Shown: piece by piece, positions 1 through 64,000 of the stretch
Layout of the letters: every line of letters begins with the position of its first letter
Position numbering within the stretch: the stretch's first letter is position 1
The notes under the pieces: generated by a model
The model's input: the letters and a program-made list of their open reading frames with translations, nothing else
Told to the model about the DNA's origin: nothing
The model's database searches: none
Assembly (NCBI GenBank): GCA_041662785.1
Contig: JBAZRW010000003.1
Coordinates: 142,531-206,530, forward strand
Length of the DNA stretch: 64,000 nt
Origin: Bdellovibrionales bacterium
GTDB taxonomy: Bacteria > Pseudomonadota > Alphaproteobacteria > UBA9219
Direction: 5' to 3'
Made by a program: the position numbers and the translations under genes

Positions 1-541
1 GATTGAAAAAGGTCATATCAAAATTAATGAGTGGAGCGCGACGGACGAAGCGGGCCTCTACGCTATTGGCGACGTAACCGCGCCGCCTTGGCTTGCGCAT
101 AAGGCCAGCCATGAGGGTGTGATCTGCGTTGAGAAAATTATGGGCGCGAAGGATGTTCATCCGCTTGATCTTGGGAACATTCCGGGCTGCACCTATTGCA
201 CGCCGCAGGTTGCCAGTGTCGGCATGAGCGAGGCGAAGGCCAAGGCCGCCGGGTATCAGGTTCGCGTTGGGCGTTTCAATTTTATGGGCAACGGCAAGGC
301 GATTGCGACGGGCGAGCCGGAAGGCATGGTCAAGACCGTGTTTGATGCCAAGACGGGCGCTTTGCTGGGCGCTCATATGGTCGGTGCGGAAGTGACCGAA
401 ATGATCCAAGGCTTTACGATTGGCCGCGCGCTTGAAACCACGGAAGCTGAGCTAATGCACACGGTCTTCCCGCATCCGACCATTTCGGAATCCATGCACG
501 AAGCGGTGCTGGATGCCTATGGCCGCGTGGTGCATATGTAA
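1..541 (+). CDS. lpdA: dihydrolipoyl dehydrogenase, C-terminal part (5' end outside window)
   Basis: Frame 2 is open from the window edge. The translated C-terminal dimerisation domain (HMVGAEVTEMIQGF...TVFPHPTISE) is typical of E3 lipoamide dehydrogenases. Stop at 539-541. Confidence 0.85.
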   Translation, partial: IEKGHIKINEWSATDEAGLYAIGDVTAPPWLAHKASHEGVICVEKIMGAKDVHPLDLGNIPGCTYCTPQVASVGMSEAKAKAAGYQVRVGRFNFMGNGKAIATGEPEGMVKTVFDAKTGALLGAHMVGAEVTEMIQGFTIGRALETTEAELMHTVFPHPTISESMHEAVLDAYGRVVHM

Positions 542-574
542 TACCAACAGCGATAAGAAAACTGACCCGCGAAG

Positions 575-690
575 AAAAAAAGAAAACGGGCCCCCCGCTT
601 ACGCGGGAATGATGGGGTTTGTGTTTAGTTTTCTCCCCATAACCGTCACCCCCGCGAAAGCGGGGGGCCCGTTTGTTTTTCTTCCTACGC
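575..690. repeat. MITE-like palindromic repeat, family A copy
   Basis: AGAAAACGGG-cccccgcttacgcggg-aatga ... gtcacccccgcgaaagcgggggg-CCCGTTTGTTTTTCT: inverted terminal arms, each holding a GNRA-loop hairpin. Same architecture as copies at 19535, 20413, 30466 and 44158. Confidence 0.7.
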
Positions 691-746
691 GAGTCATTTA
701 ATAGGCCCGTTTGTAAAAGCGTCCCCTTAAAAAAGGACACAAAAAA

Positions 747-768
747 GGGGGCCACGCGCCCCCTTTTT
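747..768. terminator. bidirectional rho-independent terminator between lpdA and the BI-1 gene
   Basis: GC hairpin GGGGGC-cacgc-GCCCCC flanked by an A6 run upstream and a T5 run downstream. Confidence 0.6.
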
Positions 769-788
769 CATAAGTTGTATCTCATCCG

Positions 789-1502
789 TTAGCGGCGATC
801 CCCTGTCAGGCTGAGAAGGAATTGGAACGCGTTGATGAAGTTAATGTACAGGCTCAGCGCGCCGATGACCGCGAGCTTGTTGTTCGCCTCATCGCCCCAG
901 CTGGCGTTATAGGTCTGCTTGATCCTTTGTGTGTCATAGGCGGTGAGGCCTGTGAAGATGACAACGCCCGCGACCGACACAATCCACTGCATCATGCTCG
1001 AGCCAATAAACAAATTGACCAGCATGGCGATGAACAGACCCATCACGCCCATCATCAAGAACGCGCCAAAGCTGGTGAGGTCTTTCTTAGACGTATAGCC
1101 CCACAAAGCCATACCACTAAAGGTCGCCCCTGTGATAAAGAAAGCCCGTGCGACACTGGCCCCCGTGAAGACCATGAAAATAGCGGCCATGGACAGGCCC
1201 ATCGTGGCGCAAAAGAGCCAGAAGAGCGTTTGGGCTCGCGCTGCGCTAATTGTGGCCATCTTGAAGTTTAGATAAAAAACAAAGCCGAGAGGCGCAAGCA
1301 TCGCTACCCATTTCAGCGGTGAGCCGAAAATGATCTGAGCTAGAGCCGTGTTGGCAACGATAAAGGCGACAAGACCTGTTAGGACAAGACCGCCCCCCAT
1401 ATAGTTAAACACACGCACCATATGCGCACGCAGCCCTTGATCAAACGTCATGGCGCGTGAAGGCGCAGAAGCGGTAGGATTACTGAAGAATGGATCGACC
1501 AT
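789..1502 (-). CDS. Bax-inhibitor-1/YccA family inner-membrane protein
   Basis: 237-aa ORF with about 7 predicted TM helices and the BI-1/TMBIM-like layout; conserved Q/D-rich C-terminal region (YDTQRIKQTY). Confidence 0.7.
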   Translation of the reverse strand: MVDPFFSNPTASAPSRAMTFDQGLRAHMVRVFNYMGGGLVLTGLVAFIVANTALAQIIFGSPLKWVAMLAPLGFVFYLNFKMATISAARAQTLFWLFCATMGLSMAAIFMVFTGASVARAFFITGATFSGMALWGYTSKKDLTSFGAFLMMGVMGLFIAMLVNLFIGSSMMQWIVSVAGVVIFTGLTAYDTQRIKQTYNASWGDEANNKLAVIGALSLYINFINAFQFLLSLTGDRR

Positions 1503-1726
1503 AGTGATCAGCCTTTCAAAAATAAGTTGGTGACAGTATTAATATGGGCGTATTTTTCAGTTTTTCAAGAGAAATCGAAAGGAATAAGGCGTATCAATAG
1601 GTTGCAAAAGAAATAAGGACGTTTTGCCTTTTTGGTGGCGCATTTTCGCCCACTTTGTATGATGGTTAGGAGCGGCCTCGCCGGATTCCGAATCCTTATA
1701 CCTAATACTATCGTTTTTAATACAGG

Positions 1727-3817
1727 ATGCTTGCTATGAAGATGTTATCACGCTTTTTTCTGATCGCGCTTATCGCGCTGACCCCCTTGCTGGCGCAGGC
1801 CATGCCTTACCGTGAGCCGCCGATTCCCGTACGGAAGGGCATTACCCCTATCGCCGCAGAAATCGGGCAGCAGTTGCAGGCTCTTGTGACGGGCGATCCT
1901 AATGCTGTCGATATTGAGCCAGAGGAAACCTTTGGCACGCGCGCGTTGGGACTTGTTCTTAATGCGTTCAAATTGGTGGGCAGCGAAGGCGCGACCTTCT
2001 TTGATAATTTTGCAGCGTTGCCACAATTAGCAACATGGCTTGCCCAGCAAGCTAATGACCCGATCCTGCAAGCGCGGTGGATCGATACGGGCGCTCTGTT
2101 GCTGCTTGTCATCGGCGCGTCTTTTGCTGCCGGATGGCTGGCCGATCTTGTCTTTCTGGCCCTGCGTCACAAGATATATCACGCGACCTTTAAATCGCCG
2201 TGGAGGCGCTTTGGCGCCATCATGGGCTGGCTGGGGATTTCGCTTATTCCCGTTGTTCTATTCATTGCTGTGGCGGTCTTTCTGATCGACGCGCAAGATC
2301 CCACCAAGCTTGCGCGCTATATCGTGATGACGGTTGTGTACGCGTTGGCCCTATTGCGCTTGGTGCGCGTTTTGTTGCGCTTTTTCCTTGCGCCGCACGC
2401 GATTTCCTTGCGCTTTTTGCCGATCACGACAGAAGTGGCCTTGACAGTTCAAAGCTGGATCACATGGCTGGCCTCGGTCATGGTCACGGGTTTCTTTACG
2501 GCTGAGATTGCCAAGACGGTCAAGGTTCCGATGGCCGCGATTTCCGGCTTCACAAACCTTGTTGCCCTTATCGTCGTGGCCATGACGGTAGCGGTGATCG
2601 TGCGCAAAAGGGTGGCGATCTCGGCCTTTATTCGCGGCGATTTGACGGCGACGGGGGCACGCCATTCCCTGACGGGTGGTATACGCCTGTGGTTGGCGCG
2701 AACGTGGCATGTTCTGGCTATCTTTTATCTTATTGTCGGTTACATTGTAACGATGCTTGGCGCTGGCGGCGGTTTTACACTGTTGCAAAAGGGAACAATT
2801 GGCACGCTTCTTTTCCTTCTGGCGATGCGTTTTGCTTTTTATTGGATAGCGAAGCTGAAGTACCGCAAGGCCAATTCTTCGATTAATGCTGGCCTTTATC
2901 GTCCCGTCATGGGCGTTTTGCTGAAGATTGTAACGTGGGCTTTGGGGATGGCGGGTATAGCAGCTTCATGGGGCGTGGATGTTCCCGCCCTAGTCGCTAG
3001 CCCGTGGGGGCAGCGCGTTTTAGGCTCGGTCTTTTCTATCACCTCGATGTTGCTAATTGTTGTCTTGGTCTATGAGCTGTTGCACGCAGCCATTGAGCGC
3101 AAGCTGAACAAGCGCGATGCGCATGGCCGTGCTGTTCAAGCCAACGCGCGTGCAAGAACAATTCTTCCCATGGTTAAAATAGCAGCGGTGATGGTTCTGG
3201 CTGTCATCGTCGGACTTGTGACGTTGTCCGAGCTTGGCATCAACATCGCGCCCCTTCTGGCGGGCGCTGGTATTCTTGGAGTCGCCATTGGTTTTGGCTC
3301 ACAAACGCTGGTGAAAGATTTTCTGACGGGTCTTTCGATTATTCTAGAGGACAATCTGGCCGTTGGCGATTGGGTGACCATTGGCGGGAACAGGGGCGTT
3401 GTCGAAAATCTGTCTATTCGTACGGTGCGGTTACGAGATATCAACGGATCGCTTCATATCATGCCTTTTAGTGCCATTTCGGTTATCACTAATGAATCGA
3501 AGATATTCTCCTATGCTATGATGGATGTCGGCGTTTCCTATGACAGCGATTTGGATAGAGTGATGGAAGTTATTCGGAAAACGGGCGATGTGTTGCAGGT
3601 TGATCCTGCTTTTCAAAGCATCATCTTAGAGTCAATAGAGGTGTTAGGCGTTGAGGCGCTAGGCGACTCCTCAATCGTGATCCGCAGCCGCATCAAGACG
3701 AAGGCGGGCAAGCATGCTGTTGTTCGCCGCGCATTCTTGCTGGCAATCAAAAAGGCCTTCGATGCCGAAAAGATTGAGATTCCGTTCCCGACAGTCAAGC
3801 ATGTGAATGCGGATTAG
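1727..3817 (+). CDS. mechanosensitive ion channel, MscS family (MscK/KefA-like large variant)
   Basis: 696 aa with an N-terminal signal peptide, multiple TM helices and a C-terminal MscS core (DFLTGLSIILED...GDWVTIGGNRGVVENLSIRTVRLRDINGSLHIMPFS). Confidence 0.8.
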   Translation: MLAMKMLSRFFLIALIALTPLLAQAMPYREPPIPVRKGITPIAAEIGQQLQALVTGDPNAVDIEPEETFGTRALGLVLNAFKLVGSEGATFFDNFAALPQLATWLAQQANDPILQARWIDTGALLLLVIGASFAAGWLADLVFLALRHKIYHATFKSPWRRFGAIMGWLGISLIPVVLFIAVAVFLIDAQDPTKLARYIVMTVVYALALLRLVRVLLRFFLAPHAISLRFLPITTEVALTVQSWITWLASVMVTGFFTAEIAKTVKVPMAAISGFTNLVALIVVAMTVAVIVRKRVAISAFIRGDLTATGARHSLTGGIRLWLARTWHVLAIFYLIVGYIVTMLGAGGGFTLLQKGTIGTLLFLLAMRFAFYWIAKLKYRKANSSINAGLYRPVMGVLLKIVTWALGMAGIAASWGVDVPALVASPWGQRVLGSVFSITSMLLIVVLVYELLHAAIERKLNKRDAHGRAVQANARARTILPMVKIAAVMVLAVIVGLVTLSELGINIAPLLAGAGILGVAIGFGSQTLVKDFLTGLSIILEDNLAVGDWVTIGGNRGVVENLSIRTVRLRDINGSLHIMPFSAISVITNESKIFSYAMMDVGVSYDSDLDRVMEVIRKTGDVLQVDPAFQSIILESIEVLGVEALGDSSIVIRSRIKTKAGKHAVVRRAFLLAIKKAFDAEKIEIPFPTVKHVNAD

Positions 3818-4644
3818 CAGCGCTTATGCGCGCCTTGGGCAAGGGCGGCGGTAAAGGACAGAACCTCGCGCACAAGACCTTCGCGGGGATTGCCTGCGCC
3901 GTCCAAGCGCTTGGCGATATGCGTCATGATGGCGCTGCCTACGATCACGGCATCGGCGGCGCTTGCCATTTCATGGGCTTGCTCTGGCGTGCTGACACCA
4001 AAACCAATTGCGATGGGGAGCGTAGATTTCTCGCGCACACGCCCGATCAGATTGCCAAGGGAGGCGGCGGTTGCGGTGGCCGCCCCCGTAATGCCCGCAA
4101 TAGAAACGCAGTATAAAAAGCCTTGAGCGTCTTTAAGAACTGTCGGTAAGCGTCCCGCGTCTGTCGTTGGCGTCACAAGACGGATCATCAACATATCGCG
4201 CTGAGCGGCGGGAAGGCGGAACTCCGCATCCTCTTCGGGAGGCAAATCGGGGATGATAAAAGCGTCCACGCCCGCTTTTCTGGCATCGTCCAGAAAGCGC
4301 ATGATGCCATAGCTGTAAATTGGGTTGTAATAGCCCATCAGGATGATCGGCGTTTCGTTATCCGTTTTACGGAAGTCACGCACCATGTTCAAAATCTTAG
4401 GAACCGTGATGCCCGCTTTAAAGGCTTGCAGGTTCGCGGTCTGAATCGCAGGGCCATCCGCCATCGGGTCGCTGAACGGCATGCCGATTTCGATGATATC
4501 CGCGCCAGCCTTGGGAAAGCCTGCGAGGATCTCAGGGTAAAGCTCAAGGTTCGGGTAGCCCGCCGTGGCAAAGGGGATAAAGGCCTTTTGCCCCGCTTTT
4601 TTCAAGGTGGCGAACCGTGCGTCGAGGCGATTGATTGTGTCCAT
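3814..4644 (-). CDS. trpA: tryptophan synthase alpha chain
   Basis: 276 aa; TrpA motifs (FIPFATAGYP, EIGMPFSDPMADGPAIQ). Start overlaps the trpB stop. Confidence 0.9.
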   Translation of the reverse strand: MDTINRLDARFATLKKAGQKAFIPFATAGYPNLELYPEILAGFPKAGADIIEIGMPFSDPMADGPAIQTANLQAFKAGITVPKILNMVRDFRKTDNETPIILMGYYNPIYSYGIMRFLDDARKAGVDAFIIPDLPPEEDAEFRLPAAQRDMLMIRLVTPTTDAGRLPTVLKDAQGFLYCVSIAGITGAATATAASLGNLIGRVREKSTLPIAIGFGVSTPEQAHEMASAADAVIVGSAIMTHIAKRLDGAGNPREGLVREVLSFTAALAQGAHKRC

Positions 4645-5885
4645 TAGATTATGACTCCAAGGCGGTCGGCGACAGTAAAGATATCCTTGTCCCCGCGTCC
4701 TGACAGGTTGATGACCATAAGATGATCTTTAGGGAGCGTCGGCGCGATCTTGGCGACATAGGCCAGCGCATGCGAAGGCTCTAGCGCTGGAATAATGCCC
4801 TCTAACTTGCTGCAAAGCTGGAAGGCCTCAACGGCTTCATCATCGGTGATCGAGACATAGGACACGCGACCATTATCGTGCAGCCACGCATGCTCTGGCC
4901 CTACGCCCGGATAATCGAGGCCTGCCGAGATGGAATGAGCCTCTTGAATCTGGCCGTCCTCGTTCTGCAAGAAATAGCTGCGCATGCCGTGAAGGATTCC
5001 AGCGCGACCCCCTGTTAGGGCGGCAGCGTGCATGCCCGTCGCAATGCCATGACCGGCGGCCTCAACCGCATGAATGGCGATGCTGGGTTCATTTAAAAAC
5101 TCGTGGAAGAGGCCCATGGCGTTCGATCCGCCGCCAACGCAGGCGACCAGCGAGTCCGGCAGGCGGCCTTCGGCCTCCATCATTTGCTCACGCACTTCGC
5201 GTCCGATGATGGATTGAAAATCGCGCACCATGGCGGGGTAGGGGTGAGGCCCGCCGACCGTGCCGATGATATAGAACGTGTCATCGACATGGCTGACCCA
5301 ATCACGCAAGGCTTCGTTCATCGCGTCCTTGAGCGAGCGTGAGCCACTTTTGACCGCGCGAACCTCTGCGCCCAGAAGGCGCATACGAAAGACGTTGGGG
5401 CGCTGACGCTCAATGTCCAGCTCGCCCATATACACAACGCAAGGCAGGTTGAAGAGCGCGGCGACGGTAGCCGTGGCCACGCCATGCTGACCCGCGCCTG
5501 TCTCGGCAATAATGCGGGTCTTGCCCATCCGCTTGGCCAGTAAGATTTGCCCCATGCAGTGATTGATCTTATGAGCGCCTGTATGGTTCAGCTCTTCGCG
5601 CTTCAAGTATATTTTCGCGCCGCCAAACTTTTCCGTCAGGCGCGGTGCGTAGTAAAGAGGCGAGGGACGGCCAACGTAATGCTTCAAGTAATAATCCAGC
5701 TCTTTTTGAAAGGCGGGATCGTCCTTGGTGGCGTTATAGGCTTTCTCAACCTCTAACACCAAAGGCATCAGAGTCTCGGCGACAAACCGCCCGCCATAGG
5801 GGCCGAAATGACCTTGCTCGTCAGGCACGCTGTGCAGTGTTTCCGTATCGGATAATATGTTTTTCATGGACGGCAGATTAGACAA
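4644..5885 (-). CDS. trpB: tryptophan synthase beta chain
   Basis: 413 aa; PLP-site motif [13 protein letters not shown] and GGGSNAMG. Confidence 0.95.
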
Positions 5886-5911
5886 AAGGAATGGAGAAAG
5901 AAAGGGTTAAA

Positions 5912-5949
5912 AAGAATAGGGGCGCTTGTGAAAAGCGCCCCTATTCTTT
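5912..5949. terminator. bidirectional hairpin terminator (14-bp stem) between the SBP gene and trpB
   Basis: AAGAATAGGGGCGC-ttgtgaaaa-GCGCCCCTATTCTT followed by TTTTT; an A/T run is present on the other side too. Confidence 0.6.
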
Positions 5950-5970
5950 TTCTGTCTGCTGTTGCGCTCT

Positions 5971-6031
5971 ATTGTCCGCTACCACCCGTTAGGCGTTTCC
6001 ACCAGCCGCCTTTGGGCTGATCGCCACCGGA
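5971..6031. repeat. 61-bp direct repeat, copy 1 (duplicate of the rne 3' end)
   Basis: Identical to 6917-6977; it would encode the last ~20 residues of RNase E (NPSGGDQPKGGWWKRLTGGSGQ*). Confidence 0.9.
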
Positions 6032-6035
6032 GGGG

Positions 6036-6893
6036 TTAATTATTGCTGTGTCGGTAGGGGGTGGAGACACGGGGAAAAGCATCTCGAACGGGCTCGTATT
6101 TCTTAAGAATACGATCCATCTGACCACTGTAGACAATCTCCTGCATTGCGTAATCAAGAAACTCCTTTGTTTCATAATCGCCTTTTTTGACGACCAAGGC
6201 GTTTCCAAAAATCCGTAATGGTTTGTCGATGCCGAGGGAGCGAACTGTCCCCGGATTCTTTTGCAAAAACTCGGCAGCCATGGAAGGTTCGGCAAAAATA
6301 ACATCAGCTTTCTTCGTCACAACATTCTCAAAGTTTTGTGAAAACTGAGCTGTGTCAGGTAATGAGACACGCTCTAGCTCTGAAAAATCCGCACGGGCGA
6401 TAGAATCCTCCATCGCGCCATCGACGACCGATAACCGCGCCTTTGCCGTTCTAAGATCATCAAGCGTGTGAAACCGATTATCATCTGAACGAACCCACGC
6501 TTGAATGGTGCTGTAAAAGGCTGGCTGAGAGAAGGAAGCAGCCAAAGCGCGGCTAGCATTCGGCCACAGTCCGCCGCAGAAAACATCAAAACGACCCGCA
6601 TCCAATCCGGGCATGATGTTCTGAAAACCGACTTCTTCGGCCCATCGAATGCGCAAATCGGCATTACGACCAATTTGCTCCATGATGTCATAGAAAATGC
6701 CTGACAACTTTCCTGTGTTGGGGTCGAGGCGAATATACGGGGAATAGACCAGATATCCGCAACTGATCTCATGTGATGCGCGGATATGGTGCAGCGTTGA
6801 GGCGTTTCCATTTGCGTTTTGCTCTTGCGGTTTGCATCCACCAAGGAGTGAGATGCAAACGATAACTGCAAGTGATGCTTTACGAAAACTCAT
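6036..6893 (-). CDS. solute-binding protein family 3 (amino-acid ABC-type periplasmic binding protein-like) lipoprotein, orphan
   Basis: 285 aa with signal peptide plus lipobox (LLGGC) and the SBP_bac_3 fold pattern. ~40% identical to the paralogue at 24392-25252. No permease or ATPase genes adjacent. Confidence 0.7.
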   Translation of the reverse strand: MSFRKASLAVIVCISLLGGCKPQEQNANGNASTLHHIRASHEISCGYLVYSPYIRLDPNTGKLSGIFYDIMEQIGRNADLRIRWAEEVGFQNIMPGLDAGRFDVFCGGLWPNASRALAASFSQPAFYSTIQAWVRSDDNRFHTLDDLRTAKARLSVVDGAMEDSIARADFSELERVSLPDTAQFSQNFENVVTKKADVIFAEPSMAAEFLQKNPGTVRSLGIDKPLRIFGNALVVKKGDYETKEFLDYAMQEIVYSGQMDRILKKYEPVRDAFPRVSTPYRHSNN

Positions 6894-6914
6894 GTCCCCT
6901 CCTGTTAAAGCATC

Positions 6915-9494
6915 TTATTGTCCGCTACCACCCGTTAGGCGTTTCCACCAGCCGCCTTTGGGCTGATCGCCACCGGATGGGTTAACAACTTCATAGGATG
7001 AAGAGCCTTGTCCGACGGGTCTTGGTGTTGTGTCAAGATCATGAATGCTGGTTGGAATGAACGGCTTTGGCGCAGCGGCGCGTTCATGAGAGGCGCGTGG
7101 AGGGCGGCCTCCGCCATTCCCATTCCCCGTTGCGGGTGCAGCAGCGGCTTCGCCTGCTTCACGAGGCTCCCCGCCATTGCGGCGGCGACCACCGCGACGA
7201 CCACGACGGCGACGGCTCTTGCCATCAGGATCAGTATCCTGCTCTTGCGCCGAGGGGCGAGGCGATGATTGCAAATCTTCGCCCAGATCAAGGGAGGACG
7301 TGTTCGCTTCAGGAGAAGCAAAAGGATCATCCGTGGATGCACGCGGCGTTTCACTGCCTCGCCCTCCACGACGGCTTGTGCTGGGGCGGCCCGCGCGATC
7401 ATGTTTGCGGAAACGGCTGCGGCCCCCGCGGCGGCCTGTTCCTTCGGTTGAGCCTTCCTCTTGCGAGGGTGAGGGCGAGGAGTCCCCCTCAGTCTCATCA
7501 CGGGACTCGTCATGCGAGAAGAGTGGCATATCGCGTTCGGTATCAGCAATGACCTGATCCGCGTTCACAGCCGGTTCGGCGCGGCGAGACGTGGGGCGAC
7601 CCTTGGCGCGTTCCAACTTATAACCCGGAGGCGGGATCGCGTCGTCGTTTTGAATGACGATGGTCAGACCGTAGCGCGATTCTAAGGAGCCAACTGCGTC
7701 GCGCTTGTGGTTAAGGATATAGACGGCGACGTTGGTCGGAATTTGAACCGTGATCTCATTCGTGCGTTGCTTGATGGCTTCTTCTTCAATAGCGCGAAGA
7801 ATGGATAGCGCCGCCGAGTCAGGCGAGCGAATATAGCCAGAGCCGGAGCAATGCGGGCATTTCTCAAAGTTGATTTCAATCAGGCTGGGGCGCAGACGTT
7901 GGCGCGACAGTTCCAGCAAACCGAAGGGTGAGATGCGGCCAATTTGCAAACGCGCACGGTCATTCTTCATCGATTCTTTGATGCGGCGTTCGACGGCGGC
8001 GTTATTGCGGCCATCTTCCATATCGATGAAATCGATAACGACTAGACCTGCCAGATCGCGAAGGCGCAGTTGGCGTGCGATTTCTTCGGCGGCCTCAAGA
8101 TTGGTTTTAACCGCCGTTTCCTCAATATGGCGTTCACGCGTGGCGCGGCCAGAGTTCACGTCGATGGACACCAGCGCTTCGGTCGGGTTGATGACCAAAT
8201 AGCCGCCAGAGCGTAGCTGCACAATCGGGCTGTTGAGCGTATCAATTTGGTTTTCCACTTGGAAGCGGATAAACAGCGGCGTCGGATCGTTATAGAGCTT
8301 AACCTTGTCGGCCTGATCGGGCATGACGGCGCGTATAAACTCGTGCGCTTTTTCAAAGCCCTCTTGGCCTGCAATCAAAATCTCGGCGATGTCTTGCGTG
8401 TACAAATCACGCACCGAGCGCTTGATTAGGTTCGCTTCCTCATAAATCAGCGTCGGTGCGCTGGAGGCCAGCGTTTGTTCGCGGATGCTGTCCCACATGG
8501 ACAAAAGATATTCCAAATCGCGCTGAATGTCGGGCGGATCCTGTTCCATGCCCGCCGTGCGCAAGATGACGGCCATGCCTTCGGGGATTTCCAGTTGATC
8601 CAGAATCTCCTTCATACGGCGACGGTCTTGGTGATTGGTAATTTTGCGTGAGACGCCGCCACCGTGATCTGTGTTGGGCATCAAAACACAATAGCGTCCG
8701 GCAAGTGACAGGAAGCTGGTCAAGGCTGCGCCTTTATTCCCGCGCTCTTCCTTCACAACCTGAATGAGCATGACTTGGCCGCGCTTTAGGACTTCTTGAA
8801 TCTTATAGCGGGGGCGATGCTGGCGCACGATGCGCTCGGTCACTTCGCCGCCAACGCTTTCGGGCGGCGCTTCGGGCATTGCGACCTCGGTCAGCGACCC
8901 CCCCCCGATAGCGGCGTTGCCAAAATCTGTGATCAGGCCGACGCTTGTGTCCTCATCGCCAAACGCATGAGCCAAGCTGCTAATAGGGGCAGACGACGGC
9001 TGGGCGGTTGGGGCTGCGGAAGACTCCTCCGCCAAAAGAGCTTCCTCAACGGGAGCTTCATCCTCGGTTGGAGACGTTGTGGCCTTATCTTGCGTGTAGT
9101 CTTTGTCGTCGTCATCGGCCTCATCAGGAGCGGAATCGTTCCCGTTAAGCTCAGAGTCGATATCCGTATCCTCTTGGTCTTCTTCGTCCATAGAGTCGTC
9201 GTCCGACTCTTCCTCATCATGGGGGCGATCCGCCATGGGGATGCGGAAGTAATCGGGATGGATTTCGCTGAAGGGCAAGAAGCCGTGGCGGTTGCCGCCG
9301 TACTCGACAAAAGCGGCCTGCAAGGACGGCTCAATGCGCATGACCTTGGCCAGATAGATATTGCCCCGCAAGATAGGCTTGCTGGCCAAACTAAAGTCAA
9401 GATCTTCTAATCTATTGTTATCTCTATAGCTTTCGACAATTGCTATACGAGTCTCTTCGGGATGCATGGCATCCACCAACATTCTTTTCGTCAT
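6915..9494 (-). CDS. rne: ribonuclease E
   Basis: 859 aa. N-terminal S1 domain interrupted by a long acidic insertion (DEEESDDDSMDEEDQED...), as in alphaproteobacterial RNase E. Catalytic core present (DFIDMED..., CPHCSGSGYIRS zinc-link). Arg-rich C-terminal scaffold. Confidence 0.9.
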   Translation of the reverse strand: MTKRMLVDAMHPEETRIAIVESYRDNNRLEDLDFSLASKPILRGNIYLAKVMRIEPSLQAAFVEYGGNRHGFLPFSEIHPDYFRIPMADRPHDEEESDDDSMDEEDQEDTDIDSELNGNDSAPDEADDDDKDYTQDKATTSPTEDEAPVEEALLAEESSAAPTAQPSSAPISSLAHAFGDEDTSVGLITDFGNAAIGGGSLTEVAMPEAPPESVGGEVTERIVRQHRPRYKIQEVLKRGQVMLIQVVKEERGNKGAALTSFLSLAGRYCVLMPNTDHGGGVSRKITNHQDRRRMKEILDQLEIPEGMAVILRTAGMEQDPPDIQRDLEYLLSMWDSIREQTLASSAPTLIYEEANLIKRSVRDLYTQDIAEILIAGQEGFEKAHEFIRAVMPDQADKVKLYNDPTPLFIRFQVENQIDTLNSPIVQLRSGGYLVINPTEALVSIDVNSGRATRERHIEETAVKTNLEAAEEIARQLRLRDLAGLVVIDFIDMEDGRNNAAVERRIKESMKNDRARLQIGRISPFGLLELSRQRLRPSLIEINFEKCPHCSGSGYIRSPDSAALSILRAIEEEAIKQRTNEITVQIPTNVAVYILNHKRDAVGSLESRYGLTIVIQNDDAIPPPGYKLERAKGRPTSRRAEPAVNADQVIADTERDMPLFSHDESRDETEGDSSPSPSQEEGSTEGTGRRGGRSRFRKHDRAGRPSTSRRGGRGSETPRASTDDPFASPEANTSSLDLGEDLQSSPRPSAQEQDTDPDGKSRRRRGRRGGRRRNGGEPREAGEAAAAPATGNGNGGGRPPRASHERAAAPKPFIPTSIHDLDTTPRPVGQGSSSYEVVNPSGGDQPKGGWWKRLTGGSGQ
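6917..6977. repeat. 61-bp direct repeat, copy 2 (native rne 3' end)
   Basis: Perfect match to 5971-6031. Confidence 0.9.
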
Positions 9495-10124
9495 TTATTT
9501 CTCCTACCGGCTTGTCGCGATAGAGCTTATAAAAGCATCTTACGCGCCAGCGTCCGGCAAATTCGTTACCCAAAAAACACAGGCGCCTTCTGACATCGGG
9601 GATTGGGAATACCCAAATCAGGGTTATAGGAGCGCCTATGAGCGCTTTGGCCACCGACATCTTGTTCATGCGCTTTGAGTTATTGTTTTGACTCTATTAA
9701 AGGGTCAACGCAGAAAAAGGTTCCGGCTTTCTTAAGCACTTTTTTGATCATAAACACAAAAGAGCCTTGACGCAATCGCTTATTGGGCTAATTTTTCCCG
9801 TTCCGCAAATAACGCTAATTCTTTGATTGTAAACGAAGAAATATCAAAGGCTTCATATATAGGAATATATGGCTATGTTTTTATGATAATATGACTATAT
9901 GCCTAAAAATAATTTTTTAAAGTCCTAAATAGGTTGAATTTTATAAAATAAATTCCTTGAAAAAGGCTTAAAAAGCCGCCATACCCCCTTGACAATATCC
10001 TATAGGGTAGGAGGACATCGCCACGCACTCTTATGAGAGTGGGGCAAGTGTCCTTTATTTTGTTTTTGTTTAAGGGCGCTCCCATTTAAGGCGACGCGCC
10101 CGTTCGATGAAGAAAGAGGATACC

Positions 10125-13100
10125 ATGGCGCAGAGCAATCCTGTCGTTTCCGCAAAAACCACCAGCGGCGGCATTAGAATTCGCAAAAGCTTCGGTCGCA
10201 TTCCCGAAGTGGCTGAGATGCCCAACCTTATTGAGGTTCAGCGCCGCTCTTATGAGTATTTCTTGCAGATGGATGTTCCTCCTGCAAAACGCGACCGCGT
10301 TGGTTTGCAAGAAGTCTTGCGTTCGGCTTTCCCGATCCGCGACTTTGCAGAACGCGCCGTTCTGGACTTTGTCTCCTATGAACTGGAGCAGCCCAAATAT
10401 GACGTTGAGGAATGCCAACAACGTGGCATGACTTTCGCCGCCCCCTTAAAGGTGACTTTGCGCCTGACGGTTTTTGATGTTGATGAGACTACGGGCGTCA
10501 AGTCCATCCGCGACATTAAAGAACAAGATGTTTACATGGGCGATATGCCTTTGATGACCGCCAACGGCACGTTCGTCGTGAACGGCACTGAGCGCGTGAT
10601 CGTCAGCCAAATGCATCGCAGTCCGGGCGTGTTCTTTGACCATGATAAGGGCAAGACGCATGCTTCCGGCAAGTATCTGTTCGCCGCCCGCGTCATTCCT
10701 TATCGCGGTTCGTGGCTGGATTTTGAGTTCGACGCCAAGGATATGGTCTATGTCCGTATCGATCGCCGTCGCAAGCTGCCCGTCACCACGCTTCTCTATG
10801 CTTTGTATGGCGACGAGACGGAAAAGCTGCGCGTTAAGCGCGAGAAGGCTGGCAAGCCTTTAGAGCTTCATGAGATTCAAGGTATGGGCAAGGAAGAGAT
10901 TTTAAGCTCTTTCTATGATCTCGTTCCTTATAAGAAGGTCAAGAATGGCTGGACGACTGCCTTTAATGCCGAGCGCGTCAAGGGTCAGAAGTTGGCCTCC
11001 AAGATTGTCGATGCCAAGAATGGCAAGACGGTTGCGGAAGAGGGGACTAAGATGACCCCGCGCCTAATCACCAAGCTGGTTGATGCGGGCCTGAAGGAAG
11101 TTTTGGTGCAGGCCGAGAACCTGATTGGTTCTTACCTTGCTACCGATATGATCGACGAGAAGACGGGCGTTGTCTTGTTTGAAGCGGGCAATGAGCTGAC
11201 CGCCGAGATCCTTGAGCAGATCGAAGCGACGGGCGTGAAGGAAATCCAGTTGCTGGGTATCGATCACGTCAATGTTGGCCCCTATATTCGCAACACGATG
11301 GCAGCGGATAAGAATGTCTCACGCGAAGACGCGTTGATCGACATTTACCGCGTTATGCGTCCGGGCGAGCCCCCCACCGTTGAATCGGCAGAGGCTTTGT
11401 TCCAAGGCTTGTTCTTTAACCTAGAGCGTTACGATCTGTCGCCTGTGGGCCGCGTGAAGATGAACTCGCGCCTTGGTTTCAAGACCGACGATCAGGTTCG
11501 CGTTTTGCGCAAGGAAGACATCCTCAAGATCGTCAAGATCATGTGCGAGCTGAAAGATGGTCGCGGCGAGATTGACGACATCGATCACCTTGGCAACCGC
11601 CGCGTTCGCTCAGTCGGCGAATTGATGGAAAACCAATATCGTCTTGGTCTGCTCCGTATGGAACGCGCGATCCGCGAGCGTATGAGCAGCATCGAGATTG
11701 ACACGGTCATGCCTCATGACTTGATCAACGCGAAGCCTGCCGCTGCCGCTGTGCGTGAGTTTTTTGGCTCCTCGCAGCTCTCGCAGTTTATGGATCAAAC
11801 GAACCCGCTGTCTGAAATCACGCATAAGCGTCGCGTTTCGGCCCTGGGGCCTGGTGGTTTGACGCGTGAACGTGCGGGCTTTGAAGTCCGCGACGTGCAT
11901 CCCACGCATTATGGCCGTATCTGCCCGATTGAAACACCGGAAGGTCCGAATATCGGTCTGATCAACTCGCTGGCCACCTATGCCCGTGTGAACCAATATG
12001 GCTTTATCGAAAGCCCCTATCGCCGCGTGAAGAGCGCCAAGGTCACGAACGACGTGGTCTATCTCTCCGCGATGGAAGAAGGCCAATATACGATTGCTCA
12101 GGCGAACTCAGAGCTTGATAAGAACGGCAAGTTTGTTTTGGAAATGATTGTTTGCCGTAAGAACGGCGAAGTCATTGTCGCCGCCGCCGAGGAAATCGAT
12201 TTCATCGACGTCTCGCCCAAGCAAATCGTGTCCGTCGCCGCCGCGCTCATCCCGTTCCTTGAGAACGATGACGCGAACCGCGCTCTTATGGGCTCGAACA
12301 TGCAACGTCAAGCCGTTCCCTTGTTGCGCAACGATGCGCCGCTGGTGGGTACGGGTATGGAAGGCGTTGTGGCACGCGATTCCGGCGTGGCCGTTGTGGC
12401 TCGCCGTTCGGGCATCGTGGATCAGGTTGACGCGACGCGCGTTGTTGTGCGTGCGACAGAAAATCCCGATCCAACCGCGCCGACGGTTGATATTTACAAC
12501 ATGTTGAAGTTCCAACGCTCGAACCAAAGCACCTGCATCACGCAGCGCCCGATTATCAAGGTCGGCGATCAGGTTCAGGCGGGGCAGATCATTGCCGATG
12601 GTCCTTCCACGCAGTATGGTGAGTTGGCCTTGGGCCGTAACGTGCTGGTCGCGTTTATGCCTTGGAACGGCTACAACTTCGAAGATTCGATCTTGATTTC
12701 CGAACGTATCGTCAGCGAAGACGTGTTCACCTCTATTCACATCGAAGAGTTCGAAGTGATGGCGCGTGACACCAAGCTGGGTCAGGAAGAAATCACACGC
12801 GACATTCCGAACGTCGGCGAAGAAGCCCTGAAGGCTCTTGACGAAGCGGGCATCGTGTATGTCGGCGCGGAAGTCAATCCGGGGGATATTCTGGTCGGTA
12901 AAGTGACGCCCAAGGGCGAAAGTCCCATGACGCCGGAAGAAAAACTCCTTCGCGCCATCTTTGGTGAAAAGGCTGCTGACGTGCGCGACACGTCGCTTCG
13001 TCTTCCGCCGGGTGTGACGGGAACCATCGTCGAAGTGCGCGTGTTCTCGCGTCGCGGCGTCGAGAAAGATCAACGTGCCATTGCGATTGAACGGAGCGAA

Positions 13101-14390
13101 ATCGAACGCCTCGCCAAGGATCGCGATGATGAGCGTCTGATCATCGAGCGCGGCTATTTTGAGCGTTTGCGCCATCATCTGGTTGGGCAAAAGGCTTCGG
13201 CGGGTCCCAAGAATTTCCCGACGGGCAAAGCCATCACGGAAGAAATGCTGGCCGAGTTCACCAAGGGTCAATGGCGTCAGGTTAGCGTCAAGGACGACAA
13301 GGCGATGGAAAAGGTTGAAGCCATCGGTAAGGTCTTTGATGAACAGTTGAACGCTTTGAAGAAACGCTTTGAAGACAAGGTTGGCAAGCTGCAACGCGGC
13401 GACGAATTGCCTCCCGGTGTCATGAAGCTGGTCAAGGTGTTTGTGGCCGTGAAGCGCAAGCTTCAACCGGGTGATAAGATGGCCGGTCGTCACGGGAACA
13501 AGGGTGTCGTTTCGCGCATCCTGCCTGTTGAAGATATGCCTTATCTGCCCGATGGTCGCCCTGTTGACATCGTCCTCAATCCTTTGGGCGTGCCTTCGCG
13601 TATGAACGTCGGACAAATCCTTGAAACGCATTTGGGGTGGGCGTCGGCCAACCTTGGCCGTCAAATCGGTCAAGCGCTGGATGCCTATCAGCTTCAAATC
13701 GAGCAAGAGAAAAAGGCGTCGCTGGGCGATGTTCGCACTAAGCTTAAGGCCGTTTATGGCGATGACCTTTACAAGGCCGAGATTGCTGGGCTTTCCGACG
13801 AAGATACGGCTGGCCTTGCCAACAATCTGCGCGGCGGCGTTCCCTTTGCCACGCCCGTCTTTGACGGCGCGCGCGAGGCGGATATCGAACGCATGCTAGA
13901 GATGGCGGGTCTTGCCACATCGGGTCAGGAAACGCTGATCGATGGCCGTACAGGCGAAGCCTTCGACCGCAAGGTGACGGTTGGGTATATCTATATGCTC
14001 AAGCTGCACCATTTGGTTGATGACAAGATCCATGCGCGTTCCATCGGGCCTTACAGCCTTGTGACGCAACAGCCTTTGGGCGGTAAGGCGCAGTTCGGCG
14101 GCCAACGCTTCGGTGAAATGGAAGTCTGGGCGCTGGAAGCTTACGGCGCGGCGTACACGTTGCAGGAAATGTTGACGGTCAAGTCGGATGACGTGACGGG
14201 TCGTGCGAAGGTCTATGAGGCCATCGTGCGCGGTGACGACAACTTTGAATCCGGCATTCCTGAATCCTTCAACGTGTTGGTCAAGGAATTGCGTTCCTTG
14301 GGTCTGAACGTTGATCTGGACCAAAAGAAGCTGTTGGAGCTGGCGCAGGCTGAAGAAGATGCGGATGCCGCAGAAGCAGCAGCGGAATAG
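10125..14390 (+). CDS. rpoB: DNA-directed RNA polymerase subunit beta
   Basis: Unmistakable RpoB sequence throughout. Start chosen at the ATG preceded by AGAGGA; the upstream in-frame ATG at 10107 lacks an RBS. Confidence 0.97.
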
Positions 14391-14402
14391 GACTATAATA
14401 CA

Positions 14403-14693
14403 ATGACTGGCGGATATTTTTATATTCTTGCCAGTCAGAGAAACGGGACACTTTATGTTGGCGTTACGAACGATTTAGCAAGACGCGTGGCGGAACATAA
14501 GGAAGGCAAGATAAAAGGGTTTTCGACGCGTTACGGGATTAAGACGCTGGTTTATTACGAAGTTTATGATCGCATTCTTGATGCGATTGCTCGTGAAAAA
14601 GGCGTCAAGGAATGGAAACGCGCTTGGAAGTTGGAATTGATCGAGAGCACGAATCCGGAATGGAGGGATTTGTATCTTGATCTAAACAAATAG
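14403..14693 (+). CDS. free-standing GIY-YIG nuclease (YhbQ/UPF0213-like)
   Basis: 96 aa, GYFYILASQRNGTLYVGVTNDLARRVAEH = GIY-(10)-YVG motif. Lies 12 nt after the rpoB stop with a TATAAT directly upstream of the ATG. Confidence 0.8.
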   Translation: MTGGYFYILASQRNGTLYVGVTNDLARRVAEHKEGKIKGFSTRYGIKTLVYYEVYDRILDAIAREKGVKEWKRAWKLELIESTNPEWRDLYLDLNK

Positions 14694-14694
14694 C

Positions 14695-14800
14695 GTCATT
14701 CCGGCGCAAGCCGGAATCCAGCGCCGAGTGTCCACGAGGCGTATGAGTCATAAGCGCCGCAGACGCGGCGCACTGGATCCCGACTTTCGTCGGGATGACG
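14695..14800. repeat. MITE-like palindromic repeat, family B copy (inverted relative to 39297)
   Basis: GTCATTCCGGCGCAAGCCGGAATCCAGC ... GCACTGGATCCCGACTTTCGTCGGGATGAC. The core is the reverse complement of the core at 39330-39380. Confidence 0.75.
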
Positions 14801-14877
14801 CAAGGGATGAGGTTTGGCGAAATAGAGCGAGAGTTGTTATAACGAATACGATGCAGAGGAATAGGAGAATAATCGCG

Positions 14878-19421
<4,544 letters not shown>

Positions 19422-19451
19422 GTTTGAATAGATAGACGTCGTTATCAAGAA

Positions 19452-19488
19452 GGCGGAAAAGGACAGGATTCTTTTTCCGCCTTTTTTG
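19452..19488 (+). terminator. rho-independent terminator after rpoC
   Basis: GGCGGAAAAGG...CTTTTTCCGCC hairpin followed by TTTTTTG. Confidence 0.7.
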
Positions 19489-19534
19489 TAGGCAAAATGA
19501 CTATTTATACCAATGAGCTTATGAACTGACGCGT

Positions 19535-19665
19535 AAAGAAAAAAGAAAACGGGATCCCCGCTTTCGCGGGGATGACGATAGCAGGATGAAATTAAACACA
19601 AAACCCGTCATTCCCGCGCAAGCGGGAATCCCGTTTGTTTTCTTTCTCAACGAGTCGTTTCATGA
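19535..19665. repeat. MITE-like palindromic repeat, family A copy
   Basis: AGAAAACGGGATCCCCGCTTTCGCGGGGATGACG - atagcaggatgaaattaaacacaaaac - CGTCATTCCCGCGCAAGCGGGAATCCCGTTTGTTTTCT. Arms are about 38 nt and inverted. Confidence 0.8.
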
Positions 19666-19794
19666 GCCGTTTGGTATTACTCACAAGCCTTAACGCTTGA
19701 AAGTAATAAAATTATGCCTCAAAAAGTCAGAAACAAGCTACAATGATTGAGCAATATGAGTGTTCAAACGATTTTGAAAGAGAGGAATTTTATC

Positions 19795-20409
19795 ATGAAC
19801 ATCATTCAAGAAGATAAGGCGCCAACCGCTTTTCAAAAAGCTGCCAACGCGGTCACCCGTGTGGTGGAAGTTATTGGTTGGGATTTTACAACTATTGCTG
19901 CCGCGACAGGAGCAACTGCTGCTCTGACGGGAAGCGCTGCTGCTTCATGCGTTGCTATGTGTGTCGCCTCATTTTTTACTGATACTGGGCCTTATAATGA
20001 TAGCTTTAGTCGGTATCTGATTAAAGCGAGTCTTTGTATTGGCGGTTTCATTTTTGCTGTGGGGGGAACACTCTTTAGTTCTTCCGCTGAAATGACTCGA
20101 AAAGCTGGAGAGGCGGCGCTTAATCAGGTTATTGAAACGGGCGCACCAAGCGTTTCTGTCCCCCTATCAACAAGAGATTTCATGACAGGCTTTGGTAAGA
20201 AGATTTCTGTGACGGGGACGGCTGAAACATTACGTCAAAATGACTCAGCGACATTTCTTCTGGCATCAGTCAACGGCAAACCGCACTATTATTTTATTCA
20301 CAGAAATGCTGATGGCTCTTTAGTAAGAGATTTCTCCGGCCGTCCCAAAAGAGAAGAAATCCCCTTGCGTGCGCACGATTACAAGTATTCGACCCACGAT
20401 CCAAGATAG
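19795..20409 (+). CDS. hypothetical membrane-associated protein (low GC, MITE-flanked)
   Basis: ORF 19747-20409 trimmed to the ATG with GAGAGGA RBS. Two hydrophobic segments; no recognisable domain. Confidence 0.45.
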   Translation: MNIIQEDKAPTAFQKAANAVTRVVEVIGWDFTTIAAATGATAALTGSAAASCVAMCVASFFTDTGPYNDSFSRYLIKASLCIGGFIFAVGGTLFSSSAEMTRKAGEAALNQVIETGAPSVSVPLSTRDFMTGFGKKISVTGTAETLRQNDSATFLLASVNGKPHYYFIHRNADGSLVRDFSGRPKREEIPLRAHDYKYSTHDPR

Positions 20410-20412
20410 ATG

Positions 20413-20580
20413 GAAAGAAACCAAACGGGATGCCCGCTTTCCCCCTACGCCCTTCGGGCTTCGGCGCGACAGGTCGCGGGCATGACGATAGAGGGTTAGA
20501 TTTAAACACATATCCTGTCATTCCCGCCCCGTATCAAGTACGGGGCAGGCTCCAGCGGGAATCCAGTTTGTTTTCTATCT
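20413..20580. repeat. MITE-like repeat, family A copy with nested inserts in both arm hairpins
   Basis: Arms AAACGGGATGCCCGC[37-nt insert]CGCGGGCATGACG and GTCATTCCCGC[insert]CGGGAATCCAGTTTGTTTTCT around the shared core atagagggttagatttaaacaca. Confidence 0.75.
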
Positions 20581-20622
20581 TAATGAGTCACGTCATCGTG
20601 CCATTTGTATAAAATAGGTGGT

Positions 20623-21090
20623 TTACCCCTGTGGTGGGTCAGAAAAACGAAGGCCAACGCCAAGGCGGTTCCAACTGTTGATTCCGCCGACGGCAAGCGT
20701 CAAAAAGACGATTTCTTTTTCGGAAAAGTTCTTTTTTAGATTTTCATAAAGGGAATCTGATGCTCCTTGCGTGGCGACGTTTGTTAGGGACTCTGTCCAA
20801 GCTAACGCGGCGCGTTCTCTTTCCGAGAAAACTTCGGCATCATGCCAAACCGCCGTTAAATCTATTTTTGTCGCGTCCACACCCAATTTGCGGGCCATCA
20901 TTAGGTGATGTTTGACGCAAAAAGTGCAGCCGTTGATTTGCGAAGCTCTCAGTTTGACAAGCTCCAAAAGGTCTTTGCCTAAAACACCGGATTCATCGAT
21001 AGCCTTGACAACGGACATCATGGCCCCCAGCGCCTCTGGCGCCAGTTTGCAAAAAACATCGAAATCAATGCGGGCATTGGGGGAGGACAT
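20623..21090 (-). CDS. carboxymuconolactone decarboxylase / AhpD-like family protein
   Basis: 155 aa; AhpD-core CxxC..H motif (NGCTFCVKHH). Confidence 0.7.
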   Translation of the reverse strand: MSSPNARIDFDVFCKLAPEALGAMMSVVKAIDESGVLGKDLLELVKLRASQINGCTFCVKHHLMMARKLGVDATKIDLTAVWHDAEVFSERERAALAWTESLTNVATQGASDSLYENLKKNFSEKEIVFLTLAVGGINSWNRLGVGLRFSDPPQG

Positions 21091-21185
21091 GGATATTTCC
21101 TTTCATAGGACATATTTTTTGCATCAAGATGACGAACAGGATAAGCTCTTTTTCTTAAAATGAAATTAATGAACAGGCAGGCTTT

Positions 21186-22115
21186 TTGATGAGTGATCGT
21201 TCGCTGCGCCATCCAGAGAAACAAAAGAATACGGACAGCTTTGGCCCGCCCAAGCCAGAGTGGCTGCACGTGCGTGCGCCAGCTGGGTTTAATTATGCCA
21301 AGACGCTGGAGCTTATGCAGGGGCAAAAGCTCACCACCGTGTGCCAAGAGGCGGCTTGCCCCAATATCGGTGAGTGTTGGAAGCGTAAACATGCGGCCTT
21401 TATGATCATGGGCGATATTTGCACGCGGGCGTGCGCATTTTGCAATGTTGCGACAGGCAAGCCCAAGCGCCTTGATAAGGGCGAGCCGGAAAGGCTGGCC
21501 GCCGCCGCCGCGCAGATGGGCTTGAAGTATGTCATCGTGACATCGGTGGATCGTGATGATTTGTCCGATGGCGGCGCGGCGCATTTCGCGAATGTGATCG
21601 CGGCGCTGCGCGCGGGCGTGCCGGACTGCGTGATTGAAGTATTGACTCCCGATTTCAAGAATAAGGAGGGCGGGGCGCAGACCCTCGCCGCCGCACGTCC
21701 CGATGTGTTCAATCATAACCTTGAAACCGTGCCGCGTTTGTATCCAGCGATCCGGCCCGGAGCGCGGTGTTTTACTTCGCTGCGGCTGTTGCAGCAGGTC
21801 AAGGAAATTGACGCTTCCATCTTTACCAAGTCGGGCTTGATGGTTGGCCTTGGCGAAACGAAGGAGGAAATAGGGCAGGTGATGGACGACCTTCGCGCCG
21901 CTGGCGTGGACTTCCTAACCATCGGCCAGTATTTGCAGCCAACGCCCAAGCATGCGCCGCTTGATCGCTATGTCACACCGGACGAGTTCGCCGCTTATGC
22001 CAAGATGGCCAAGGCCAAGGGCTTTTCGCTGGTGTCTAGCTCTCCGCTCACGCGATCCTCGTATTTTGCGGATGAGGATTTTAAGAAACTAAAGGCCTCC
22101 CGTGATGAACAGTAA
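21186..22115 (+). CDS. lipA: lipoyl synthase
   Basis: Two cysteine clusters CPNIGECW and [10 protein letters not shown] (radical-SAM CxxxCxxC). Confidence 0.95.
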
Positions 22116-22788
22116 TGCGATTAAACTCGATCCCTCATGGCTTGCCGTGATTGGCGGCGAGTTCGACCAACCCTATATGCAAAAGCTGAAGCAGTTTTTG
22201 CTGGAGGAGAAAACGGGGCGGCACATTGTCTATCCGCGCGGCGACCATATCTTTAACGCGCTGAACGCGATTCCGTTTGATCGCGTGCGTGTTGTTATCA
22301 TCGGACAAGACCCCTATCACGGCGAGGGGCAGGCGCATGGTCTTTGCTTTTCAGTGCAGGATGGCGTGGCGCTGCCGCCCAGCCTTATCAATATCTATAA
22401 GGAAATTGCGGCGGAGTATGGCTGCGCGATGCCCAAAAGCGGCGACCTTACGCGCTGGGCAAAGCAAGGCGTCTTGCTGCTTAATGCAACGCTGACCGTG
22501 CGGGCGGGGCAGGCGGGCTCTCATCAAAACAAAGGGTGGGAGACATTCACCGACGCCGTGATCCGCGCCGTGAATGACCAGCGCGAGCATGTCGTGTTTT
22601 TGCTGTGGGGGGCCTATGCCCAAAAGAAGGGCGCGATGATCGACCGCACGCGCCACAGCGTTCTAACCGCGCCGCATCCCTCGCCGCTTTCCGCGCACAG
22701 AGGGTTCCTAGGCTGCGGACACTTCCGCGCCGCCAACGAATACCTTGTCCGGCAGGGGCAAGAGCCGATTGATTGGGTGGGGGAGTAA
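22102..22788 (+). CDS. ung: uracil-DNA glycosylase, family 1
   Basis: [19 protein letters not shown] water-activating loop; HPSPLS motif near the C-terminus. Confidence 0.9.
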
Positions 22789-22811
22789 GGCGCAGTCGCG
22801 CCCAAAAGAAA

Positions 22812-22885
22812 TGGAGCGGGTGAAGGGAATCGAACCCTCATAGCCAGCTTGGAAGGCTGGTGCTTTACCACTAAGCTACACCCGC
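22812..22885 (-). tRNA. tRNA-Gly (anticodon TCC)
   Basis: Reverse complement GCGGGTGTAGCTTAGTGGTAAAGCACCAGCCTTCCAAGCTGGCTATGAGGGTTCGATTCCCTTCACCCGCTCCA folds as a cloverleaf with anticodon-loop UCC. Confidence 0.85.
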
Positions 22886-22935
22886 TCATGGGTGGTTGTT
22901 CTGTATCATGCCGTTTTTACGGCGGCAAGCCGCCG

Positions 22936-23040
22936 TGGGTGAAGGGAATGATCAAAAACAGGCGGAACGCGCCTGTTTTTGCCCCTTCGGGCGCCCCCGC
23001 TTCGCGGGATGCGTCCAAAATGCTTTCGCATTTTGTCGAT
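22936..23040. repeat. 105-bp segment B between 100-bp direct repeats: tRNA-Gly 3'-end fragment + GATCAAAAAC + palindromes
   Basis: TGGGTGAAGGGAAT (matches the tRNA-Gly 3' part) - GATCAAAAAC - CAGGCG/CGCCTG hairpin - TTTTTGCCC - cccgcTTCGgcggg and aaatgcTTTCgcattt hairpins. Confidence 0.6.
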
Positions 23041-23090
23041 CCTCATAGCCAGCTTGGAAGGCTGGTGCTTTACCACTAAGCTACACCCGC
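23041..23090 (-). pseudogene. truncated duplicate of tRNA-Gly (positions 1-50 only)
   Basis: 50 nt identical to the 5' half of the tRNA at 22836-22885, followed by an identical 50-bp upstream region (23091-23140 = 22886-22935); the T-arm and acceptor 3' strand are missing. Confidence 0.8.
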
Positions 23091-23152
23091 TCATGGGTGG
23101 TTGTTCTGTATCATGCCGTTTTTACGGCGGCAAGCCGCCGTTAATTCCTGCC

Positions 23153-23298
23153 GTCATCCCCGCGAAAGCGGGGATCCAGCTGCGAGCGATAGCGAGCGTG
23201 TGAGTCGAACAAGACAACAAACAGCACTTCCCTAGACCTTTTTTGAGTCACGTGGCCCGCAGACGCGGGCCGCTGGATCCCCGCTTTCGCGGGGATGA
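23153..23298. repeat. MITE-like palindromic repeat, family B copy
   Basis: GTCATCCCCGCGAAAGCGGGGATCCAGC ... GCTGGATCCCCGCTTTCGCGGGGATGAC perfect inverted termini around a ~90-bp core. Confidence 0.8.
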
Positions 23299-23512
23299 CT
23301 GGAATAGGTAACAATAAGGCATCATCCTCTATCACGAGCCTTTTATTACAGCAAGATAGAAGTGTAAGAAAGGTATAAAATCCTCTTTCTTTTTCTGTAC
23401 AAATGGGGTAAAAAGCACCGTTCCCAACAAATCAATAAGCTTTGTCCGACGTGATCGCCGGACGGGCGATTCTGGGTTCAAGGACAGTTCTTAATGATTG
23501 TATGAGGCTTTT

Positions 23513-23588
23513 AGGAGTGTAGCTCAATTGGTAGAGCGTCGGTCTCCAAAACCGAAGGCTGCGGGTTCGATCCCCTCCACTCCTGCCA
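23513..23588 (+). tRNA. tRNA-Trp (anticodon CCA)
   Basis: AGGAGTGTAGCTCAATTGGTAGAGCGTCGGTCTCCAAAACCGAAGGCTGCGGGTTCGATCCCCTCCACTCCTGCCA. It has the canonical position upstream of secE-nusG. One C-U mismatch in the T-stem. Confidence 0.85.
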
Positions 23589-23630
23589 CCTCATAATGGC
23601 CAAGAACTTGAAAAAAACAAGGAGCCTACA

Positions 23631-23828
23631 ATGGCAAAGTTAGTTGAGTTTTTTAATGAGACCAAGCGAGAGATCGGCAAGGTGACTTGGCCGACGCAAA
23701 AAGAAATCGTCATGACGACCGTGTTGATTGTGGCCATGGCCTTGGTCGCTGGGTTGTTTTTCTTTTTCGTCGATAACGTCTTGGGTTTCGCAATTAGCAA
23801 GATTTTGGGCATGAGAGCCGGTTCATAA
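23631..23828 (+). CDS. secE: preprotein translocase subunit SecE
   Basis: 65 aa with a single TM helix; conserved GKVTWPT motif; precedes nusG. Confidence 0.85.
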   Translation: MAKLVEFFNETKREIGKVTWPTQKEIVMTTVLIVAMALVAGLFFFFVDNVLGFAISKILGMRAGS

Positions 23829-23840
23829 GGAGCATTCACG

Positions 23841-24371
23841 ATGGCACTTCGTTGGTACGTTATTCACGTTTATTCGGGCTTTGAAAAAAAGGTCGCGCAG
23901 ACCATTCGCGAAACCGCGATGAAAAAAGGTCTTGAAGATTTCTTCTCGGAAATCCTTGTCCCCACTGAAGAGGTGATCGAGGTTCGTCGTGGCAAGAAAG
24001 TCGGGGCCGAGCGCAAGTTCCTTCCGGGCTATGTCCTGATTAAGATGGACCTGACGGACGAGAGCTGGCATCTGGTCAAGAACACGGCCAAGGTCACGGG
24101 CTTTTTGGGCGGCGGCGGCAAGCCTTCGCCTATCTCGGAAAAGGAAGCCCAGCGCATCCTTAACCAAGTCCAAGAAGGCTTTGAACATCCCAAACCCTCT
24201 ATCACCTTTGTGGTGGGTGAGCAGGTTCGCGTGGCCGAAGGGCCGTTTGCCTCATTTAATGGCGTTGTTGAGGACGTGGATGAGGGTAAATCGCGCTTGA
24301 AGGTTGCGGTGTCGATCTTTGGCCGCGCTACGCCAGTTGAGCTGGAATTCACGCAGGTGGAGAAGATTTAG
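23841..24371 (+). CDS. nusG: transcription termination/antitermination factor NusG
   Basis: 176 aa; NGN domain (WYVIHVYSGFEKKV) and KOW domain (VGEQVRVAEGPFASFNGVVEDVD). Confidence 0.95.
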   Translation: MALRWYVIHVYSGFEKKVAQTIRETAMKKGLEDFFSEILVPTEEVIEVRRGKKVGAERKFLPGYVLIKMDLTDESWHLVKNTAKVTGFLGGGGKPSPISEKEAQRILNQVQEGFEHPKPSITFVVGEQVRVAEGPFASFNGVVEDVDEGKSRLKVAVSIFGRATPVELEFTQVEKI

Positions 24372-24391
24372 ATCAACTAAGGAGTAGTTAC

Positions 24392-25252
24392 GTGAAAACT
24401 GTTGGTCTGTTCGTTGCCGCCATTCTAATCGCGTTATCGTCCGTTTGGCTTCACGATAAAAATGTGCACACTGTCAATGCAACGCAAGAGACAGCCTATG
24501 ATCGCGTGTTGCACACCAAGACTTTGCGGTGTGGATACGCTGATTGGCCTCCTCATGGACTTGTAAAAGATCCGAATACGGGAAAAATTTCCGGCGTCAT
24601 GTACGATATCCTTGAAGAGATTGGACGTCGTTTGAGTCTTAAGATTGACTGGAGCGAGAATACGGGGTGGAGCAATATTGTAAGCAGTCTTCAATCAAAG
24701 CGCATTGACGTTTTCTGCGCTGGTTTGTGGGTGAATGCCGAGCGTGGTCGTTCCTTGACATATTCTATGCCACTTTTTTTCAACGCATCGTTCCCCTTTG
24801 TCAGAATCGATGATCATCGGTTTGATAAGGACATCAAACGTGCCGATTCATCGGACATTCGTTTTTCTTCCATAGAGGGTGAGTTATCGGATGCCACAGC
24901 ACGCCTTCATTTCCCGAAAGCGCAGAAAATACCGGTGAGCCAGATGTTGCAGGCTTCCGAAGCCCTGAACAACATTGCAGTTAACAAAGCGGATATTATT
25001 ATTCTGGATTACAGCATGGGGAAAGGGTTCATAGATTCTAACCCTTCTACCTTGCGTAAATTAGGGGACAAACCTTTTCAGGTTTTCCAGAACTCCCTTG
25101 GCTTTGATATTCATGAAAACACGCTGCGCGATATGATTAACAATGCCCTTAATGAGATGCACAATCAGGGGGTTATTGCCAATATTGTTGCGAAACACAG
25201 TAACGATCCCAGTGAGTTTATTCCAGTCGCTCCGTCTTATTTGCAGCCGTAG
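24392..25252 (+). CDS. solute-binding protein family 3, orphan paralogue inserted between nusG and rplK
   Basis: 286 aa, GTG start with AAGGAG RBS, signal peptide. About 40% identical to the 6036-6893 product (shared CGY...DPNTGK.SG..YDI.E.IG......I.W.E..G......L.....DVFC.GLW). Confidence 0.7.
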   Translation: MKTVGLFVAAILIALSSVWLHDKNVHTVNATQETAYDRVLHTKTLRCGYADWPPHGLVKDPNTGKISGVMYDILEEIGRRLSLKIDWSENTGWSNIVSSLQSKRIDVFCAGLWVNAERGRSLTYSMPLFFNASFPFVRIDDHRFDKDIKRADSSDIRFSSIEGELSDATARLHFPKAQKIPVSQMLQASEALNNIAVNKADIIILDYSMGKGFIDSNPSTLRKLGDKPFQVFQNSLGFDIHENTLRDMINNALNEMHNQGVIANIVAKHSNDPSEFIPVAPSYLQP

Positions 25253-25441
25253 CTATAGTTTTTGTAATGGTCTTATTGGCCAGAAAAACACGTTGCTTTC
25301 CCTTCTGTTAACCTCTATAAAACCGCTTAAGCAAAAGGTGTGGGAGGTTCTCCCCGAAAAGTTCCCTTGGGGAGCCGGACCACGCCGCCGCTGTTTTTTG
25401 AAGGTGATTATCGACGGTTTTGGCCTGCTTTATCCTATAGC

Positions 25442-25523
25442 CGTCACTCCCGCGTAAGCGGGAGTCCCGTTTGTTTTAACAAGTAAACGGGATCCCCGCT
25501 TTCGCGGGGATGACGAAAATGGA
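25442..25523. repeat. family A arm-pair in outward (rearranged) orientation
   Basis: CGTCACTCCCGCGTAAGCGGGAGTCCCGTTTGTTTT-aacaagt-AAACGGGATCCCCGCTTTCGCGGGGATGACG. Confidence 0.6.
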
Positions 25524-25696
25524 AAAGATTGGAAACAATCGATAAGATTCTTCAAGAAGTTGTGGTTTAAGGGGGATGAAAATCCTTCGAATACAATGGT
25601 TGTCATGGATGGCTTTTGGCTTTGGCCAAAGGTTGTTTATGGCGTTGTGAAACGTTGGCGTTTAGTCGGTTCTTGTGTGCCCGTCTATACTTTAGC

Positions 25697-25850
25697 GTCA
25701 TTCCGGCGAAAGCCGGAATCCAGAACTTTTATGCCGCGCAGACGCGCGGCGCTGGATCCCGCTTTCCCGTCTACGCTGCTCCGCAGCTTCGCCGGGCTAA
25801 GCTTCAGCCCTGCGAAGCTCGTCAGAGCGAAGCAGGGTCAGCGGGATGAC
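25697..25850. repeat. MITE-like repeat, family B copy with internal insert
   Basis: GTCATTCCGGCGAAAGCCGGAATCCAG ... GCTGGATCCCGCTTTCCCGTCTACGCTGC ... CAGCGGGATGACG. Confidence 0.6.
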
Positions 25851-25932
25851 GTGATGGAATAAGGGCGCGTCCGATCTAACTAAACTCCAGAATCAAACAT
25901 CCAACCGATAGGGGTTGGAAGGAGAGAGCAAA

Positions 25933-26364
25933 ATGGCAAAGGAAATTGTCGGCTATATCAAGCTGCAAGTACCGGCTGGATCGGCGACACCGTCTCCGCC
26001 AATTGGCCCCGCTTTGGGTCAACGCGGCCTAAACATCATGGACTTCTGCAAGCAGTTCAACGCCAAGACGCAAGGCATGGAAAAGGGTATGCCCATTCCT
26101 GTCGTGATCTCAGCCTTTTCGGATCGCACGTTTACGTTCGTGACGAAGAAGCCCCCCAATACCTATTGGATCAAGAAGGCGATCAAGCTTGAGCATGGTT
26201 CCAAGACTCCGGGTACAGCGATGGTTGGCAAGATCACGATGACGCAAATTCGTGAAATTGCAAAAGAGAAAATCGTTGATATGAACGCGAACGATATCGA
26301 AGCGGCGGCCAAAATGCTCGTCGGTTCGGCTCGTTCGATGGGCCTTTTGGTAGTGGAGGAATAA
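25933..26364 (+). CDS. rplK: 50S ribosomal protein L11
   Basis: [43 protein letters not shown]. Start trimmed to the ATG after GGAGAG. Confidence 0.95.
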
Positions 26365-26367
26365 GCC

Positions 26368-27078
26368 ATGAAACAAGGAAAAAAACTCCGCAAGGTTCTC
26401 CCCGCTGTTGATCGCAAGAAGCTGTATGCTCTTGAAGATGGCGTGAAGCTTGTCAAGAAGAACGCGGGCGATCTATCGCGCAAGTTCACCGAGACTCTGG
26501 ACATTGCCATCAATCTTGGTATCGACACAAAGCAATCGGATCAGTCTGTGCGTGGCATGGTGCAATTGCCTCATGGTACGGGCAAAAGCGTCCGCGTGGC
26601 CGTGTTCGCCAAGGGCGAAAAAGCGGATGCCGCTTTGGCCGCTGGCGCGGATGTTGTCGGCGCTGACGATTTGGCTGAAAAGATTATGGGCGGTTTTTCT
26701 GCCTTTGATCGCGTCATTGCGACCCCTGACATGATGGGCGTTGTTGGCAAGTTGGGTAAGGTTCTGGGGCCTCGTGGCCTTATGCCTAACCCGAAGCTTG
26801 GCACTGTGACCCCGAACGTCGTGGAAGCGATCAAGTCGGCCAAGGCTGGCTCGATTGAGTTCCGCGCCGAAAAGGGCGGTATCATTCATGCTGGCATCGG
26901 CAAGATCAGCTTTACCGAAGAGCAGTTGATCGAGAATGCTCGCGCCTTTATCAGCGCGATCGCCAAGGCTCGTCCCGCTGGCGTGAAGGGCACTTACATC
27001 AACCGCGTGGCGTTGTCCTCAACCATGGGCCCCGGCCTGAAGGTTGATCTTTCGACAATGCTTGGCGAACAGGCCTAA
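26368..27078 (+). CDS. rplA: 50S ribosomal protein L1
   Basis: 236 aa; conserved L1 sequence; start 3 nt after the rplK stop. Confidence 0.95.
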
Positions 27079-27103
27079 CGCTTGATCGTTTAAAGACTAA
27101 AAA

Positions 27104-27138
27104 AGCCCCGCTTATTGCAAGGTCAGCGGGGTTTTTGT
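27104..27138 (+). terminator. rho-independent terminator after rplA
   Basis: CCCCGCT-tattgcaaggtc-AGCGGGG followed by TTTTTG. Confidence 0.7.
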
Positions 27139-27235
27139 TGCCACTTTTTTCATCATTATTGGCGCTGTAAATGGCTCTAAAATTGGGGTTCGGGATTTGT
27201 TTATTATCAAGGCGTTAGAAAAAAAACATCGATTT

Positions 27236-27530
27236 ACAGCCCTAAGAGCGTGGGATAGTGCCACTCAGTCGCCTTCCGCTCAAAGTTAATGCGGTAAGCC
27301 TTTGAAATATAATAAAACTGACTCGATTTTTTGGCATGGCTAACCAATTGATTTTACATGGTTTTATGAACTTCGTCCGATTTTGGATCGCCAAAAGCAA
27401 AAAAAACGCAGGATTGGGGGCGACTCTTTTCGTCATCCCGCACCCCTCTACGCCCTTTGGGCTTCGCGGGGCAGGCGAAGCCTTGCGCGAAGGCGGGACG
27501 ATGATGCGGGACCTAGGGGACTGGGCGACG
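27236..27530. repeat. ~300-bp repeat, family C copy 1
   Basis: Shares about 230 nt of interrupted similarity with 52133-52440 (AGCGTGGrATAGTGCCACTCAGT..CCTTCCGCTCAAAGTTAA ... GCTAACCAATTGATT ... CCGATTTTGGATyGCCAAAAGCAAAAAA ... CGTCATCCCsgaCCCCTCTrCGCCCTTyGGGCTTCGCGGGGCAGGCrAAGC). Confidence 0.7.
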
Positions 27531-27638
27531 AATGAATGATAGAGAGGGCGGAGAGAGCGGCTTGATCCCAGATCAACTTTCTTTCGTCTCACAACGGTGA
27601 GCCGAAAAGAAAGTTTTCTGGGATGGCGGCAGGTGGCC

Positions 27639-28385
27639 TTACACCATAATCATGCCGCCGTTGATATGTATCGTTTGGCCCGTGATATAACGTGCTTCCT
27701 CGCTGGCCAAAAAGACGATGCTGGCCGCGACATCTTTCGGCTCACCCAGATAACCCAACGGAATGTTGGCGAGCATTTTGTTCTTTTGCTCGTCATTCAG
27801 CTTGTCGGTCATGGCCGTGACGATAAAGCCCGGTGCGACGCAGTTGACGGTGACGCCGCGTGGCGCCATTTCCTGCGCCAGCGATTTGCTCATAGCGATC
27901 AGGCCGCCTTTGGACGCCGCATAGTTGGCTTGACCTGCGTTGCCCATCACGCCGACGACGGACGCCATGTTGATGATGCGGCCCCAGCGGCGTGTCATCA
28001 TGCCTTTCAGCGCGGCACGCGAGAGGCGAAACGCAGAGGACAAGTTCACGTTCATCACAAGATCCCAGTCTTCATCCTTCATGCGCATGGCAAGGCCATC
28101 GCGCGTCAGGCCAGCGTTGTTGATCAGAATATCCACGCCGCCGCCCAATTTCTCCTCGGCTTCCTTGATAAGGGTCGGGGGAACGGCGGGATCGGTCAGG
28201 TTGCCAACAATAGTCACCGCATGCGCCGCGCCGCCAAGTTCGGCTTGCAGCGCTTCGATGCCTTCGGGGCGAATGTCGGTCAGGGCAACGCGTGCGCCTT
28301 GCGCCACCAGCATCTTGGCGATAACCGTGCCTAGGCCGCCTGCCGCGCCCGTAACCAGAGCGTTCTTTCCATTCAGTGACAACAT
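27639..28385 (-). CDS. fabG: 3-oxoacyl-[ACP] reductase
   Basis: 248-aa SDR: TGAAGGLG cofactor motif, NAG, S...YAASK catalytic triad; adjacent to fabD. Confidence 0.9.
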   Translation of the reverse strand: MLSLNGKNALVTGAAGGLGTVIAKMLVAQGARVALTDIRPEGIEALQAELGGAAHAVTIVGNLTDPAVPPTLIKEAEEKLGGGVDILINNAGLTRDGLAMRMKDEDWDLVMNVNLSSAFRLSRAALKGMMTRRWGRIINMASVVGVMGNAGQANYAASKGGLIAMSKSLAQEMAPRGVTVNCVAPGFIVTAMTDKLNDEQKNKMLANIPLGYLGEPKDVAASIVFLASEEARYITGQTIHINGGMIMV

Positions 28386-28408
28386 GGTCTTTCCTTTCGT
28401 GTTTTTCT

Positions 28409-29353
28409 TTATAAGGATTGTTTGAGGTAAGCGTCGATATCTTCGGGAGTTTGCAAAGATACCGCCGTAATTTCTTTATCGATGCGTTTGGTCAGGCCCG
28501 CCAAAACAGCGCCAGAGCCGCATTCGACCAGCTGATCGACGCCATGCGCCTTCATAAACAAAACGGACTCGCGCCAACGGACAGAGCCAGTGATTTGCTG
28601 CACCAACAGATCGCGGATAACATCGGGGTCGCTTGTTGCCAACGCCGTGACGTTTGAGACGACAGGCACGCAAGGTGGCATCAGATGAACTTGTGCCAAG
28701 GCCTCCCTCATGACATCGGCGGCGGGCTGCATAAGGGGGCAATGAAACGGCGCGCTGACGGGCAGCTTGATGCAGCGTTTCAGGCCCTTTTCAGCGGCCA
28801 GCGCGATGGCGCGATCAATCGCGTGGTTGTTGCCGCTAATGACGACTTGGCCATCCGCGTTATCGTTGGCGGCCACGCAAATGTCGCCTTGTGATGCAGC
28901 AGCGGCAATCTCTTTGGCGAGATCGACATTCGCGCCCAGCAAAGCCGCCATGCCGCCGATCCCCGCAGGGACGGCCTTTTGCATAGCGCGGCCACGCTTG
29001 CGTAAGAGGGTCGCGGTGTTCGCCAGCGTCAGGCTTTCCGCCGCGCAAAGCGCCGCATATTCGCCAAGGCTATGCCCCGCTACAAAGGCGGCCATTTCGG
29101 GCAGTTTCAGTCCACTTTGCGACATTAAAACGCGCAAAACGGCGATGCTTACGGCCATCAAGGCGGGCTGCGTGTTTTCTGTCATTTTCAGCTCATCTTC
29201 CGAGCCGTCAAACATAAGGGTCGAGAGTTTCTGTTCCAAAACCTCATCAACCTCTTGAAAAACCATGCGAGCCTCAGGGAAGGCCTCAAAAAGAGCCTTG
29301 CCCATGCCGATCTTTTGGCTTCCCTGTCCGGGAAATACGAATGCTTTTGTCAT
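28409..29353 (-). CDS. fabD: malonyl-CoA:ACP transacylase
   Basis: FPGQGSQ and GHSLGEYAAL active-site motifs. Confidence 0.9.
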   Translation of the reverse strand: MTKAFVFPGQGSQKIGMGKALFEAFPEARMVFQEVDEVLEQKLSTLMFDGSEDELKMTENTQPALMAVSIAVLRVLMSQSGLKLPEMAAFVAGHSLGEYAALCAAESLTLANTATLLRKRGRAMQKAVPAGIGGMAALLGANVDLAKEIAAAASQGDICVAANDNADGQVVISGNNHAIDRAIALAAEKGLKRCIKLPVSAPFHCPLMQPAADVMREALAQVHLMPPCVPVVSNVTALATSDPDVIRDLLVQQITGSVRWRESVLFMKAHGVDQLVECGSGAVLAGLTKRIDKEITAVSLQTPEDIDAYLKQSL

Positions 29354-29465
29354 TTTTTCTCCTTAGAGCCCGAAACTGCCACGCTTGAAGCCGCTTGTCA
29401 AAGCCCCTCCAAGCCGCTTTAATGCGGCAAGTTAAAGCGGTTAACCAACTTTTTGTGGGCGTTTT

Positions 29466-30449
29466 ATGATTTTGATTACTGGCGGAGCGGGCTTTATCGG
29501 CTCTTACTTGGCGGCAGCGCTTGAGGCGCGGGGCGAGCGTGTGGTGATTTGTGACTGGCTTGGCACGGATGACAAGTGGCGCAACATTGCTAAGCGCGAC
29601 CTTGATAATCTGATCGCGCCCGAAAAGTTGTGCGATTATCTGAACGATCACAGTGGCGATATCGAGGCGATCTATCACATGGGCGCGATCTCGGCCACGA
29701 CCGAGGCTGACGCCGATTTGATTGCTGAGAGCAACTTTCGCCTGACCCGCACCTTATGGCTGTGGTGTCGCGATAATGGCTCGCGGCTTATTTACGCGTC
29801 ATCGGCGGCGACGTATGGCGATGGCAAGGCTGGCTTTGACGATGTCGAGAGCATCGAGGGGCTTAAGGCCTATCAGCCGCTTAATGCCTATGGCTGGAGC
29901 AAGCACCTAACTGACCGCTGGATTGCGCAGCAGAAAAAGAAGGGCGACCGTGGTCCCGCGCAGTGCGTCGGCCTGAAGTTTTTTAACGTCTATGGCCCCA
30001 ACGAGTACCATAAGGGTGGGATGCGCTCGGTCGCGCACCAGATTTTCCCATTTGCCAAACGTGGCGAGGCCTTTTCGCTCTTCAAGTCGCACCATCCCGA
30101 TTACAAGGACGGTGGGCAGCTGCGTGATTTCGTGTGGGTCGGCGATTGCGCCAACGTCATGCTGTGGCTTTTGGATCATCCTGCCGTCAACGGCTTGTTC
30201 AATATGGGGTCGGGGAAGGCTCGCAGCTTTGCAGATATGGCGGCGGCGGTTTATGTCGCTGCGGGCGCGACGCCCCAGATCACCTACCGCGATATGCCAG
30301 AGGTTTTGCGTGACAAATACCAGTACTTTACGCAAGCCAACATGGATAAGCTTCGCGCCGCAGGGTATGATGCGCCCATGACTCCGCTAGAGGAAGGTAT
30401 TCGCCTTTACGTCCAAAACCATTTGGAAAAAGAAGATCCGTATGTTTAG
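29466..30449 (+). CDS. hldD: ADP-L-glycero-D-manno-heptose 6-epimerase
   Basis: ILITGGAGFIGS Rossmann motif, YASSAATYG and extended-SDR YxxxK layout resembling HldD/RfaD; adjacent hldE. Confidence 0.8.
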   Translation: MILITGGAGFIGSYLAAALEARGERVVICDWLGTDDKWRNIAKRDLDNLIAPEKLCDYLNDHSGDIEAIYHMGAISATTEADADLIAESNFRLTRTLWLWCRDNGSRLIYASSAATYGDGKAGFDDVESIEGLKAYQPLNAYGWSKHLTDRWIAQQKKKGDRGPAQCVGLKFFNVYGPNEYHKGGMRSVAHQIFPFAKRGEAFSLFKSHHPDYKDGGQLRDFVWVGDCANVMLWLLDHPAVNGLFNMGSGKARSFADMAAAVYVAAGATPQITYRDMPEVLRDKYQYFTQANMDKLRAAGYDAPMTPLEEGIRLYVQNHLEKEDPYV

Positions 30450-30465
30450 CTTTAGGTTAAACGAA

Positions 30466-30585
30466 TAGAGAAAAAAGAAAATGGATGCCAGCCTTCGCTG
30501 GCATGACAAGGGGTAGGAGGTAAAGTTAATCCTAATCCGTCATCCCCGCGCAGGCGGGGATCCCATTTTTTAATTTTTCCACTGC
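30466..30585. repeat. MITE-like repeat, family A variant copy
   Basis: AGAAAATGGATGCCAGCCTTCGCTGGCATGACAA - core ggggtaggaggtaaagttaatcc - GTCATCCCCGCGCAGGCGGGGATCCCATTTTTTAATTTTT. Confidence 0.6.
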
Positions 30586-30604
30586 AATAGGGGAGGAGAT
30601 ATCT

Positions 30605-30781
30605 ATGCCAAATGAAGGAAACAAGACCAGCGCATCAAAATCACCTACAGGAAGTACATTCACGATTGATCTTGATACGATCCCCAATGGTCACCGCAAA
30701 CCTGTCGAGTGTTGTAAAAGAAGCCATCTAACGCGGCTGTGGCGGGAGAGATCAGCCTCCAGCCAACTTGTTTTTGATTAA
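30605..30781 (+). CDS. hypothetical small protein (58 aa), not in the ORF track
   Basis: ATG 7 nt after GGAGGAG; translation MPNEGNKTSASKSPTGSTFTIDLDTIPNGHRKPVECCKRSHLTRLWRERSASSQLVFD; ends 15 nt before hldE. Confidence 0.25.
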   Translation: MPNEGNKTSASKSPTGSTFTIDLDTIPNGHRKPVECCKRSHLTRLWRERSASSQLVFD

Positions 30782-30795
30782 GGAAAAACCATATC

Positions 30796-32253
30796 ATGTA
30801 TGCCCATCTTCATACGCAACTTGAAAAACTTATAGGTCACCGCGTTTTGTGCGTGGGTGACGTGATGCTGGATCGCTTTATCTATGGCGAGGTGGATCGT
30901 ATCTCGCCCGAAGCGCCCATTCCCGTCCTTCGCATTAAGCGCGAGCTTCTGGCCATGGGCGGCAGCGGCAACGTCGTGCGCAACCTTGCCACCATGGGGG
31001 GCAACGTCGATATGGTGGCCGTGATCGGGCATGATCAAGCGGGCCATGACCTTGCCGCGCAGATGGAGGCGATGAACAGGATTACGCCTCACTTGCTGAC
31101 CGATGCTTCGCGTCCCACGACGATCAAGACGCGCTATATCGCGGGCAGCCAGCAGCTGTTGCGTGCCGACAGAGAAGATGCCGCGCCGTTGTCCACCTTG
31201 ATGGAGGAGCAGCTTTTGGCGCGCGCGCAAAGCGTGATCGATGGATGCCAGATTGTGATCCTTTCGGACTACGCCAAGGGCGTCTTAACGAACCATGTGG
31301 TGCGCGAGATCATTACGCTGTGCCGTGAGCATGGTAAGCCAATTTTGATCGATCCCAAGGGGAGGGACTTTGGCCGCTATCACGGTGCGACGATGCTCAC
31401 TCCCAACCGTAAGGAACTCGCCGAGGCAACAGGTCTGCCCATTACGACGATTGATGAGGCCGAAGCCGCCGCGCGTAAGCTCATCATCGATTTTGATATT
31501 GGCGGCGTGCTGGCCAAACTGGGTGGCGACGGCGTTTGCCTTGTGATGAAGGATAAGCCCGCGCGTCATTTCCACACGGTCACCAAGGAAGTGTTCGATG
31601 TTTCCGGTGCGGGCGACACCGTGATTGCGACGATGGCGATGGCGATGGCGGGCGGGTTGTCTTTGGACGATTGCGCGGCTTTGGCCAACATCGCGGGATC
31701 GATTGTCGTAAGCAAAATTGGGACGGCGACGATCACGCTGGAGGAAATCGAAAAGGAAATTCTGCGCGATCAATCGCGCATGGGCGAAGACAAAATCATG
31801 ACGTCCGCCGAGGCGGCGGATAGAGCCGAGCGTTGGCGCGGGCAGGGGCTAAAGGTCGGTTTCACAAACGGTGTATTTGATTTGCTGCATCCCGGGCATT
31901 TGTCGTCGATCAACCAGTCCCGCGCTGCGTGCGATAAACTGATCATTGCGCTTAACAGCGATGCGTCGGTAAAAAGGCTGAAGGGTGAGGCGCGGCCTGT
32001 GCAGAACGAAAACGCCCGCGCTGCTGTTTTGGCAGCGCTAGAGGCCGTGGCGGGCGTAGTGATTTTCAGCGAGGACACGCCGCTGGACCTTATCAAAACC
32101 ATCCGCCCCGATACGCTGGTGAAGGGATCGGATTACACCATCGATCAAGTCGTCGGCGCGAAGGAAATGGAAAGCTGGGGTGGCCAAGTCATCTTGGCCG
32201 ACCTTGTGCAGGGCCACAGCACCACGGCGCTTATCGAGAAGCTGACACGATAA
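30796..32253 (+). CDS. hldE: bifunctional D-beta-D-heptose 7-phosphate kinase / D-beta-D-heptose 1-phosphate adenylyltransferase
   Basis: N-terminal ribokinase-like domain (VLCVGDVMLDRFIYG, GAGDT) plus C-terminal cytidylyltransferase domain (GFTNGVFDLLHPGHL). Confidence 0.85.
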   Translation: MYAHLHTQLEKLIGHRVLCVGDVMLDRFIYGEVDRISPEAPIPVLRIKRELLAMGGSGNVVRNLATMGGNVDMVAVIGHDQAGHDLAAQMEAMNRITPHLLTDASRPTTIKTRYIAGSQQLLRADREDAAPLSTLMEEQLLARAQSVIDGCQIVILSDYAKGVLTNHVVREIITLCREHGKPILIDPKGRDFGRYHGATMLTPNRKELAEATGLPITTIDEAEAAARKLIIDFDIGGVLAKLGGDGVCLVMKDKPARHFHTVTKEVFDVSGAGDTVIATMAMAMAGGLSLDDCAALANIAGSIVVSKIGTATITLEEIEKEILRDQSRMGEDKIMTSAEAADRAERWRGQGLKVGFTNGVFDLLHPGHLSSINQSRAACDKLIIALNSDASVKRLKGEARPVQNENARAAVLAALEAVAGVVIFSEDTPLDLIKTIRPDTLVKGSDYTIDQVVGAKEMESWGGQVILADLVQGHSTTALIEKLTR

Positions 32254-32263
32254 GGGGAGGACT

Positions 32264-32884
32264 CTAACGTCTCTCTAGCTTTGTCAGATCGGCGGCGGCT
32301 TGTTTCAAGCCTTGGGCGAGGTCTTCCTTTTCTTGGAAGGTGTACGCGCCGTAATTAATTTGCGGCTTCAGGTTTGGCCCCCAAAGGTTCGCCAGTGTAT
32401 CGTAAAGGACGGACGCGATATGCTCGCCCTTTTTCCAAGCCGAGGTGTTATCGCAACGCGGTAGCAAAATCCCGAACTCGTCGGGTGCAAGGCGGCCTAG
32501 AATATCGCTGCGGCGGATCAACCCCGCCAGCGTATCGCCAAGGCAACGCAGCGCGGAGTCCACCAGCGGCATGCCGTGGCGGATACGGATATTTTCCAGA
32601 TTCTCGATGTTGATATAAAGAACGCTGGAGACGCCGCCATAACGCTCATCAAAGGCCAGCATGCGGGCAACCTCGCGGTTAAACTCAGGCCGGTTAAGAA
32701 GCTGATGAGCGGCGCTATCCGCTTCTGGCTGGCGCTCAAGGGTCTTTAGGCGCGTTTCCAACTCTTGGATACGCACGCGCGCAAGCACAAGCTCAGCACA
32801 CAGATCGCGCCAAACCGTCCTTTGCGCGTCGGTCAGGGGCGCATCGGCCAGAAAATCGGTTAAAAGGTCAAGCGGTGCGCTCAA
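32264..32884 (-). CDS. GGDEF-domain protein with degenerate active site (A-P-D-E-F) and N-terminal coiled coil
   Basis: Core GGDEF-like pattern YGGVSSVLYINIENLENI..HG...D..L...LGRLAPDEFGILLP; the GG(D/E)EF motif is replaced by APDEF. Confidence 0.55.
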   Translation of the reverse strand: MSAPLDLLTDFLADAPLTDAQRTVWRDLCAELVLARVRIQELETRLKTLERQPEADSAAHQLLNRPEFNREVARMLAFDERYGGVSSVLYINIENLENIRIRHGMPLVDSALRCLGDTLAGLIRRSDILGRLAPDEFGILLPRCDNTSAWKKGEHIASVLYDTLANLWGPNLKPQINYGAYTFQEKEDLAQGLKQAAADLTKLERR

Positions 32885-32995
32885 AAGACGGTTTCTTTCA
32901 TAAAGGAAGTGATTCTAAACTTTCTCAACAAGACTCTAGGCTTTTTCTAAAAAAGTCATTAACTTGCTTTTTTTCCTTTCCAACAGGGGACTTTC

Positions 32996-33598
32996 ATGGC
33001 GCATTTGAGCAAGACAATGACAAAAAAGGTGACACCCAAGGCAAAAGCCGCTGCGCCGCAGCCTTTGGTCGGTATCATCATGGGCAGCCAATCCGATTGG
33101 GCGACGATGGAAAACGCGGCCAACGTGCTGGATAGCTTTGGCGTGACTTATGAAAGCGCGGTCGTTTCCGCCCATCGCACGCCTCGTCGTTTGTTTGAAT
33201 ACGCGACCAGCGCGGCCGAACGCGGCCTGAAGGTCATTATTGCGGGCGCAGGCGGCGCGGCGCATTTACCGGGTATGACGGCCTCGCTCACGCCGCTACC
33301 TGTTTTGGGAGTCCCCGTGATGAGCCGCTCCCTAGAGGGACTGGACAGCCTTCTGTCTATTGCGCAGATGCCTGCGGGCGTGCCCGTTGGTACGCTGGCC
33401 ATCGGCAACGCGGGCGCGATTAACGCCGCGCTTTTGGCTACGTCCATTCTGGCTTTGCAGGATAAGGCTTTGGCTAAAGCGTTTGCGCAGTGGCGCGACG
33501 TGCAAACGACCTCGGTCGCGATAGAGCCGGAAATGCCAGTCAAGAAGAAGGCCGCGAAGAAACCCGCCGCCAAGAAAATCGTGAAGAAAACGAAGTAA
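32996..33598 (+). CDS. purE: N5-carboxyaminoimidazole ribonucleotide mutase with Lys-rich N- and C-terminal tails
   Basis: PurE core ([19 protein letters not shown]). C-terminal tail [20 protein letters not shown]. purK follows 1 nt later. Confidence 0.85.
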
Positions 33599-33599
33599 G

Positions 33600-34688
33600 A
33601 TGAGAACCCTGACAGCTGGATCGACGATAGGCATTTTAGGCGGGGGGCAGCTGGGGCGCATGACGGCCATGGCCGCCGCGCGGCTTGGGTTTCCTTGTCA
33701 CGTTTTTTGCCAAAATGAGGACGAGCCTGCGGTTGCTGTTTGCGCCGCCCATACGCTTGGCGCGTGGGACGATGCGGACGCCCTGACGCGCTTTGCCAAG
33801 GCCACCGATGTTGTGACGCTGGAGTGGGAGAACGTGCCTCTCGCCGCGCTGGATGTAGTAGCGCAGCATACGCCTTTGTTTCCCAGTGCGACGGTTCTGC
33901 GTATCGCACAGGACAGGGGGCTGGAAAAACGCTTCACCCGCGAGATTGGTGTGGGCACGGCAGAATTTGTGATTGTGCGCTCGGCTGCCGAGCTAGAGAA
34001 GGCTTTGGAGTCGTTTTCCCGTCCGGCCATTTTGAAATCCACGCGCATGGGCTATGACGGGCGTGGGCAGGTTAAAATCGTGGATGGTATGGCGGCGCAG
34101 GATGCATGGGCGCAAATGGGCAGCGAGGAAGGAATCCTTGAGGCCTTTGTCGCTTTTGAGAAGGAAGTGTCCGTGATCGTCGCGCGGGGCGAGGACGGCG
34201 CAAGCGTCGCCTTTCCCGTTATGGAAAACACGCACCGCAACCATATTTTGTTTGAAACGCAAGCGCCCGCGCTGGTCGATCCCGCAGTTGCCAAAGAAGC
34301 GATAGACATCGCGCAGCGTATGGCCACGCACCTGCATGTGGTGGGCTTGCTGACGGTTGAGCTGTTTGTCTTGAAAGAGCCAAACGAAAAAGGCCAAAGC
34401 GTTTTGGTGAACGAGATCGCGCCGCGTCCCCACAATTCTGGCCACTGGACGATTGATGCTTGCCTTTGCAGCCAGTTCGAAATGCTGGTGAGGGCTGTTG
34501 CGGGCTTGCCGTTGGTTGAGGCCACACCGCATAGCAAGGTCGTGATGCGCAATATCCTTGGCGAGGATTTAGATCGTTGCCCTGCCTATGTCGCCGATCC
34601 GACAGCCGCCTTGCACCTGTACGGAAAGAAGGATCCTCGCGAGGGCCGCAAGATGGGCCACGTCACGTTCTTGAAAGGCGCGTGGTGA
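33600..34688 (+). CDS. purK: N5-carboxyaminoimidazole ribonucleotide synthase
   Basis: ATP-grasp; IGILGGGQLGRM N-terminus, typical PurK length. Confidence 0.9.
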   Translation: MRTLTAGSTIGILGGGQLGRMTAMAAARLGFPCHVFCQNEDEPAVAVCAAHTLGAWDDADALTRFAKATDVVTLEWENVPLAALDVVAQHTPLFPSATVLRIAQDRGLEKRFTREIGVGTAEFVIVRSAAELEKALESFSRPAILKSTRMGYDGRGQVKIVDGMAAQDAWAQMGSEEGILEAFVAFEKEVSVIVARGEDGASVAFPVMENTHRNHILFETQAPALVDPAVAKEAIDIAQRMATHLHVVGLLTVELFVLKEPNEKGQSVLVNEIAPRPHNSGHWTIDACLCSQFEMLVRAVAGLPLVEATPHSKVVMRNILGEDLDRCPAYVADPTAALHLYGKKDPREGRKMGHVTFLKGAW

Positions 34689-34744
34689 GCCTTTATACCA
34701 ACGGCCTCATGAAATGATTCATAAAACCTTGACGGGATTTCCTC

Positions 34745-34855
34745 CTGTCCCATTCTTCGTCATCCCGCACCCCTCTACGCCCTTCGGGCTTCGCGGGGCA
34801 GGCGAAGCGACGCGTGAACATCGCGTAGATGCGGGATGACGAAATAGTGAATGGC
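34745..34855. repeat. hairpin module shared with family C repeats
   Basis: CGTCATCCCGC-acccctctacgcccttcgggcttcgcggggcaggcgaagc...-GCGGGATGACG; the same inner sequence is present at 27432 and 52336. Confidence 0.65.
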
Positions 34856-34902
34856 CGTCCATGGTAAAAACCAACGTGATAATTCACGGGGTGATTGATC
34901 TT

Positions 34903-37900
34903 TTACCCCCCCATTAACCACTTGATATCGTCTTGGGTAAGGGAAGCGGCAGCAGCGGGTTTATCACCAAACAGCGCGGCGGCAAGGCCAGCCTTGCGGC
35001 CTTGAAGCTCCACTATACGCTCCTCCACAGTGCCTTCCGCGATCATCTTGTATACAAAGACGTGCTTCGTCTGGCCGATGCGATGGGCGCGATCCGTAGC
35101 CTGATTTTCCACGGAAGGGTTCCACCATGGATCATAATGAATGACAGTATCCGCCGCCGTCAGGTTGAGTCCCGTGCCGCCAGCCTTAAGGCTGATAAGG
35201 AACAAGGGAACCTCTCCAGCTTGAAAACGTTTGACGGGCGTGGCGCGATCTTTGGTCGTGCCGCGAAGCTCAACATAGGGAATGTCCAGCTTCTCGACCT
35301 CTAGCTTGATCAGATCGAGCATCGAGGTGAATTGCGAAAAAAGGAGAATCTTGCGGCCTTCTTCGATAAGGGTAGGTATCATCTCCATCAGCTCATCCAG
35401 CTTGGCGGAGGATTTCACCTTCCGCGCAGCCTCTAGCTTGACAAGGCGCGGATCGCAGCACGTCTGGCGAAGCTTTAGCAGCGCGTCCAAAATAACAATC
35501 TGGCTTCGCGCAAGGCCTTTGGCTGCGATTTCATCGCGCACCTTGTCGTTCATGACGTGACGCACGGCTTCGTACAGGTCGCGCTGATCGTCGGCCAGCG
35601 TGACGTGACGGATAATCTCTGTCTTGGGCGGCAGGTCTTTTTCAACTTCGGATTTCAGGCGGCGCAGAACGAAAGGCCGCAAGCGCCGCGCGAAAAGATT
35701 CTTGCGATCATTATCACCGTCTTTTTCAATCGGTGCGCGATAATGCTTGGTGAACTTTTTATGATCGCCCAAAAGACCCGGCATCAGGAAGGTGAAGATA
35801 GACCACGCCTCGCCCAAATGGTTTTCGACAGGCGTACCCGTCAGGCAAATCCTTTGCTTGGCTTTCAGGGAACAAGCCGCCTGAGTCATCTTAGCCGCTG
35901 GGTTCTTGATGGCCTGCGCCTCGTCAAGGATCAGAAGACTCCATTTCTGCCCCGCCAGCTTTTCGCTGTCACGCGGCAGCAAAGGATAAGTTGTCAGAAC
36001 AACATCATAGTGTTCGGTCTTACTAAATCGGGTGAAGCGCTCTTTGCCATGAAGGGTCAGGACTTTAAGGGAGGGCGTGAACTTGGCCGCCTCCGCCTGC
36101 CAGTTGGCAATTAGGCTGGTCGGCATGACAATCAGGCAAGGATCTTCAAGCTTTTTGGATTCTTTAAGCGACTGGATATAGGCGAGGGTCTGGATGGTTT
36201 TACCCAGTCCCATATCGTCGGCCAGAATGCCGGACAGCCCGTATTCGCCAAGAAAGTGCAGCCAGTTGTAGCCATCGATTTGATAGGGCCGCAGCGTGGC
36301 ATCCAGCTTTTTAGGTAACGCGCGTTTTTTGATGCCTTCAAAGTTGCCCAGTTTTTCAATCAACTTGCGAAGGCCGCCTTCGCCAAGCCAACGCTTGCTG
36401 GTGATTGCCTCTAACTTCAAGAACGCAGCGGTCAGATCCATCGACACGCGCAGCGTGCCGTCTTTGTTCAGCGCTTTGTCGTCGAACAGCTCAACCAGTG
36501 TTTTCAAAATCGTGCGGATACGATCCGCAGGCAGCGCGATCATGCGACCATCGGGCAGTGGCGCATAGCATTTGCCGCCTTCGGTCAGACGATCAATATC
36601 GGCGTGCGCGTTCAGCTTCTTGATCATGGCGACAAGGATGGGCAAAAGGGGGATGCGCTCCCCCCCTATTGTAATGCCCAGATCCATCGAAAACCACCAA
36701 TCGCCCGTTTGCTCAAACGACGCGTCGATGTCCTCGCTATCCGGCTCAAGGATGATGGCGGGCTGCGGCGCGTTGTCGCTGATCACAAAGCCTTCGGCCT
36801 CAAGCAATGCGCGACCCGTGTGACGTATATCCAGCCAAAACCAAGGTGAGGCCGTTTCATCGGGCAAGAGAAGGGAAGGCTGCGCGGAGGCAAAATCGCC
36901 CAACGGATGGGGGGCGGGCATCAGATGATGCTGCTCAAGCTTCTTTAGAAGTTTTTTCTCTGCCGCCCCATTACGTTTATAGAGGCGAATTTCATCGTCC
37001 TTGACCGCTGTATAATGTGTTGGCGTAAGGGTAGAGGCCGTCCCTTCCTCACCATAGGTAAAGGAAAGCCTAGCCGTTTGCTCACCCTTGGGTGTTTGCA
37101 CTAGGTTCAGATGCGCGGACGGAGTCTCAAGCTTGTCTTTCATGTCGCGGATTTTAAAGGGCGCGGGTAAAGGCGCGTCAATTTCCTTCATGGCCTTGCG
37201 TACCGCGGGCGTTTCATTTTGTGTGATGGGCGGCGCTTTAAGAAAACGCGCTACGATCTGCGCTTCTTCACGGCAGACAAGCCGACCCATCGCGCCATTG
37301 GCCACGTTGACATACCACGGGCTAGGCAGGAAAAGGGGCGTCAAATCACGCCCAGCAGGGGCGATGGTCGGGCGTTGCCGCATGTCGGGCAAAAGCGTCC
37401 ATGACAGATGACCTTCTTCGTCTTTGCCCCTTATAAGCGGCGAGGTGTTTTCATGATCCAGAAAGGCGCGACCCGTGCTTAAAATACGGGTTACGATAAA
37501 ATCAACATAATCGCCATCGGTATCAAACGACCACGCTATATGGGGCAACTGACTCCCATAATGGTCTTTTAAAAGAAGAAAGATGCCCTTGTCTTGCTCA
37601 TGATAAAGGCTGCCTTGCTGACGCATCATCGTGGCTTGTCCATAACCAACATTTTTCTTACCGCTCCACCCACCGTCGCGCAGCTTGTGCTGAGAGTAAG
37701 GTGTTACGATAAGGCTACCGCCCCCTTTTTCGTCCTGTGCAAGAATATAGATGAGGCGGCTGTCTTGAAGGGAGGCGTTGTTTTCACCTGCCTTCAGATT
37801 TTTAAGCCAGCCAAGCGTTTGCGTTGATAGCGCAGCGGCCGCGCCCTTGCGACCGGCCAAGGTAAAATCGCCGATGCGTTCGTGCTTGCGACTATCCTGC

Positions 37901-38175
37901 GCAATGGCTTCAAAAAGCGTCGCCGCGCCGTGCTTGCACATATAACCGACAGGGCACGAGCAATAGCTTTGGATTGTTGCGCGGCCACCCCGTTTGCCGA
38001 TTTCGATATCGACGCGATAGGGCGAGTTCGCCGTGCCTTGAACAAGGGCACTGAGCCGCGCGCCTTGAGTGTCAAGCTGAACGTCTTTGACGTGGCCTTG
38101 GGTTTGATAGGTGTGACCGCGCACGCGATCACGTGCATCAAACAGCCTTGCAATATCCTGCGCATTAAAAAGCAC
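34903..38175 (-). CDS. SNF2-family helicase with N-terminal SWIM zinc finger
   Basis: 1090 aa; SWIM (CSCPVGYMCKHGAA), DEAD-like ATPase motifs (LADDMGLGKT, DEAQAIKN) and HelicC motifs (QATDRAHRIGQ). Confidence 0.8.
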   Translation of the reverse strand: MLFNAQDIARLFDARDRVRGHTYQTQGHVKDVQLDTQGARLSALVQGTANSPYRVDIEIGKRGGRATIQSYCSCPVGYMCKHGAATLFEAIAQDSRKHERIGDFTLAGRKGAAAALSTQTLGWLKNLKAGENNASLQDSRLIYILAQDEKGGGSLIVTPYSQHKLRDGGWSGKKNVGYGQATMMRQQGSLYHEQDKGIFLLLKDHYGSQLPHIAWSFDTDGDYVDFIVTRILSTGRAFLDHENTSPLIRGKDEEGHLSWTLLPDMRQRPTIAPAGRDLTPLFLPSPWYVNVANGAMGRLVCREEAQIVARFLKAPPITQNETPAVRKAMKEIDAPLPAPFKIRDMKDKLETPSAHLNLVQTPKGEQTARLSFTYGEEGTASTLTPTHYTAVKDDEIRLYKRNGAAEKKLLKKLEQHHLMPAPHPLGDFASAQPSLLLPDETASPWFWLDIRHTGRALLEAEGFVISDNAPQPAIILEPDSEDIDASFEQTGDWWFSMDLGITIGGERIPLLPILVAMIKKLNAHADIDRLTEGGKCYAPLPDGRMIALPADRIRTILKTLVELFDDKALNKDGTLRVSMDLTAAFLKLEAITSKRWLGEGGLRKLIEKLGNFEGIKKRALPKKLDATLRPYQIDGYNWLHFLGEYGLSGILADDMGLGKTIQTLAYIQSLKESKKLEDPCLIVMPTSLIANWQAEAAKFTPSLKVLTLHGKERFTRFSKTEHYDVVLTTYPLLPRDSEKLAGQKWSLLILDEAQAIKNPAAKMTQAACSLKAKQRICLTGTPVENHLGEAWSIFTFLMPGLLGDHKKFTKHYRAPIEKDGDNDRKNLFARRLRPFVLRRLKSEVEKDLPPKTEIIRHVTLADDQRDLYEAVRHVMNDKVRDEIAAKGLARSQIVILDALLKLRQTCCDPRLVKLEAARKVKSSAKLDELMEMIPTLIEEGRKILLFSQFTSMLDLIKLEVEKLDIPYVELRGTTKDRATPVKRFQAGEVPLFLISLKAGGTGLNLTAADTVIHYDPWWNPSVENQATDRAHRIGQTKHVFVYKMIAEGTVEERIVELQGRKAGLAAALFGDKPAAAASLTQDDIKWLMGG

Positions 38176-38193
38176 TGTGTTTCTCTATTCCTG

Positions 38194-38237
38194 AAAAGGG
38201 TGAACGGCGCAGAATACAGCCCCGTTCACCTTTTTTC
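38194..38237. terminator. bidirectional hairpin terminator downstream of trpS
   Basis: GGGTGAACGG-14 nt-CCGTTCACC flanked by AAAA and TTTTTT. Confidence 0.55.
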
Positions 38238-38254
38238 AAGAGAAGAGAAGTGCT

Positions 38255-39244
38255 TTACAAAAATCCGACCCGATCTTTGACATCGCGCAGGTGCTTTTGG
38301 GTGAGGTCATTGGCTTTGTCCGCCCCTTTGGCAAGAATCGCGTCGATTTCAGCTTGATCGGCCATCAGCTCACGCATGCGGTTTGTGATGGGAACTAGCT
38401 TAGAGATCGCCAGATCAGCCAAATCTTTCTTAAAGGTCGAAAACTGTGCCCCCGCGTGGGTTTTTAGAACCTCGGCCACTGTTGTGTCCGCCAATGAGGC
38501 ATAAATGGTCACAAGGTTATTGGCCTCTGGCCTTTCCGCCATCTCCTTGGCCGTTTCCGGCAGAGGTTCAGGGTCGGTCTTCGCCTTGCGGATTTTCAGC
38601 ATGATCGTGTCGGCATCGTCCGTCATGTTGATGCGCGAGTAATCGGATTCGTCCGACTTGCTCATCTTCATCTTGCCATCGCGTAGCGACATGATGCGCG
38701 TCGCCTCGCCCATGATCAACGGTTCAGGAATGGGGAAGGTGTCGCCATAGGTGTTGTTAAAGGCAATCGCGATATCGCGCGTTAGCTCAACATGCTGCTT
38801 TTGATCCTCGCCGACAGGGACGTGCGTCGCCTTATAGGCCAGAATGTCAGCCGCCATCAAAACCGGATAGCTGTAAAGGCCCAACAGTTGCTTGCCTTGA
38901 TCCTTGCCCGCCTTGTCCTTGAATTGCGTCATGCGGTTCAACCAGCCAAGCGGAACCTTCGTGCCCAAAATCCATGCCAGCTCAGTATGCGCGGGCATCA
39001 TGCTTTGGACGATCAGTGAGCTTTTGTTTGTGTCGATGCCCGATGCCATATAGGCACACGCGACTTCACGCGTTGCTTTGCGTAAAGCTTCAGGGTCTTG
39101 CGGTAGCGTGATCGCGTGCAAATCGACGACGCAGTAAAAACACTCATAGTCGTCTTGTAGCTTGACCCAGTTTTTCAAAGCGCCAAGATAGTTGCCAAGG
39201 TGAAGATTGCCCGTAGGCTGCATGCCAGAGAAAATGCGTTTCAT
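38255..39244 (-). CDS. trpS: tryptophan--tRNA ligase
   Basis: Class-I HIGH-type motif ([14 protein letters not shown]) and KMSKS (KMSKSDES). Start trimmed from the 39301 ORF to MKRIFSG. Confidence 0.9.
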
Positions 39245-39296
39245 TGTGGGACTCCTGATTGATGTTTGCAAAGCTAATTCGTCTGTTTTAACTTGT

Positions 39297-39401
39297 GTCA
39301 TCCCCGCGAAGGCGGGGATCCAGCTGCGCGGCGTCTGCCGCGCCTAAGACTCATACGCCTCGCGGACGCTCGGCGCTGGATTCCCGCCTTCGCGGGAATG
39401 A
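39297..39401. repeat. MITE-like palindromic repeat, family B copy
   Basis: GTCATCCCCGCGAAGGCGGGGATCCAGC-49 nt core-GCTGGATTCCCGCCTTCGCGGGAATGAC. Confidence 0.8.
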
Positions 39402-39465
39402 CAAAACGGGTAAGGACTAACGCCATCGCCCGTCTTGGCAGAAAATCGATCTTAATGAAATAATC

Positions 39466-41040
39466 CTAAACATCGCTCTTGCCTTTTTGTGCTGGCGCGC
39501 CTTTGAAACGCGTCAGGATCTCTCCTAGTTGCATTGCGCCCGTTATATGTAATAGCACAGCATAGAAGACGGACGAAAGCCCCATTATAAGGAGAAGCCC
39601 CCCCATTTTGCTTAAAAGAGGCGTGGAATCGAATAAAAACGCCGTCCAGCGGCAGGTTAAAAAGGTCAGGACACTCATGCCGCCTGCGCTTATGAAAAGG
39701 CGCGGTAGGCGCTTTTTCAGCGTTTCATCGGCAAGGCTCTCACCGCGCTTTTGCAGCTTTCTGTAAAGGAGGATGACGTTAAGCCACGTGGCGGCGCTTG
39801 TCGCCAATGCCATGCCAACATGCTCAAGCCAGTTCATCAGAAGAACCGCGAGGGTGACATTCGCCACCATGCACACAATGGCGATTTGAACGGGGGTCTT
39901 TGTGTCTTGGTAGGAGAAAAAGCGCGAGGCGAAAATCTTAGCCAGCAGAAAGGCGGGAATGCAAAGGCTATAGGCCGAAAGGGTCGCCGCCGTCTCAACC
40001 GTGTCTAGATGCGTAAACGCGCCATGCTCAAAGAGCGTCTGGACAATTGGCCCCGCAGCAAGGCCAAGGCCAACAGCCGAAGGAAGGCCAAGAACAAAGC
40101 TAAATTCAATCGCGCGGCTGATGGTGTGGCGGATCGCGCCGCTATCGCCGTTCGTTTCATGCTTTGACAGGATGGGCAAAAGGGTTGTGGCGACGGCCAC
40201 ACCAATGATGCCAAGCGGCAATTGGTTGAGCCGATCCGCATAATAGAGGTACGACACCGCGCCCGTCGGCAGCATGGAAGCCAAAATGGTGGTCAGCAGC
40301 AAATTGATCTGCGTTGCGCCTGCACCTACCGCTCCTGGGCCGATGTTCTTGAACAATTTGCGACCCGCCTCAGACAGATGCGGCCACATAAGGGGAATGT
40401 TAATCCGTGCATTACGGCAACTGATCGCAAGCCAGAGCGCCTGCGCCGCGCCAGAAATCACCATGCCCCAAGATAAAGCCTCGGCCACGTTCCAGCTAAA
40501 AAAACTGCTGAAAAGGAGGGCGGAAATCATCACGATGTTGAGCATAATGGGCGCGGCGGCTCCGGGGCCAAAACGGCCATGCGCGTTCAAAACGCCGCTT
40601 TGCAAGGCGGTAATGGAGATCAAAAGCAGATAGGGAAAAGTGATGGTGCTGTATTTCACGGCTAGCGCGAATTTAATCGGCTCATCATGAAAGCCCGGCG
40701 CGATCAAGCGGAGCGCCCATGGCATCAACAGCATGATGAGGATCGTAAAGGGAACCAGCAGCGCGATCATAAGCGCCAGAGCCTCACCTGCAAAAAGCTT
40801 GGCAGCTTCATCGCCGTGACGCTCTTTCTCTGCCGTGTAAAGCGGGACAAAGGCGGCCGAGAAAGCGCCCTCAGCAAACAGGCTGCGGAACAGGTTGGGG
40901 ATACGCTGCGCAACAAAGAACGCGTCGGCCTCTGTCCCTGCCCCTAAAAACATGGCTGTCAGCGTATCACGAACAAAGCCCGCGACGCGGCTTAGCATCG
41001 TAAAACCACTGACAGTGACAAGGGCGCGGGCAAAGCTCAT
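39466..41040 (-). CDS. murJ: lipid II flippase MurJ (MviN)
   Basis: 524 aa, 14 TM; N-terminal MSFARALVTVSGFTMLSRVAGFVRD signature. Confidence 0.9.
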   Translation of the reverse strand: MSFARALVTVSGFTMLSRVAGFVRDTLTAMFLGAGTEADAFFVAQRIPNLFRSLFAEGAFSAAFVPLYTAEKERHGDEAAKLFAGEALALMIALLVPFTILIMLLMPWALRLIAPGFHDEPIKFALAVKYSTITFPYLLLISITALQSGVLNAHGRFGPGAAAPIMLNIVMISALLFSSFFSWNVAEALSWGMVISGAAQALWLAISCRNARINIPLMWPHLSEAGRKLFKNIGPGAVGAGATQINLLLTTILASMLPTGAVSYLYYADRLNQLPLGIIGVAVATTLLPILSKHETNGDSGAIRHTISRAIEFSFVLGLPSAVGLGLAAGPIVQTLFEHGAFTHLDTVETAATLSAYSLCIPAFLLAKIFASRFFSYQDTKTPVQIAIVCMVANVTLAVLLMNWLEHVGMALATSAATWLNVILLYRKLQKRGESLADETLKKRLPRLFISAGGMSVLTFLTCRWTAFLFDSTPLLSKMGGLLLIMGLSSVFYAVLLHITGAMQLGEILTRFKGAPAQKGKSDV

Positions 41041-41049
41041 GAAGGCTCG

Positions 41050-41826
41050 TTATAAGTAAGCGTAGACAAACAACTGATAATACAGACATCCGGCCAAAGC
41101 CAGACACAAAGCAGGGGCAAAGGGAAACTCTTTCGCGCCGCTGATATGCTTCCAAAGAAGCCCCATCACCGCGCCTAAAAGGCCTGATATGACTAAAAAC
41201 CAAGGGATCATGACGACGGGAAGCCACAGACCTGTGGCCGCGAAGAATTTGACGTCGCCCAAGCCTAACATCTCACGCCCGCGCCACTTGCTGTAAACGA
41301 TAGCGAGTAAAAGCCCCATGCCCAAAAGGCCTGCTGACCCGACAAGCCCCATAAACAGGTCGCCTTGTCCGACAATAAGCCCCATCACGCCTAAGAAGCC
41401 GAGCGTTATATTCAGGCCATCGGGGATAATGCCAAAGGCCAAATCAATCATCGCAATGGCGGGGAGCAGTCCTAGCGCCAGACAAAGCGGGATAAGAATG
41501 GGCGACCAGCCCGCGATGGCGACGGCGATCACACCCAGCAAAAAGCCCGCCACTTCAACAACAGGTTGCATCCACTGCCCTGTTTTTTTACCGCAAGGGC
41601 AGGGGAATGTTTTGAAGGCAGGCCTTAAGAGCCACCCGAATAGAGGAAAGTATTCATGCAGTTGAAGGGGCTTTAAGCAAAAGAAGCAATGGGGTCTGCG
41701 GCTTTCTCCCGGCAATCTATCGGCTGAGCGATAGCCAAAATGCGCCGCGAGAGAAGCCGAGACGAGGCCAAGCCCGCCTCCGGCCAGCAGATTGAAAAGA
41801 ATTGTAAAAAAGTTGTTTTCTTCCAT
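41050..41826 (-). CDS. prepilin peptidase (A24 family) with N-terminal Cys-rich zinc-binding region
   Basis: CFFCLKPLQ...CPCGK tetracysteine motif then a polytopic membrane domain with conserved Asp residues (IDLAFGIIPD). Confidence 0.65.
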   Translation of the reverse strand: MEENNFFTILFNLLAGGGLGLVSASLAAHFGYRSADRLPGESRRPHCFFCLKPLQLHEYFPLFGWLLRPAFKTFPCPCGKKTGQWMQPVVEVAGFLLGVIAVAIAGWSPILIPLCLALGLLPAIAMIDLAFGIIPDGLNITLGFLGVMGLIVGQGDLFMGLVGSAGLLGMGLLLAIVYSKWRGREMLGLGDVKFFAATGLWLPVVMIPWFLVISGLLGAVMGLLWKHISGAKEFPFAPALCLALAGCLYYQLFVYAYL

Positions 41827-41934
41827 TGTGAATCACCTGATTGACCATTGGCGCGAATACATATAAATCTAAAAAGAGCAAATGCCTATCAAAATGCCCG
41901 ATTCTGGGACTTCCGCGATAACTGGAGAGAAAAC

Positions 41935-42684
41935 ATGAACAAGACTCGTACCTTTGCCTTCTTGTCTTCACTGCTTCTTGGTTTTTCACTTTCATTTTCG
42001 GCTCTTGCAGCGACGCCACCCGCCAAGCCGGAAAACGTCATGAAGATTCTGAAAGAGAATAAAGACCTTAGCAAATTTGCCGATCTTGTGGAAAAAGCGG
42101 GCCTTGAAAGCGAACTCACCAGCAAAGATGCGCGGCTTACCATTTTCGCGCCTAATAACGCTGCGATGGATAAGCTTTCGTCTGATGTTCTGGATCGTGC
42201 CAAAGAAACCAAGGACGGTCTTAAAAACCTTGTTCATTATCATATGATCAACGGCAGCGTCGTGTTTGCTACGAATATCAAGGGCCGCCGCGCTTCGCCT
42301 AGCTCGGCCAGCGGCGAGATGATTGGTTTTGACGGCATGGGCAAAACACTCAAGGTTGGCGAGGCGACCATTACGACTGAAGATTTAGGTTCTAATAATG
42401 GCGTTGTTCAGGTTATCAGCGCTGTGCTTGTTCCTGACTCGCTCAAAGATCCCAAGATTAAAGAAGCTCAAAAGGAAAAAGAAGAAGCTGCGATGAAGAA
42501 AGAGATGGAGGAACGCGAAAAGGAGACCGCCAAGAAAATGGAAAGTTCGGCTCCCGCTGCCGTTGCTCCTGTGAAAGGGGAAACGCCAGCTACTGCCCCT
42601 AGCGTTGCTGGATCCGCGCCCGTGGCCGCTCCTGCCCCCAAAGAGGAAAAGAAAAGTTTCCTGAAGGGCTTGTTCGGACGTTAA
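41935..42684 (+). CDS. secreted fasciclin (FAS1) domain protein with Lys/Glu-rich and Pro/Ala-rich C-terminus
   Basis: Signal peptide then a FAS1 core (TIFAPNNAAM...NGVVQVISAVLVP). Start trimmed to the ATG after GGAGAG. Confidence 0.7.
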   Translation: MNKTRTFAFLSSLLLGFSLSFSALAATPPAKPENVMKILKENKDLSKFADLVEKAGLESELTSKDARLTIFAPNNAAMDKLSSDVLDRAKETKDGLKNLVHYHMINGSVVFATNIKGRRASPSSASGEMIGFDGMGKTLKVGEATITTEDLGSNNGVVQVISAVLVPDSLKDPKIKEAQKEKEEAAMKKEMEEREKETAKKMESSAPAAVAPVKGETPATAPSVAGSAPVAAPAPKEEKKSFLKGLFGR

Positions 42685-42705
42685 GTGAGGTTCTTAGTTA
42701 TCAAT

Positions 42706-42735
42706 AAAAAGCGGGGCTTATGCCCCGCTTTTTGT
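42706..42735 (+). terminator. rho-independent terminator after the fasciclin gene
   Basis: GCGGGGC-ttat-GCCCCGC followed by TTTTTG. Confidence 0.7.
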
Positions 42736-42737
42736 TT

Positions 42738-42787
42738 GGTCGGAGAGAGAGGATTGATCAAAAACGCTCGCTTCTCGCGTTTTTGCC
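42738..42787. repeat. 19-nt direct copy of the tRNA-Pro 3' end + GATCAAAAAC + palindrome + TTTTTGCCC
   Basis: TGGTCGGAGAGAGAGGATT is identical to 42941-42959. The junction motif is the same as next to tRNA-Gly at 22936-22984. Confidence 0.75.
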
Positions 42788-42940
42788 CGTCAAGCGGCGC
42801 CTCGTCAGCCTCCGTTCTTTCAGAACTACGGCGTGACTGCGGCGTCCAAAACCGCCTTCGCAGTTTTGTCGAACCTCCTTCTTCGGTTCGAAATGCTAAT
42901 CTTTGACCATTAAAAAAGCCCCCCTATGGGGCTTTTTTAA

Positions 42941-43017
42941 TGGTCGGAGAGAGAGGATTCGAACCTCCGGCCCCTGCCTCCCGAAGGCAGTGCTCTACCG
43001 GGCTGAGCTACTCTCCG
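42941..43017 (-). tRNA. tRNA-Pro (anticodon CGG)
   Basis: Reverse complement CGGAGAGTAGCTCAGCCCGGTAGAGCACTGCCTTCGGGAGGCAGGGGCCGGAGGTTCGAATCCTCTCTCTCCGACCA; terminator hairpin immediately downstream (42912-42938). Confidence 0.85.
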
Positions 43018-43067
43018 AACATGTACTAAAAGCTTAGGCGCGTGGTTATAGCGCTGTACGCCCTAGT

Positions 43068-44117
43068 GTGCAACGGTTCTTAAGCTCTATCGCGCCCGTA
43101 AAGCAAGAGCGCATGAAACCATTAACTATAATGATATGTTTCCTTATTCCTATGGTGTTGTTAAAAGCAGTCAAAGATCAACACGAGGAGCATATTCATA
43201 TGGGTAAAAACAAGAAAGTCAGCCCGAAAGCGATTGCCAAGCTTAAAGAGCAAGGAGAAATTTTAGGCGCATTTGTCGACAACGCCCATGCTCTTTTAAG
43301 TAAAGTGGCGAAGACGAAGGATTTTGCCGCGCTTAAAAAAATTATCCCCATCCTAAGCCAAGCCATTAGGGCAAGCGGTCAAATGGGCGCGTTTAAAGAG
43401 CTCCCTTCTGCCCTAAACCAAAGGGGCTTCATCCATGAATCATTGGCTTTAGATAATGCGTACATCAGCACGCTCCCGCGTGACAGCGCCCTTTGGAGTG
43501 GGATTGTTTTGCGCTACGCGACGGGCGCTGTAAATCTACTGCCAAAGGGTGAAAGCCCTCTTCCTTATCTTTTTAGCATAGCCCCTTATCTTAGACGAAG
43601 TGCGTTGTTATCTCAAACAAAACCTCTCGTGGCTCAATGCTTTTTGCAGGCGGCGCGTCAGGCGACAGAAAATGGTCGCGTTTGTATGGAAGAAGTCGCG
43701 CATAGGTTATATAGGGGGGACACGAAGAGACAGAACAGAATGGCAAGAAGGTTGGCGTGCGACACGATCAAATTTGCCGCTGATAATTCTGTTGCCTATA
43801 AGGCTTATCATGTGTCCTTATCGTCTGTTGTGAACGAAAGAAAAAAACTACGTGATGCCATGAAAACAAAGGAGCAATTGGGCCTTGTTTGTTCTGGTCG
43901 CGAAAAACGCCGAGAGAATCTCTTGCTGGATATTCAGAAAAAAGCGGGCGAAGATTTGATGAGGCGCATGGCCAAGGATCCCGCCGTCCACACGGAACAT
44001 CACTCTGTCCTTATCGCTGATGATGTCTCACGCGACATTCCCATCTTGCGGAAACGATTCAATCAGATGATGAATAAAATACAGCAATATGATGTCCAAG
44101 ACTTAGACTGGGGTTAA
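43068..44117 (+). CDS. hypothetical protein (349 aa), lower-GC, next to the tRNA-Pro repeat
   Basis: Long ORF with a hydrophobic N-terminal segment and no recognisable domain. Start uncertain (alternative ATGs at 43113, 43200). Confidence 0.4.
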   Translation: MQRFLSSIAPVKQERMKPLTIMICFLIPMVLLKAVKDQHEEHIHMGKNKKVSPKAIAKLKEQGEILGAFVDNAHALLSKVAKTKDFAALKKIIPILSQAIRASGQMGAFKELPSALNQRGFIHESLALDNAYISTLPRDSALWSGIVLRYATGAVNLLPKGESPLPYLFSIAPYLRRSALLSQTKPLVAQCFLQAARQATENGRVCMEEVAHRLYRGDTKRQNRMARRLACDTIKFAADNSVAYKAYHVSLSSVVNERKKLRDAMKTKEQLGLVCSGREKRRENLLLDIQKKAGEDLMRRMAKDPAVHTEHHSVLIADDVSRDIPILRKRFNQMMNKIQQYDVQDLDWG

Positions 44118-44157
44118 ACCTACGGCAACGAACGTATAGCCTGCGTCAGATAAACTG

Positions 44158-44300
44158 AATAAAAAAAACGGGATCCCCGCTTTGCCCTTTCGCCCGCCGC
44201 AAGAGCGGCGGGACGAGGGCGCGGGGATGACGATAGAGGGTAAAACTTAAACAAAAACCCGTCATGCCCGTGAAAACGGGCATCCCGTTTGTTTTCTTTT
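44158..44300. repeat. MITE-like repeat, family A copy with nested insert in left arm
   Basis: AAAACGGGATCCCCGC[tttgccctttcgcccgccgcaagagcggcgggacgagggc]GCGGGGATGACG - atagagggtaaaacttaaacaaaaaccc - GTCATGCCCGTGAAAACGGGCATCCCGTTTGTTTTCT. Confidence 0.75.
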
Positions 44301-44397
44301 TACATGATCGCTTTATCGGAGTTAGGCTATAGGTTGACGGACTCTATAAAAACACACTCGGCTTGCGGCAGGTGATTTAACCAATTCGGATTTTGTT

Positions 44398-45417
44398 CTA
44401 AAACCCGCGTTGGATTGTAAAATCAACGACGTTCAGCAACGCCGCCTTTATCGCACCATCGGGGAAAAGCCCCAAGGAATCGTGGGCAATTGCGCCGTAA
44501 TGATTGGCGCGGTCCACGCTGTCCCGCAAAGTCCCATGGCGGCGCATGATGTCAAGAGCATGGTCAAAGTCGCCGTCTCGTTGGATTTGATCCCCCATCG
44601 TGCGTTTGAAGAAAGCGCGTTCAGCCTCGCTGCCGCGATGGATCGCTAGTATGACGGGCAGGGTGATCTTGCCCTCGCGGAAATCGTCGCCTAGGGTTTT
44701 GCCCAAATCCTCTTGCGCTGCATCGTAATCCAGCACGTCGTCAATAATCTGAAACGCAATGCCAAGGTTCAGGCCAAAGGTGCGCAAGGCTTCCTTTTCC
44801 GCTGCGGGCCTTGCCGCGATCACCGCGCCAATTCGGCAGGCGGAGGCGAACAACTCGGCGGTCTTGGCGCGCACGATTTCAAGATAGGCTTGCTCACTGG
44901 TCGCACTGTCGTTCTTGGCCGTAAGTTGAAGAACCTCGCCTTCCGCAATCACGGCTGTTGCCGAAGCCAGAATCCGCAGCACGTCAATTGAGCCGTCCTC
45001 AACCATCAATTGAAAGGCGCGACTGAACAGGAAGTCGCCGACCAGAATGCTGGGCTGGTTACCAAACAGAGCGTTGGCCGAGGGCAGGCCGCGTCGCAGA
45101 TCGCTGGCGTCCACAACATCATCATGCAGCAGCGTCGCGGTGTGAAGAAGCTCAACCGCTGCCGCCAGTTTACGCTGACGCTGGCCTTGATAGCCGCACA
45201 GCTTGGCCGCCGCGAGCGCCAGAACAGGCCTTAGCCGTTTTCCGCCCGCCGCAATGATATGGCTGGCCAGTTGGGGGATAAGGGGAACCTGACTTTCCAT
45301 GCGCTGCACGATAATCTGATTTGTCGCGGCCAAATCATCGGCAACCAGCGCCGTCAAATCGGCCAGCGCATCACGGCGCGGCTCGTGGGGCGTTTTAAGA
45401 GGAATAATGGTAGCCAT
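44398..45417 (-). CDS. ispB: polyprenyl (octaprenyl) diphosphate synthase
   Basis: Two Asp-rich motifs (LLHDDVVD and a second DD motif); trans-IPPS family length. Confidence 0.85.
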   Translation of the reverse strand: MATIIPLKTPHEPRRDALADLTALVADDLAATNQIIVQRMESQVPLIPQLASHIIAAGGKRLRPVLALAAAKLCGYQGQRQRKLAAAVELLHTATLLHDDVVDASDLRRGLPSANALFGNQPSILVGDFLFSRAFQLMVEDGSIDVLRILASATAVIAEGEVLQLTAKNDSATSEQAYLEIVRAKTAELFASACRIGAVIAARPAAEKEALRTFGLNLGIAFQIIDDVLDYDAAQEDLGKTLGDDFREGKITLPVILAIHRGSEAERAFFKRTMGDQIQRDGDFDHALDIMRRHGTLRDSVDRANHYGAIAHDSLGLFPDGAIKAALLNVVDFTIQRGF

Positions 45418-45477
45418 AAGGAACCCTGTTGTCGTAGCGTGGCCAAAGAAAAACGGTCAGGAAAAGACTATCAGCGA

Positions 45478-46248
45478 ATGATGGATACGACAACAGACAA
45501 GCTCCTTAACAGTCGCATAACGGTGCAGCAGCCTGCGAGCGGCTATCGCATTGCCGTGGATACACTGCTGCTCGCCAGCGCCGTTCCGGTGCAGGCAGGG
45601 CAGGGCGAGAAGGTGCTAGAGCTTGGCTGCGGTGTTGGCGGCGCTATGCTGGCTTTGGCGGCTAGGGTTGGCGATGTTTCCATTACGGGGCTGGAGCTGC
45701 AAGAGCCAATGGCCGCGTTGTGCGCCTCGAACATAGCGCTTAATGGCTTTGAAGATCGACTTAAGGTCGAGCACGGCGACGTTGCTGCGCCCGCGCATGA
45801 AGGCGCCGGACAATTTGATCACGTCATGATGAATCCGCCTTTTCACCACGGCAAGACCCACAGCGCCTCGGCCAATCCGTCCAAAAGGATGGCCAACACG
45901 GAAAGCGAGGAGGCGGATTTGTCTGTGTGGCTGATGCGTGCGGCGCAGGCCTTAAAGCAAGGCGGGTGCATGACCATGATCCACCGTGCCGACAGACAGG
46001 ACGAGATTATCATGCTGGCCAGCACGTCCTTTTCCACAATTATCATCAAGCCCATCTGGTCAAAAAAAGAGGGCGGAACGTGCAAACGCATCATCATCTG
46101 TGCTCTAAAAGGGGAGGGGAAGGACGGAACCTCCGTGACAATTGCGCAACCCTTCATCCTCTATGGCAACGACGGACTCTACACCTCTGATGCTAATGGG
46201 ATATTGCGCGAATCGGGTGGGATGCAGGTTAAGGCAGAAAATCGATGA
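45478..46248 (+). CDS. N6-adenine-specific methyltransferase (tRNA1Val m6A37 MTase YfiC/TrmN6-like)
   Basis: SAM motif LELGCGVGG and NPPF catalytic motif. Start trimmed from ORF 45259 to MMDTTT to avoid overlap with ispB. Confidence 0.65.
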   Translation: MMDTTTDKLLNSRITVQQPASGYRIAVDTLLLASAVPVQAGQGEKVLELGCGVGGAMLALAARVGDVSITGLELQEPMAALCASNIALNGFEDRLKVEHGDVAAPAHEGAGQFDHVMMNPPFHHGKTHSASANPSKRMANTESEEADLSVWLMRAAQALKQGGCMTMIHRADRQDEIIMLASTSFSTIIIKPIWSKKEGGTCKRIIICALKGEGKDGTSVTIAQPFILYGNDGLYTSDANGILRESGGMQVKAENR

Positions 46249-46318
46249 TTTAACGCTCTAGCCCGTGTATAAGCTCGTTGTACGTCGTTCTGGTTACCAA
46301 TATAGGATCTTACTCTCT

Positions 46319-47863
46319 ATGGACAAAATTCTTATTCTCGATTTCGGATCGCAAGTCACGCAGCTGATTGCGCGGCGCGTGCGCGAAGCGGGGGCGTACT
46401 GCGAGATTCACCCCTTTAACCGGACGGATGAGCAGATCAAGGCCTTTGCGCCCAAGGGGATTATCCTCTCCGGCTCGCCCGCCTCGACCACGGAAGACGG
46501 CAGCCCGCGCGCGCCTCAAGCCGTGTGGGATTTGGGCGTTCCCGTTCTGGCCATCTGCTATGGCCAGCAAACGCTTTGCATGCAGCTGGGCGGCCTTGTG
46601 GAAAGCGGCCATACCCGCGAGTTTGGCAAAGCGGAATTGCAAATCACCGAAAGCTGCGCGTTGTTTGAGGGGCTGTGGCCCACCGGCTCAACGCAGCAAG
46701 TCTGGATGAGCCACGGCGACCGCGTGACCAAGATCCCCGAAGGCTTCAAGGTTGTGGCAACCAGCACAGGCGCACCGTTCGCCTTCATTGCGAATGACGA
46801 GCGCAAGATTTACGCAACGCAATTCCATCCTGAAGTCGTTCATACGCTGGACGGTGCGAAGCTTTTGGGCACCTTTGTGCATAAAATATGTGGAATCGGT
46901 GCGGATTGGAGCATGAAGGCCTTTCGCGAGACGGAAATCGCCAAAATCCGCGCTCAAGTCGGCACTGGCAAGGTTATTTGCGGTCTTTCGGGCGGCGTGG
47001 ACAGCTCCGTCGCGGCGGTGTTGATTCACGAGGCGATTGGTGAGCAGCTGACCTGCATCTTTGTCGATACGGGCCTGATGCGCGAAGGCGAGGGCGAGGA
47101 AGTCGTCACGCTGTTCCGGAAACATTACAACATCCCGCTTGTCCATGTACAGGCACAGGATATGTTTTTAAAGGCTTTGGCGGGCGTCAGCGATCCGGAG
47201 ACCAAGCGCAAGACCATCGGCAAATTATTTATCGATGTGTTCGAGGCCGAGGCGCGCAAGATCGGCGGCGCAGGTTTCCTAGCACAGGGGACTTTGTATC
47301 CCGATGTGATCGAAAGCGTGTCCTTTACGGGCGGGCCGAGCGTCACGATCAAGTCGCATCACAATGTCGGCGGCCTGCCAGAGCGCATGAACATGAAGCT
47401 GGTTGAACCTTTGCGCGAACTCTTCAAGGATGAGGTGAGGAAACTTGGCAAAGAGCTTGGTTTACCTGAAACTTTTGTCTCTCGGCATCCTTTTCCGGGG
47501 CCGGGTCTCGCAATTCGTGTCTTAAGCGATATAACCGAGGAAAAACTGGCTATTTTGCGCAAAGCAGACGTGGTTTACCTCGATGAGATCCGAAAAGCGG
47601 GTCTTTATGACGAAATTTGGCAGGCTTTTGCCGTTTTGTTGCCCGTTCGCACCGTGGGCGTCATGGGTGATGGCCGTTCGTACGATTATGTGCTAGGTTT
47701 ACGCGCTGTCACGTCCGTTGACGGGATGACGGCAGAGTCCTACGCTTTCGATCATGCGTTTCTGGCCAAGGTGGCGACTCGTATCATCAATGAGGTGCGC
47801 GGCGTCAATCGCGTCGTCTATGACGTGACCAGCAAACCGCCCGGCACAATTGAATGGGAATAA
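46319..47863 (+). CDS. guaA: GMP synthase (glutamine-hydrolysing)
   Basis: Class-I GATase N-terminal domain ([20 protein letters not shown]) and ATP-PPase motif SGGVDSSV. Start trimmed to MDKIL. Confidence 0.95.
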
Positions 47864-47864
47864 G

Positions 47865-48470
47865 ATGAAGCATTCAGGATTCAGGATTCGGCATTCAGGG
47901 AAAATCCTGCTTGTCCTGATAGCGTGTTTTCTTCCCCAAGCCGCTGCTCATGCCGCGAACCACTGCTATGCGCCGGAAGAGTTAAAGGCGGAGCAGCTCT
48001 TGCGCCTGCATTCCGAGCTTATGGTCATCACGGTAACGTGCAAACAGGGATCAACAGGCCGTGATTTGGTTCGACCTTATGTAGGTTTCACAAAACGTCA
48101 CACCAAGGCTATCCAAGAGGCGGAAGCGACCCTTATCAACTATTATGCGAAAGCCTTTGGGGGCGATGGAATCCCTAAGCTGGATAAGCTTCGCACCAAG
48201 CTGGCCAATGAGTTTGGGCAAACAATCGCTGACGAATCAGCTCCTGCCTTTTGCGCCCGCGCCCGCGACAAGGTGTTGAAAATGTATGACGACCTCTCGC
48301 CAACGATTCTTGAGGACAACATACGATTATATCGTAGCTCTTTGAGCTATGTGCCTCAGTGCGCCCATAATGAGATTCAGACCGCCTCTGCGGATACTGA
48401 AATCGGAGACGAATCCCCCAGAAAGAAAGAGAAACGGGCCGAAAAGGCCACGAACAAAGAAAACCGTTAA
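47865..48470 (+). CDS. hypothetical secreted protein with Lys-rich C-terminus
   Basis: Start 1 nt after the guaA stop. Signal peptide (ILLVLIACFLPQAAAHA), four Cys; no recognisable domain. Confidence 0.4.
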   Translation: MKHSGFRIRHSGKILLVLIACFLPQAAAHAANHCYAPEELKAEQLLRLHSELMVITVTCKQGSTGRDLVRPYVGFTKRHTKAIQEAEATLINYYAKAFGGDGIPKLDKLRTKLANEFGQTIADESAPAFCARARDKVLKMYDDLSPTILEDNIRLYRSSLSYVPQCAHNEIQTASADTEIGDESPRKKEKRAEKATNKENR

Positions 48471-48540
48471 TTCTTCTTGACCGATGGCTCGTAATCGGCC
48501 AAAAACCACACCAAATCATGTCGCATGAAGTGTGTAGGTT

Positions 48541-49425
48541 ATGCCCAGTTTAAAAGACCTCAAAAACCGTATCGCCAGCGTGAAGTCCACGCGCAAAATC
48601 ACGTCCGCTATGAAGATGGTGGCGGCCAGCAAGCTGCGCCGTGCTCAGGACCAAGCGGAATCGTCGCGGCCTTACGCCAAGTTTATTTTGCGCATGACGC
48701 AGGACTTGGCGCGGACGATTGAAATCAGCCCCGAATCGTCCCCTCTTTTGGTTGGACGTGAAAAACAACAAACCGTGTTGCTTGTCGTTCTCACTTCGGA
48801 TCGCGGCTTGTGCGGCGCTTTTAACGGCTCCATCATTCGCGAGGCGCGCCGCCGCATTGTGGCGCTAGAGAAAGAGGGCAAAACCGTTCGTTTGATTTGC
48901 GTCGGGCGTAGGGCTTACAACCTTTTGCACCGTGAGCATGAGGCCAAGATTTTGCACAAAGTCGAAAGCGCCGCGAAGAAGCAGATTGATCTTGCGGATG
49001 CCCAAGAATTAAGTGATCGCCTGATCGCGTTGTTTGAAGAGGGCGCGTTTGATGTCGCCCACATCATTTTCAACCGCTTTAAATCTGCTATCTCACAAAT
49101 TGTGTCGGTAGAACAGCTGATCCCGTTCGGCGTACCTGAGGCCAATGACAACGATGCCGAGGGTCGTTTAGCCTGCGAGATTTTTGAGCCAGAGCAGAAT
49201 ACCTTGATGGCCGCGCTCTTGCGCCGCAATCTGACCGCGCAGCTCTTCGCCGATTTGATGGAAAGCTCGGCGGGCGAGCAGGGCGCACGTATGACAGCCA
49301 TGGATAACGCGACCCGCAACGCGGGCGATATGATCGACCGCTTGACTCTCAACTATAACCGCTCACGCCAAGCCTATATCACCAAGGAGCTGATCGAAAT
49401 CATCTCTGGCGCGGAGGCTGTGTAA
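48541..49425 (+). CDS. atpG: F0F1 ATP synthase subunit gamma
   Basis: MPSLKDLKNRIASVKSTRKITSAMKMVAASKLRRAQ N-terminus; conserved C-terminal helix. Confidence 0.9.
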   Translation: MPSLKDLKNRIASVKSTRKITSAMKMVAASKLRRAQDQAESSRPYAKFILRMTQDLARTIEISPESSPLLVGREKQQTVLLVVLTSDRGLCGAFNGSIIREARRRIVALEKEGKTVRLICVGRRAYNLLHREHEAKILHKVESAAKKQIDLADAQELSDRLIALFEEGAFDVAHIIFNRFKSAISQIVSVEQLIPFGVPEANDNDAEGRLACEIFEPEQNTLMAALLRRNLTAQLFADLMESSAGEQGARMTAMDNATRNAGDMIDRLTLNYNRSRQAYITKELIEIISGAEAV

Positions 49426-49427
49426 GA

Positions 49428-49931
49428 ATGTTTACGTCAGCAAAACTGTCCCGTGACGAATTGATCGGTATGTATGAAATTGCCGAAGGTACTATTTGTG
49501 TTCATCTACAGGAGTTGGAACGGGCAGAAAAACAAGGTCTGATGTCTTTCCCAACAAACGCTGTCACGATTGATCAGACAGATTGTGACAAGGTGTTTGA
49601 GGCTGAATGCAGAGTGCAACGTGTCCTTACGCAGCATGCTACGGTTCTTGGAAGCTCATGTTTTGTCTTTAAAGACTTGCTGCTTGATGGAGGGAAACCA
49701 AGAGAACAACAGGATTTTCCGTTTAATGCTTATCAAAACACAGAGTGGTTGGGCGACTTGTTGTCCATAACACCGAAGGTAGAAGATTTGGCGGTTAGAT
49801 GGGGATTCCATAAAGAGTTGGCCGCCATCAAAGGGGCGCGGATAGGACTGGAAGAAATGTTGGATGCCTGCCGACCTTTGCAAGTTGAGGAGCGGGGTAT
49901 CCCAAAACTAGAAACGCTTAGAGCCGCTTAA
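49428..49931 (+). CDS. hypothetical protein (167 aa) inserted between atpG and atpD
   Basis: ATG 2 nt after the atpG stop; ends 41 nt before atpD; lower GC than flanks; no recognisable domain. Confidence 0.5.
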   Translation: MFTSAKLSRDELIGMYEIAEGTICVHLQELERAEKQGLMSFPTNAVTIDQTDCDKVFEAECRVQRVLTQHATVLGSSCFVFKDLLLDGGKPREQQDFPFNAYQNTEWLGDLLSITPKVEDLAVRWGFHKELAAIKGARIGLEEMLDACRPLQVEERGIPKLETLRAA

Positions 49932-49951
49932 TTTTTTTGAGAACACACTGA

Positions 49952-51406
<1,455 letters not shown>

Positions 51407-51420
51407 AGGCGGGTATCATC

Positions 51421-51810
51421 ATGGCTAACCAACTGCAATTCGAATTGGCCTCACCGCAAAAGCTGGCGTGCAGCAAGCCTGTCGTGATGGTGACGGTTCC
51501 GGGCGGCGAGGGCGACTTTGGCGTCATGCTTGGACATGCGCCTATGGCCACGACTGTGGCGATGGGCGTTGTTGAAGCCTATGAGCATGACCAAACGACT
51601 GTGACAGAGCGCTGGTTCGTTGCAGGCGGCTTTTGTGAGGTTGTGGGCGACCGCTGCACCGTGATGGCCGATCAAGTCATCGCGATAAAAGATTTGAAGA
51701 AAGATATTCTTGAAGAGGAAATCGCCAGCTTAGCCAAAGAAGCCGCCAACGATTCTGACGCGGCACAGAAAATGGCCATCGCTCAAGCGAAGTTGCAGGT
51801 GATTGGCTAG
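51421..51810 (+). CDS. atpC: F0F1 ATP synthase subunit epsilon
   Basis: 129 aa directly after atpD; beta-sandwich N-terminus and helical C-terminus typical of AtpC. Confidence 0.85.
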   Translation: MANQLQFELASPQKLACSKPVVMVTVPGGEGDFGVMLGHAPMATTVAMGVVEAYEHDQTTVTERWFVAGGFCEVVGDRCTVMADQVIAIKDLKKDILEEEIASLAKEAANDSDAAQKMAIAQAKLQVIG

Positions 51811-52132
51811 AGCCGAACCGTTTAGTTTCCTCATTTCCCCCACCGTCATCGCGAGGGGGCGTCTTGTCCGGCGTAGCTGCGAAGCAGCGAAGACGGAAGC
51901 CCCCGTGGCGATCCATCTCCTGAATTTAGCGAAGAGCAATTCTAGTGGAAGGTTGAGGAGATGGATTGCCGCGCTCCCGTTGGTCGCTCGCAATGACGTG
52001 GGATATCATGAGAACCATCCAGAATAGCTATAGTCCTTTTTTCTGGTCAATTAGCTCTGTTTTTTGCCCCCGAAAAGTCGGCCATCGACATGCTTTGTTA
52101 TCAAATACTTAGCGCAAAAACATTCGCCACGG

Positions 52133-52440
52133 TCGAGCAGAGCGTGGAATAGTGCCACTCAGTATCCTTCCGCTCAAAGTTAACGTCGTAAGTCTTTGAT
52201 ATACAACGAAACTGACTCGAATTTGGGTCTATGCTAACCAATTGATTCTAAAGGGCTTTGTCAACTTCGCCCGATTTTGGATTGCCAAAAGCAAAAAATC
52301 AGGAGTCAGGGGGTGAGGTTCAGAGTTGGTCTCTCCTCTTTCGTCATCCCCGACCCCTCTGCGCCCTTCGGGCTTCGCGGGGCAGGCAAAGCGACGCAGC
52401 AGCGGAGCGGAGATACAGGATACATCTTCTGAAATGACCA
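52133..52440. repeat. ~300-bp repeat, family C copy 2
   Basis: Matches 27236-27530 in several blocks; ends in a CGTCATCCC...GCAGGCAAAGC hairpin module. Confidence 0.7.
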
Positions 52441-52763
52441 AGAGCGACTCAGGTAGAAATTTCAGGTGATGGATCCCGCCTTCCGGCGGGATGACGGGAG
52501 GGGGGCTGGCATCCCTTTTTTTTGAATCATTTTATCTGACGTAGGTTATAATGGGTTACGCAAGAGGTCTATTTCACAAGATCGCTAATCTCTCTAAAAT
52601 TTTCAATTTTCAAATTGACTTCCATTTTCATTCATTCTATGCCACGGCAGCGTTGCACACCGCGTTCAAGGTGGGCCTCGTCGTGAATCCTTCTTAACGT
52701 ATGCAATGAAGGTATTCGCTTCGCAAAACCAACTTGCTCGTCTACATAACGATGGATCCTTTC

Positions 52764-54773
52764 ATGTCTTTGACAATGGCTCAGCTGGCGGTACTTTTAA
52801 CCCTCATGTCTTCGGTTGCGGCGCTCGTTTTCGCGAGACAGCCCCGTTTTATGATCAGCTTGTCGTTCTTCTTGCTTGGCCTATCCGGCCTTGTAGCCGT
52901 TGCAGCGGGCGGCATGGCCTTGCTAGGCAATCAGGTTGAGCAAACCATTCTCCCCATCGGCCTTCCTTGGCTGCATGTTTGCCTTCATATCGATGCTCTT
53001 GCGGCTTTCTTTCTCTTCATTGTCGGGTTCGTCACTTTCGTCGCATCCTGCTATGGACCATCCTATATAAGTCGTCACGCCGATGATGGCGTGCATGCTG
53101 TTGGCACGCTAACCTTTTTCACGGGTCTTTTTGTCGGCGGTATGTACCTTGTGCTTTTGGCGGCGGACGCTTTTTCCTTTATGATTGCTTGGGAATTGAT
53201 GTCGGTCGCAAGCTATTTTCTTGTGGCCTATCAGCATGACAGAGCGGAAAATCGCAGCGCCGCCTTTATCTATCTTCTTATGGCCGTTGTTGGTGGGGCG
53301 TTTATCCTTCTTTCCTATGGCGTCCTAGCTGGCTTTAGCGATGGGTTTAGCTTTGCTTCTATGGCAAAAGCGAACCTTACCCCCGCATGGGCCACCATCG
53401 CCTTTTCGCTCGCCTTTGTCGGGTTTGGGCTTAAAGCCGGTATCGTTCCGTTGCATGTTTGGTTGCCTCAGGCGCATCCTGTCGCACCTTCCCACATCTC
53501 AGCCTTGATGTCTGGCGTCATGCTTAAAGTCGCCGTCTATGGTTTTATCCGTTTTGTCTTTGACCTATTAGGGGGCATCCACTGGCAGTGGGGTGTTCTG
53601 GTTCTTCTGGTCGGCGCGATTTCGGCTCTTATGGGCGTTTTGTATGCCCTTATGCAGCACGATCTTAAACGCCTTCTCGCCTACCACAGCGTCGAAAACA
53701 TCGGGATCATCTATATCGGCCTTGGCCTCTCCATGATTTTCACGGCAACCAACCATAAGGAAGTTGCCGCTATTGCCTTGGTCGCCGCTCTTTATCACTG
53801 TCTCAATCACGCCTTGTTCAAGAGCTTGCTCTTTTTGGGGGCGGGCGCGGTTTTAGAACAAAGCGGCCAACACAATATGGAGCATATGGGCGGTCTCATC
53901 AAAAAGATGCCCGTCACAGCGGCTTGCTTTTTGGTCGGATGCGTCAGTATTTGCGCCCTTCCTCCCTTTAACGGCTTTGTCTCAGAATGGCTGATTTACC
54001 AAGCCGCTTTGCAAGGCACGGTTTTAAAGAGTGGCATTTTGGGAACGGCTCTTCCCATCACGTCCGCCATGCTGGCGTTGACAGGGGCTTTGGCTATTGC
54101 CTGCTTTGTCAAGGTCTACGGGGTCGTTTTCTTAGGGCTTCCCCGCACCGAGAAAATCCATGAAGCGCATGAAGTTCCTCGCGGCATGCAATTTTCCCAA
54201 ATCATCCTGTCCATCAGCTGCTTGGTTTTTGGTATCTTCCCAACATGGACAGCAAACGTCCTTAACGTCATCCCGCAAAAACTTCTGGGCACAGGGTTTG
54301 CGGGAGCCAATGGCGACAGCTGGTTGTGGTTGACCCCCATCAGCAAAGAGACAGCCTCGTATGGTGCGCTTCCTGTCCTGATCGGTCTTTTGATCAGCTG
54401 GGTCGTCGTTTACTTCTTCCTTCACCCGCCCACACGCGACAACAGCATCCGTATTGCTCCGGCATGGGATTGCGGGTTTGGGCCTTTGAACGCACGCATG
54501 CAATACACAGCCACGTCCTTTGCCATGCCCATTCGTCGGATTTTCTCCTTCGCTTGGCATGTTTCGGAGAAAGTCGAGCCCGCGCATATGGGCAAGGGGC
54601 CTCACTATTTCCTTCATGTTAGTGACTGGGTTTGGATGTACGCGTATGCGCCTATTGGCAAAATTATCCATAAGGTTGCCGAAAGAACGGCGCGCATTCA
54701 AGGGGGCGATCTTCGTATTTACCTCTGCTATTCCTTCTTTACCTTACTCTTTTTGCTCTGGGTGATCGTATGA
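52764..54773 (+). CDS. hyfB: hydrogenase-4 component B-like membrane subunit (HyfB/HycC, NuoL-type antiporter-like)
   Basis: Aligns along its length with E. coli HyfB (LPQAHPVAPSHISALMSGVMLKVAVYG...). Start uncertain (TTG 52734, ATG 52752/52764/52776). Confidence 0.85.
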   Translation: MSLTMAQLAVLLTLMSSVAALVFARQPRFMISLSFFLLGLSGLVAVAAGGMALLGNQVEQTILPIGLPWLHVCLHIDALAAFFLFIVGFVTFVASCYGPSYISRHADDGVHAVGTLTFFTGLFVGGMYLVLLAADAFSFMIAWELMSVASYFLVAYQHDRAENRSAAFIYLLMAVVGGAFILLSYGVLAGFSDGFSFASMAKANLTPAWATIAFSLAFVGFGLKAGIVPLHVWLPQAHPVAPSHISALMSGVMLKVAVYGFIRFVFDLLGGIHWQWGVLVLLVGAISALMGVLYALMQHDLKRLLAYHSVENIGIIYIGLGLSMIFTATNHKEVAAIALVAALYHCLNHALFKSLLFLGAGAVLEQSGQHNMEHMGGLIKKMPVTAACFLVGCVSICALPPFNGFVSEWLIYQAALQGTVLKSGILGTALPITSAMLALTGALAIACFVKVYGVVFLGLPRTEKIHEAHEVPRGMQFSQIILSISCLVFGIFPTWTANVLNVIPQKLLGTGFAGANGDSWLWLTPISKETASYGALPVLIGLLISWVVVYFFLHPPTRDNSIRIAPAWDCGFGPLNARMQYTATSFAMPIRRIFSFAWHVSEKVEPAHMGKGPHYFLHVSDWVWMYAYAPIGKIIHKVAERTARIQGGDLRIYLCYSFFTLLFLLWVIV

Positions 54774-55714
54774 CGGGCTGGATCTTTGCGCTTGTTCAAA
54801 CGCTTTGCGTTGTCCTTTTTGCTCCCTTTTTGGCCGGTTGGGTCAAATGGGTAAAATGTAAGTTGCAGAACAGGCAGGGGCCTGCTCCATGGCAACCCTA
54901 TCGTGATCTGCTGCGCCTTTCCAGAAAGCAGGTTGTGCTGGCGGATGTGGCTTCGCCCATTTTCCGTGCTGCGCCTTATATTGTTTTCGGCGCCACTGTC
55001 GTCGCCGCCTCTGTTTTGCCCATCGTCTCGACGCAGCTGCCCACAGCGGCTTTGGCGGATGTTATCGTTTTGGTTGGGATTTTCGCTCTTACGCGCTTCT
55101 TCCTCGCCTTGGCGGGCATGGATGTCGGCACGTCCTTTGGCGGTATGGGTTCTTCGCGTGAGGTGACTCTATCCTCTCTTGCCGAGCCTGCGCTTTTGAT
55201 GACCTTCTTCACGTTGGCGATGAACGTATCCAGCACCAACCTGTCCTCTGCCGTGTCCCATCTTGCTCAGGCTAACTTTACCTTAGCGCCGTCGCTCATC
55301 TTTTCTTTTATGGCGCTGCTTCTTGTCGCCGTGGCAGAAACAGGGCGCATTCCTATTGATAATCCTGCCACGCATCTTGAGCTTACCATGATTCATGAAG
55401 CCATGATTCTGGAGTACAGTGGCCGCCACCTCCTTTTGATGGAGTGGGCTTCCATGCTCAAGCTCACGCTCTATTCGATTTTGATCGTCAACCTGATCGT
55501 TCCATGGGGCGTGGCAATGACGATGGAGCCGAAGGATGTTGCGTTTGCCGCTATCACCGTGTTGGGCAAGTTAATGGCGCTTGGCATTTTGCTGGCGGTT
55601 TCAGAAACGTCTCAAGCCAAAATGCGTTTGTTCCGCGCCCCCCAATATCTTGGCATGGCCTTTATTCTGTCCCTTCTTGGGATGATGAGCCATATTATCC
55701 TAGAGGTTCGATAA
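54770..55714 (+). CDS. hyfC: formate hydrogenlyase subunit 4-like (HyfC/HycD, NuoH-type)
   Basis: 314 aa; start overlaps the hyfB stop; resembles HycD throughout (RQGPAPWQPYRDLLRL...). Confidence 0.85.
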   Translation: MTGWIFALVQTLCVVLFAPFLAGWVKWVKCKLQNRQGPAPWQPYRDLLRLSRKQVVLADVASPIFRAAPYIVFGATVVAASVLPIVSTQLPTAALADVIVLVGIFALTRFFLALAGMDVGTSFGGMGSSREVTLSSLAEPALLMTFFTLAMNVSSTNLSSAVSHLAQANFTLAPSLIFSFMALLLVAVAETGRIPIDNPATHLELTMIHEAMILEYSGRHLLLMEWASMLKLTLYSILIVNLIVPWGVAMTMEPKDVAFAAITVLGKLMALGILLAVSETSQAKMRLFRAPQYLGMAFILSLLGMMSHIILEVR

Positions 55715-55715
55715 C

Positions 55716-56393
55716 ATGCTTATAGCTTCTCTCTCGATGCCTGAACAGGTAACGCTGACGCTGTCAGCGCTGATCTTGCTTTCCTCTTTTCTTCTGCTGG
55801 CTCAGGTGCGTGTCGACAGCTTGATCAACACCTTTGCGCTGCAAGGCCTGCTGTTGTTTTCCGCAACGCTTGCCATTGCGTTTATATCAGGGAAGTATGA
55901 CCTCCTGATCTCGGCGGCTCTGACCCTTGGCCTCAAGGTTATTTTTATCCCCTCGCTGTTACGCAGACTTATTATTCGGTTGGATATCCATCGCGAGATT
56001 GAGGTTCTCGTTAAGCCTTCCTTGGTCATGCTTTTTGGCGGGGGTCTTGTTCTTTTCAGCTATTATGTCTCGCTGCCCATTACCGAGTTGTCTCTGTTGT
56101 CCACGCGAAACACGATTGCCATTTCCTTGGCCGTTGTTCTGATCGGCATGCTGATGATCATCTCTAGGCGCAAGGCCATCTCGCAAGTTATCGGCTTTAT
56201 GTCGATGGAAAACGGCCTTTTCTTTGCCGCTGTCGTTTCCACGTTCGGTATGCCCATGGTCGTCGAGCTTGGGATTGCCTTTGACGTGCTGGTAGCCGTT
56301 ATTCTGTTTGGCGTCTTCTTCTTCCACATTCGTGCCGAAATCGGCAGCCTAGATACGGACCGCCTAAATCGTTTGAATGAGGTCGATAAATGA
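55716..56393 (+). CDS. hyfE: hydrogenase-4 component E-like small membrane subunit (HyfE)
   Basis: 225-aa polytopic membrane protein in the HyfE position and size. Confidence 0.7.
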   Translation: MLIASLSMPEQVTLTLSALILLSSFLLLAQVRVDSLINTFALQGLLLFSATLAIAFISGKYDLLISAALTLGLKVIFIPSLLRRLIIRLDIHREIEVLVKPSLVMLFGGGLVLFSYYVSLPITELSLLSTRNTIAISLAVVLIGMLMIISRRKAISQVIGFMSMENGLFFAAVVSTFGMPMVVELGIAFDVLVAVILFGVFFFHIRAEIGSLDTDRLNRLNEVDK

Positions 56394-57856
56394 TTGCTCT
56401 TTACTTTACCCTTTTGTTTCCTTTTTCAGGCGCACTTCTCTTGGGATTAATAGGCCATTGGAAGTCGGCCAAATATGTGAACATGACCATCTGCTGGGGG
56501 ACGCTTATCGCCGCCTTCTTGTTGGCCCTAGATGTTTTTGAAAAAGGCCCCATCTTGTCCTCTGGCAAGCTCTTTTATATCGATGCCTTCAACGTCTATC
56601 TTATCTTGCTCAATGCCTTTGTCGGCCTGACAACCTCTATTTTTTCTGGCCCCTACATGAGCCATGAAAGGGATATTGGACGCGTTGGTGATAAGCGGAT
56701 GAGGCTCTATCACTCGATGTTTCAAGGCTTCCTTTTCACGATGCTAGCCGCGCTATCGACCAATAACCTTGGCATCCTTTGGGTGTCTATCGAGGCCGCC
56801 ACCTTGACGACTGTCCTGTTGGTTAGCCTTTACCGCACCCATGAATCGATTGAGGCGGGCTGGAAGTACTTTATCATTTGCGGCGTCGGCATTTCGCAAG
56901 CCTTGTTCGGCACGATCCTCGTCTATTTCGCTTCGGCAAAGGTTATTCCGGGGCATGAAGACGGCCTGCTCTGGACAGTATTGCAAACCTACGCCGCTCA
57001 TATGGACAAAGGCGTGATGGCCTTGGCTTTTGTTTTCCTCCTTGTCGGTTACGGAACAAAGGTTGGTTTGGTTCCTTTGCACAATTGGCTTCCTGACGCG
57101 CATTCCGAAGGCCCGACTCCTATGTCGGCCATTCTCTCCGGCCTTCTTCTGAACGTTGCTCTATACGCGCTTGTTCGCTTTAAAATGCTGGCGGATCCGT
57201 CCCTCGGCAACCATCTGGCGGGTAATTTGATGATGGGCTTTGGCATGCTGTCGTTCTCTGTCGCAGGCATTCTGCTTCATCGCCAATACGACATCAAACG
57301 GATGTTCAGCTATTCCTCGATTGAGCATATGGGACTAATGACCTTTGCCTTTGGTATTGGCGGACCCTTGGCCACGTTTGGGGCGCTTTTGCATATGATC
57401 GTTCACTCCCTGACGAAATCGGCTATTTTCGTCACGGTAGGGCACGCCTCTCAAATTGCGGGCACGCAGGTGATCAGCAAAATACGCGGCCTTGTTCGCT
57501 CTAACCCTGCTGTGGGGTGGAGTCTTTTGCTGGGAACCTGCGCTATTGCGGGCTTCCCACCCTTCGGCGTCTTTACCAGCGAGTTTCTTCTCTTTACGGC
57601 CACGATCAAAAGTTATCCATGGCTTGTCTTGCCGCTTCTTGTTGGCTTGGCGGTCGCTTTTGCCGGACTGTTTCGGAACATTCAGCCCATGGTCTTTGGC
57701 GAGCCGCCAGAGAACCAGCGCAAAGTGCCCGTTAATATGTGGCCTGTATTCATTCATCTGGCCTTGGTGCTGTGGCTCGGTCTTGCTATTCCGACCGTCT
57801 TGGCTCAATGGCTTAATCAAGCAACCATCATGATCGTTGGACAGGGCGTGCTATGA
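56390..57856 (+). CDS. hyfF: hydrogenase-4 component F-like (HyfF, NuoN/M-type antiporter-like)
   Basis: 488 aa; Mrp/Nuo antiporter motifs (LVPLHNWLPDAHSEGPTPMSAILSG). Overlaps both neighbours by 4 nt. Confidence 0.8.
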   Translation: MIALYFTLLFPFSGALLLGLIGHWKSAKYVNMTICWGTLIAAFLLALDVFEKGPILSSGKLFYIDAFNVYLILLNAFVGLTTSIFSGPYMSHERDIGRVGDKRMRLYHSMFQGFLFTMLAALSTNNLGILWVSIEAATLTTVLLVSLYRTHESIEAGWKYFIICGVGISQALFGTILVYFASAKVIPGHEDGLLWTVLQTYAAHMDKGVMALAFVFLLVGYGTKVGLVPLHNWLPDAHSEGPTPMSAILSGLLLNVALYALVRFKMLADPSLGNHLAGNLMMGFGMLSFSVAGILLHRQYDIKRMFSYSSIEHMGLMTFAFGIGGPLATFGALLHMIVHSLTKSAIFVTVGHASQIAGTQVISKIRGLVRSNPAVGWSLLLGTCAIAGFPPFGVFTSEFLLFTATIKSYPWLVLPLLVGLAVAFAGLFRNIQPMVFGEPPENQRKVPVNMWPVFIHLALVLWLGLAIPTVLAQWLNQATIMIVGQGVL

Positions 57857-59460
57857 CAAAATCAGTACATAAAGGGCAACTTGAATCCCCCGTTGTGGCT
57901 TCCCTTCCGACATTGCTGAACGAAGCAGGCATTCCGACGACAGAAATGCCCGCCGTCAAGGGCGCTGCCCGCGCGCTGTCCATCGACTCCCGTTTCTGGG
58001 CCAAAGCCGCTTCCGTTATGGCTGAAAACTATGTGCGTTGGTCAGCCGTATGGGGTGAGCATGACTCTCCCAACATTTTGATCAAGGCCGTTTTCGCCGC
58101 TCGTGATGGGCATGTCTTGCTTTGCACAAGCGTTCAAGAAACAGGCGGCGTGCTTCCGTCTCAAACACCATTCTTTCCGGCTGCCAATCGGCCAGAACGC
58201 ACACTTCAGGATATGTTCGGTATTCGTTTTTCCGATCATCCCGATCAGCGGCGCTGGCTGCGCCATTTGGCGTGGGGCGAAGATCAGTTTCCTCTCCGCA
58301 AGGAGTTTCCGCTGGCGGGAACACCGCAACAGGAAACGCCGCCTGATTGCCAATACGCGTTTATTCCGGCTGAAGGGGAGGGGCTCTATGAAATTCCTGT
58401 TGGCCCCGTCCATGCTGGCATTATCGAGCCTGGGCATTTCCGCTTTTCGGCAATGGGCGAGGATATCCTCAACTTGGAACAGCATCTAGGCTATGTCCAC
58501 AAAGGCATAGAAAAATGCGCCGAAGGCCGTGATGTGCAGGGGCTTCTTCGCCTTGCTGCGCGCGTCTCTGGAGACAGCACCGTCACCCATTCATGGGCCG
58601 CCTGTCAGGCTTGCGAAAATGCTGTTGGCCTTAAAGTTCCCGACCGCGCCCTTGTCATCCGCGCCATCCTTTCTGAAAGAGAGCGCATTGCCAATCATCT
58701 GGGTGACATTGGCGCTTGCTGTAATGATGTTGGCTTTGCCTTTGCTCTCGTGCAATTTGGCCGCCTGCGTGAGCTTTGGCAGCGTGATAACGCAACCGTT
58801 TTCGGTCATCGCTTTATGATGGATGTTGTAACGGCGGGCGGCGTAACCCGTGACATCTCGCCAGAGCACGTTGCCTTGCTGCAAAAATCCATCGTTCAGT
58901 TACGCAAAGAACTGAAAGAGCTTATCCCCATGCTGTGCGAATATCCTTCGTTGCAAGACCGCTTCCGCACGACGGGTATCCTATCGCCCCATGTTGCAAG
59001 AACCATTGGCGCTCTGGGCTATGTGGCTCGTGCCAGCGATGAGTGTTGGGACATGCGTCGCGATGCCCCCTATGCTCCGTATCAAAATGTTACAGTCGCC
59101 GTGCCTAACTGTAAAGAGGGCGATACGGCAGGACGCGTGCGCGTGCGTGGCGAGGAGCTTTTCATTTCTCTCGATCTGTTGGATAGCTTCCTATCAAACA
59201 TGCCGTCAGGCAAAATCAGCGCGGACTTCCACGCCCCCCAAACAGACTGCTTCGGCGTAGGCTTGGTTGAAGGGTGGAGGGGCGAAACCATCGCCTACGT
59301 TCACTTGGATAGCAACGGAACCGTGGCTCGTTATTTCCCGCGCGATGCAAGCTGGCTCAACTGGCCTGCTCTTGAGGCCCTGATTGGAGGTGTGATCGTT
59401 CCCGATTTCCCTCTTTGTAACAAATCCGTCAACGGCTCGTACTCAGGCCATGATGTTTAA
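57853..59460 (+). CDS. hyfG: [NiFe]-hydrogenase group-4 large subunit-like (HyfG/HycE, fused NuoC-NuoD type)
   Basis: N-terminal NuoC-like plus NuoD-like parts (GPVHAGIIEPGHFRFS...). N-terminal CxxC present (AACQAC); the C-terminal region has only one Cys (DFPLCNKS). Confidence 0.85.
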   Translation: MTKSVHKGQLESPVVASLPTLLNEAGIPTTEMPAVKGAARALSIDSRFWAKAASVMAENYVRWSAVWGEHDSPNILIKAVFAARDGHVLLCTSVQETGGVLPSQTPFFPAANRPERTLQDMFGIRFSDHPDQRRWLRHLAWGEDQFPLRKEFPLAGTPQQETPPDCQYAFIPAEGEGLYEIPVGPVHAGIIEPGHFRFSAMGEDILNLEQHLGYVHKGIEKCAEGRDVQGLLRLAARVSGDSTVTHSWAACQACENAVGLKVPDRALVIRAILSERERIANHLGDIGACCNDVGFAFALVQFGRLRELWQRDNATVFGHRFMMDVVTAGGVTRDISPEHVALLQKSIVQLRKELKELIPMLCEYPSLQDRFRTTGILSPHVARTIGALGYVARASDECWDMRRDAPYAPYQNVTVAVPNCKEGDTAGRVRVRGEELFISLDLLDSFLSNMPSGKISADFHAPQTDCFGVGLVEGWRGETIAYVHLDSNGTVARYFPRDASWLNWPALEALIGGVIVPDFPLCNKSVNGSYSGHDV

Positions 59461-59515
59461 GACAGGGTCGTTTCACCTTTTCGCAGTTTAACTCTTAGCT
59501 CATCGGATTGCTTCC

Positions 59516-60025
59516 ATGTTTCACGTTCTTTTCAAAAGCTTCAAAACGGGCTGTTTAACAGAAAAACTGCCCCCCCGTGATGAGTCTCTCGATCAAGTCG
59601 GTGAGGCTTGCCGCGAAGAGATTGCGCGTCTCTTCGGCAAAAGCATGGCCGTTCGCATGGTTGATGCGGGATCCTGCAATGGATGCGAGCTTGAAATGCA
59701 CGCGGTCAACAACGGTTTTTACGATATTGAGCGTTTTGGTATTCACTTCGTCGCCTCCCCCCGTCATGCCGATCTTTTGTTGGTAACGGGGCCTGTGTCG
59801 CGTCACATGCAAGCTGCGCTGAAACGCACCTATGACGCAACCCCTTCGCCCAAGGTCGTAATCGCGATGGGGGATTGCGCCGCATGCGGCGGCGAGTTTG
59901 GCGTGTCCTATGCTAGTTGTGGGGCTGTCTCGAACGTCATCCCCGTGGATGCCGTTATTCGCGGCTGTCCTCCGACCCCTCTACAACTCCTTCAGGGAAT
60001 TTTGGAAGTTCTTAAGGCTCGTTGA
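59516..60025 (+). CDS. hyfI: hydrogenase-4 small subunit-like (HyfI/HycG, NuoB-type, [4Fe-4S])
   Basis: Cluster ligands GSCNGCE, GDCAACGG, GCPPTP; strong match to HycG (RFGIHFVASPRHADLLLVTGPVSR). Confidence 0.8.
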   Translation: MFHVLFKSFKTGCLTEKLPPRDESLDQVGEACREEIARLFGKSMAVRMVDAGSCNGCELEMHAVNNGFYDIERFGIHFVASPRHADLLLVTGPVSRHMQAALKRTYDATPSPKVVIAMGDCAACGGEFGVSYASCGAVSNVIPVDAVIRGCPPTPLQLLQGILEVLKAR

Positions 60026-60297
60026 TAGCTTTTTGAGTCGGCTTTTCAGAATCCCACCCCGGTGGACACCTCTTGTTGCATAAAGGCAAAAAAAGGGGGG
60101 GGCAAAAAATTCGTTTACACTTATTTTACTTGTAATCGAATAAGGTTTGAATACTAATCATTAACCATGATTTCTTCCTCCGTTTTCGTCGTGGATGCCT
60201 GTAATCTTGTGGTTTTCCTGAATGAATCCAGCCCCCTTGATTCTGTTTAATGTGTCAAATCCTTGTCTCACTTCTTAAGCTTTTGCAGGAGTTCCCA

Positions 60298-60840
60298 ATG
60301 AAAAGAGTTTTCCTTACACGCGTTCTTGTTTGTGCTGGTTTCTTTGCCCTTGTTTGTGGCATGGCGGCTCCAGCACAAGCTGTTGATCAAGCGGATTTGA
60401 TGGTTGCGCTTAAAACCACACCGCTTCTAACGAATAAACTATCGGGCAGTGCCGTTATGGCGGTTGTGTTTGATCCCGCTGATGCAGCATCAAAAGCAGA
60501 GGCTGATTCGCTTAAAGCACTTCTCGATGCAGGGATCGACGCACCAGGTGGTGTTAAAATCACGGGGATGATGGTTCCTGTCGCCGAGGTTGGCAGTAAG
60601 CTTTCTTCCGCCAAGCTGGCCTTCATTACAAAGGGGGCTTGTACGGCTCCAGTGAGCACAGCGGCAAACGCGGCGGGTGTGTTGTCGATGTCAACCGATC
60701 TTGACTGCGTAAAAGGCAATAAGTGCATTCTAGGTATCGTCACGAAGCCAAGCGTTGAAATCTACTACAGCAAAACGGCAGCCGATGCAGCCAAAGTTGG
60801 CTTTGCGCAGGCGTTCACCATGCTCGTCAAACAAATCTAA
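60298..60840 (+). CDS. hypothetical periplasmic protein upstream of the TonB-dependent receptor gene
   Basis: Start trimmed to the ATG after AGGAG. Signal peptide (VLVCAGFFALVCGMAAPAQA); Ala-rich mature part with 3 Cys. Confidence 0.4.
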   Translation: MKRVFLTRVLVCAGFFALVCGMAAPAQAVDQADLMVALKTTPLLTNKLSGSAVMAVVFDPADAASKAEADSLKALLDAGIDAPGGVKITGMMVPVAEVGSKLSSAKLAFITKGACTAPVSTAANAAGVLSMSTDLDCVKGNKCILGIVTKPSVEIYYSKTAADAAKVGFAQAFTMLVKQI

Positions 60841-60887
60841 TATCTTTATCTGACAACGATCCAGAAAATACCCAAAGGAGTTACACT

Positions 60888-62915
60888 ATGAAAAAATCAT
60901 CTCTTTTCCTCTGCTCCATGTGCGCTTTTGCTGTAGCCATGTCATGCGGGACCTCAAGTCGTGCGAACGCTATGGACTATGGTTCATTAGAGGCGTTGTT
61001 CGGTGAACCGGTTACCACAAACGCCACGGGCACACCCCAACGCGCTAGTGAAGTTGCAGCGAACATGACCATCATTACGGCCGATCAAATCCGTCAATCG
61101 GGAAACCGCAGCATTCCTGAAATTATTGGTCAATATGTTACTGGTGTCGATGTTTTAAGAACCTCTTTAGGTGATTATGATGTTGGCGTTCGTGGACATC
61201 AGATGGTTTTCCAATCACGCCTTCTCGTTCTCGTTGATGGCCGTCAGGTTTTTATTGATGACTATTCCCGCACGGTCTGGAACAATCTCCCCGTCAACAT
61301 TGACGATGTGCGTCAAATTGAGGTTGTGAAGGGGCCCGCTTCGGCTCTCTTTGGCTCAAACGCCGCCAGTGGTGTTGTCAACATCATCACCTATAGCCCC
61401 GTCAGCGATAAAAACAACGTTGCGGCTGTAAGCTTGGGGACGCAGAATTCGCTAACAGGCGATGCAACGGTTACCAAGAATGGGACGTGGGGTGGCACTA
61501 AATTCTCGGCGGGTGGGTTAAGCGCCGATGAGTTTAAGACCGGCCATGCGGCAAACGACTCTTCCATCATTTATTCGCCAGAACGTCGTTTTGCCTCCAA
61601 CAGCTCTGTGTTTAATTTAACGCCTGATCTGACAGCCAACATGGAAGTGACGGCATCGGAGAGTAAGCAGAATGTGGCTTTGTCTGCTTTCAACTCCGTA
61701 GGTGCGGAGGATACGGCGACGTATTCGGCGCGTGGTGGGTTCAATTGGCAGACAGATTACGGCATGATCACGTCCGACACCTACTTCAATCACGCCTATG
61801 ACACCATCTACTCATCGATATCGACCACCATTCCTTTTGGTCTGACAACCGACTTAGTTGTTAGCAGCTTGAACGACCAGTTCAAGGTTGGCTCTGATCA
61901 CACGTTCCGTACTGGCCTTGAATATCGTCATAAAGACTTTAGGCTGACAGCCTACCAGATCGCACCCGGATCGCCCGCGTATCATGAGGACAACTATGCG
62001 GCAAGCGGAACATGGTTATGGCAGATCGCTAACAACTTATCGCTGACCAATGCGGTTCGGTTTGACCATCTGGACATGAACATGACGGGACAAATCCCGA
62101 CTGTGACTATGTTCTCGGACTCTGACTATAGCCATGCCATCAATACATGGAGTGCGAATTCCGCTCTGGCTTATAAGATGACGGATCTTGATACCTTCCG
62201 TTTGTCCTATGGGCGTGGCGTGCAAATGCCCAGCTTGCTGCAAAGCGGCTCTAACTTCCATACTTTGAACGGGGCCACCCCTGTTTCTCTGGAAGGGAGC
62301 GGGGATCTTAAACCAACGATTACGCAAAGCTATGAGGTTGCCTATGATCGTAAGATTGCCCCCATCTACTCGACAGCAAAACTGGCGACCTTCTATGTTA
62401 TGTCGCAGGATGTAGCCTCTTTCGTCAACAACGGCATGCAAAATGTCAACGGTTCTGTGGTTGATTTAATCAAGGCCGAAAACATTGGCGAGAGTCAGTC
62501 TTACGGTGGCGAAATTGCTTTAACGGGTAATCACAACGGGTTCCGTTGGGATGCCAGCTATAGCTTAGCTAAGGTGATCGATTCAGCCAGTGTTCTTGCT
62601 AATCAGGATTACCAAGGCTCTTCGCCAGAGCATCACTTCCGCTTTGGTCTCGGTTATACCTATAAGGATTGGGAGTTTGACGCGAATAGTCAGGTTATGT
62701 CCTCAACAAAAATCTTGCGTGACGCAACGGGTGCTGGTGCTATCCCCATTCCTGTTTCGGAATACATGACGGTTGGGGCGCGGGTTGGCTACAACCTGAT
62801 GGACAACCTGAATGTCGCGGTTTCTGGAACCAACCTTAATCGTCACACAATTGGAACAAGCCCGTATCCAGCTGTTGAGCGTCAGGCTTTTGTCACGCTT
62901 ACGGGTAAGTTCTAA
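60888..62915 (+). CDS. TonB-dependent outer-membrane receptor
   Basis: Signal peptide, plug domain (IEVVKGPASALFGSNAASGVVNIIT), 22-strand barrel length, C-terminal aromatic residue (…TLTGKF). Confidence 0.85.
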   Translation: MKKSSLFLCSMCAFAVAMSCGTSSRANAMDYGSLEALFGEPVTTNATGTPQRASEVAANMTIITADQIRQSGNRSIPEIIGQYVTGVDVLRTSLGDYDVGVRGHQMVFQSRLLVLVDGRQVFIDDYSRTVWNNLPVNIDDVRQIEVVKGPASALFGSNAASGVVNIITYSPVSDKNNVAAVSLGTQNSLTGDATVTKNGTWGGTKFSAGGLSADEFKTGHAANDSSIIYSPERRFASNSSVFNLTPDLTANMEVTASESKQNVALSAFNSVGAEDTATYSARGGFNWQTDYGMITSDTYFNHAYDTIYSSISTTIPFGLTTDLVVSSLNDQFKVGSDHTFRTGLEYRHKDFRLTAYQIAPGSPAYHEDNYAASGTWLWQIANNLSLTNAVRFDHLDMNMTGQIPTVTMFSDSDYSHAINTWSANSALAYKMTDLDTFRLSYGRGVQMPSLLQSGSNFHTLNGATPVSLEGSGDLKPTITQSYEVAYDRKIAPIYSTAKLATFYVMSQDVASFVNNGMQNVNGSVVDLIKAENIGESQSYGGEIALTGNHNGFRWDASYSLAKVIDSASVLANQDYQGSSPEHHFRFGLGYTYKDWEFDANSQVMSSTKILRDATGAGAIPIPVSEYMTVGARVGYNLMDNLNVAVSGTNLNRHTIGTSPYPAVERQAFVTLTGKF

Positions 62916-62948
62916 ACTAACGGACGTACAATAAATAAGGGGGTAGGG

Positions 62949-64000
62949 ATGGCATCGAACAGGTTCTCAACGGTCAATTGGCCTTTTGCGGTTAAGTTTG
63001 CCATCCCCGCTCTTCTTGTTTTTGCACTACTTATTTTTGTCGAGTTTCTTGGCCTTAACACCATTGGGCTCCTCAAAAATAGTATGGAAGACATTACGGA
63101 GCATAAATTTTCTTCAAATGTTCTTTTGTCGGATGTTGTTCAACAGTTCAGAGATGCCAATGGTCAGCTGCAGCAGATGCAACTGAACCAAGCCGCTGAA
63201 ATTAAGCAGGATGTTACAAAATCAGCAAAAGATATCGGTGATAAACTTGATGGCGTTGTCGCATCGCTTGAGCTTTACAAAAATCAGTATGCAGCCAAAG
63301 AAAATATCGCAAAAATAGATGACGCCATCGTCAACGTCAAAACGTACAAAGATGCCGTTGCTTTTGTCGCCAGCATGCTGGACGTTGATTTTAAAACGAC
63401 GGTCAATTTTCTCGTCCCTATCTCAAAAGCCTACAATAAAACGCTTGAGGACATTAACGTCATCGCCGCCACGTGCCTTAAAGATTCACAGGTTGTTTCT
63501 AAAGAGGCTATTCTGACCGTGTCAGAAGAAAAACAAACAATGTTTCTAACAAGCGTTATAGCTGTTATTTTTGTTCTCCTCGTTACATTATTGATTGTTC
63601 TTTCAACCGTTCGCTCAATTCAGCGTTTATCCAAGGCAACGCGACAGCTTGCTGATGGGGAAATGAACATTGATATTAATGGGCTTAAACGTAAGGACGA
63701 ACTTGGACAATTGGTCGATGCCTTATCCATATTCCGCGACAATATGGAGCGGGTTAATGCGCTGAAAGGCGAACAAGAACGCGCCGAAGAGAAAGCGCGC
63801 GAAGCTAAAAAACAAGCGCTCATGTCCTTGGCCCAAGATTTGGAACATGATGTAGGCGGCCTTGTTAGCGAAGTCGCCGCGACGACAAAGACGATGATGG
63901 ATGAAGCTATTTTGTTGGCCAAGTCAGCGGAGGCCATGTCTGCACAGGCCAATGAAGCATCCTTGATTTCAGGTCAAACCATGGAGGAGGCTCGTCACAC
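62949..64000 (+). CDS. methyl-accepting chemotaxis protein (3' end outside window)
   Basis: Open to the window edge; not in the ORF track. TM1 - periplasmic domain - TM2 - HAMP (LSKATRQLADGEMNID...LGQLVDALSIFRDNM) - start of MCP signalling domain. GGGGG RBS. Confidence 0.7.
   Translation, partial: MASNRFSTVNWPFAVKFAIPALLVFALLIFVEFLGLNTIGLLKNSMEDITEHKFSSNVLLSDVVQQFRDANGQLQQMQLNQAAEIKQDVTKSAKDIGDKLDGVVASLELYKNQYAAKENIAKIDDAIVNVKTYKDAVAFVASMLDVDFKTTVNFLVPISKAYNKTLEDINVIAATCLKDSQVVSKEAILTVSEEKQTMFLTSVIAVIFVLLVTLLIVLSTVRSIQRLSKATRQLADGEMNIDINGLKRKDELGQLVDALSIFRDNMERVNALKGEQERAEEKAREAKKQALMSLAQDLEHDVGGLVSEVAATTKTMMDEAILLAKSAEAMSAQANEASLISGQTMEEARH

Follow-up and report, generated by a model that had tools for sequence, protein, structure and literature searches.

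Organization of the rne-trpB locus

The window, a stretch of 64,000 nucleotides, belongs to an uncultured Micavibrio-like alphaproteobacterium, a species represented by a single assembly in the collections searched. Within it, the genes rne, a gene for a solute-binding protein (SBP), trpB and trpA follow one another on the minus strand (Table 1), with a direct repeat of the rne 3' end on both sides of the SBP gene.

Table 1. Features of the rne-trpB junction (positions counted from the first base of the window)
Feature	Position	Strand	Remarks
trpB and trpA	3814-5867	-	real trpB ATG at 5867; syntenic with trpBA-mscS-bax1 of L100
Conserved trpB leader, 41 nt	5868-5908	-	matches L100 5960-6000 and L102 about 2305-2345
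Intrinsic terminator hairpin	5909-5951	-	19-bp perfect stem, 5-nt loop; RNA fold -32.5 kcal/mol, z -7.2
Spacer, orphan tail to terminator, 17 nt	5952-5968	-	taken to be the original rne 3' UTR; L100 and L102 have nothing equivalent ahead of trpB
Repeat copy 1	5970-6039	-	orphan rne tail; rne frame reads TAG at 5969-5971
Microhomology TTAACCC, 7 nt	6033-6039 (rne counterpart 6979-6985)	-	inner junction; one mismatch between TTAACCC and the perfect 62 nt
SBP gene, 285 aa	6036-6893	-	lone SBP_bac_3 solute-binding lipoprotein; PF00497, E 1.2e-20; signal peptide (N-terminal hydrophobic stretch ending LLGGC)
Spacer, rne stop to SBP start, 21 nt	6894-6914	-	carries Shine-Dalgarno AGGAGGGG
rne, 859 aa	6915-9494	-	ORF; RNase E with intact C-terminal GWW tail; Pfam RNase_E_G 2e-99, RNase_E_G_Thio (thioredoxin-like), S1
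Repeat copy 2	6916-6985	-	functional rne 3' end, last 23 codons, NPSGGDQPKGGWWKRLTGGSGQ; stop TAA 6915-6917

The rne product is an RNase E of the alphaproteobacterial type, ending ...NPSGGDQPKGGWWKRLTGGSGQ and carrying in its last residues a GWW motif (...PKGGWWKRLTGGSGQ at the C-terminus) that would form a putative PNPase-binding microdomain. The motif is conserved in relatives, and the tail YEVVNP...PKGGWW(K/R)RLTGQ, up to the stop, is kept in all close ones. In Caulobacter, the GWW motif of RNase E has been shown to bind PNPase (PMC3376730).

The SBP is full-length according to the family alignment; its PF00497 match covers residues 50-266, and its N-terminus is that expected of an exported SBP_bac_3 protein. 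Its NCBIfam matches all fall far under the cut-offs, and its relatives in the PDB are amino-acid-binding proteins and reconstructions of cyclohexadienyl dehydratase. The initial annotation described a single binding protein without transporter partners, and this description holds: the SBP gene is flanked by rne and trpB, no ABC-ATPase signature (LSGGQ or Walker-A) was found in any frame of the 64 kb, and homologues are also singletons, located in four other contexts. The GC3 of the SBP gene is 0.48, compared to 0.60-0.65 for rne, rpoB and trpA, and is the same as that of SBP2, a paralogue within the window. A promoter and terminator scan of the 21-nt spacer between rne and the SBP gene returned no match.

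On the trpB side, an A-run and a T-run lie on opposite sides of the terminator hairpin, which could therefore terminate transcription in both directions. Homology to the trpB leaders of two relatives (L100 and L102) begins at 5908, the base directly past the hairpin, and this start of synteny marks the edge of the rne block. The earlier proposal that the orphan copy of the repeat belongs with an original rne terminator upstream of trpB is thus borne out.

The direct repeat at the rne 3' end

Pairwise comparison within the window revealed a 62-nt identity between positions 5970-6031 and 6916-6977. A perfect repeat of 61 bp (5971-6031 and 6917-6977) had been reported along with a few further similar bases, and both observations can be extended, since the identity starts at 5970/6916 and the similarity runs to 70 nt with one mismatch. 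That sole mismatch (6032 G vs 6978 T) is synonymous in the rne frame (CCC/CCA, Pro), and past the TTAACCC that follows it the pairwise alignment falls to background. On its left, the repeat stops within the rne stop codon, at the codon's second base; in the same frame, copy 2 has TAA and copy 1 has TAG. Conservation of the encoded GWW tail across close relatives agrees with the earlier assignment of copy 2 as the real rne 3' end. The SBP gene does sit between the copies, as first described, with 21 nt on its upstream side and with its stop codon (6036-6038) inside the imperfect end of copy 1, whose inner 8 nt (6032-6039) overlap it.

The tail alignment shows a 9-nt lineage-specific insertion, encoding GGS, that is present in both copies of the repeat and absent from the genus-level relatives L090, L092 and L093. 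This shared insertion, together with the absence of any mismatch in the 62-nt core, shows that the duplication arose locally and recently. The repeat occurs exactly twice in the 64 kb when up to 3 mismatches are allowed, and never in 100 dinucleotide-preserving shuffles, so that a generic dispersed element can be ruled out. The genome does have real dispersed repeats, namely REP-like palindromes unrelated to the rne tail.

A 111-aa open reading frame (5969-6304) that ends with the orphan tail was dismissed as a by-product, as it overlaps the SBP gene out of frame and has no Pfam match. A frameshift fusion of the exported lipoprotein to a cytoplasmic PNPase-binding tail was deemed senseless.

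Comparison with relatives

The DNA that follows rne differs among genus-level relatives (Rne identity 84-85%), consisting of brnTA and an enoyl-CoA hydratase (ECH) gene in L090 and L092, a methyltransferase gene in L093, and the SBP gene and trpB in the window. The region downstream of rne is therefore hypervariable within the genus, which makes it plausible that conspecific alleles also differ there. Farther away, 80 species-level genomes with Rne identities of at most 63% have an M48 peptidase gene after rne, and relatives on the trpB side have alaS or a helicase gene upstream of trpB. No empty rne-terminator-trpB site was found in the genomes and metagenome contigs searched, because the collections hold no conspecific genome and rne never adjoins trpB in relatives. 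A degenerate tail-pattern scan of metagenome contigs recovered only 2 rne tails, both distant and single-copy, and no relative was found with the same gene arrangement but without the repeat.

Other SBP genes were also inspected for bordering duplications of host DNA. No flanking repeats were found at two such loci (L086 and L088) or around SBP2, and an 18-nt perfect repeat that flanks a tRNA-Lys gene plus SBP gene at a third (L002) resembles a dispersed hairpin-loop motif. Alignment of the non-coding flanks of the SBP gene with those of 70%-identical homologues detected no similarity. The SBP family is indigenous to this family of bacteria: an orthologue in GCA_028691835.1 (SBP 69%, Rne 79% identical) is located at tRNA-Lys/coaD-gyrA. 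Lone binding-protein genes are found directly after essential genes elsewhere too, following nusG as well as rne in the window and hisS and dcd in relatives. As a baseline, 1.07 Mb of other alphaproteobacterial rne loci was scanned for perfect repeats on both sides of a cargo, with minimum lengths of 22-35 nt; none was found, and the only repeats were tandem ones inside genes.

A second tail duplication in the genus

A second case of the same architecture, with an unrelated repeat sequence, is found in L090, where the brnTA toxin-antitoxin pair is flanked by a duplication of the ECH 3' end. This repeat has a sharp edge at the ECH stop and a fuzzy edge towards the gene body: a core of 49 nt is perfect, and the repeat reaches 59 nt with four mismatches within its last 10 nt (6/10 matching at the edge). 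The independent assembly L092 retains the first 10 nt of the same orphan ECH copy. Because the copies in L090 have diverged and L092 corroborates the structure, such tail duplications do exist in genomes of the genus. No motif is common to the repeats of the rne tail and the ECH tail, their best local alignment score of 12 being reached by 1853 of 2000 shuffles, and a shared att core was therefore rejected.

Features of mobile elements

No integrase or transposase gene was found in the 1-30 kb interval of the window, where the open reading frames are housekeeping genes or have no Pfam match. The ends of the cargo lack inverted repeats, and neither a plasmid nor a viral match for the cargo was obtained, so that a phage or plasmid cargo was rejected. 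A transposon or IS would also leave duplicated target DNA directly beside the insert, but that duplication is 2-14 nt long rather than 62-70 nt, and neither a transposase nor terminal inverted repeats are present here.

Integron cassettes resemble the insert in being one promoterless, co-directional open reading frame expressed from upstream, and toxin-antitoxin pairs like that of L090 are a common integron cargo. Unlike attC, however, the repeat at rne is host coding sequence. Folding either strand of either repeat as DNA gave no attC-like structure (z -1.5 to +0.9), the edges (GTTAACA and GTTAATT) do not contain GTTRRRY, and the gene calls on 1-30 kb include no intI; an integron cassette was rejected on these grounds.

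Two tRNA loci in the window carry duplicated gene fragments, one of them being the tRNA-Pro locus, where the intact gene is followed, 204 nt downstream, by an orphan 28-nt piece of its 3' end. Duplicated tRNA gene fragments are a signature classically left by integrases, and on the basis of these loci site-specific integration does occur in this genome.

Origin of the insertion

The best explanation for the rne locus, to which we give about an even chance of being correct, is a recent and scarless duplicative insertion by general (homologous plus illegitimate) recombination rather than by a dedicated mobile element. The ancestral locus would have consisted of rne with its tail, a TAG stop, the 17-nt spacer, the terminator and the trpB leader. 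A DNA of about 0.95 kb, made up of an rne tail, TAA, the 21 nt with the Shine-Dalgarno sequence and the SBP gene, would then have recombined with the resident rne tail. This DNA may have been a small circle, closed at TTAACCC, that entered the locus through a Campbell-type single crossover somewhere in the 62 identical nucleotides. Alternatively, it may have been a linear fragment from a conspecific strain already organized as rne-SBP, anchored by homology in rne and joined at its other end by illegitimate recombination at TTAACCC, i.e. by homology-facilitated illegitimate recombination (HFIR) with no deletion.

Either route would generate the order gene body, functional tail, cargo, orphan tail and original terminator. 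Since the last 62-70 bases of rne are copied on both sides, rne stays intact, and its product would retain the complete GWW microdomain. The promoterless SBP gene would be co-transcribed with rne up to the old rne terminator, and its 3' UTR would contain the orphan tail as a relic that codes for nothing. The insertion would also be reversible, since the two 62-nt copies could recombine and remove the SBP gene precisely.

The edges of the repeat argue for recombination: one lies at the rne stop (TAA vs TAG), where two alleles would be expected to cease to be homologous, and the other appears to be a 7-nt microhomology placed after a single mismatch. The seamless abutment of cargo and repeats fits a microhomology join, and would be hard to reach by the decay of a larger island. 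Recombination is also favored by the local and recent character of the duplication, the lack of element machinery and signatures, the hypervariable DNA after rne, the L090 case and the native SBP family. Against it, the collections searched yielded no donor allele, in which rne-SBP would lack the orphan tail, and no empty site or circular form. In addition, the microhomology could be coincidental, the event then being a 70-nt target duplication plus one later mutation. The lower GC3 of the SBP gene hints at an origin more foreign than a conspecific allele, although the GC3 of SBP2 is equal.

Single-crossover duplication is documented experimentally in E. coli conjugation, in which most recombinants were single crossovers of a circularized molecule that duplicated 109-950 bp of lacZ homology beside the insert, and in which HFIR junctions typically had 3-10 bp of microhomology (PMC3240628). 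The insert at rne is likewise flanked by a duplicated shared segment, here with the host-lineage 9-nt insertion in both copies, the 7-nt TTAACCC at one junction falls in the same size range, and no dedicated recombinase is needed in either system. The rne case differs in being natural, with merely 62-70 nt of homology and one promoterless chromosomal gene as cargo, and in that the duplication covers precisely the final 23 codons of a gene of the essential type, which is restored. Furthermore, the donor and any circular form are hypothetical, and nothing is deleted at rne, whereas typical HFIR deletes recipient DNA.

It is unlikely that the SBP gene is instead what is left of a site-specific integrative element, or a satellite of one, with an attP mimicking the last ~70 nt of rne. 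The repeats would then be attL and attR, with the rest of the element deleted, or the insert would be an integrase-less module mobilized in trans. Prophages and ICEs that target tRNA genes, icd or fda integrate at the 3' end of their target, of which they bring along a copy, and cis-mobilizable elements (CIMEs) are integrase-less derivatives of integrative elements. The rne locus has the classic signature of such events, with direct repeats of the 3' end, a restored gene, a displaced copy beside the original terminator and downstream DNA, and a repeat that ends at the stop; like a CIME, the cargo has no integrase. The same architecture surrounds brnTA in L090, where a P4-like integrase island lies 1.6 kb away. 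It recurs in the window around the tiny tRNA-Pro insert, and a serine-recombinase prophage adjoins the SBP gene in a further relative (L004). However, neither a recombinase nor any other element gene is present in or near the cargo, the cargo has no viral or plasmid relatives, and the host lineage's own 9-nt insertion is found in both copies. The 0.88-kb cargo is a single gene that joins seamlessly to the repeat on either side, so a decayed element must have undergone two deletions, each terminating precisely at an att site. The rne-tail and ECH-tail repeats have no core in common and hence cannot both be the work of a single recombinase that recognizes a defined core.

A long target-site duplication by end-joining or replication error appears improbable. 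In one version, a staggered double-strand break in the rne tail, its two nicks separated by 62-70 nt, would have taken up an SBP-gene fragment by end-joining with fill-in; in the other, replication would have switched template to copy the SBP gene and then returned to a point 62-70 nt upstream. A perfect repeat that directly abuts the insert on both sides, without element features, would be accounted for in this way, as would the one mismatch in 70 nt (by a later mutation), and TTAACCC at one junction is expected of template switching or microhomology-mediated joining. Yet the outer edge at the stop codon in both the rne and L090 cases is left unexplained, unless selection removes other outcomes, and the mismatches in L090 are clustered rather than scattered as in random decay of a once-perfect duplication. 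We know of no precedent for staggered breaks of 60-70 nt in bacteria. The initial annotation had proposed either target duplication or duplicative recombination; an insertion with a duplicated rne tail stands, and between the two the microhomology at a single junction leans towards recombination.

Finally, it is very unlikely that the structure is an assembly artefact or population mixture, in which the genome really reads rne tail-terminator-trpB and an SBP gene from a 946-bp circle, or from another strain or locus, was threaded in through the 62-nt repeat. In its favor, the sequence comes from a contig of 207,865 bp assembled from a metagenome, a k=31 Logan unitig (L001, 944 nt) spans exactly from repeat to repeat, and at k<=62 a linear insertion and a circle plus empty site give identical graphs. 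Threading requires reads joining both SBP ends to the repeat, however, so that in some molecule the SBP gene must be physically linked at each end to an rne tail, and the diverged L090 copies are corroborated by the independent L092 assembly. Standard metagenome assemblers finish at k=127-141, beyond 70 nt, and would resolve the rne-tail repeat.

Implications

The rne-SBP locus looks like a tidy scar of ordinary recombination, and not like a new kind of mobile element. A more far-reaching idea, which we regard as improbable, is that an undescribed, recurrent process inserts cassettes in this Micavibrio-like genus, setting small modules such as the promoterless SBP gene and the L090 brnTA immediately past a resident gene's stop codon and duplicating the last 50-70 nt of this gene. 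Such insertions would be scarless and precisely reversible and would keep essential C-terminal motifs, as a sequence-independent counterpart of integron cassettes that depends on a trans-acting enzyme or on circles carrying host tails.

In Caulobacter, PNPase is recruited to RNase E by the GWW tail, which is the part encoded by the duplicated segment. By analogy, the degradosome would probably be uncoupled by any insertion here that left the tail unrestored. In annotation, a short orphan gene tail lying downstream of an inserted gene may be a useful sign of recent insertion. If the recombination model is correct, the locus would be a natural snapshot of a single chromosomal gene joining a housekeeping operon without mobile-element machinery, with about 62 nt of homology and a 7-nt microhomology being sufficient. 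The duplication would repair the recipient gene automatically, and recombination between the copies could undo the event. Such a process would help to account for gene order in this lineage, in which lone binding-protein genes follow essential genes and synteny breaks are clustered at gene ends.

A duplicated rne tail flanks a lone solute-binding-protein gene

Between rne and trpB lies a lone SBP_bac_3 solute-binding-protein (SBP) gene, flanked by two direct copies of the rne 3' end (see table). The initial annotation had described an identical repeat around the SBP gene, and this holds: window positions 5970-6031 and 6916-6977 are perfectly identical over 62 nt, and the similarity extends to 70 nt (5970-6039 and 6916-6985) with a single mismatch, G at 6032 versus T at 6978. 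Nor is the repeat a generic dispersed element within the window, where exactly two copies occur with up to three mismatches allowed (zero in 100 shuffles). Its outer edge is the second base of the rne stop codon, and the same-frame stop reads TAA in the functional copy and TAG in the orphan copy. The inner edge is TTAACCC, inside which the SBP stop codon falls. The repeat-flanked arrangement is real, and its earlier interpretation is essentially right. A 111-aa ORF (5969-6304) that ends in the orphan tail was rejected as a by-product, being out of frame and without a family match.

Features of the rne-trpB interval in window coordinates
Feature	Position or length	Strand	Description
rne	6915-9494	minus	859 aa; RNase_E_G, thioredoxin-like and S1 domains
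rne-SBP spacer	21 nt	minus	carries AGGAGGGG
SBP gene	6036-6893	minus	285-aa SBP_bac_3 protein, lipoprotein-type signal LLGGC
Orphan repeat copy	5970-6039	minus	followed by 17-nt spacer
Hairpin	5909-5951	minus	19-bp perfect stem, -32.5 kcal/mol, z -7.2
trpB leader	5868-5908, 41 nt	minus	followed by trpB (ATG 5867) and trpA
9-nt GGS insertion	6925-6933 and 5979-5987		one per repeat copy

In all close relatives Rne ends in the tail YEVVNP...PKGGWW(K/R)RLTGQ-stop, and 6916-6985 is therefore the true rne end, as had been proposed for this copy. PNPase binds Caulobacter RNase E at its C-terminal GWW motif, which is reported to be conserved in alphaproteobacteria (PMC3376730). Directly after this motif, the window Rne tail carries a 9-nt insertion (LTGGSGQ-stop versus LTGQ-stop) that was seen in none of the relatives examined, including the genus-level relatives L090, L092 and L093. 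Both repeat copies have the insertion; the duplication is therefore recent and derives from the rne of this very lineage.

Towards trpB, similarity to the sequences that precede this gene in genomes L100 (5960-6000) and L102 (about 2305-2345) begins at window 5908, directly past the hairpin. The hairpin, the 17-nt spacer and the orphan tail thus belong to the rne block and not to trpB, in agreement with the proposal that the orphan copy lies beside the original terminator upstream of trpB. The simplest ancestral state is one in which the rne tail, TAG, spacer and terminator ran straight on into the trpB leader. Between rne and the SBP gene, neither a promoter-like nor a terminator-like site was predicted, and the SBP gene is probably transcribed together with rne up to the old rne terminator. 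For trpB, only the leader is conserved, and in the window it stands directly behind the strong terminator; no sigma-70-like promoter was predicted there, and the DNA further upstream is wholly different among the three genomes (window, L100 and L102).

Organism and synteny

The source is a 207,865-bp MAG contig labelled Bdellovibrionales bacterium at NCBI, on which the TrpB, SBP and Rne accessions run consecutively (MFA6279966-68). Judged by its Rne sequence, the organism is an alphaproteobacterium, with neighbours labelled Micavibrio, Pseudobdellovibrionaceae or Rhodospirillaceae. In family-level relatives (L006, L007, L095, L096, L098), rne is followed by M48 peptidase-dsbA-aroQ-accBC. The genus-level relatives (Rne 84-85% aa and 83% nt identity) each have different DNA 3' of rne: brnT-brnA and then a convergent enoyl-CoA hydratase (ECH) gene in L090, a brnT remnant-brnA-ECH in L092, and a 40-aa ORF with a methyltransferase gene in L093. 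Upstream, the window shares the rpoB-rne adjacency with L093, and downstream it shares trpBA-mscS-bax1 with L100, in which alaS occupies the place of rne-SBP. None of the relatives compared has rne beside trpB, so that none offers the empty site, and none shows the same arrangement without the repeat. Past the rne stop, L093 (5518-5530) and L090 (3684-3700) have only AAGCCCTC in common and diverge where ECH has its stop codon. The synteny break here is again an exact gene end, and rearrangement breakpoints in the genus fall repeatedly at stop codons.

A parallel case at brnTA

A brnTA toxin-antitoxin module in L090 (GCA_017973795.1, JAEMOL010000039.1; about 3805-4312) has the same layout as the window locus, namely gene body, functional tail, stop, cargo and orphan tail. 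Its flanking repeats, 3694-3752 and 4319-4377, comprise 49 identical nt and a further 10 nt of which four are mismatched (59 nt fuzzy). The convergent ECH gene has its functional 3' end in the 4319-4377 copy (stop 4321-4323), and the 3694-3752 copy is an orphan 10 nt past the rne stop; the repeat is sharply bounded at the stop of ECH (+2 nt), and its edge towards the gene body is fuzzy. An independent assembly, L092, is 86-89% identical to L090 at the nucleotide level and retains, at 2938-3560, brnA, the tail of ECH and a 10-nt stub from the start of the orphan copy, with brnT truncated; the L090 structure is therefore real and older than the L090/L092 split. The rne-tail repeat of the window and the ECH-tail repeat of L090 share no motif, and other alphaproteobacterial rne loci (1.07 Mb scanned) contained no cargo-flanking repeats of this kind. 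The L090 orphan core (3694-3742) matches the functional tail at 49/49 positions; L090 and L092 have diverged by about 12-14% nt since their split, and some 3 substitutions would be expected under neutrality. This identity suggests gene conversion or some constraint.

The solute-binding-protein gene

The SBP clade is small, with 55 proteins in 5.8 billion, and the best non-self match is 71% identical. All homologues examined are lone genes, each in a different housekeeping context: tRNA-Lys / coaD-gyrA (L002 and L004), after hisS (L086) and dcd / aroA (L088). With no ABC ATPase signature anywhere in the 64-kb window, the description of a lone binding protein without transporter partners stands. 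One assembly, GCA_028691835.1, has both an SBP 69% identical (L004) and an Rne 79% identical (L096), so that the gene looks native to the bacterial family and moved here rather than imported from afar. Its GC3 is 0.48, versus 0.60-0.65 for rne, rpoB and trpA, and the protein is full length against its homologues in the family alignment.

The best solved-structure matches give a lead on function: amino-acid-binding proteins on the one hand, and on the other the reconstructed ancestors of cyclohexadienyl dehydratase, itself an enzyme derived from this SBP family. The gene neighbours trpBA in the window and dcd and aroA in L088 (7001-7879). A role in aromatic amino-acid metabolism instead of transport is possible.

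A second lone SBP_bac_3 gene, the paralogue SBP2 (window 24392-25252, plus strand), is 32% identical to the first and equal to it in GC3. It starts 20 nt past nusG and breaks the highly conserved secE-nusG-rplK-rplA string between nusG and rplK, with REP-like palindromes downstream and no flanking direct repeats. In L002, an 18-nt perfect direct repeat (CCGAAGCTTTAGCGTAGG; 490-507 and 1912-1929) surrounds tRNA-Lys and the SBP homologue; both copies form a hairpin loop on different stem sequences, and the repeat is probably a dispersed hairpin element. In L004, a prophage-like region (230-7731) with ParB, terminase GpA and a 513-aa serine recombinase adjoins the tRNA-Lys directly upstream of the SBP homologue, and the end of the recombinase ORF overlaps the tRNA gene.

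Other repeats in the window

At 22812-23141, a perfect 101-nt direct repeat (22836-22936 = 23041-23141) comes after tRNA-Gly(tcc); it consists of the tRNA 5' half and the 51 nt that precede it. In the second copy, a pseudo-tRNA (Rfam 29.1 bits), the T-loop is broken by a ~90-nt element (22950-23039) whose ends read GATCAAAAAC...TTTTGTCGA and which carries two terminal hairpins. At 42727-43017, a 28-nt orphan tRNA-Pro(cgg) 3' fragment follows the intact gene at a distance of 204 nt, each with its own terminator hairpin, and the fragment's T-loop is split by a ~117-nt copy (42756-42872) of the GATCAAAAAC...TTTTGT element. These two copies, both in T-loops of tRNA fragments, are the only ones in the window. 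A REP-like palindrome, CGTCATCCCCGCGAAAGCGGGGATCC, has at least 8 intergenic copies across 14693-44285 (e.g. 23151-23177, 19540-19578, 25441-25516), and a separate 63-nt repeat occurs at 27429-27491 and 34756-34818 (92% identity).

Mechanism of insertion

General recombination may have made the duplicative SBP insertion, a reading that we hold with about even confidence. It draws on the sharp edge, exactly where an rne-SBP allele and an rne-terminator allele would lose their homology, and on the 7-nt microhomology at the repeat's other edge. By one route, a 0.95-kb circle closed at TTAACCC would integrate by a single crossover within the 62-nt identity; by another, a linear conspecific fragment would find its anchor in rne, with closure at the same microhomology. 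In experiments, circularised DNA that enters by a single crossover has been shown to duplicate the segment of homology, and illegitimate joints to form with 3-10-bp microhomologies (PMC3240628).

The classic 3'-end architecture, together with tRNA-associated duplications in the same genome, would also fit a site-specific element, decayed or mobilised in trans, but this is unlikely: the cargo is a single, seamless gene, and the finding of neither a recombinase nor a common core argues against such an element and for general recombination. There is no integrase or transposase among the ORFs of window 1-30 kb, no inverted repeat at the cargo ends and no significant fold in either single strand of the repeats, and no plasmid or viral relative was matched. 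Long target duplication through a staggered break or template switch is rather improbable. Least probable is an assembly artefact, or a circle plus an empty site; a k=31 Logan unitig is compatible with an artefact, but an assembler ending above k=70 would separate a repeat of this length.

The locus adds a further, neatly preserved example to a known class of events, duplicative insertions mediated by recombination. The parallel brnTA case leaves a modest chance, and a small one, that a recurrent, hitherto undescribed process of cassette insertion operates in the genus.

Consequences for the locus

RNase E would retain its GWW tail after the insertion, and the orphan rne tail would be a non-coding relic. 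With two perfect 62-nt copies in direct orientation, 946 nt apart, the insertion should be precisely excisable, and that it is still present suggests either that it arose very recently or that the SBP gene is selected for.

Follow-up and report, generated by a model that had tools for sequence, protein, structure and literature searches.

Family A repeats near an alphaproteobacterial rpoC gene are inverted pairs of the catalogued CGTC-1/dRS3/NTS/SRM hairpin, in a window that also encodes an Ssn-like nuclease

Downstream of rpoC in this uncultured alphaproteobacterium there is a short inverted-repeat element that recurs elsewhere in the window (the whole 64,000-nucleotide stretch of DNA analysed here), and the locus raises the question of what kind of repeat this is and which enzyme, if any, acts on it. 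A preliminary description named the element Family A and presented it as a new MITE family. The five copies and one permuted pair that it listed are present at about the positions given there (Table 1), and an arm pattern finds eight matches at three or fewer mismatches, compared with 0.00 in 100 shuffles. Each copy consists of two units, tag facing tag, that are separated by a 28 nt AT-rich core and have T-rich extensions pointing outward, and the relative order of arm types and core does not vary between copies, even in the inverted one at 577. The arm sequences were quoted correctly, but the quoted core is conserved in only three copies (19578–19605, 20487–20515 and 44232–44259); it is weakly recognisable in copy 30471, and it is reversed in copy 577 because that entire copy is inverted. 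The size range of 130–170 bp results from inserts of 27–40 nt within a hairpin loop in three copies, and the boundaries are fuzzy because the ends are A/T-rich. In this lineage the tail of the A-type unit runs on into a T-rich extension, CCC-GTTTGTTTTCTTT, and in the permuted pair the facing extensions form the palindromic spacer CCCGTTTGTTTTAACAAGTAAACGGG. The focal copy is 114 nt 3' of the rpoC stop codon, beyond a terminator-like hairpin (19446–19486) belonging to rpoC itself.

Table 1. Repeat units and associated genes in the window
Feature	Coordinates	Strand	Remarks
Family A copy, whole element inverted	577..690	-	One arm degenerate; between convergent lpdA-like (stop 541) and Bax1-I (stop 789) genes
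ssn homolog, predicted 96-aa single-domain GIY-YIG nuclease	14403..14693	+	PF01541 only, E 5e-16; between rpoB (stop 14390, 12 nt upstream) and rpoC (start 15234)
B-type SRM dimer, tags outward, stems ATTCCGGC / ATCCCGAC	14694..14800		Immediately 3' of ssn
Family A focal copy	19535..19650	+	Parts: A-tract, left unit, core, right unit, T-tract
Focal copy, outer A-tract	19535-19550
Focal copy, left unit	19551-19577	minus	CGTC-ATCCCCGC-GAAA-GCGGGGAT-CCC
Focal copy, AT-rich core	19578-19605
Focal copy, right unit	19606-19632	plus	CGTC-ATTCCCGC-GCAA-GCGGGAAT-CCC
Focal copy, outer T-tract	19633-19650
Orphan low-GC ORF, 204 aa from ATG	19795..20409	+	Flanked by two same-orientation Family A copies
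Family A copy, both hairpin loops expanded (38 and 27 nt)	20413..20585	+	Starts 4 nt past orphan ORF stop; convergent genes either side
B-type SRM dimer	23152..23300		Adjoins tRNA-Gly partial duplication
Permuted A-type pair, tags outward	25442..25515		T-rich 3' extensions face each other
B-type unit (25696-25722) and large-loop unit (76-nt loop), paired	25696..25851
Family A copy, core diverged	30471..30577	+	3' of epimerase gene (stop 30449)
Large-loop variant CGTCATCCCGCA-[60 nt]-TGCGGGATGACG, tag at each end	34758..34841		Between convergent purK and SNF2-helicase genes; related copies 27431-27520 and 52340-52421
B-type SRM dimer	39296..39403		Downstream of murJ
Family A copy, 40-nt loop insert in left arm	44159..44299	+	Between convergent genes (stops 44117 and 44398)
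Lone canonical unit CGTC-ATCCCGCC-GGAA-GGCGGGAT-CCA	52470..52496	-

All sixteen canonical units in the window have an 8 bp stem and a 4 nt loop, preceded by an unpaired 5' tag (CGTC in twelve, TGTC in three and AGTC in one) and followed by a 3' tail that is CCA in nine units and CCC in seven. The stem begins with AT in fourteen units and with AC in two, and five unpaired positions are invariant, G2, T3 and C4 on the 5' side of the stem and C25 and C26 on its 3' side. The loops are GAAA (8), GAAG (3), GCAA (2), GTAA (1), GGAA (1) and GCAG (1), such that the GNRA loop of the preliminary description holds for twelve of the sixteen but not in general; on the CGTC-tagged strand the loop reads G-N-A-N, and any single transcript has a GNAN loop on just one arm of a pair. 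The reported covariation of the stems is clear, with 99.2% of cells paired across the sixteen units and five of the eight base pairs changed on both sides. The covariation score of 0.445 compares with 0.128 in shuffles, of which 0 of 500 reach 0.445, and slid registers score no higher than 0.11. The two arms differ from each other in every Family A copy and the stem changes are compensated within each arm, indicating that it is the local hairpin that is maintained and not a long inter-arm duplex.

The arm of Family A is the repeat known as the CGTC-1 REP, dRS3, NTS or SRM. CGTC-1 REPs were catalogued in 2013 by Di Nocera, De Gregorio and Rocco and equal the Neisseria dRS3 and Rickettsia RPE-6 repeats; they are found mostly in Alphaproteobacteria (Micavibrio is listed), with TGTC and CCTC as tag variants (PMC3733652). 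The CGTC-type repeat was renamed NTS/SRM in 2025 as the ssDNA target of the GIY-YIG nuclease Ssn (Chenal et al., PMC11893778). Ssn binds and cuts its motif as single-stranded DNA only, and experiments have shown cleavage and binding on ssDNA to depend on the GTC that precedes the stem and the CC that follows it, the cytosine right after the palindrome being the most crucial base for binding (PMC11893778). The SRM search pattern HGTCWYN(0-2)YYVSBRHN(0-5)WNVSBRGN(0-2)RNCYNB has 13 matches in the window, whereas 100 dinucleotide shuffles average 0.34 and never exceed 4, and two units (19606–19633 and 39377–39403) match the N. meningitidis NTS consensus with no more than one mismatch. The units share with CGTC-1 the CGTC or TGTC tag, the AT-initial 8 bp stem, the 4 nt loop and the CCA-type 3 nt tail, together with the habits of forming dimers, of lying 3' of ORFs between convergent or same-direction genes, and of occasionally having large loops (PMC3733652).

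Comparison with published repeat families thus leads to one already catalogued (PMC3733652, PMC11893778), an outcome on which the preliminary description had itself said that novelty would be lost, and the arms do not define a new MITE family. What does stand of that description is that the inverted repeats form a structured family, dispersed between genes, in which stem changes are compensated, and Family A itself is a lineage-specific composite consisting of an inverted SRM pair, the 28 nt core and outer A/T tracts. There are three departures from CGTC-1. First, about half of the tails are CCC. Second, tags-inward pairs are as frequent here as tags-outward pairs, whereas the inward ('TT') arrangement was reported to be rare for CGTC (PMC3733652); elsewhere, 40 of 110 adjacent pairs of this repeat are tags-inward with spacers of 20–31 nt. 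Third, the A-type has its lineage-specific T-rich 3' extension and conserved 28 nt core. The compensated stem changes agree with the suggestion that structure is under selection, but since the invariant GTC and CC are Ssn determinants on ssDNA, a DNA-protein site is a more likely target than an RNA GNRA hairpin.

The window contains more units than were listed in the preliminary description, including a second sub-family and large-loop variants. The second sub-family (B-type) has the tail CCA-GCGCCG and forms dimers without any T-tract (Table 1). The large-loop variants are at 20425–20483, 20516–20566, 27431–27520, 34758–34841, 44170–44232 and 52340–52421, and seven units beyond the sixteen canonical ones have expanded loops. 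There are six dimers of canonical units.

A partner candidate, missed in the preliminary description, is encoded within the window. It is an Ssn-type GIY-YIG gene whose stop codon is followed directly by the CGTC tag of a B-type dimer (Table 1). The predicted protein shares 56% identity over 88 aa with the SsnA ortholog of N. gonorrhoeae, which has 94 aa (E 5e-39) and at whose locus there are nine NTS units in 1.4 kb. In an ungapped alignment Y7, Y18 and E65 of the predicted protein correspond to the catalytic Y6, Y17 and E64. A 100% identical entry is present in the database (P0121), an NCBIfam search gives only a sub-threshold match to a group I intron endonuclease, and a PDB sequence search gives weak matches to UPF0213. 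The arrangement resembles the published NTS/SRM–Ssn system, with a single-domain GIY-YIG gene of ~94 aa containing Y, Y and E beside SRM units in which the critical bases are invariant (PMC11893778). It differs in that the host is an uncultured alphaproteobacterium and not Neisseria or Wolbachia, that activity, specificity and a biological role are putative here, and that in this window units are on the 3' side of ssn only, with none on its 5' side. The ssn product is likely to be the partner enzyme of the window's repeats. However, the units beside ssn have the stem ATTCCGGC and the tail CCA, whereas those of Family A have the stem ATCCCCGC or ATTCCCGC and the tail CCC, and because recognition by Ssn depends on sequence plus structure (PMC11893778) the A-type units may have a partner other than this Ssn.

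The association between the gene and the hairpin extends to other genomes. The hairpin is common to more than 120 viral contigs and a Pseudoxanthomonas locus, and the motif spans phyla. Nine ssn homologs are encoded in viral-contig loci that were fetched solely for the hairpin, and units are near the gene in all nine, mostly on both sides. In contrast, there are no ssn homologs in 80 rpoC loci without hairpins; these are distant matches from an RpoC scan (≤80% identity) that are essentially devoid of units and serve only as a negative background. SRM dimers adjoin ssn in four ssn-bearing relatives (L207, L209, L210 and L211), with units on both sides of the gene in L210 and L211, and in three relatives with 89–90% RpoC identity that have no ssn between rpoB and rpoC there is no unit in 15–24 kb. 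We found this association of a GIY-YIG gene with the hairpin independently, but it is not new, having been published in 2025 (PMC11893778).

All copies are intergenic, as the preliminary description stated, and 3' of genes, and three of the five Family A copies are between convergent genes. Thirteen intergenic regions contain units, five of them between convergent genes, seven between genes in the same direction and one between tRNA genes. There is no copy within a coding sequence, unlike many Rickettsia RPEs, even though RPE-6 is the same CGTC-1 unit (PMC3733652). It had been claimed that several copies bracket low-GC orphan genes, and this is so for the ORF at 19795–20409, which has a GC3 of 0.39 (0.65 for rpoBC) and no match but itself among 1.84 billion representative proteins at E<1e-10. 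Other low-GC genes adjoin units within conserved operons: ssn and a 109-aa ORF between rpoB and rpoC, and a solute-binding gene between nusG and rplK.

We consider it likely that Family A is an inverted SRM pair whose copies are dispersed recognition sites of the Ssn module, with a secondary resemblance to a terminator. The hairpin of each unit would fold once the DNA is single-stranded, during replication or repair or in incoming DNA, and the folded hairpin would be bound by the product of 14403–14693 or by a paralog encoded elsewhere in the genome. Ssn would then cut the tagged strand a few nucleotides 5' of the tag, which in Family A would place the cuts within the core, at its opposite ends on the two strands. 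The repeats would thereby be the dispersed recognition sites of the ssn module and are probably its proliferated satellites; Ssn itself has been shown to cut, not to transpose (PMC11893778). Each extended unit is a GC hairpin with a T-rich run behind it, such that the pair also resembles a bidirectional intrinsic terminator, which would account for the persistence of copies just past the ends of genes.

The resemblance to a terminator raises the alternative that Family A is an RNA-level module (a bidirectional intrinsic terminator, a 3'-end stabiliser or a small RNA) conserved for RNA folding, which we think improbable as a full account, although it is compatible with the Ssn-site explanation. 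The terminator-like look is real: the scan flags the arms on both strands of the focal copy, and the succession of A-tract, long hairpin and T-tract folds with much greater stability than shuffled sequence (z −8.3 as RNA, at −59 kcal/mol, and −6.7 as DNA). The position 3' of genes is also as expected of such a module, in four of the five copies the element is itself the first terminator-like hairpin past the stop codon, and a similar composite is between convergent genes in the related MAG L207 (18565–18690). However, the unpaired tag and tail are strand-specific and are kept in either orientation relative to transcription, the B-type dimers have the same hairpin without a T-tract, complementarity between the two arms of a copy is not maintained, the T-run starts 4 nt past the local stem, and the focal copy is preceded by a separate canonical rpoC terminator. 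Nor does the element belong to an Rfam family; a search of the window gave tRNAs at the gathering threshold and, up to E 1, only sub-threshold generic long-hairpin (miRNA precursor) models.

A variant of the Ssn explanation, which we similarly regard as unlikely, is that Family A is a self-propagating composite copied as one unit, having spread via Ssn cuts at the core ends on opposite strands. It draws on the fixed order of left arm, core and right arm in all copies, which would follow from copying as a unit. If it were true, Ssn would be the long-missing mobilising enzyme of CGTC-type REPs, and Family A would be a mobile bidirectional terminator tolerated by the host at gene ends.

The hairpins could instead mark a recombination or integration hot spot, targeted by a site-specific recombinase, a hairpin-targeting IS or a phage, with the units indicating where foreign genes entered. 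The low-GC genes that adjoin units in otherwise conserved operons, the inserts of 27–76 nt in several hairpin loops, and the use of dRS3 as an integration target by filamentous phage in Neisseria (PMC1797815) are all consistent with this. Nonetheless it seems doubtful, since no recombinase or phage genes were found among the window's ORFs, the inserts are themselves nested GC hairpins and not recognisable mobile elements, variable loops were already described for CGTC-1 (PMC3733652), and the low-GC association amounts to a handful of cases.

We think it very unlikely that Family A is a classical MITE, that is, a deletion derivative of an IS whose terminal inverted repeats are the ~38 nt arms and whose transposase is encoded elsewhere. 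The small size, the inverted-repeat architecture, the several dispersed intergenic copies and the constant arm type and core order, as if the composite were copied as a unit, are what a MITE would show. However, the arms are a phylum-spanning hairpin motif and not family-specific IS ends, and the search for target-site duplications gave nothing consistent, the best flanking direct repeats being 4–5 nt at inconsistent offsets, with none at 44159. As the preliminary description had noted, there is no transposase domain in the ~59 main ORFs of the window, and no parent IS with matching terminal inverted repeats and a transposase is present in the window or in five related loci. A scan of JGI metagenomes for the core pattern gave only three chance matches, which are in AT-rich contigs and have no arms. 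A REPIN moved by a RAYT (a tyrosine transposase of the IS200/IS605 type) whose single gene is outside the window is highly improbable too: the REPIN layout is present, with REP-like hairpins that form an inverted doublet and share a conserved 5' tetranucleotide, but the tag is CGTC and not GTAG, no gene for a RAYT or any other IS200-type transposase had CGTC units at its flanks in a survey that covered over 80 species (PMC3733652), there is no Y1 transposase in the window, and the unit-flanked gene here and in relatives is ssn.

There is a broader likeness to REPIN-RAYT systems and to E. coli REP/BIME elements, with inverted doublets of tagged hairpins that could fold into one long hairpin and, as in REPIN-RAYT, an intergenic location and an associated single-copy gene for an enzyme acting on ssDNA hairpins. 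The enzyme here is a GIY-YIG nuclease and not an HUH tyrosine transposase, and mobility is putative. Because the repeat is already catalogued, the value of the locus is mainly in correct annotation: an SRM/Ssn system, and not a new MITE or a hypothetical protein, is the appropriate label for the hairpins and for the 96-aa ORF that lies between rpoB and rpoC. This adds an uncultured alphaproteobacterial lineage to a nuclease and repeat system known functionally from Neisseria, where alone its biological role is established, in natural transformation (PMC11893778), and we note that ssn is within the rpoB-rpoC operon in three related genomes. Family A provides a compact, orientation-defined composite that bears on Ssn-driven repeat proliferation and on units doubling as terminators.

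Correia elements, too, are small inverted repeats that resemble terminators and occur at the ends of genes, but they have unrelated 26 nt ends and a TA duplication. Unlike the NIME of Neisseria, the window has isolated dimers only, with no long dRS3 arrays alternating with RS elements (PMC1797815). A Neisseria origin of the DNA, considered because of the dRS3-like sequence, was rejected because there is no DNA uptake sequence of any of seven dialects in the window and because RpoC places the host in the Alphaproteobacteria. The dRS3 sequence ATTCCC-N8-GGGAAT (Parkhill 2000; Bentley 2007, PMC1797815) is itself present exactly at 19610–19629 and 39380–39399, and the relaxed pattern ATYCCC-N8-GGGRAT occurs at eight sites in the window.

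A scan of the window for a tag, an 8-bp stem, a 4-nt loop and a tail identified sixteen canonical units with the consensus CGTC-ATCCCCGC-GAAA-GCGGGGAT-CCA, and the true repeat unit is this single hairpin, smaller and more numerous than the MITE-like element of the preliminary description. The GTC before the stem, the CC after it, the central CC/GG of the stem, and loop positions 1 (G) and 3 (A) are invariant. The stem itself varies (e.g. ATTCCGGC, ATCCCGAC, ATGCCAGC, ATGCCCGT, ACTCCCGC and ATCCCGCC), with a compensating change every time. Across the sixteen units 99.2% of cells are paired and five of the eight pairs are altered on both sides. Covariation scores 0.445 vs 0.128 in shuffles (none of 500 as high) and no more than 0.11 in a slid register, which bears out the stem co-variation noted earlier. 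The hairpin is thus maintained locally within each arm by compensation, and complementarity between arms is not maintained. There are two sub-families: A-type units, in which the tail runs into CCC-GTTTGTTTTCTTT and which correspond to the Family A first described, and B-type units, in which it runs into CCA-GCGCCGAG and which are arranged as tags-outward dimers. Beyond the canonical units there are seven with long loops containing nested GC-rich hairpins. The string CCCTCTACGCCCTTCGGGCTTCGCGGGGCAGGC is common to several of these, and the loop content could be a second small repeat inserting into, or growing out of, loops. We also note a ~260-bp non-coding segment present in two copies (27245–27500 and 52139–52400; 84% identity), one after rplA and the other after atpC, each followed by a large-loop hairpin variant; it has no Rfam match, and an overlapping ORF (27242–27592) has no Pfam match.

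Family A is composed of two A-type units with their tags inward and a 28–29 nt spacer. Reading of the focal copy (19535–19665) gives, in order, an A-rich run, GGGATCCCCGC-TTTC-GCGGGGATGACG, a 28-nt AT-rich core, CGTCATTCCCGC-GCAA-GCGGGAATCCCG and a T-rich run. Every copy listed originally was recovered by repeat finding and alignment, and the arm pattern has eight matches in the window at ≤3 mismatches vs none in 100 shuffles. Each of the five copies is a heterodimer, pairing two different arm types. Three copies have a well conserved core and one (30471) a weak one; in another (577) the core is reversed, and the arm types are swapped likewise, since the entire copy is inverted. Inserts of 27–40 nt within hairpin loops account for the spread in size (130–170 bp). 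The tags-inward geometry is generic for this hairpin repeat, being found in 40 of 110 adjacent unit pairs in viral loci, where the spacers cluster at 20–31 nt. The lineage-specific features are the AT-rich core, the T-rich 3′ extension of each unit, and the fixed pairing of two arm types. A search of JGI metagenomes with the core pattern gave chance matches only; similar T-rich extensions (CCA-GTTTGAAAGCTTTT) are present in two related loci (L210 and L211), and a related MAG (L207) has a Family-A-like composite in a convergent intergenic region. Three copies share a further ~35 nt of similarity past the T-tract (19579–19720, 20586–20625 and 691–725; e.g. ACGAGTCGTTTCATGAGCCGTTTGG), and in this subset the copied unit may exceed the arms plus core.

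Coordinates of repeat units and of ORFs in the rpoB-rpoC gap (Family A copies and the permuted pair from repeat finding and alignment)
Feature	Position	Remarks
GIY-YIG ORF	14403-14693	96 aa; rpoB-rpoC gap
ORF	14878-15207	109 aa; rpoB-rpoC gap
Family A copy	577-690	inverted as a whole
Family A copy	19540-19650	focal
Family A copy	20413-20585	
Family A copy	30471-30577	core weak
Family A copy	44159-44299	
Permuted A-type pair	25442-25515	
B-type dimer	14694-14800	tags outward
B-type dimer	23152-23300	tags outward
B-type dimer	25696-25851	tags outward
B-type dimer	39296-39403	tags outward
Large-loop unit	20425-20483	4-nt loop replaced by 27-76 nt (all seven)
Large-loop unit	20516-20566	
Large-loop unit	25764-25851	
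Large-loop unit	27431-27520	
Large-loop unit	34758-34841	
Large-loop unit	44170-44232	
Large-loop unit	52340-52421	

The unit agrees point for point with the anatomy of the CGTC-1 REP family, which has a terminal CGTC (sometimes TGTC), an 8-bp stem with AT first, a 4-nt loop and a tail fitting CCA; these REPs occur as dimers downstream of ORFs, in gaps flanked by convergent or codirectional genes, have been equated with Neisseria dRS3 and Rickettsia RPE-6, and include Micavibrio aeruginosavorus among their hosts (PMC3733652). A 2025 study redefined the hairpin as NTS (CGTCATTCCCGCGMAVGCGGGAATCYRG), with SRM as the broader term, and showed that Ssn, a single-domain GIY-YIG nuclease of 94 aa, targets it in single-stranded DNA; SRM repeats typically flank the ssn gene (PMC11893778). 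The SRM pattern published there has 13 matches in the window vs 0.34 in shuffles, and the meningococcal NTS consensus differs at one position from the focal right arm (19606–19633) and from the unit at 39377–39403. The hairpin is abundant, too, in unrelated sequences, which include more than 120 viral contigs, a Pseudoxanthomonas locus, and Neisseria, Azospirillum, Tistrella and Sphingopyxis replicons. The window itself contains no Neisseria DNA uptake sequence in any of the dialects. The element is a lineage-specific member of the CGTC-1 REP/dRS3/NTS/SRM repeats with Ssn nuclease, a repeat class that is already known.

The likely partner gene of the repeat, ssn, is encoded in the window itself. 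The rpoB-rpoC gap is 843 bp (14390–15234) vs 50–60 bp in three relatives (L081–L083; 89–90% RpoC identity), and a B-type dimer begins at the base right after the stop codon of the GIY-YIG ORF within it. The predicted protein is 56% identical over 88 ungapped residues to the 94-aa N. gonorrhoeae SsnA ortholog, whose locus has nine NTS units in 1.4 kb, and its Y7, Y18 and E65 align with essential SsnA residues, mutation of which abolished activity (PMC11893778). Using tblastn with this protein against all fetched loci, homologs were found in nine of ~120 viral loci, which were retrieved only for containing the hairpin, and in none of 80 hairpin-free rpoC loci. Hairpin units are close to the GIY-YIG gene in all nine, mostly on both sides, an association seen independently of the published one (PMC11893778). 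Among closer relatives, two metagenomic genomes (L209, 9970–10514; L211, 8749–9841) likewise hold ssn in the rpoB-rpoC gap, next to SRM dimers. In L207 a dimer accompanies ssn between trmD and rplS, and in L210 a unit-ssn-unit array separates ssb from dnaE. The cargo beside the rpoB-rpoC ssn differs, with a 109-aa ORF in the window vs a 131-aa ORF in L211; the arrangement may be ancestral and then lost, or a repeated insertion site in a highly expressed operon.

The window thus has an ssn gene adjoining a dimer, ssn and units co-occur in relatives, and the invariant unpaired bases are exactly those that matter for Ssn. Binding of the hairpin by Ssn requires single-stranded DNA in the tagged orientation, and the cut falls a few nucleotides 5′ of the tag; the consequence in Neisseria is lower integration of repeat-carrying transforming DNA (PMC11893778). 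We suggest that the Ssn of the window, or a paralog, acts on A-type units, in which case each strand would be cut at a different end of the core. The units probably spread along with the ssn module or by means of it, and the host may tolerate the copies or use them as bidirectional terminators. Specificity is the main caveat: the ssn-adjacent units are B-type, with a stem and tail other than those of A-type, and recognition is sequence-dependent. That Family A is a composite multiplying as one unit via Ssn action seems to us improbable.

A function at the RNA level, as terminator or sRNA, is compatible with these observations as a secondary role. The whole element reads as an A-tract, a long hairpin and a T-tract because the T-rich extensions point outward; its folding energy is −59 kcal/mol for RNA (z −8.3) and −35 kcal/mol for DNA (z −6.7), and in a simple scan either strand resembles a terminator. 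Three of the five Family A copies are between convergent genes, and four have no further terminator-like hairpin past the stop codon; the focal copy is preceded by rpoC's own canonical terminator. However, a purely RNA-level explanation does not account for the strand-specific unpaired tag and tail, or for B-type units that lack T-tracts. The proposal that the units are recombination hot spots has some support from a few cases: conserved operons contain low-GC genes next to units, Family A copies bracket an orphan ORF, and some hairpin loops have inserts. The preliminary description is correct in that this is a dispersed hairpin repeat in a window without a transposase (no such domain was found in any of the main ORFs), but derivation from an IS as a MITE is unlikely, as there is no consistent target-site duplication at the Family A copies, no parent IS was found in the window or in five related loci, and the arms are not family-specific. 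A REPIN driven by a RAYT is also unlikely, the tag being CGTC, to which no RAYT is linked.

The main ORFs of the window are all housekeeping genes, and RpoC (15234–19421) is 80% identical to that of Azospirillum and 88–90% to those of alphaproteobacterial MAGs. The 5′ portion of tRNA-Gly(TCC), with the region upstream of it, is perfectly duplicated over 101 bp (22836–22936 and 23041–23141). The duplication has left a truncated tRNA copy (23021–23090; Rfam 29.1 bits) adjoining the B-type dimer at 23152–23300, and resembles the trace of an integration or excision at this tRNA. A solute-binding protein gene (6036–6893) is flanked by the two copies of a 70-bp direct repeat (5970–6039 and 6916–6985; 99% identity), one of which forms the 3′ end of the RNase E gene; a 32% identical paralog (24392–25252; GC 0.46) sits in the nusG-rplK interval, with hairpin dimers after it. 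Each of these two solute-binding genes looks like a recent insertion. Finally, the repeat regions are enriched 3.4-fold over the rest of the window (8.0 vs 2.4 per kb) in GANTC, which CcrM methylates in Alphaproteobacteria, in part because the stem end and the critical tail C read GAATC or GAGTC, and in part because the flanks and spacers hold conserved GAGTC; units with GGGGAT-CC have GATC, not GANTC.

Follow-up and report, generated by a model that had tools for sequence, protein, structure and literature searches.

The 64-kb stretch of DNA analyzed here (in the following called the window) contains two tandem tRNA-Gly(UCC) genes, each preceded by the same promoter region of ~50 nt. One of the two genes is intact, the other is split in its T-loop by a structured unit of 87 nt. 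Along the minus strand, an upstream region of 51 nt is followed by the split tRNA-Gly with its unit, the same upstream region once more and the intact tRNA. The features of the locus are listed below (hp, hairpin; arrows give the reading direction).

22812-22885, minus strand: intact tRNA-Gly(UCC), the working gene (ARAGORN; Rfam tRNA model, 75.9 bits)
22886-22936, minus strand: putative promoter region of the intact copy, within an exact repeat of 101 nt; -35 TTGCCG at 22928->22923, TG-extended -10 TACAGA at 22905->22900
22937-22948, minus strand: 3′ piece of the interrupted tRNA-Gly, TTCCCTTCACCC, an exact match to tRNA nt 57-68 that covers T-loop nt 6-7, the 3′ strand of the T-stem and, up to the duplication junction CACCC|ACGG, 5 nt from the acceptor 3′ strand
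22949-23035, minus strand: T-loop insertion unit, 87 nt, four hairpins (model R1, 116.6 bits; fold z-score -5.8; covariation; homologues)
23035->23016, minus strand: hp1 of the unit, CAAAATGC GAAA GCATTTTG
23016->23011, minus strand: invariant GGACGC of the unit
23013->22992, minus strand: hp2 of the unit
22991->22981, minus strand: hp3 of the unit, GCCC GAAG GGGC
22980->22954, minus strand: hp4 of the unit, A5-CAGGCG...CGCCTG-T5
22953->22949, minus strand: tail of the unit, GATCA
23036-23090, minus strand: 5′ piece of the interrupted tRNA-Gly; nt 1-50 as in the working gene, then GAGG-A-TCGA
23091-23141, minus strand: putative promoter copy before the interrupted gene, exact repeat; -35 at 23133->23128, -10 at 23110->23105

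Anatomy of the tRNA-Gly Locus

A repeat search returned a direct repeat of 101 nt, 100% identical between 22836-22936 and 23041-23141 (spacing 205), which encloses 104 nt. At this length, far beyond what chance produces, a chance origin of the repeat is ruled out. A first-pass annotation, made from the sequence alone, had described a structured insert flanked by direct repeats, and the search bore this out. The annotation had let the insert begin with a 3′-end fragment of tRNA-Gly and had seen one intact gene next to a half-gene. The intact gene stands, the other parts of this description have to be revised: the piece at 22937-22949 resumes the right-hand tRNA copy (23090->23036) after the insertion, the supposed half-gene is a nearly whole gene with a T-loop interruption and a shortened 3′ end, and the insertion point in this T-loop had been overlooked. 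Among the parts named for the insert, GATCAAAAAC, the CAGGCG/CGCCTG hairpin and TTTTTGCCC are all there, and the further hairpins number three instead of two.

The unit follows the fifth base of the loop (5′-GGTTCGA^TT, A58|N59 in standard numbering). What is retained of the interrupted copy are nt 1-55 and nt 57-68; one T-loop base is missing, and GAGG-A-TCGA represents a mutated T-stem and T-loop that is one base short. The upstream tRNA-Gly copy is consequently disabled twice, by the unit in its T-loop and by the loss of the acceptor 3′ end at nt 68. The Rfam tRNA model scores 29.1 bits on it over 23021-23090; in general, ARAGORN misses the interrupted copies and the Rfam model is barely at threshold on their 5′ part. 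A repeat of 13 nt from the 3′ part of the tRNA, GGGTGAAGGGAAT, is found at 22818 and again at 22937-22949. Its spacing of 119 nt points to a tandem duplication of ~119 bp, from -51 to nt 68, as the founding event. Two short Logan contigs of the same species (SRR18595301) end inside tRNA-Gly (at 22837) and tRNA-Trp and speak neither for nor against the repeat.

A Second Unit at tRNA-Pro

A motif search found TTGGACGC and TTTTTGATCA ~95 nt apart near a tRNA-Pro gene 20 kb away from tRNA-Gly and thereby revealed a second unit with the following surroundings.

42941-43017, minus strand: intact tRNA-Pro(CGG) (ARAGORN; Rfam)
~42938->42912, minus strand: predicted terminator of tRNA-Pro (from sequence)
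42869-42878, minus strand: 5′ piece of a tRNA-Pro T-arm fragment, GGAGGTTCGA, a 10-nt exact match that comprises the 5′ strand of the T-stem and T-loop nt 1-5 and ends at T-loop position 5
42755-42868, minus strand: second unit, 114 nt, subfamily B, with enlarged hp2 (model R1, 78.5 bits, E = 6.6e-25; fold z-score -4.7)
42737-42754, minus strand: 3′ piece of the tRNA-Pro fragment, ATCCTCTCTCTCCGACCA (to CCA), an 18-nt exact match to the 3′ end of tRNA-Pro
~42732->42705, minus strand: second terminator-like hairpin (from sequence)

The order is therefore intact gene, terminator, ~30 nt, GGAGGTTCGA | unit | ATCCTCTCTCTCCGACCA and terminator-like hairpin. The T-loop position of this unit is identical to that of the unit at tRNA-Gly, and its excision restores the tRNA sequence with 10 nt on the left and 18 nt (to CCA) on the right. 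Unit-bearing pseudo-copies accordingly adjoin two of the three tRNA genes in the window. The first-pass annotation had proposed to look for other tRNA 3′-end fragments with the same continuation; the tRNA-Pro fragment, read on the plus strand and followed by TGATCAAAAAC and the second unit, is such a case and supports the suggestion, also made there, of a novel and very small element that targets tRNA genes.

Site, Ends and Folding of the Units

A covariance model, R1, was built from seven units, namely the two of the window, two from the metagenomic locus L124 and one each from L154, L155 and L156 (described in the next section). With filters switched off, R1 finds exactly two real copies in the window, both in T-loops. 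In the related contigs it matches a tandem pair in L124 and one unit each in L154, L155 and L156, at 102-111 bits and always at tRNA-Gly, and in ~1.1 Mb of other fetched DNA it detects no unit at all.

The insertions are clean. In L124, L154 and L155 the exact tRNA sequence reappears once the unit is excised (56 nt on the left, 11-14 nt on the right), and comparison of the junctions revealed no target-site duplication. The join lies constantly after T-loop base 5. On the left, TTCGA| is found at four of the seven units and is point-mutated to ATCGA or GTCGA at two; the seventh unit follows the GATCA of another unit. All seven are oriented in the sense of the tRNA. The ends of the unit are likewise constant, with a C at the foot of hp1 as first base and GATCA as last bases, and the motifs TTTGGACGC, GGGCAAAAA and TTTTTGATCA are invariant in 7/7 units. 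Terminal inverted repeats are absent, the ends CAAAATGC... and ...TTTTTGATCA not being inverted repeats of each other; instead, both ends are marked by hairpins, hp1 starting at unit base 1 and hp4 stopping 4-5 nt before the right end.

The hairpins are supported by covariation. In an alignment of six sequences that was fitted to the model, 92.7% of the stem cells are paired compared with 35-61% when the partners are slid against each other, and in the same model-fitted alignment of six sequences seven pairs have changed on both sides, values that none of 500 shuffles reached. Folded as single-stranded DNA, the units have z-scores between -4.4 and -6.4. Wobble pairs comprise six G.U as against no A.C, and in none of the six units compared is the tRNA-sense strand less stably folded than the antisense strand. 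These two observations indicate that the folding strand is the tRNA-sense strand, either as RNA or as single-stranded DNA. Two further structural proposals were discarded. One was that hp4 serves as an intrinsic terminator: it looks terminator-like in the tRNA-Gly unit of the window, but in most units its G+C stem measures no more than 3-5 bp, and the terminator scanner stayed silent. The other, a pairing of TTCGAC with GGACGC suggested by RNAalifold, is weak and absent from the second unit of L124.

Searches for known counterparts of the unit gave no result. Against Rfam 15 at permissive thresholds, the tRNA model alone matched, on the tRNA parts, and the unit had no match. BLAST searches of plasmids and phages with the unit yielded no hit, pattern scans of viral contigs returned nothing or chance matches (candidates of at most 14 bits with the model), and a chimeric six-frame protein query of the unit, directed at spurious ORF calls in other genomes, had zero matches. 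A keyword search of the literature brought up no description of a T-loop-targeted element or of the unit.

The Module in Related Genomes

A metagenome scan with the D-to-anticodon sequence of tRNA-Gly yielded 65 loci, and only L124 contained two matches. Its layout is tRNA nt 1-56, two tandem units of 87 nt, ATTCCCTTCACCCGC, a copy of the upstream region and an intact tRNA, with tRNA-Trp and secE nearby as in the window. Further contigs were reached via NusG homologues, among them L154, L155 and L156, which also carry the module of interrupted and intact tRNA-Gly; like L124, they stem from uncultured metagenomic alphaproteobacteria. The comparison with related genomes that the first-pass annotation had recommended thus returned the same module in L124, L154, L155 and L156. 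Since these four independent assemblies share the architecture with diverged sequence, the assembly artefact considered there is very unlikely. The contigs of L148, L149, L158 and L159 lack the module, and downstream of the closest Ung relatives (80% and 70% identical) no tRNA is found. In L150/L151, tRNA-Gly is followed by four tandem repeats of 85 nt, each of which ends in the last 25 nt of the tRNA. The T-arm fragments of L150 are uninterrupted, and its spacer shows short suggestive matches to the unit and no match with R1.

The five lineages all have a similar duplication junction, at which the tRNA is broken off at nt 67-70 and joined to the promoter region ~50 nt upstream, with the sequence CACCC|ACG in the window and in L155 and CACCCGC|GC in L124. 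This similarity implies that the module was inherited and is neither an artefact nor the product of five independent accidents. The hosts have diverged to family level (SecE 55-86% identical; concatenate of four proteins 81-92%), and in one clade the module is inverted relative to tRNA-Trp.

Interrupted and working copies are exactly identical at their 5′ part over 101 nt in the window, 80 nt in L124, 76 nt in L155 and 58 nt in L154, and such long identity points to gene conversion. The direct repeats around the interrupted copy are exact over 58-101 nt in four of the five lineages and over 23 nt in L156, where the interrupted copy has decayed (first 13 nt lost, two 1-nt deletions) with the unit intact at 102 bits. 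In L124, L154 and L155 the interrupted copies have kept the T-stem and TTCGA as well as four to seven of the seven acceptor pairs.

The units fall into two subfamilies that are incongruent with the host tree, as judged from their sequences. L154, L155 and L156 cluster as hosts at 90-92%, with the window grouping elsewhere; still, the L154 unit shares 82.7% identity with the tRNA-Pro unit of the window and no more than 68% with its counterpart at the orthologous site of the sister L155. The two tandem units of L124 are identical over ~69 nt, with hp1 wholly replaced and the changes compensated. All seven known units are found at tRNA-Gly or tRNA-Pro, and no pair of a filled and an empty site within one species is among them.

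Promoter and Expression Signals

The motif CTTGYC-N15-TGATAnn is kept upstream of all ten tRNA-Gly copies, interrupted and intact, of the five lineages. It plausibly represents a -35 and a TG-extended -10 element with a spacer of 17 nt. In L154 and L156 the motifs before the interrupted copy are kept although the surrounding upstream sequence has diverged from that of the working gene. As a scan for strict consensus promoters made no call at these upstream regions, promoter function is deduced here from conservation. The duplicated tRNA promoter probably drives transcription of the unit at tRNA-Gly. The unit at tRNA-Pro has no recognizable promoter of its own and lies behind a terminator.

Possible Origin and Role of the Units

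The explanation that we prefer, and to which we give about an even chance of being right, is that of a small non-autonomous element that is mobilized in trans and uses the position 3′ of TTCGA in the T-loops of tRNA genes as its insertion site. An enzyme acting in trans would recognize the hairpin ends in single-stranded form and paste the unit 3′ of the pentanucleotide, following the “peel and paste” logic of IS200/IS605 that is also used by end-only PATEs. To our knowledge, GGTTCGA is present in the T-loop of almost every tRNA gene and belongs to the most conserved short sequences in biology. Insertion at this site would kill the tRNA, so that units would survive only in redundant targets, be it a partial tandem duplicate as at tRNA-Gly or a leftover 3′ fragment as at tRNA-Pro. 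For tRNA-Gly, a tandem duplication of 119-120 bp (about -51 to nt 68-70) would have created the truncated upstream copy that now carries the unit, and gene conversion would hold the 5′ part of this copy identical to the working gene. We infer that duplication came first and insertion second, as we infer mobility itself and the class of the enzyme. Directly observed are the unit family, the clean way in which it is inserted at one exact site, its structure, and subfamilies that disagree with the host tree. The likeness of the L154 and tRNA-Pro units against the host tree, together with the partial replacement in L124, may be taken as signs of mobility or exchange. The genomic setting also fits, with several other families of small palindromic repeats in the source genome and with hp2 of the tRNA-Gly unit in the window nearly equal to the core of a local repeat. 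Points against this explanation are that the ten neighboring ORFs yielded no transposase, RAYT or integrase, that the seven known units are confined to tRNA-Gly and tRNA-Pro, and that the geometry of the left hairpin departs from that of IS608.

The main alternative, which we hold only tentatively, sees in the interrupted tRNA-Gly copy a gene for a structured noncoding RNA on a tRNA scaffold, beneficial to the host and transcribed from the copied tRNA promoter in front of it. The four-hairpin domain would project from the T-loop, a motif known to tolerate insertions at positions 59/60, and the tRNA part would provide folding, RNase P processing and stability. The unit, more than selfish DNA, would then be the working part of a conserved, expressed class of tRNA-scaffolded RNAs. 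In these RNAs, whose genes would lie next to several tRNA genes of an uncultured alphaproteobacterial clade, the T-arm of a tRNA or tRNA fragment would bear the four hairpins as a domain at T-loop position 58/59. To the noncoding RNA gene and to this wider class alike we give a chance well short of even. The promoter motif before the interrupted copy, kept in all five lineages including L154 and L156, fits such a gene, but it could instead be a second promoter for the tRNA-Gly downstream, and the tRNA-Pro copy lies behind a terminator without a recognizable promoter and with a tRNA body limited to the T-arm and the 3′ end. In L124, L154 and L155 the scaffold has its T-stem, TTCGA and four to seven of seven acceptor pairs intact; on the whole, however, it is poorly conserved, the window having a mutated T-loop and no C2:G71 pair and L156 lacking the 5′ 13 nt. 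Gene conversion rather than selection accounts for the match between the 5′ part and the working gene. Selection on an RNA would account for stems that covary next to the invariant single-stranded linkers GGACGC and GATCA, for wobble pairs that occur solely on the tRNA-sense strand, for the retention of the L156 unit (102 bits) while its tRNA part decayed, and for the persistence of the module over SecE divergence (55-86% identity) and an inversion in spite of flanking direct repeats that should favor its loss. The incongruence of the unit subfamilies with the host tree speaks against this interpretation, which is drawn from sequence and has no Rfam family to lean on. Persistence despite the direct repeats and conservation of the promoter are both more suggestive of an expressed product under selection than of purely selfish persistence. 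The mobile element preferred here and an RNA gene are compatible readings, because a mobile element could have become expressed or domesticated. More speculatively, a transcript of the unit and the flanking tRNA 3′ piece might guide a nuclease or recombinase to uninterrupted T-loops, in the way that the omega-RNAs of IS605 guide TnpB.

T-arms of tRNA genes are classical integrase targets, and the first-pass annotation had compared the tRNA-Gly locus to the scar of a tRNA-targeting integrative element. On this reading an integrase-driven genomic island would have integrated and been excised, leaving the repeats as att sites and the insert as a remnant of the larger element. The tRNA-Pro arrangement (intact tRNA, ~77 nt, 3′ fragment from the T-stem on) indeed has the form of attL/attR, and each of the four tandem repeats of L150 ends in the 3′ 25 nt of tRNA-Gly. 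At tRNA-Gly itself, however, the duplicated block consists of the promoter and the 5′ 50-56 nt of the tRNA, which is the opposite of what an integrase targeting the 3′ end would leave behind. Furthermore, the four junction types have one base (A) in common, so that the overlap region which serine and tyrosine recombinases need is lacking and a crossover by such an enzyme was rejected. No integrase ORF lies between or beside the repeats (ORF list; Pfam on the neighbors). In the ten ORFs flanking both tRNA loci, Pfam found housekeeping or unrelated domains only and no transposase, RAYT or integrase; the remainder of the window was covered by the ORF list. As the unit is moreover a conserved structured family instead of random remnant DNA, and as a junction of nearly identical type was inherited in five lineages, the scar is largely refuted at tRNA-Gly and very unlikely as an explanation of the units in general. 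Even less credible is a neutral accident or artefact, in which a chance tandem duplication was hit by a genome-wide REP-type repeat or an assembly error produced the structure. The abundance of small palindromic repeats in the genome and the similarity of hp2 of the tRNA-Gly unit to the core of a local repeat would fit such an accident; it is contradicted by an architecture shared between five independent assemblies, by the confinement of the unit to one exact position in the T-loops of two different tRNAs, and by motifs that stayed invariant at divergences at which the promoter spacers no longer align.

Comparison With Known Systems

IS200/IS605 elements and end-only PATEs have neither terminal inverted repeats nor target duplications and carry a hairpin at each end, and IS200/IS605 elements insert 3′ of a fixed tetra- or pentanucleotide in one orientation (PMC7290912). 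The units resemble PATE and REP elements in being short and non-coding, in their end hairpins, in the lack of terminal inverted repeats and target-site duplications, in the fixed pentanucleotide with a single orientation and presumably in being moved in trans; tandem copies and the exchange of subfamilies between sites are shared with PATE-type elements as well. They differ from them in a target within the tRNA T-loop, in having four hairpins and long invariant linkers, in an apparently low copy number and in that no cognate Y1/HUH transposase was seen in the ten neighboring ORFs. In contrast to IS608, the left hairpin begins with the first base, which leaves no room for a guide sequence between cleavage site and hairpin. 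Classical MITEs, unlike the unit, possess terminal inverted repeats and target-site duplications.

With tRNA-targeting integrative elements the units share the entry into the T-arm, the disabled tRNA piece beside an intact gene and, at tRNA-Pro, the attL/attR-like arrangement. Their size (87-114 nt), the lack of an integrase, the duplication of the 5′ half with the promoter and the missing crossover core set them apart. Introns of tRNA genes are known as group I introns in anticodon loops of bacteria and as bulge-helix-bulge introns, some of them in T-loops, of archaea. A clean interruption with flanks in register is common to such introns and to the units; group I tRNA introns, however, differ in their site, in a core of at least ~200 nt compared with 87-114 nt, and in that the units have no match to an Rfam intron. 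Even after splicing, the interrupted copies could not give a functional tRNA, as their acceptor 3′ end is incomplete. Rickettsia palindromic elements are also small and alphaproteobacterial and are tolerated inside genes, reportedly including RNA genes. They are dispersed in many genes without a fixed position, whereas the units always sit at a single, exact place in the T-loop and the tRNA copy that receives them is not maintained in working form.

In E. coli, the tyrT distal repeats follow a tRNA gene in tandem, each ending in the tRNA 3′ end. These repeats and their RtT RNA (RF00391) resemble the L150 array and, loosely, the tRNA-Pro fragment of the window. They are unrelated to the unit, for which the RtT model gives 14 bits (E = 9.2), and the tyrT repeats carry no T-loop insertion. 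Of the closest known kinds, namely PATEs, REPs, att duplications and tyrT repeats, none is known to have the T-loop target or the sequence and structure of the unit. A T-loop-homing element would have its target in every bacterial tRNA gene and would persist only beside a spare tRNA copy. If mobile, the units would represent a new target class for small bacterial repeats and a mechanism that forces the retention of tRNA duplications and creates pseudo-tRNAs missed by annotation pipelines. If they are instead expressed as tRNA-scaffolded RNAs, they would form a new noncoding RNA family and provide engineered tRNA scaffolds with a counterpart in nature.

Tandem repeats and neighboring genes at tRNA-Gly in relatives

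In L124, a metagenomic alphaproteobacterial relative, two tandem units (L124:2162-2333) showed no difference from TTTGGACGC through the unit end. Their hairpin 1 differed at 4 positions per arm, all of which were compensated (AAATTGC/GCAATTT vs. AAACGCC/GGCGTTT). In the L124 units, hairpin 1 thus has the behavior of a module that is replaceable or hypervariable.

In L150, from a relative (NusG 92% identical), four 85-nt tandem repeats were found 3′ of tRNA-Gly(UCC) (L150:4040-4461, also L151:1-148; the NCBI contig L151 is broken off within the array). Each repeat consists of a spacer of 59-60 nt with a hairpin, followed by the 25-nt 3′ end of the tRNA, which runs from the T-loop to CCA, and the array is followed by the host terminator. 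The T-loops of this array are uninterrupted, and its layout resembles the distal repeats of E. coli tyrT.

A secreted protein family, whose members are 24-48% identical to each other and yielded no Pfam match, is the conserved tRNA-Gly neighbor in five relatives (L124:2535-3428, L154:1631-2740, L155:2972-4147, L156:3985-5100, and L150:2697-3755). On the corresponding side of tRNA-Gly, the window contains Ung in place of the secreted protein.

Two short contigs in Logan from SRR18595301, L082 (= window 21776-22837) and L001 (= window 23532-24696), are of the same species, so this second public sample contains the window organism. L082 reaches 2 nt into the repeat before it stops within tRNA-Gly, and L001 starts within tRNA-Trp; coverage was too low for contigs across the tRNA-Gly locus.

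Other repeats in the window

The following repeats were located:

23140-23312, 577-683, 14695-14801, 19540-19645, 25443-25516, 30471-30570, 39297-39404, 44159-44299: REP-like family GTCATCCCCGCGAAAGCGGGGATCC
42879-42895, minus strand: TTCGAACC, inverted copy of GGTTCGAA
27429-27510, 34756-34837, 52340-52421: second family, ~82 nt, TTCGTCATCCCGCACCCCTCTACGCCCTTCGGGCTTCGCGGGGCAGGCGAAGC...
27245-27404, 52139-52298: 160-nt repeat, 84% identical, ~25 kb between copies
5970-6039, 6916-6985: 70-nt direct repeat, 99% identical

The REP-like family occurs genome-wide, mostly as inverted pairs, one of which directly adjoins the interrupted tRNA-Gly copy at its promoter. The core of the family, which is also contained in L002 and L091, is nearly equal to hairpin 2 of the tRNA-Gly unit.

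TTCGAACC lies immediately upstream of the tRNA-Pro T-arm fragment, is able to pair with GGTTCGA of this fragment and may be a relic of its origin.

The 160-nt repeat adjoins two copies of the ~82-nt family. Between the 70-nt direct repeats lies one ORF (285 aa, 6036-6893, minus strand), and this arrangement could represent a cassette of single-gene size or mark the boundary of a duplication.

Follow-up and report, generated by a model that had tools for sequence, protein, structure and literature searches.

A solute-binding protein gene between nusG and rplK of an uncultured alphaproteobacterium, probably encoding an accessory receptor of an ABC importer

Sequence analysis of a 64,000-nucleotide stretch of genomic DNA (hereafter, the window) revealed a gene for a family-3 (class II) solute-binding protein, SBP1, between nusG and rplK. 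SBP1 is probably one of several receptors for an ABC importer encoded at a distance, its gene having been appended to the secE-nusG unit and the neighbouring palindromic repeats having arrived later. In brief, SBP1 would be a periplasmic class II binding protein for an amino acid or a near analogue, which it would hand over to an importer of the polar-amino-acid type made of one 221-aa permease, presumably acting as a homodimer, and one 242-243-aa ATPase. This importer would be encoded elsewhere in the genome beside a third paralogue, and SBP1 would be one of several old, diverged receptors sharing this single translocon. The gene itself would be expressed by read-through at the 3' end of the secE-nusG unit, while the rplK-rplA unit would still have a promoter-like element and a leader of L1 type to itself, right after the SBP1 stop codon.

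Locus organisation and the rplKA control region

The features of the locus are listed in Table 1. Coordinates and Pfam assignment agree with the sequence-only reading in identifying a 286-aa family-3 SBP gene with a GTG start and its own ribosome-binding site, 20 nt past the nusG stop codon, and this gene is additional to the canonical nusG-rplK junction. No terminator is present between nusG and the SBP1 gene, and the 680-nt spacer that separates SBP1 from rplK holds two palindromic repeat elements. The encoded protein matches SBP_bac_3 (PF00497) with 71.3 bits (cut-off 26.4, E 8e-20) and has an identical counterpart (100%) among annotated NCBI MAG proteins (MFA6279979.1). The gene is real and is unusual in its placement rather than in its kind, because SBP1 most likely belongs to a set of spare importer receptors.

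Table 1. Features of the nusG-rplK region and of the second paralogue (positions in the window)
Feature	Coordinates	Strand	Evidence
SBP2, second paralogue, lipobox LLGGC	6036..6893	-	Pfam PF00497, E 1.2e-20
secE	23631..23828	+	Pfam SecE, E 2.6e-16
nusG	23841..24371	+	Pfam NusG, E 2e-31, and KOW; 91% identical to L004 NusG
SBP1 ribosome-binding site TAAGGAG	24379..24385	+	6 nt 5' of GTG, read from the sequence
SBP1, exported (predicted) family-3 (class II) solute-binding protein, 286 aa, GTG start	24392..25252	+	Pfam PF00497
rplKA promoter-like element, TTGCTT-17 nt-TATAAA	25293..25321	+	hexamers and spacing conserved in 9 related loci
Leader hairpin, candidate L1-binding autoregulatory site	25337..25386	+	conserved fold
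REP/MITE-like element A, two 25-nt hairpin units, inverted	25441..25516	.	inverted repeat I1
Second conserved leader block, AGGGGGATGAAAATCCTTCG	25570..25589	+	aligned in the window, L100, L101 and L096
REP/MITE-like element B, 155 nt	25696..25850	.	inverted ends CGTCATTCC...GGGATGACG (CGTCAT..ATGACG)
rplK (L11)	25933..26364	+	Pfam Ribosomal_L11_N and Ribosomal_L11
rplA (L1), 236 aa	26368..27078	+	ORF; 86-88% identical to Ribosomal_L1-annotated genes in L001 and L004

The gene had been described as having landed inside a housekeeping operon. Several genomes do have dispersed family members within or next to core operons, but SBP1 lies at the boundary of two transcription units, since its stop codon is followed by a promoter-like element and a leader of L1 type, both conserved. 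The promoter-like element is always found upstream of the leader hairpin and of rplK in the nine related loci; a consensus promoter scan did not call it, its second hexamer ending in A, and its designation as promoter-like is built on conservation. The hairpin folds at -27.6 kcal/mol (z -2.1) and has a U-rich tract after it, and its homologues (n=10) share an invariant GUGG/CCAC stem, NA / NNA bulges with an invariant A on both sides and a variable distal helix, with compensatory change in only two pairs. The window, five SBP-bearing loci and 7/10 metagenome matches all have this motif before rplK, at a distance of 135-540 nt from it in this clade; an eighth metagenome match, which ends before rplK, has this promoter and this leader past nusG. 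Rfam scans of positions 22700-27200 and of the spacer alone returned no leader match. L1-binding leaders of Proteobacteria lie 5' of rplK and consist of a 6-12 bp stem with an internal bulge carrying an unpaired A (PMC3616713), a description that the window hairpin fits in location, stem and bulge, making it a candidate L1-binding site.

Promoter-like element and hairpin stand directly after the SBP stop codon in the window and in loci L004, L087, L001 and L008, and directly upstream of rplK in relatives that have no SBP at this site. As they follow the SBP1 stop codon, SBP1 seems to have been added to the secE-nusG unit, leaving the rplKA control region untouched. The arrangement resembles that of Escherichia coli, where secE-nusG and rplKA are two adjacent units, the second with its own promoter and a bulged stem 5' of rplK (PMC3616713). 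It differs from it in that (i) an extra gene ends the first unit, (ii) the hairpin is remote from rplK instead of being near the start codon and (iii) the window leader is interrupted by repeat elements.

The binding-protein family and its ABC translocon

SBP1 belongs to a subfamily of about 930 clusters at 50% identity. The family is multi-copy, one MAG having as many as 11 members in tandem, and the earlier suggestion of a proliferating gene family is borne out in this respect. A second member, SBP2, is encoded in the window; its gene had been taken as inserted in rne and as about 40% identical to SBP1. In fact, rne is intact (859 aa, with S1, RNase_E_G and thioredoxin-like domains), the SBP2 gene starts 21 nt past its stop codon, upstream of trpB-trpA, and the two proteins share 32.5% identity over 277 aa and fall in different old subfamilies of the tree. 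According to tblastn, none of the other sampled family copies lies beside rne. A tryptophan-related ligand for SBP2-type copies was considered and dropped, because SBP2 has a closer relative than the SBP encoded near trpBA in L046.

The 87 loci sampled contain 99 SBP blocks, of which 30 directly adjoin a permease (PF00528), an ATPase (PF00005) or both; the genes concerned form a highly conserved pair of a 221-aa permease and a 242-243-aa ABC ATPase. Beyond its own clade, SBP1 has its nearest homologues (47-52% identical), members of the same subfamily, in SBP(n)-permease-ATPase operons, and single genomes hold one translocon-bearing array plus lone scattered SBP copies. No permease or ATPase of the polar-amino-acid type accompanies SBP1 or SBP2 anywhere in the 64-kb window. 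A permease of this type (P0178, MFA6279256.1) is nevertheless recorded for a 'Bdellovibrionales bacterium' in the same accession series as SBP1, and a contig with the identical permease reads SBP-family paralogue, permease, ATPase, rpmE; judging by accession numbering, the permease and a third paralogue appear to belong to the genome assembly of SBP1 itself. For the L004 genome, no permease was recognised by accession series among the best 120 matches. The sequence-only reading had called SBP1 an orphan gene. It is one by position but probably not by function, because its relatives adjoin a permease and an ATPase and a permease is apparently present in the same assembly, and SBP1 probably serves as an accessory receptor for an ABC importer of the polar-amino-acid type.

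Dispersed copies occur in several genomes in the orders nuoB-SBP-nuoC-SBP-nuoD, sdhCD..SBPx3-sdhA, lpdA-SBP-rplK and rne-SBP. The placement in housekeeping operons could be adaptive, growth-coupled operons hard-wiring the expression of receptors in a promoter-poor, reduced genome, as the recurrence of the pattern across genomes (nuo, sdh, pdh/rplKA, nusG/rplKA, rne) and the orientation and spacing of the copies (neighbours on the same strand in 87/128 cases, median gap 34 nt) would suggest. However, co-directionality of about 70% and short gaps are ordinary in compact bacterial genomes. The 125 genes flanking dispersed copies span 137 Pfam families with no favoured partner, unrelated genes occupy the same nusG-rplK site in related genomes, and the L087 locus breaks the co-orientation, all of which makes an adaptive placement unlikely. 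Equally doubtful is the broader proposal of a systematic spread of one amino-acid importer's receptor genes through the core operons (nuo, sdh, pdh, secE-nusG/rplKA, rne) of a clade of small-genome, Micavibrio-like uncultured alphaproteobacteria, the expression of each receptor being hard-wired to a different housekeeping unit; if true, nutrient capture would be regulated without dedicated promoters or regulators.

SBP1 could also be a true orphan receptor, in line with the roles put forward in the sequence-only reading, working with a chemoreceptor or sensor kinase, with a TonB-dependent system or on prey or host surfaces. Transporter genes are absent beside both window copies, family-3 SBP domains of sensors (BvgS) and of MltF are among the weaker structural and sequence matches, and the lineage is labelled with Micavibrio-type predators. 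Against this, orthologues and paralogues are found repeatedly beside the conserved permease/ATPase pair, SBP1 is a single PBP fold of 286 aa with no fused signalling or lytic domain, and no sensor, chemoreceptor or other partner recurs among the genes flanking dispersed copies; such a role is quite unlikely.

The sharing of one translocon by several receptors that is proposed here has precedents. In the polar amino acid ABC importer family, HisJ and ArgT (LAO) share the HisQMP2 translocon. SBP1 and its relatives resemble this system by the class II fold, by the positions of the Arg/Asp dyad and by the several diverged binding proteins that one translocon would serve. They differ from it in having a single permease gene instead of two, far more numerous SBP copies, many of them far from the translocon, replaced Ser/Thr contacts and scores below the equivalog models. 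In Pseudomonas aeruginosa, DppBCDF is one ABC translocon whose specificity is set by five paralogous SBPs, DppA1-A5 (PMC4206461). These belong to a different SBP family (peptide-binding, family 5) in a large free-living genome, and no location of their genes within ribosomal or respiratory operons is reported there.

History of the junction and the palindromic repeats

The nusG/SBP/rplK arrangement is present in a few related uncultured alphaproteobacteria and not in other close relatives. The possibility that this order is ancestral to the whole clade, raised by the sequence-only reading, is thus narrowed to a subclade at most. The linkage of an SBP with rplKA is common to lineages whose SBPs are just 57-61% identical. 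In L087, the SBP on the rplK side is split from nusG by an oppositely oriented SBP, so that co-transcription with nusG, which may take place in the window, is not a conserved feature. A neighbour-joining tree of L11 and L1 clusters the SBP-bearing genomes, with nearly equal distances (0.10-0.16), and the window leader looks nearest to those of relatives without an SBP at the site; for these two reasons, a single-gain scenario was not relied on.

Both palindromic copies that had been reported before rplK are present. Element A is an inverted repeat (I1) with 31-nt arms, 84% complementary, and contains two units, at 25443-25467 (+) and 25490-25514 (-). Element B contains a unit at 25697-25721 and the inverted repeats I4-I6, and related copies are found at 14691-14782, 23152-23299 and 39297-39402. 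The 25-nt unit, GTCAYYCCSGCGNAAGCSGGRRTCC, occurs in 16 copies in the 64-kb window and in none of 20 shuffles. Terminal inverted repeats and many dispersed copies are features of MITEs, and the elements show both, with inverted ends at 25441/25516 and 25696/25850; Rfam gave only weak matches of unrelated families to the repeat hairpin. Elements A and B are absent from the same spacer or leader in all relatives examined, and empty sites were found in L100, L101, L096, L097 and L098, where the flanking alignment is too diverged for the exact element ends to be read. Both elements would be later, independent and lineage-specific insertions into the rplKA leader.

In proteobacteria, REP/BIME elements and small MITEs form multi-copy families of short, GC-rich palindromes outside genes, often arranged as inverted pairs. 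Elements A and B resemble them in these respects, in the compensatory changes of their stems and in being missing at the orthologous sites of relatives, and differ from E. coli REP in the sequence of their unit.

A recent mobile insertion, with the SBP1 gene carried or targeted by the MITE-like repeats or acquired horizontally, would accord with several observations: the low GC3 of SBP1 (0.488 vs a window mean of 0.626, sd 0.058), the repeats adjoining the gene, the 149-nt direct repeats, 91% identical, that flank the L001 orthologue, and the upstream gene, which differs between the near-identical relatives L001 and L008. It is nonetheless very unlikely, and neither the mobile character attributed to the family nor the link made between the SBP and the MITE copies is retained. 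Indeed, (i) the linkage with rplKA is shared by lineages as diverged as stated above, (ii) the repeats are missing from the spacers of relatives and, in the window, lie downstream of the rplKA promoter-like element and not around SBP1, (iii) no transposase or integrase is found in the 25 commonest Pfam families of the 125 genes flanking dispersed copies, (iv) low GC3 is a family-wide trait, seen also in the translocon-adjacent copy, and (v) each of the two window paralogues falls in an old subfamily of its own. With GC3 at 0.49 in the SBP genes and at 0.63-0.65 in the ribosomal-protein and RNA-polymerase genes of the window, codon composition does not suggest adaptation of the SBP genes to very high expression.

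Fold, ligand site and significance

The AlphaFold2 model of SBP1 (pLDDT 94) has an N-terminal hydrophobic helix (residues 2-24) and a single PBP fold. Its two-lobed alpha/beta architecture, known from the predicted structure only, aligns with solved amino-acid SBPs at Foldseek TM 0.8-0.88 (target-normalised). The helix is a predicted export signal, whether it is cleaved or kept as an anchor; putative signal-peptidase sites were located by eye (cut at the slash) at ALS/S in SBP1 and at ALA/S in the orthologues P0003 and P0005.

The best solved relatives (Foldseek, PDB profile) are AncCDT-1 (E 7e-37), ArgBP, LAO/HisJ and GlnH. Residues R118, D206 and W87 of SBP1 are the equivalents of Arg85, Asp170 and Trp60 of AncCDT-1, and are conserved in the family (Arg position in 127/155 members, acidic position in 132/155, Trp in 152/155). 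By alignment, R118 and D206 form the putative alpha-amino-acid dyad, Arg for the carboxylate and Asp/Glu for the ammonium group. The canonical Ser/Thr ligand contacts are substituted in the family (GLWxN and DGEMSD motifs), which has RCGY, FCAG and DDHRFD as signature motifs, and no NCBIfam equivalog model reached its cut-off with SBP1. The ligand is most likely an amino acid or a close analogue; it need not be a standard amino acid, because of these replaced contacts and unreached cut-offs. Pu1068, a structurally close SBP, binds no amino acid (10.1101/157495).

The branch of AncCDT-1, Ws0279 and Pu1068 is thus the closest to SBP1 in profile and structure, with the Trp60, Arg85 and Asp170 equivalents kept and ABC-gene context serving, as here, to call an SBP (10.1101/157495), but SBP1 shares only some 20% identity with it, lacks the enzymes' general acid and belongs to a family with motifs of its own. 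That SBP1 would be a periplasmic cyclohexadienyl dehydratase-type (PheC/CDT) enzyme evolved from such an SBP, as the best PDB profile matches (AncCDT-1, AncCDT-3, AncCDT-5, PaCDT) and a lone gene without transporter neighbours could make one think, is extremely improbable: the general acid Glu173 is essential, E173Q killing activity (10.1101/157495), while the corresponding position is occupied by Met209 in SBP1, by Met in SBP2 and by Ala in the paralogue next to the translocon, and is hydrophobic in most of the family (commonest T, V, L, I, M and F), the top match AncCDT-1 is a non-catalytic cationic amino-acid binder (10.1101/157495), and family members adjoin ABC genes, the criterion by which Pu1068 was considered an SBP (10.1101/157495).

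The conserved junction of secE-nusG and rplKA is a boundary of two transcription units that tolerates extra genes in this clade, and the rplKA control region survives intact despite the extra gene. Also documented is a distinct SBP subfamily with many members in each genome, which apparently work with a single small ABC translocon. No known amino-acid transporters were reported for Micavibrio aeruginosavorus, a cultured relative of this lineage (PMC3189940). Should ligands vary from receptor to receptor, the receptors would determine which substances these uncultured and perhaps predatory bacteria acquire from their environment or prey.

Gene order and the putative rplKA promoter and leader

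The plus strand of the window carries tRNA-Trp, secE, nusG, the ORF of the solute-binding protein SBP1, a 680-nt spacer, rplK and rplA, in this order (see table). SBP1 starts with GTG, 20 nt past the nusG stop, with TAAGGAG 6 nt before the start, and is identical to protein MFA6279979.1, which is annotated on a 207,865-bp contig of an NCBI MAG under the label 'Bdellovibrionales bacterium'. Most homologous loci bear the label Alphaproteobacteria and some Micavibrio or Pseudobdellovibrionaceae; Micavibrio is placed within Bdellovibrionales by the NCBI taxonomy. By these labels, the window probably comes from a Micavibrio-like alphaproteobacterium. The sequence-only reading was largely correct in its observation of an SBP gene followed by repeats, and right in part in its interpretation: the extra SBP between nusG and rplK stands, the orphan function, the split operon and the repeat link are not supported.

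Features of the window and of one related locus (L001)
Feature	Position	Strand	Remark
SBP2	6036-6893	-	near rne
rpoB-rpoC spacer	14391-15233		844 nt
tRNA-Gly(TCC)	22812-22885	-	
101-nt exact direct repeat	22836-22936; 23041-23141		205 nt apart
Weak second tRNA (Rfam)	23021-23090		29.1 bits
secE	23631-23828	+	
nusG	23841-24371	+	
SBP1 ORF	24392-25252	+	Pfam SBP_bac_3, E 8e-20
Promoter-like element	TTGCTT 25293-25298; TATAAA 25316-25321	+	17-nt spacing
Leader hairpin	25337-25386	+	candidate L1-binding leader
Second leader block	25570-25589		
rplK	25933-26364	+	
rplA	26368-27078	+	
Further 25-nt hairpin units	589-669; 14695-14799; 19552-19631; 23153-23299; 30539-30563; 39297-39402; 44261-44285; 52471-52495		mostly intergenic inverted pairs
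349-aa ORF	43068-44117		GC3 0.483
149-nt direct repeats (L001)	5771-5919; 6865-7012		also L002, L003, L093, L099

A conserved promoter-like element lies directly after the SBP1 stop, with a conserved leader hairpin 3' of it. Searched as an exact pattern in metagenome contigs, the leader motif gave 10 matches; in seven the hairpin is upstream of rplK and preceded by the same two hexamers, and the contig of an eighth carries nusG, promoter and hairpin and ends before rplK. The hairpin stem GUGG/CCAC is invariant, as is one A in each of the bulges NA and NNA; the distal helix varies in sequence and is wholly replaced in L095, a locus of a more distant bacterium. The hairpin folds at -27.6 kcal/mol (z -2.1) and has no match in Rfam 15. 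It resembles the L1-binding leader of rplKA and also the L1 site of 23S rRNA. It is followed by a U-rich tract in several lineages, and its distance to the rplK start is unusually long in the clade (135-540 nt). A second conserved block of the leader, AGGGGGATGAAAATCCTTCG, common to the window, L100, L101 and L096, could form a small GAAA-loop hairpin.

Because this promoter-like element and L1-like hairpin are conserved after its stop, SBP1 is read as an addition to the end of the secE-nusG unit that leaves the rplKA promoter and leader downstream of it intact, and not as having landed inside an operon. As 20 nt separate the two genes and no terminator lies between them, SBP1 would be co-transcribed with nusG. 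Its paralogue SBP2, described earlier as ~40% identical to SBP1 and inserted in rne, is 32.5% identical and starts 21 nt past the stop codon of rne, an intact gene of 859 aa, with trpB-trpA next, and is therefore not inserted in it.

The usual rplKAJL-rpoBC string is broken in the window (10107-19421, 27079-29353): rpoB-rpoC lie upstream of secE with lipA, ung and tRNA genes in between, fabG and fabD follow rplA on the opposite strand, and there is no rplJ-rplL between rplA and the rpo genes. The rpoB-rpoC spacer contains a pair of hairpin repeat units (14695-14799) and ORFs without Pfam or NCBIfam match. The 101-nt direct repeat duplicates the 5' half of tRNA-Gly(TCC) and upstream sequence, and Rfam sees a weak second tRNA at 23021-23090. 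The repeat may have arisen by recent duplication or through misassembly.

Palindromic repeats in the spacer

Both palindromic elements of the SBP1-rplK spacer are real. Their 25-nt hairpin unit, GTCAYYCCSGCGNAAGCSGGRRTCC, occurs in 16 copies in the window versus none in 20 shuffles, most in inverted pairs 72-155 nt apart and with compensatory changes in the stems; weak matches to Rfam FtrB and BjrC68 suggest that this hairpin type is widespread. Both elements lie 3' of the leader hairpin, within the rplKA leader, and one unit looks like an intrinsic terminator. In an alignment with five relatives they fall in window-specific insertions, and the equivalent loci of L004, L087 and L008 contain no 25-nt unit, which speaks against tying them to the SBP; they appear to be later arrivals with no relation to SBP1 presence. 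They stretch the hairpin-to-rplK distance to ~540 nt, against 40-150 nt where relatives lack an SBP at this site and 224-315 nt where they carry one.

Age of the arrangement and dispersed copies

SBP-rplKA adjacency was counted in six kinds of locus, including nusG-SBP-rplK in the window and L004/L005 (SBP 60% and L11 88% identical), the same order with an extra opposite-strand SBP in L087, lpdA-SBP-rplK in L001-L003, and sulfatase-SBP-rplK in L008. Ahead of the rplKA promoter, other close relatives carry an unrelated 251-288-aa minus-strand ORF after nusG (L101, L096), rpmD-rplO (L097, L098) or an unknown 233-aa ORF (L100); nothing but the leader separates nusG and rplK in L095. Since these genes vary, no more than a subclade shares the SBP insertion, and the stretch 5' of the rplKA promoter is a hot spot of rearrangement. 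SBP-bearing genomes cluster in an L11+L1 tree that is not robust.

The ORF filling the nusG-rplK gap in L101 (710-1576, minus strand) and L096 (409-1164), where the window has SBP1, has hydrophobic segments and no NCBIfam match. In L097 and L098, rplKA promoter, leader and genes stand directly behind rpmD-rplO, with which the spc ribosomal operon ends. In the lpdA-SBP-rplK relatives, direct repeats of 149 nt (91% identical) with hairpin units lie on both sides of the SBP orthologue, and the near-identical L008 has the downstream copy only (3009-3156) and a different upstream gene; this pattern points to repeat-associated rearrangement at the junction.

Several genomes have dispersed SBP members inside or beside core operons: nuoB-SBP-nuoC-SBP-nuoD (L013), SBP-nuoC (L016), nuoD with SBPs on both flanks (L042), sdhCD...3xSBP-sdhA (L006), upstream of der (L011), downstream of the gene for a Cys/Met PLP-dependent enzyme (L015) and as an array downstream of ruvB (L081). 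Their 125 flanking genes gave matches to 137 Pfam families with no dominant partner, and no transposase or integrase was among the 25 commonest. Neighbours share the strand in 87 of 128 cases, the median gap is 34 nt, and such a share and such gaps are usual in compact genomes. GC3 of SBP1, SBP2 and relatives is below that of neighbouring genes. An adaptive placement in core operons is an unlikely reading. The 349-aa ORF, with GC3 as low as SBP1 and SBP2 and no NCBIfam match, could likewise be accessory or foreign.

The binding-protein family and its probable translocon

The AlphaFold2 model of SBP1 (pLDDT 94) has a class II binding-protein fold after a hydrophobic N-terminal helix. The nearest solved structures (Foldseek) and PDB sequences (profile search) are amino-acid-binding SBPs, among them AncCDT-1 (E 7e-37), ArgBP, LAO/HisJ, GlnH and a Trp-binding SBP. 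The profile alignment pairs R118, D206 and W87 with Arg85, Asp170 and Trp60 of AncCDT-1; 127 of 155 family members keep the Arg and 132 the acidic residue. A cyclohexadienyl dehydratase-type enzyme is unlikely, as the general-acid position Glu173 is Met209 in SBP1. Because the remaining canonical ligand contacts are swapped for family-specific motifs and no NCBIfam equivalog model reaches its cut-off, the ligand need not be a standard amino acid. The family is distinct; it comprises 931 representatives of 50%-identity clusters (E <= 1e-30; 1.84 billion proteins searched).

In 79 loci fetched from species-representative genomes, plus contexts of selected homologues, the family HMM found 160 SBP copies in 99 blocks of 1 to 11 in tandem, 30 of which directly adjoin a 221-aa PF00528 permease and/or a 242-aa PF00005 ATPase. 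The homologues nearest SBP1 beyond its immediate clade (47-52% identical) are all in SBP(n)-permease-ATPase operons, and individual genomes have one translocon-bearing array and several lone copies elsewhere. Permease P0178 (MFA6279256.1), on a 519,780-bp contig, shares the organism label of SBP1 and its accession is only 723 away, and the two are therefore taken to belong to one assembly; a contig with an identical permease has the order SBP-family paralogue (35% identical to SBP1), permease, ATPase, rpmE. Protein P0007 and permease P0195 were tied together in GCA_050252315.1 by like reasoning. Thus the window copies, previously called orphans, are so by position and probably not by function.

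A distance tree puts SBP1, SBP2 and the translocon-adjacent paralogue into three separate subfamilies, each mixing translocon-adjacent and dispersed members; the paralogues are therefore old. In L070 (3487-12659; MAG label 'uncultured Micavibrio sp.'), ATPase and permease genes come first, and a tandem array of 11 or more SBP paralogues follows them. For Micavibrio aeruginosavorus ARL-13, the absence of any known amino-acid transporter has been reported (PMC3189940).

As judged from homology and gene context, SBP1 most likely serves a multi-receptor ABC importer as an accessory binding protein, and its gene is of a known kind at an unusual but explicable site.

Follow-up and report, generated by a model that had tools for sequence, protein, structure and literature searches.

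The window, a 64,000-nucleotide stretch of DNA, contains two look-alike stretches of ~300 bp. The first follows rplK and rplA on the plus strand, with rpoBC located upstream, and is itself followed by fabG and fabD on the minus strand. The second lies between atpC and a NuoL/NuoH-like (hyf-like) cluster, both on the plus strand. This is the gene context described in the first-pass annotation, which was made from the sequence letters. Outside the repeat lies the intrinsic terminator hairpin of rplA (AAAAAAGCCCCGC...GCGGGGTTTTTG; 27099..27137, plus strand), in a region where a terminator-like site is also predicted on the minus strand.

The two stretches are homologous. MAFFT aligned them in their entirety (27200-27560 with 52100-52470), and a repeat search of the window returned a pair of 160 nt at 84% identity (27245-27404 and 52139-52298), a similarity far above chance. 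The sequence blocks that had been quoted as shared were recovered, with the 21-mer CCGATTTTGGATNGCCAAAAGC and the 30-mer GTGCCACTCAGTNNCCTTCCGCTCAAAGTTAA each matching the window twice (expected 0.01 and 0.00 times, respectively), in both cases within the two copies; exact matches to GCTAACCAATTGATT are likewise confined to them. At the centre of each copy is a core of 176 nt that is non-coding and non-palindromic. Core copy 1 spans 27228..27403 on the plus strand and was matched over its full length by nhmmer (E 1e-54); its left junction is the same in an independent Logan contig (L001). Core copy 2 spans 52122..52297 on the plus strand (nhmmer 52133-52297, E 1e-49), and here the first ~17 nt have diverged, with conservation being good from 52139. 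There are no indels between the window core copies over the 176 nt. Reading frames do differ between the two copies, as had been remarked, and the shift is caused by a 17-nt indel in the spacer that separates the core from the hairpin module to its right.

Beyond the window, the core was found to belong to a repeat family with 19 copies in three closely related Micavibrio-like genomes, all located between housekeeping genes. These are the window genome (genome A), Micavibrio sp. IMS_BF (genome B) and 'M. aeruginosavorus' SulCav (genome C). A scan with the exact 21-mer CCGATTTTGGATNGCCAAAAGC across 185,579 species, each represented by one genome, identified 17 loci in two Micavibrio MAGs only (IMS_BF 12, SulCav 5), many of them at contig ends, as expected of a repeat that breaks assemblies. 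One further copy in genome C (L036) lacks the exact 21-mer and was detected with a profile HMM (nhmmer), and IMS_BF shares 99.97% identity with a second assembly of the genome B organism (GCA_017973835.1). The majority of copies are from MAGs, in which repeats are not reliably assembled. In an all-against-all BLAST comparison, similarity between copies extended over ~176 nt across species and ~245 nt among copies of genome B, and never into a neighbouring gene. The unit is thus 176-245 nt in length, with the core plus its left part measuring ~210-245 nt.

No related element was found in JGI metagenomes, viral contigs (IMG/VR), plasmids or phages. Within the JGI metagenomes a first pattern gave 0 matches, and a second gave four loci that matched in the 21-mer only; among these, L028 is an artefact in which the whole contig forms a palindrome. 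A single chance match came from the viral contigs, plasmids and phages. The core was also absent from ~56 kb of sequence from the next relatives, genomes D and E. On these sequence searches the family appears, so far, to be limited to one small group of Micavibrio-like alphaproteobacteria. Genes adjacent to the copies, named by eye from their translations, include alaS, rpoB, glmS, fhs, mrdA, rne, accC, parC, purC, flgBC and smpB, as well as an MCP gene and an ntrY-like gene. No transposase or integrase was present among these neighbours, and transposases are absent to a distance of ~3 kb from every copy. In L019 a degenerate relative of the element sits beside a XerC-like gene, and no integrase adjoins any full copy.

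The first-pass annotation had considered the element to resemble a structured RNA or a composite mobile element rather than a protein gene. The latter point was confirmed, since stop codons occur in every frame at positions that differ among the 14 copies aligned. Mismatches between the window copies are distributed over the codon positions as 11/7/8. The sole frame that seems open in both window copies was rejected as a coding candidate, as it contains a TGA conserved in all copies. The structured RNA was not borne out. An Rfam search, suggested alongside that proposal, returned tRNAs and noise only, at both gathering thresholds and E<=10, and the minimum free energy z-scores of the two window copies ranged from -1.3 to +0.9 over both strands. 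RNAalifold analysis of the 14 copies across the 176 nt gave -14.9 kcal/mol with compensatory changes at 1 of 39 pairs for the plus strand, and -18.9 kcal/mol with 0 of 31 for the minus strand; no indels occur across these 14 full core copies. Sigma-70 promoters and terminators were searched for in the copies, and the predicted sites neither exceeded the number expected from shuffled sequence nor were shared between copies. A sigma-28 promoter was also considered, and B-type copies have TAAAGCTT-N11/12-(G)CCCGAT, the -35 part of which is not conserved in the window copies.

The composite nature of the element is supported, as a non-palindromic core is combined with an independent palindrome tagged by CGTC. 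The 3' hairpin module matches the window at three places (expected 0.00), 27429-27510, 34756-34837 and 52340-52421, and one of these stands alone, as had been noted. The solo module is a complete, nested palindrome of ~90 nt (CGTCATCCCGCA...TGCGGGATGACG; 34756..34845, plus strand) bounded by CGTC/GACG tags, and its DNA fold of -30 kcal/mol (z = -4.6) was not equalled in stability by any of 200 shuffled sequences. This solo copy marks the hairpin module as a repeat family separate from the core. To the right of core copy 1, the CGTC-tagged palindromic (REP-type) module is partly intact (27429..27515, plus strand; -23.9 kcal/mol, z = -3.0). To the right of core copy 2 it is degenerate (52340..52421, plus strand), with the 5' arm alone recognisable and the fold lost (z = +1.4). 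Both window copies and most copies of genome B have CGTC-tagged palindromes directly right of the core, and several copies of genome C lack them. The window is also rich in short CGTC palindromes (e.g. CGTCATCCCCGCGAAAGCGGGGATCC). CGTC-tagged REPs of the CGTC-1 family have been reported in M. aeruginosavorus (PMC3733652).

A striking property of the copies is their content of matches to the consensus sequence for integration host factor (IHF), scored here as the degenerate E. coli consensus WATCAANNNNTTR. There are 9 exact matches in the window against 2.2 expected (0 of 100 shuffles reached 9), and five of the nine fall within the two copies. Across the 286 kb of DNA examined, 22 of 34 matches lie inside the 3.3 kb made up by the elements, a density of 6.7 per kb compared with 0.042 per kb elsewhere (~158-fold); because all copies descend from one sequence, this enrichment amounts to two or three independent sites and not 22. 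Site 1 is on the plus strand and precedes the core. In copy 1 it lies 11 nt upstream (TATCAAggcgTTA, 27205..27217) and in copy 2 it is again a consensus match (TATCAAatacTTA, 52099..52111). Sites 2 and 3 are on the minus strand inside the core. Site 2 has one mismatch to the consensus in copy 1 (TTTCAAaggcTTA, 27295..27307) and is perfect in copy 2 (TATCAAagacTTA, 52189..52201), and site 3 (AATCAAttggTTA) matches the consensus in both (27341..27353 and 52235..52247). In copy 2, sites 1 and 2 form a 13-nt inverted repeat that is 92% complementary. Strong IHF sites carry an A/T-rich tract on their 5' side, and such a tract is present 5' of sites 2 and 3, including site 3 of copy 1.

The pattern of conservation at these sites is informative. 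Site 3 (core positions 113-125, minus strand) is exact in all 15 copies that span it and also in L036, with its nine specified bases invariant and its N positions reading TGGG, TGAG, TAGG or TTGG. Site 1 is part of the left extension of A/C-type copies and is missing from B-type copies. It matched the consensus exactly in 6 of the 6 A/C-type copies scored, and again in the independently found L036, with variation at all four N positions (GGCG, ATAC, CACG, TATG, TAGG) and within a flank that is otherwise poorly conserved. Site 2 (alignment columns 68-80) is perfect in window copy 2, the other copies departing from the consensus by one base, and its N positions also vary. Fixed specified bases together with free N positions are the pattern that would be predicted for a protein-binding site. 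Genome B encodes IHF-alpha, identified by an NCBIfam equivalog model (144.5 bits against a cutoff of 111), and the elements probably bind IHF.

How strongly the core is maintained can be judged from one orthologous pair, L010 in genome B and L014 in genome C, where the genes are collinear on both sides. The two cores are 90.3% identical with 0 gaps and the flanking coding sequences 85-86% identical, and the DNA further out could not be aligned. The core is therefore at least as conserved as adjacent coding sequence, which indicates that it is under constraint; this constraint could reflect either a function for the host or the element's own propagation. Genome B additionally contains at least eight young copies that are 92.7-100% identical (mean 95.6%) over ~245 nt and lie at unrelated housekeeping loci. 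On the left their extended unit carries a hairpin (AAAAAACCCAA...TTGGGTTTTTT) and at least one CCCCCTTTTTCG 12-mer, and on the right GCGTGACGAT, where a REP starts; variable arrays of the 12-mer and of the 7-mer AGGGACT flank them. The sequences have the look of a recent burst of duplication. Some of the homogeneity in genome B could be due to gene conversion. Acting alone, that process would be expected to have homogenised L010 as well, yet this old copy is distinct (85-87% identical to the eight young copies).

The distribution of the copies suggests that the element may be mobile. It shares with MITEs a small size (<~500 bp), multiple copies and the lack of a transposase ORF. However, no inverted repeats were found at both termini in the five copies searched, in which inverted repeats are internal only (between IHF site 1 and sites 2/3, or as local hairpins), so the element is not a classical MITE. 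No target-site duplication was found among the loci compared, each of which also differs in its flanking genes, and the flanks of young copies are blurred by the 12-mer and 7-mer arrays. Similarly, the orthologous rplA, atpC and L010 ABC-transporter loci provided no clean empty site, with the neighbouring genes differing throughout.

The first-pass annotation had placed the copies exactly where conserved operons break. Synteny breakpoints were indeed found at both window copies, but the element need not be the cause or a specific mark of the breaks: the rplA junction is broken without it in five relatives. The more distant relatives L024 and L026 have rplJ-rplL and rpoBC after rplA, where the window has the element. 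In each of five close relatives (RplA 89-98% identical) a different gene follows rplA, with no core present there. The genes are fliQ in genome B (three assemblies), an HTH gene and mfd in genome C (two assemblies), a zeta-toxin gene in genome D (two assemblies), and tetR and an RND pump in genome E. Across seven relatives, the gene downstream of rplA is different in each. BLAST matches of the window to genomes B, C and D (loci L019, L022 and L036 taken together) stop at the final bases of the rplA terminator (27136-27140), and similarity to genome E ends inside this terminator, at 27105. Breakage at the rplA junction is recurrent whether or not the element is present. In genome D the fabG-fabD-epimerase-rfaE block is located near rplA but inverted, which supports the adjacency seen in the window as real and places one end of an inversion at copy 1.

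At the second locus, the genes downstream of atpC differ between the window and its nearest relative. One assembly of genome B also has a core after atpC (L031, with 82% identity to copy 2), and there purC comes next in place of the hyf-like cluster. A second assembly of the same organism joins the L031 core to scpAB, with divergence beginning at a REP ~200 nt to the left; since the two assemblies disagree, it is uncertain whether this copy is orthologous, and misassembly at repeats must be reckoned with. Two further copies in genome B (L004, L016) lie at junctions that differ from the window, at loci that were chosen through the element. Copies are found at block boundaries more often than not, a position expected of repeats that are tolerated only between operons and are prone to homologous recombination.

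Several explanations for the conserved core were weighed. It could be a multicopy small RNA gene, or an RNA element derived from a 3'-UTR, expressed from its own promoter or by read-through and acting in trans or in cis, with a 7-9-nt hypervariable patch inside an otherwise fixed scaffold serving as a variable seed. The core is conserved as strongly as coding DNA, a co-oriented gene has its 3' end on the left of the element in ~8 of the 10 copies that could be scored, and the distance to the upstream stop codon is often only 81-151 nt. With n ~10, however, the orientation bias is not significant. The hairpin and T-run immediately left of the B-type core could terminate a minus-strand transcript, but A/C-type copies have no terminator on either strand. 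We consider an RNA unlikely given the absence of any Rfam match at E<=10, the weak folds with 1 and 0 compensatory pairs, and the lack of a sigma-70-like promoter conserved across copies. A portable regulatory region is less probable again. Here the core would be an IHF-assisted promoter firing outward, possibly dependent on sigma-54, with its -24/-12 elements at the 3' edge (TGGATCGccaaAAGCA). The sigma-54 consensus consists of -24 TGGCAC and -12 TTGC with GG-N10-GC spacing. The spacing is correct at core positions ~156-170 (TGGATCG-N4-AAGCA), the centre of IHF site 3 would fall near -63, the place of an upstream activator site is occupied by an inverted repeat (GAGCG-N26-CGCTC), and conservation ends ~6 nt past the putative -12 GC, as such a promoter would explain. 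Against this, four strongly conserved consensus positions are off (TGGAT instead of TGGCA, AAGC instead of TTGC), and the identity of this block in the 19 pattern-ascertained copies is partly an artefact of the search, with L036 diverging there. A plus-strand gene does lie downstream of copy 2 and of eight other copies, preceded in four copies by an extra conserved box, and outward-firing promoters are known from Correia elements (PMC3184786). Nevertheless, in roughly half of the copies, among them copy 1, a convergent gene ends within 8-236 nt of the element, leaving nothing for a promoter to drive, and we regard a promoter as very improbable.

The core might instead be a site-specific recombination site or a transposon-end-like module (attP/IS-end-like), at which IHF bends the DNA and a recombinase acts on direct repeats, with rearrangements as the result. 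Three IHF-type sites in inverted orientation within ~160 bp, short internal direct repeats and a right boundary that is sharp at GCAAAAA in all copies would be compatible with such a site. Synteny is broken at both window copies and at L004 and L016 relative to the window, and the fabG-rfaE block beside copy 1 is inverted relative to genome D. Yet no recombinase gene adjoins any copy and the neighbours are all housekeeping genes; the rplA junction is broken in genomes B, C, D and E without a core, and L010/L014 are still collinear on both sides. Ordinary homologous recombination or assembly errors would equally be expected to produce breaks at dispersed repeats, and we judge a recombination site to be quite improbable, a little more so than an RNA. 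No better odds attach to its most explicit form, in which the core is a dedicated IHF-assisted module and an unlinked recombinase uses the three bends and the direct repeats to exchange or invert segments. Were it correct, the module would drive the unusually fast shuffling of operon neighbours observed in this Micavibrio clade, and the hypervariable patch would be its specificity or crossover determinant.

Taken together, these results favour a model in which the two window copies belong to a new family of non-coding intergenic mosaic repeats, similar to BIME/RIP or Correia elements and probably IHF-binding, a reading to which we assign a probability of roughly 60%. According to this model the core acts as DNA and not as an RNA or protein gene. 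The unit would be the ~176-nt non-palindromic core, to whose right side CGTC-tagged REP-type palindromes are often attached. The core carries two to three IHF-consensus matches, one at the left edge (plus strand) and two inside (minus strand). By analogy with IHF-binding BIME-1/RIP of E. coli and the Correia elements of Neisseria, IHF would bind the core and bend it sharply, generating a compact nucleoprotein module. The family would have spread by duplication into new intergenic sites, mostly just past the 3' ends of genes, and the resulting copies, as dispersed homologous DNA, may serve as substrates for recombination. The presence of copies at some synteny breakpoints fits this last idea.

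The closest known systems are BIME-1/RIP of E. coli and the Correia elements of Neisseria, both of which carry IHF sites (PMC3184786). BIME-1, or RIP (RIB), has the arrangement REP - IHF-binding L motif - REP and is likewise an extragenic mosaic of REP palindromes and an IHF-consensus motif (PMC3184786). It shares with the present element a copy number in the tens, a location at gene 3' ends or in convergent gaps, and the absence of an ORF. The differences are that the non-palindromic part is 176 nt here as opposed to ~30-40 nt for the BIME-1 L motif, with two to three IHF-type sites; that the present core, unlike BIME-1, often lacks a REP on one or both sides; and that the REP tag is CGTC rather than the GTAG of BIME-1, with no sequence similarity. 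Correia elements (CREE/NEMIS) are also non-coding intergenic repeats of ~100-160 bp with an IHF site, and, as here, their copy number and position vary among close relatives and they occupy rearrangement-prone regions (PMC3184786). The terminal inverted repeats of Correia elements measure 26 bp, their target duplication is TA and they fold into long hairpins, whereas the present core lacks terminal inverted repeats and folds no better than shuffled sequence. The CGTC tag of the window module and short palindromes is common to the CGTC-tagged REP superfamily (Di Nocera et al. 2013, PMC3733652), in which the tag lies at the end of a stem-loop with an 8-9-bp stem and a 4-5-nt loop. The window module differs from these 8-9-bp stems in being a nested palindrome of ~90 nt, and the 176-nt core is no REP at all.

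ERIC/IRU, RSA and Rhizobium RIME are repeats of ~100-180 bp that occur in tens of copies in intergenic housekeeping contexts, are restricted to a genus and have no known function. The present element is like them in size, copy number, context and restricted range (ERIC entry: PMC3184786). ERIC and RIME are built on large imperfect palindromes, which the present core lacks, and no sequence similarity was detected.

The M. aeruginosavorus ARL-13 genome has been described as almost free of repeats and mobile elements (PMC3189940). In contrast, REP-type palindromes and at least one larger family of repeats crowd the intergenic regions of the relatives studied here, in which gene order is disrupted where operons meet. 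A repeat with coding-level conservation and fixed IHF motifs offers a handle on questions concerning nucleoid proteins in small predatory genomes, the spread of repeats that lack a transposase, and rearrangement driven by repeats. For practical purposes, such repeats break and may mis-join MAG assemblies, and annotation of the core as a gene or RNA should be avoided.

Several minor features of the core were noted in the alignment. Short internal direct repeats include GATCGCC (x2), CGRTTTTGG (x2-3) and TAACCnnTTGA (x2). The hypervariable patch is wholly different even between orthologous copies, and no consistent complementarity between this patch and its flanks was detected by eye. Three properties, namely the coding-level conservation, the complete lack of indels and the hypervariable patch, are only partly explained if the core is simply an IHF-binding filler. 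Inspection of the core for CtrA and DnaA boxes gave no match, and a proposed clustering of GANTC sites was discarded, GACTC alone being invariant. Finally, the box GGTTACGCAAGAGGTCTATT (52554..52573, plus strand, in the case of copy 2) occurs exclusively to the right of core copies, at a distance of 123-256 nt. All four occurrences in the DNA examined are on the core strand, downstream of a core and followed by a plus-strand gene, and the box may represent the distal end of a longer composite.

The junction downstream of rplA (window 27078-27140) was compared with the corresponding region at six loci fetched from relatives (L019, L022, L024, L026, L036 and L038). Across these seven related genomes rplA is followed by seven different genes: fabG(-), fliQ, an HTH gene with mfd, tetR(-), a zeta-toxin gene, an unknown ORF preceding rplJ, and rplJ itself. 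Within the clade, blocks of genes of about 10 kb have been rearranged, with operon boundaries as the breakpoints. Compared with genome D, the relative from which L022 was taken, the fabG-fabD-epimerase-rfaE block (window 27637-32223; L022 6105-10508) is inverted in place; in that genome a zeta-toxin/HTH island lies between rplA and the block.

Two observations bear on the reliability of assemblies. Loci L003 and L031 (the latter from an assembly of genome B, the genome of Micavibrio sp. IMS_BF) represent assemblies of essentially one organism, being 99.97% identical over 6.2 kb, yet the same segment, running from a copy of the ~176-nt core repeat to purC, is joined upstream to scpAB or to atpC depending on the assembly. 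The two diverge inside a dimer of short palindromic repeats (REPs), with the junction at L031 10557. MAG contigs of the Micavibrio-like clade can be chimeric at repeats. Separately, L028 (JGI contig Ga0137405_1353317) forms a near-perfect palindrome over its entire 4.5 kb and is an assembly artefact; its two matches to the 21-mer core pattern were rejected as core copies and are unrelated to the element.

Short CGTC-tagged palindromes (CGTCATCCCCGCGAAAGCGGGGATCC) form dense families at many sites in the intergenic regions of the window, often as head-to-head dimers (for example 577-684, 14695-14801, 19540-19645, 23153-23301, 25443-25516, 30471-30577, 39297-39404 and 44159-44299). These agree with the CGTC-1 REPs reported in M. 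aeruginosavorus (PMC3733652). By contrast, the paper on the ARL-13 genome gave repeats as only 0.10% under a criterion of at least 97% identity and at least 50 bp (PMC3189940). A separate palindromic family of ~95 nt, GGCGATCCATCTCC...GGAGATGGATTGCC with CGTCATTGCGAGCG-type ends, is placed between atpC and core copy 2 (window 51904-51998) and was found again in genome B (L019 14612-14706; L031 16147-16240).

Other sequences accompany the core copies. The DNA examined has only four occurrences of the GGTTAYGCAAGAGGTCTATT box (window 52554-52573; L015 7323-7342; L007 176-195; L009 ~256), always on the same strand as a core and 123-256 nt to its right (4/4). The order is the same in all four cases, with the core followed by REPs, the box and then a plus-strand gene (hyf-like, fhs, flgB or ntrY-like). 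The box may mark the distal end of an ancestral element that was longer, or else act as an operator. Beside the young core copies of genome B (B-type copies) lie short tandem arrays (L031 10954-10999; L017 6978-7039), whose copy number differs from locus to locus. To the right, AGGGACT is repeated 6.6 times, embedded in a REP arm, and its G-tracts are spaced like a G-quadruplex motif; to the left, the 12-mer CCCCCCTTTTCT/CCCCCTTTTTCG is present in one to six copies. A degenerate relative of the core element (L019 18239-18440; nhmmer E 0.015) adjoins a XerC/D-like recombinase gene and has the hairpin loop AAGATTCGTTGATTCTA in common with B-type copies, in a different arrangement.

Outside the cores, two further exact IHF-consensus matches (predicted sites) were found, both on the minus strand. 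The one at window 34915-34927 is separated by 70 nt from the solo CGTC palindrome; the one at 9816-9828 falls within the short spacer between rne and rpoB, and in genome B this junction holds core copies.

The repeat search also returned two direct repeats. One, of 70 nt and 99% identity (window 5970-6039 and 6916-6985), is a duplicated 3′ end of rne, with the encoded tail ...NPSGGDQPKGGWWKRLTGGSGQ. Between the copies is an insert of ~0.9 kb containing an ORF (6036-6893, minus strand) for a 285-aa protein that resembles periplasmic binding proteins, and the arrangement looks like a gene insertion with its target duplicated. The other is a perfect repeat of 101 nt, with copies 205 nt apart (22836-22936 and 23041-23141), that overlaps tRNA-Gly (22812-22885, minus strand). 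The second copy gives a marginal tRNA score (23021-23090, 29.1 bits), and the pair may reflect duplication of part of the tRNA, for example an old integration scar.
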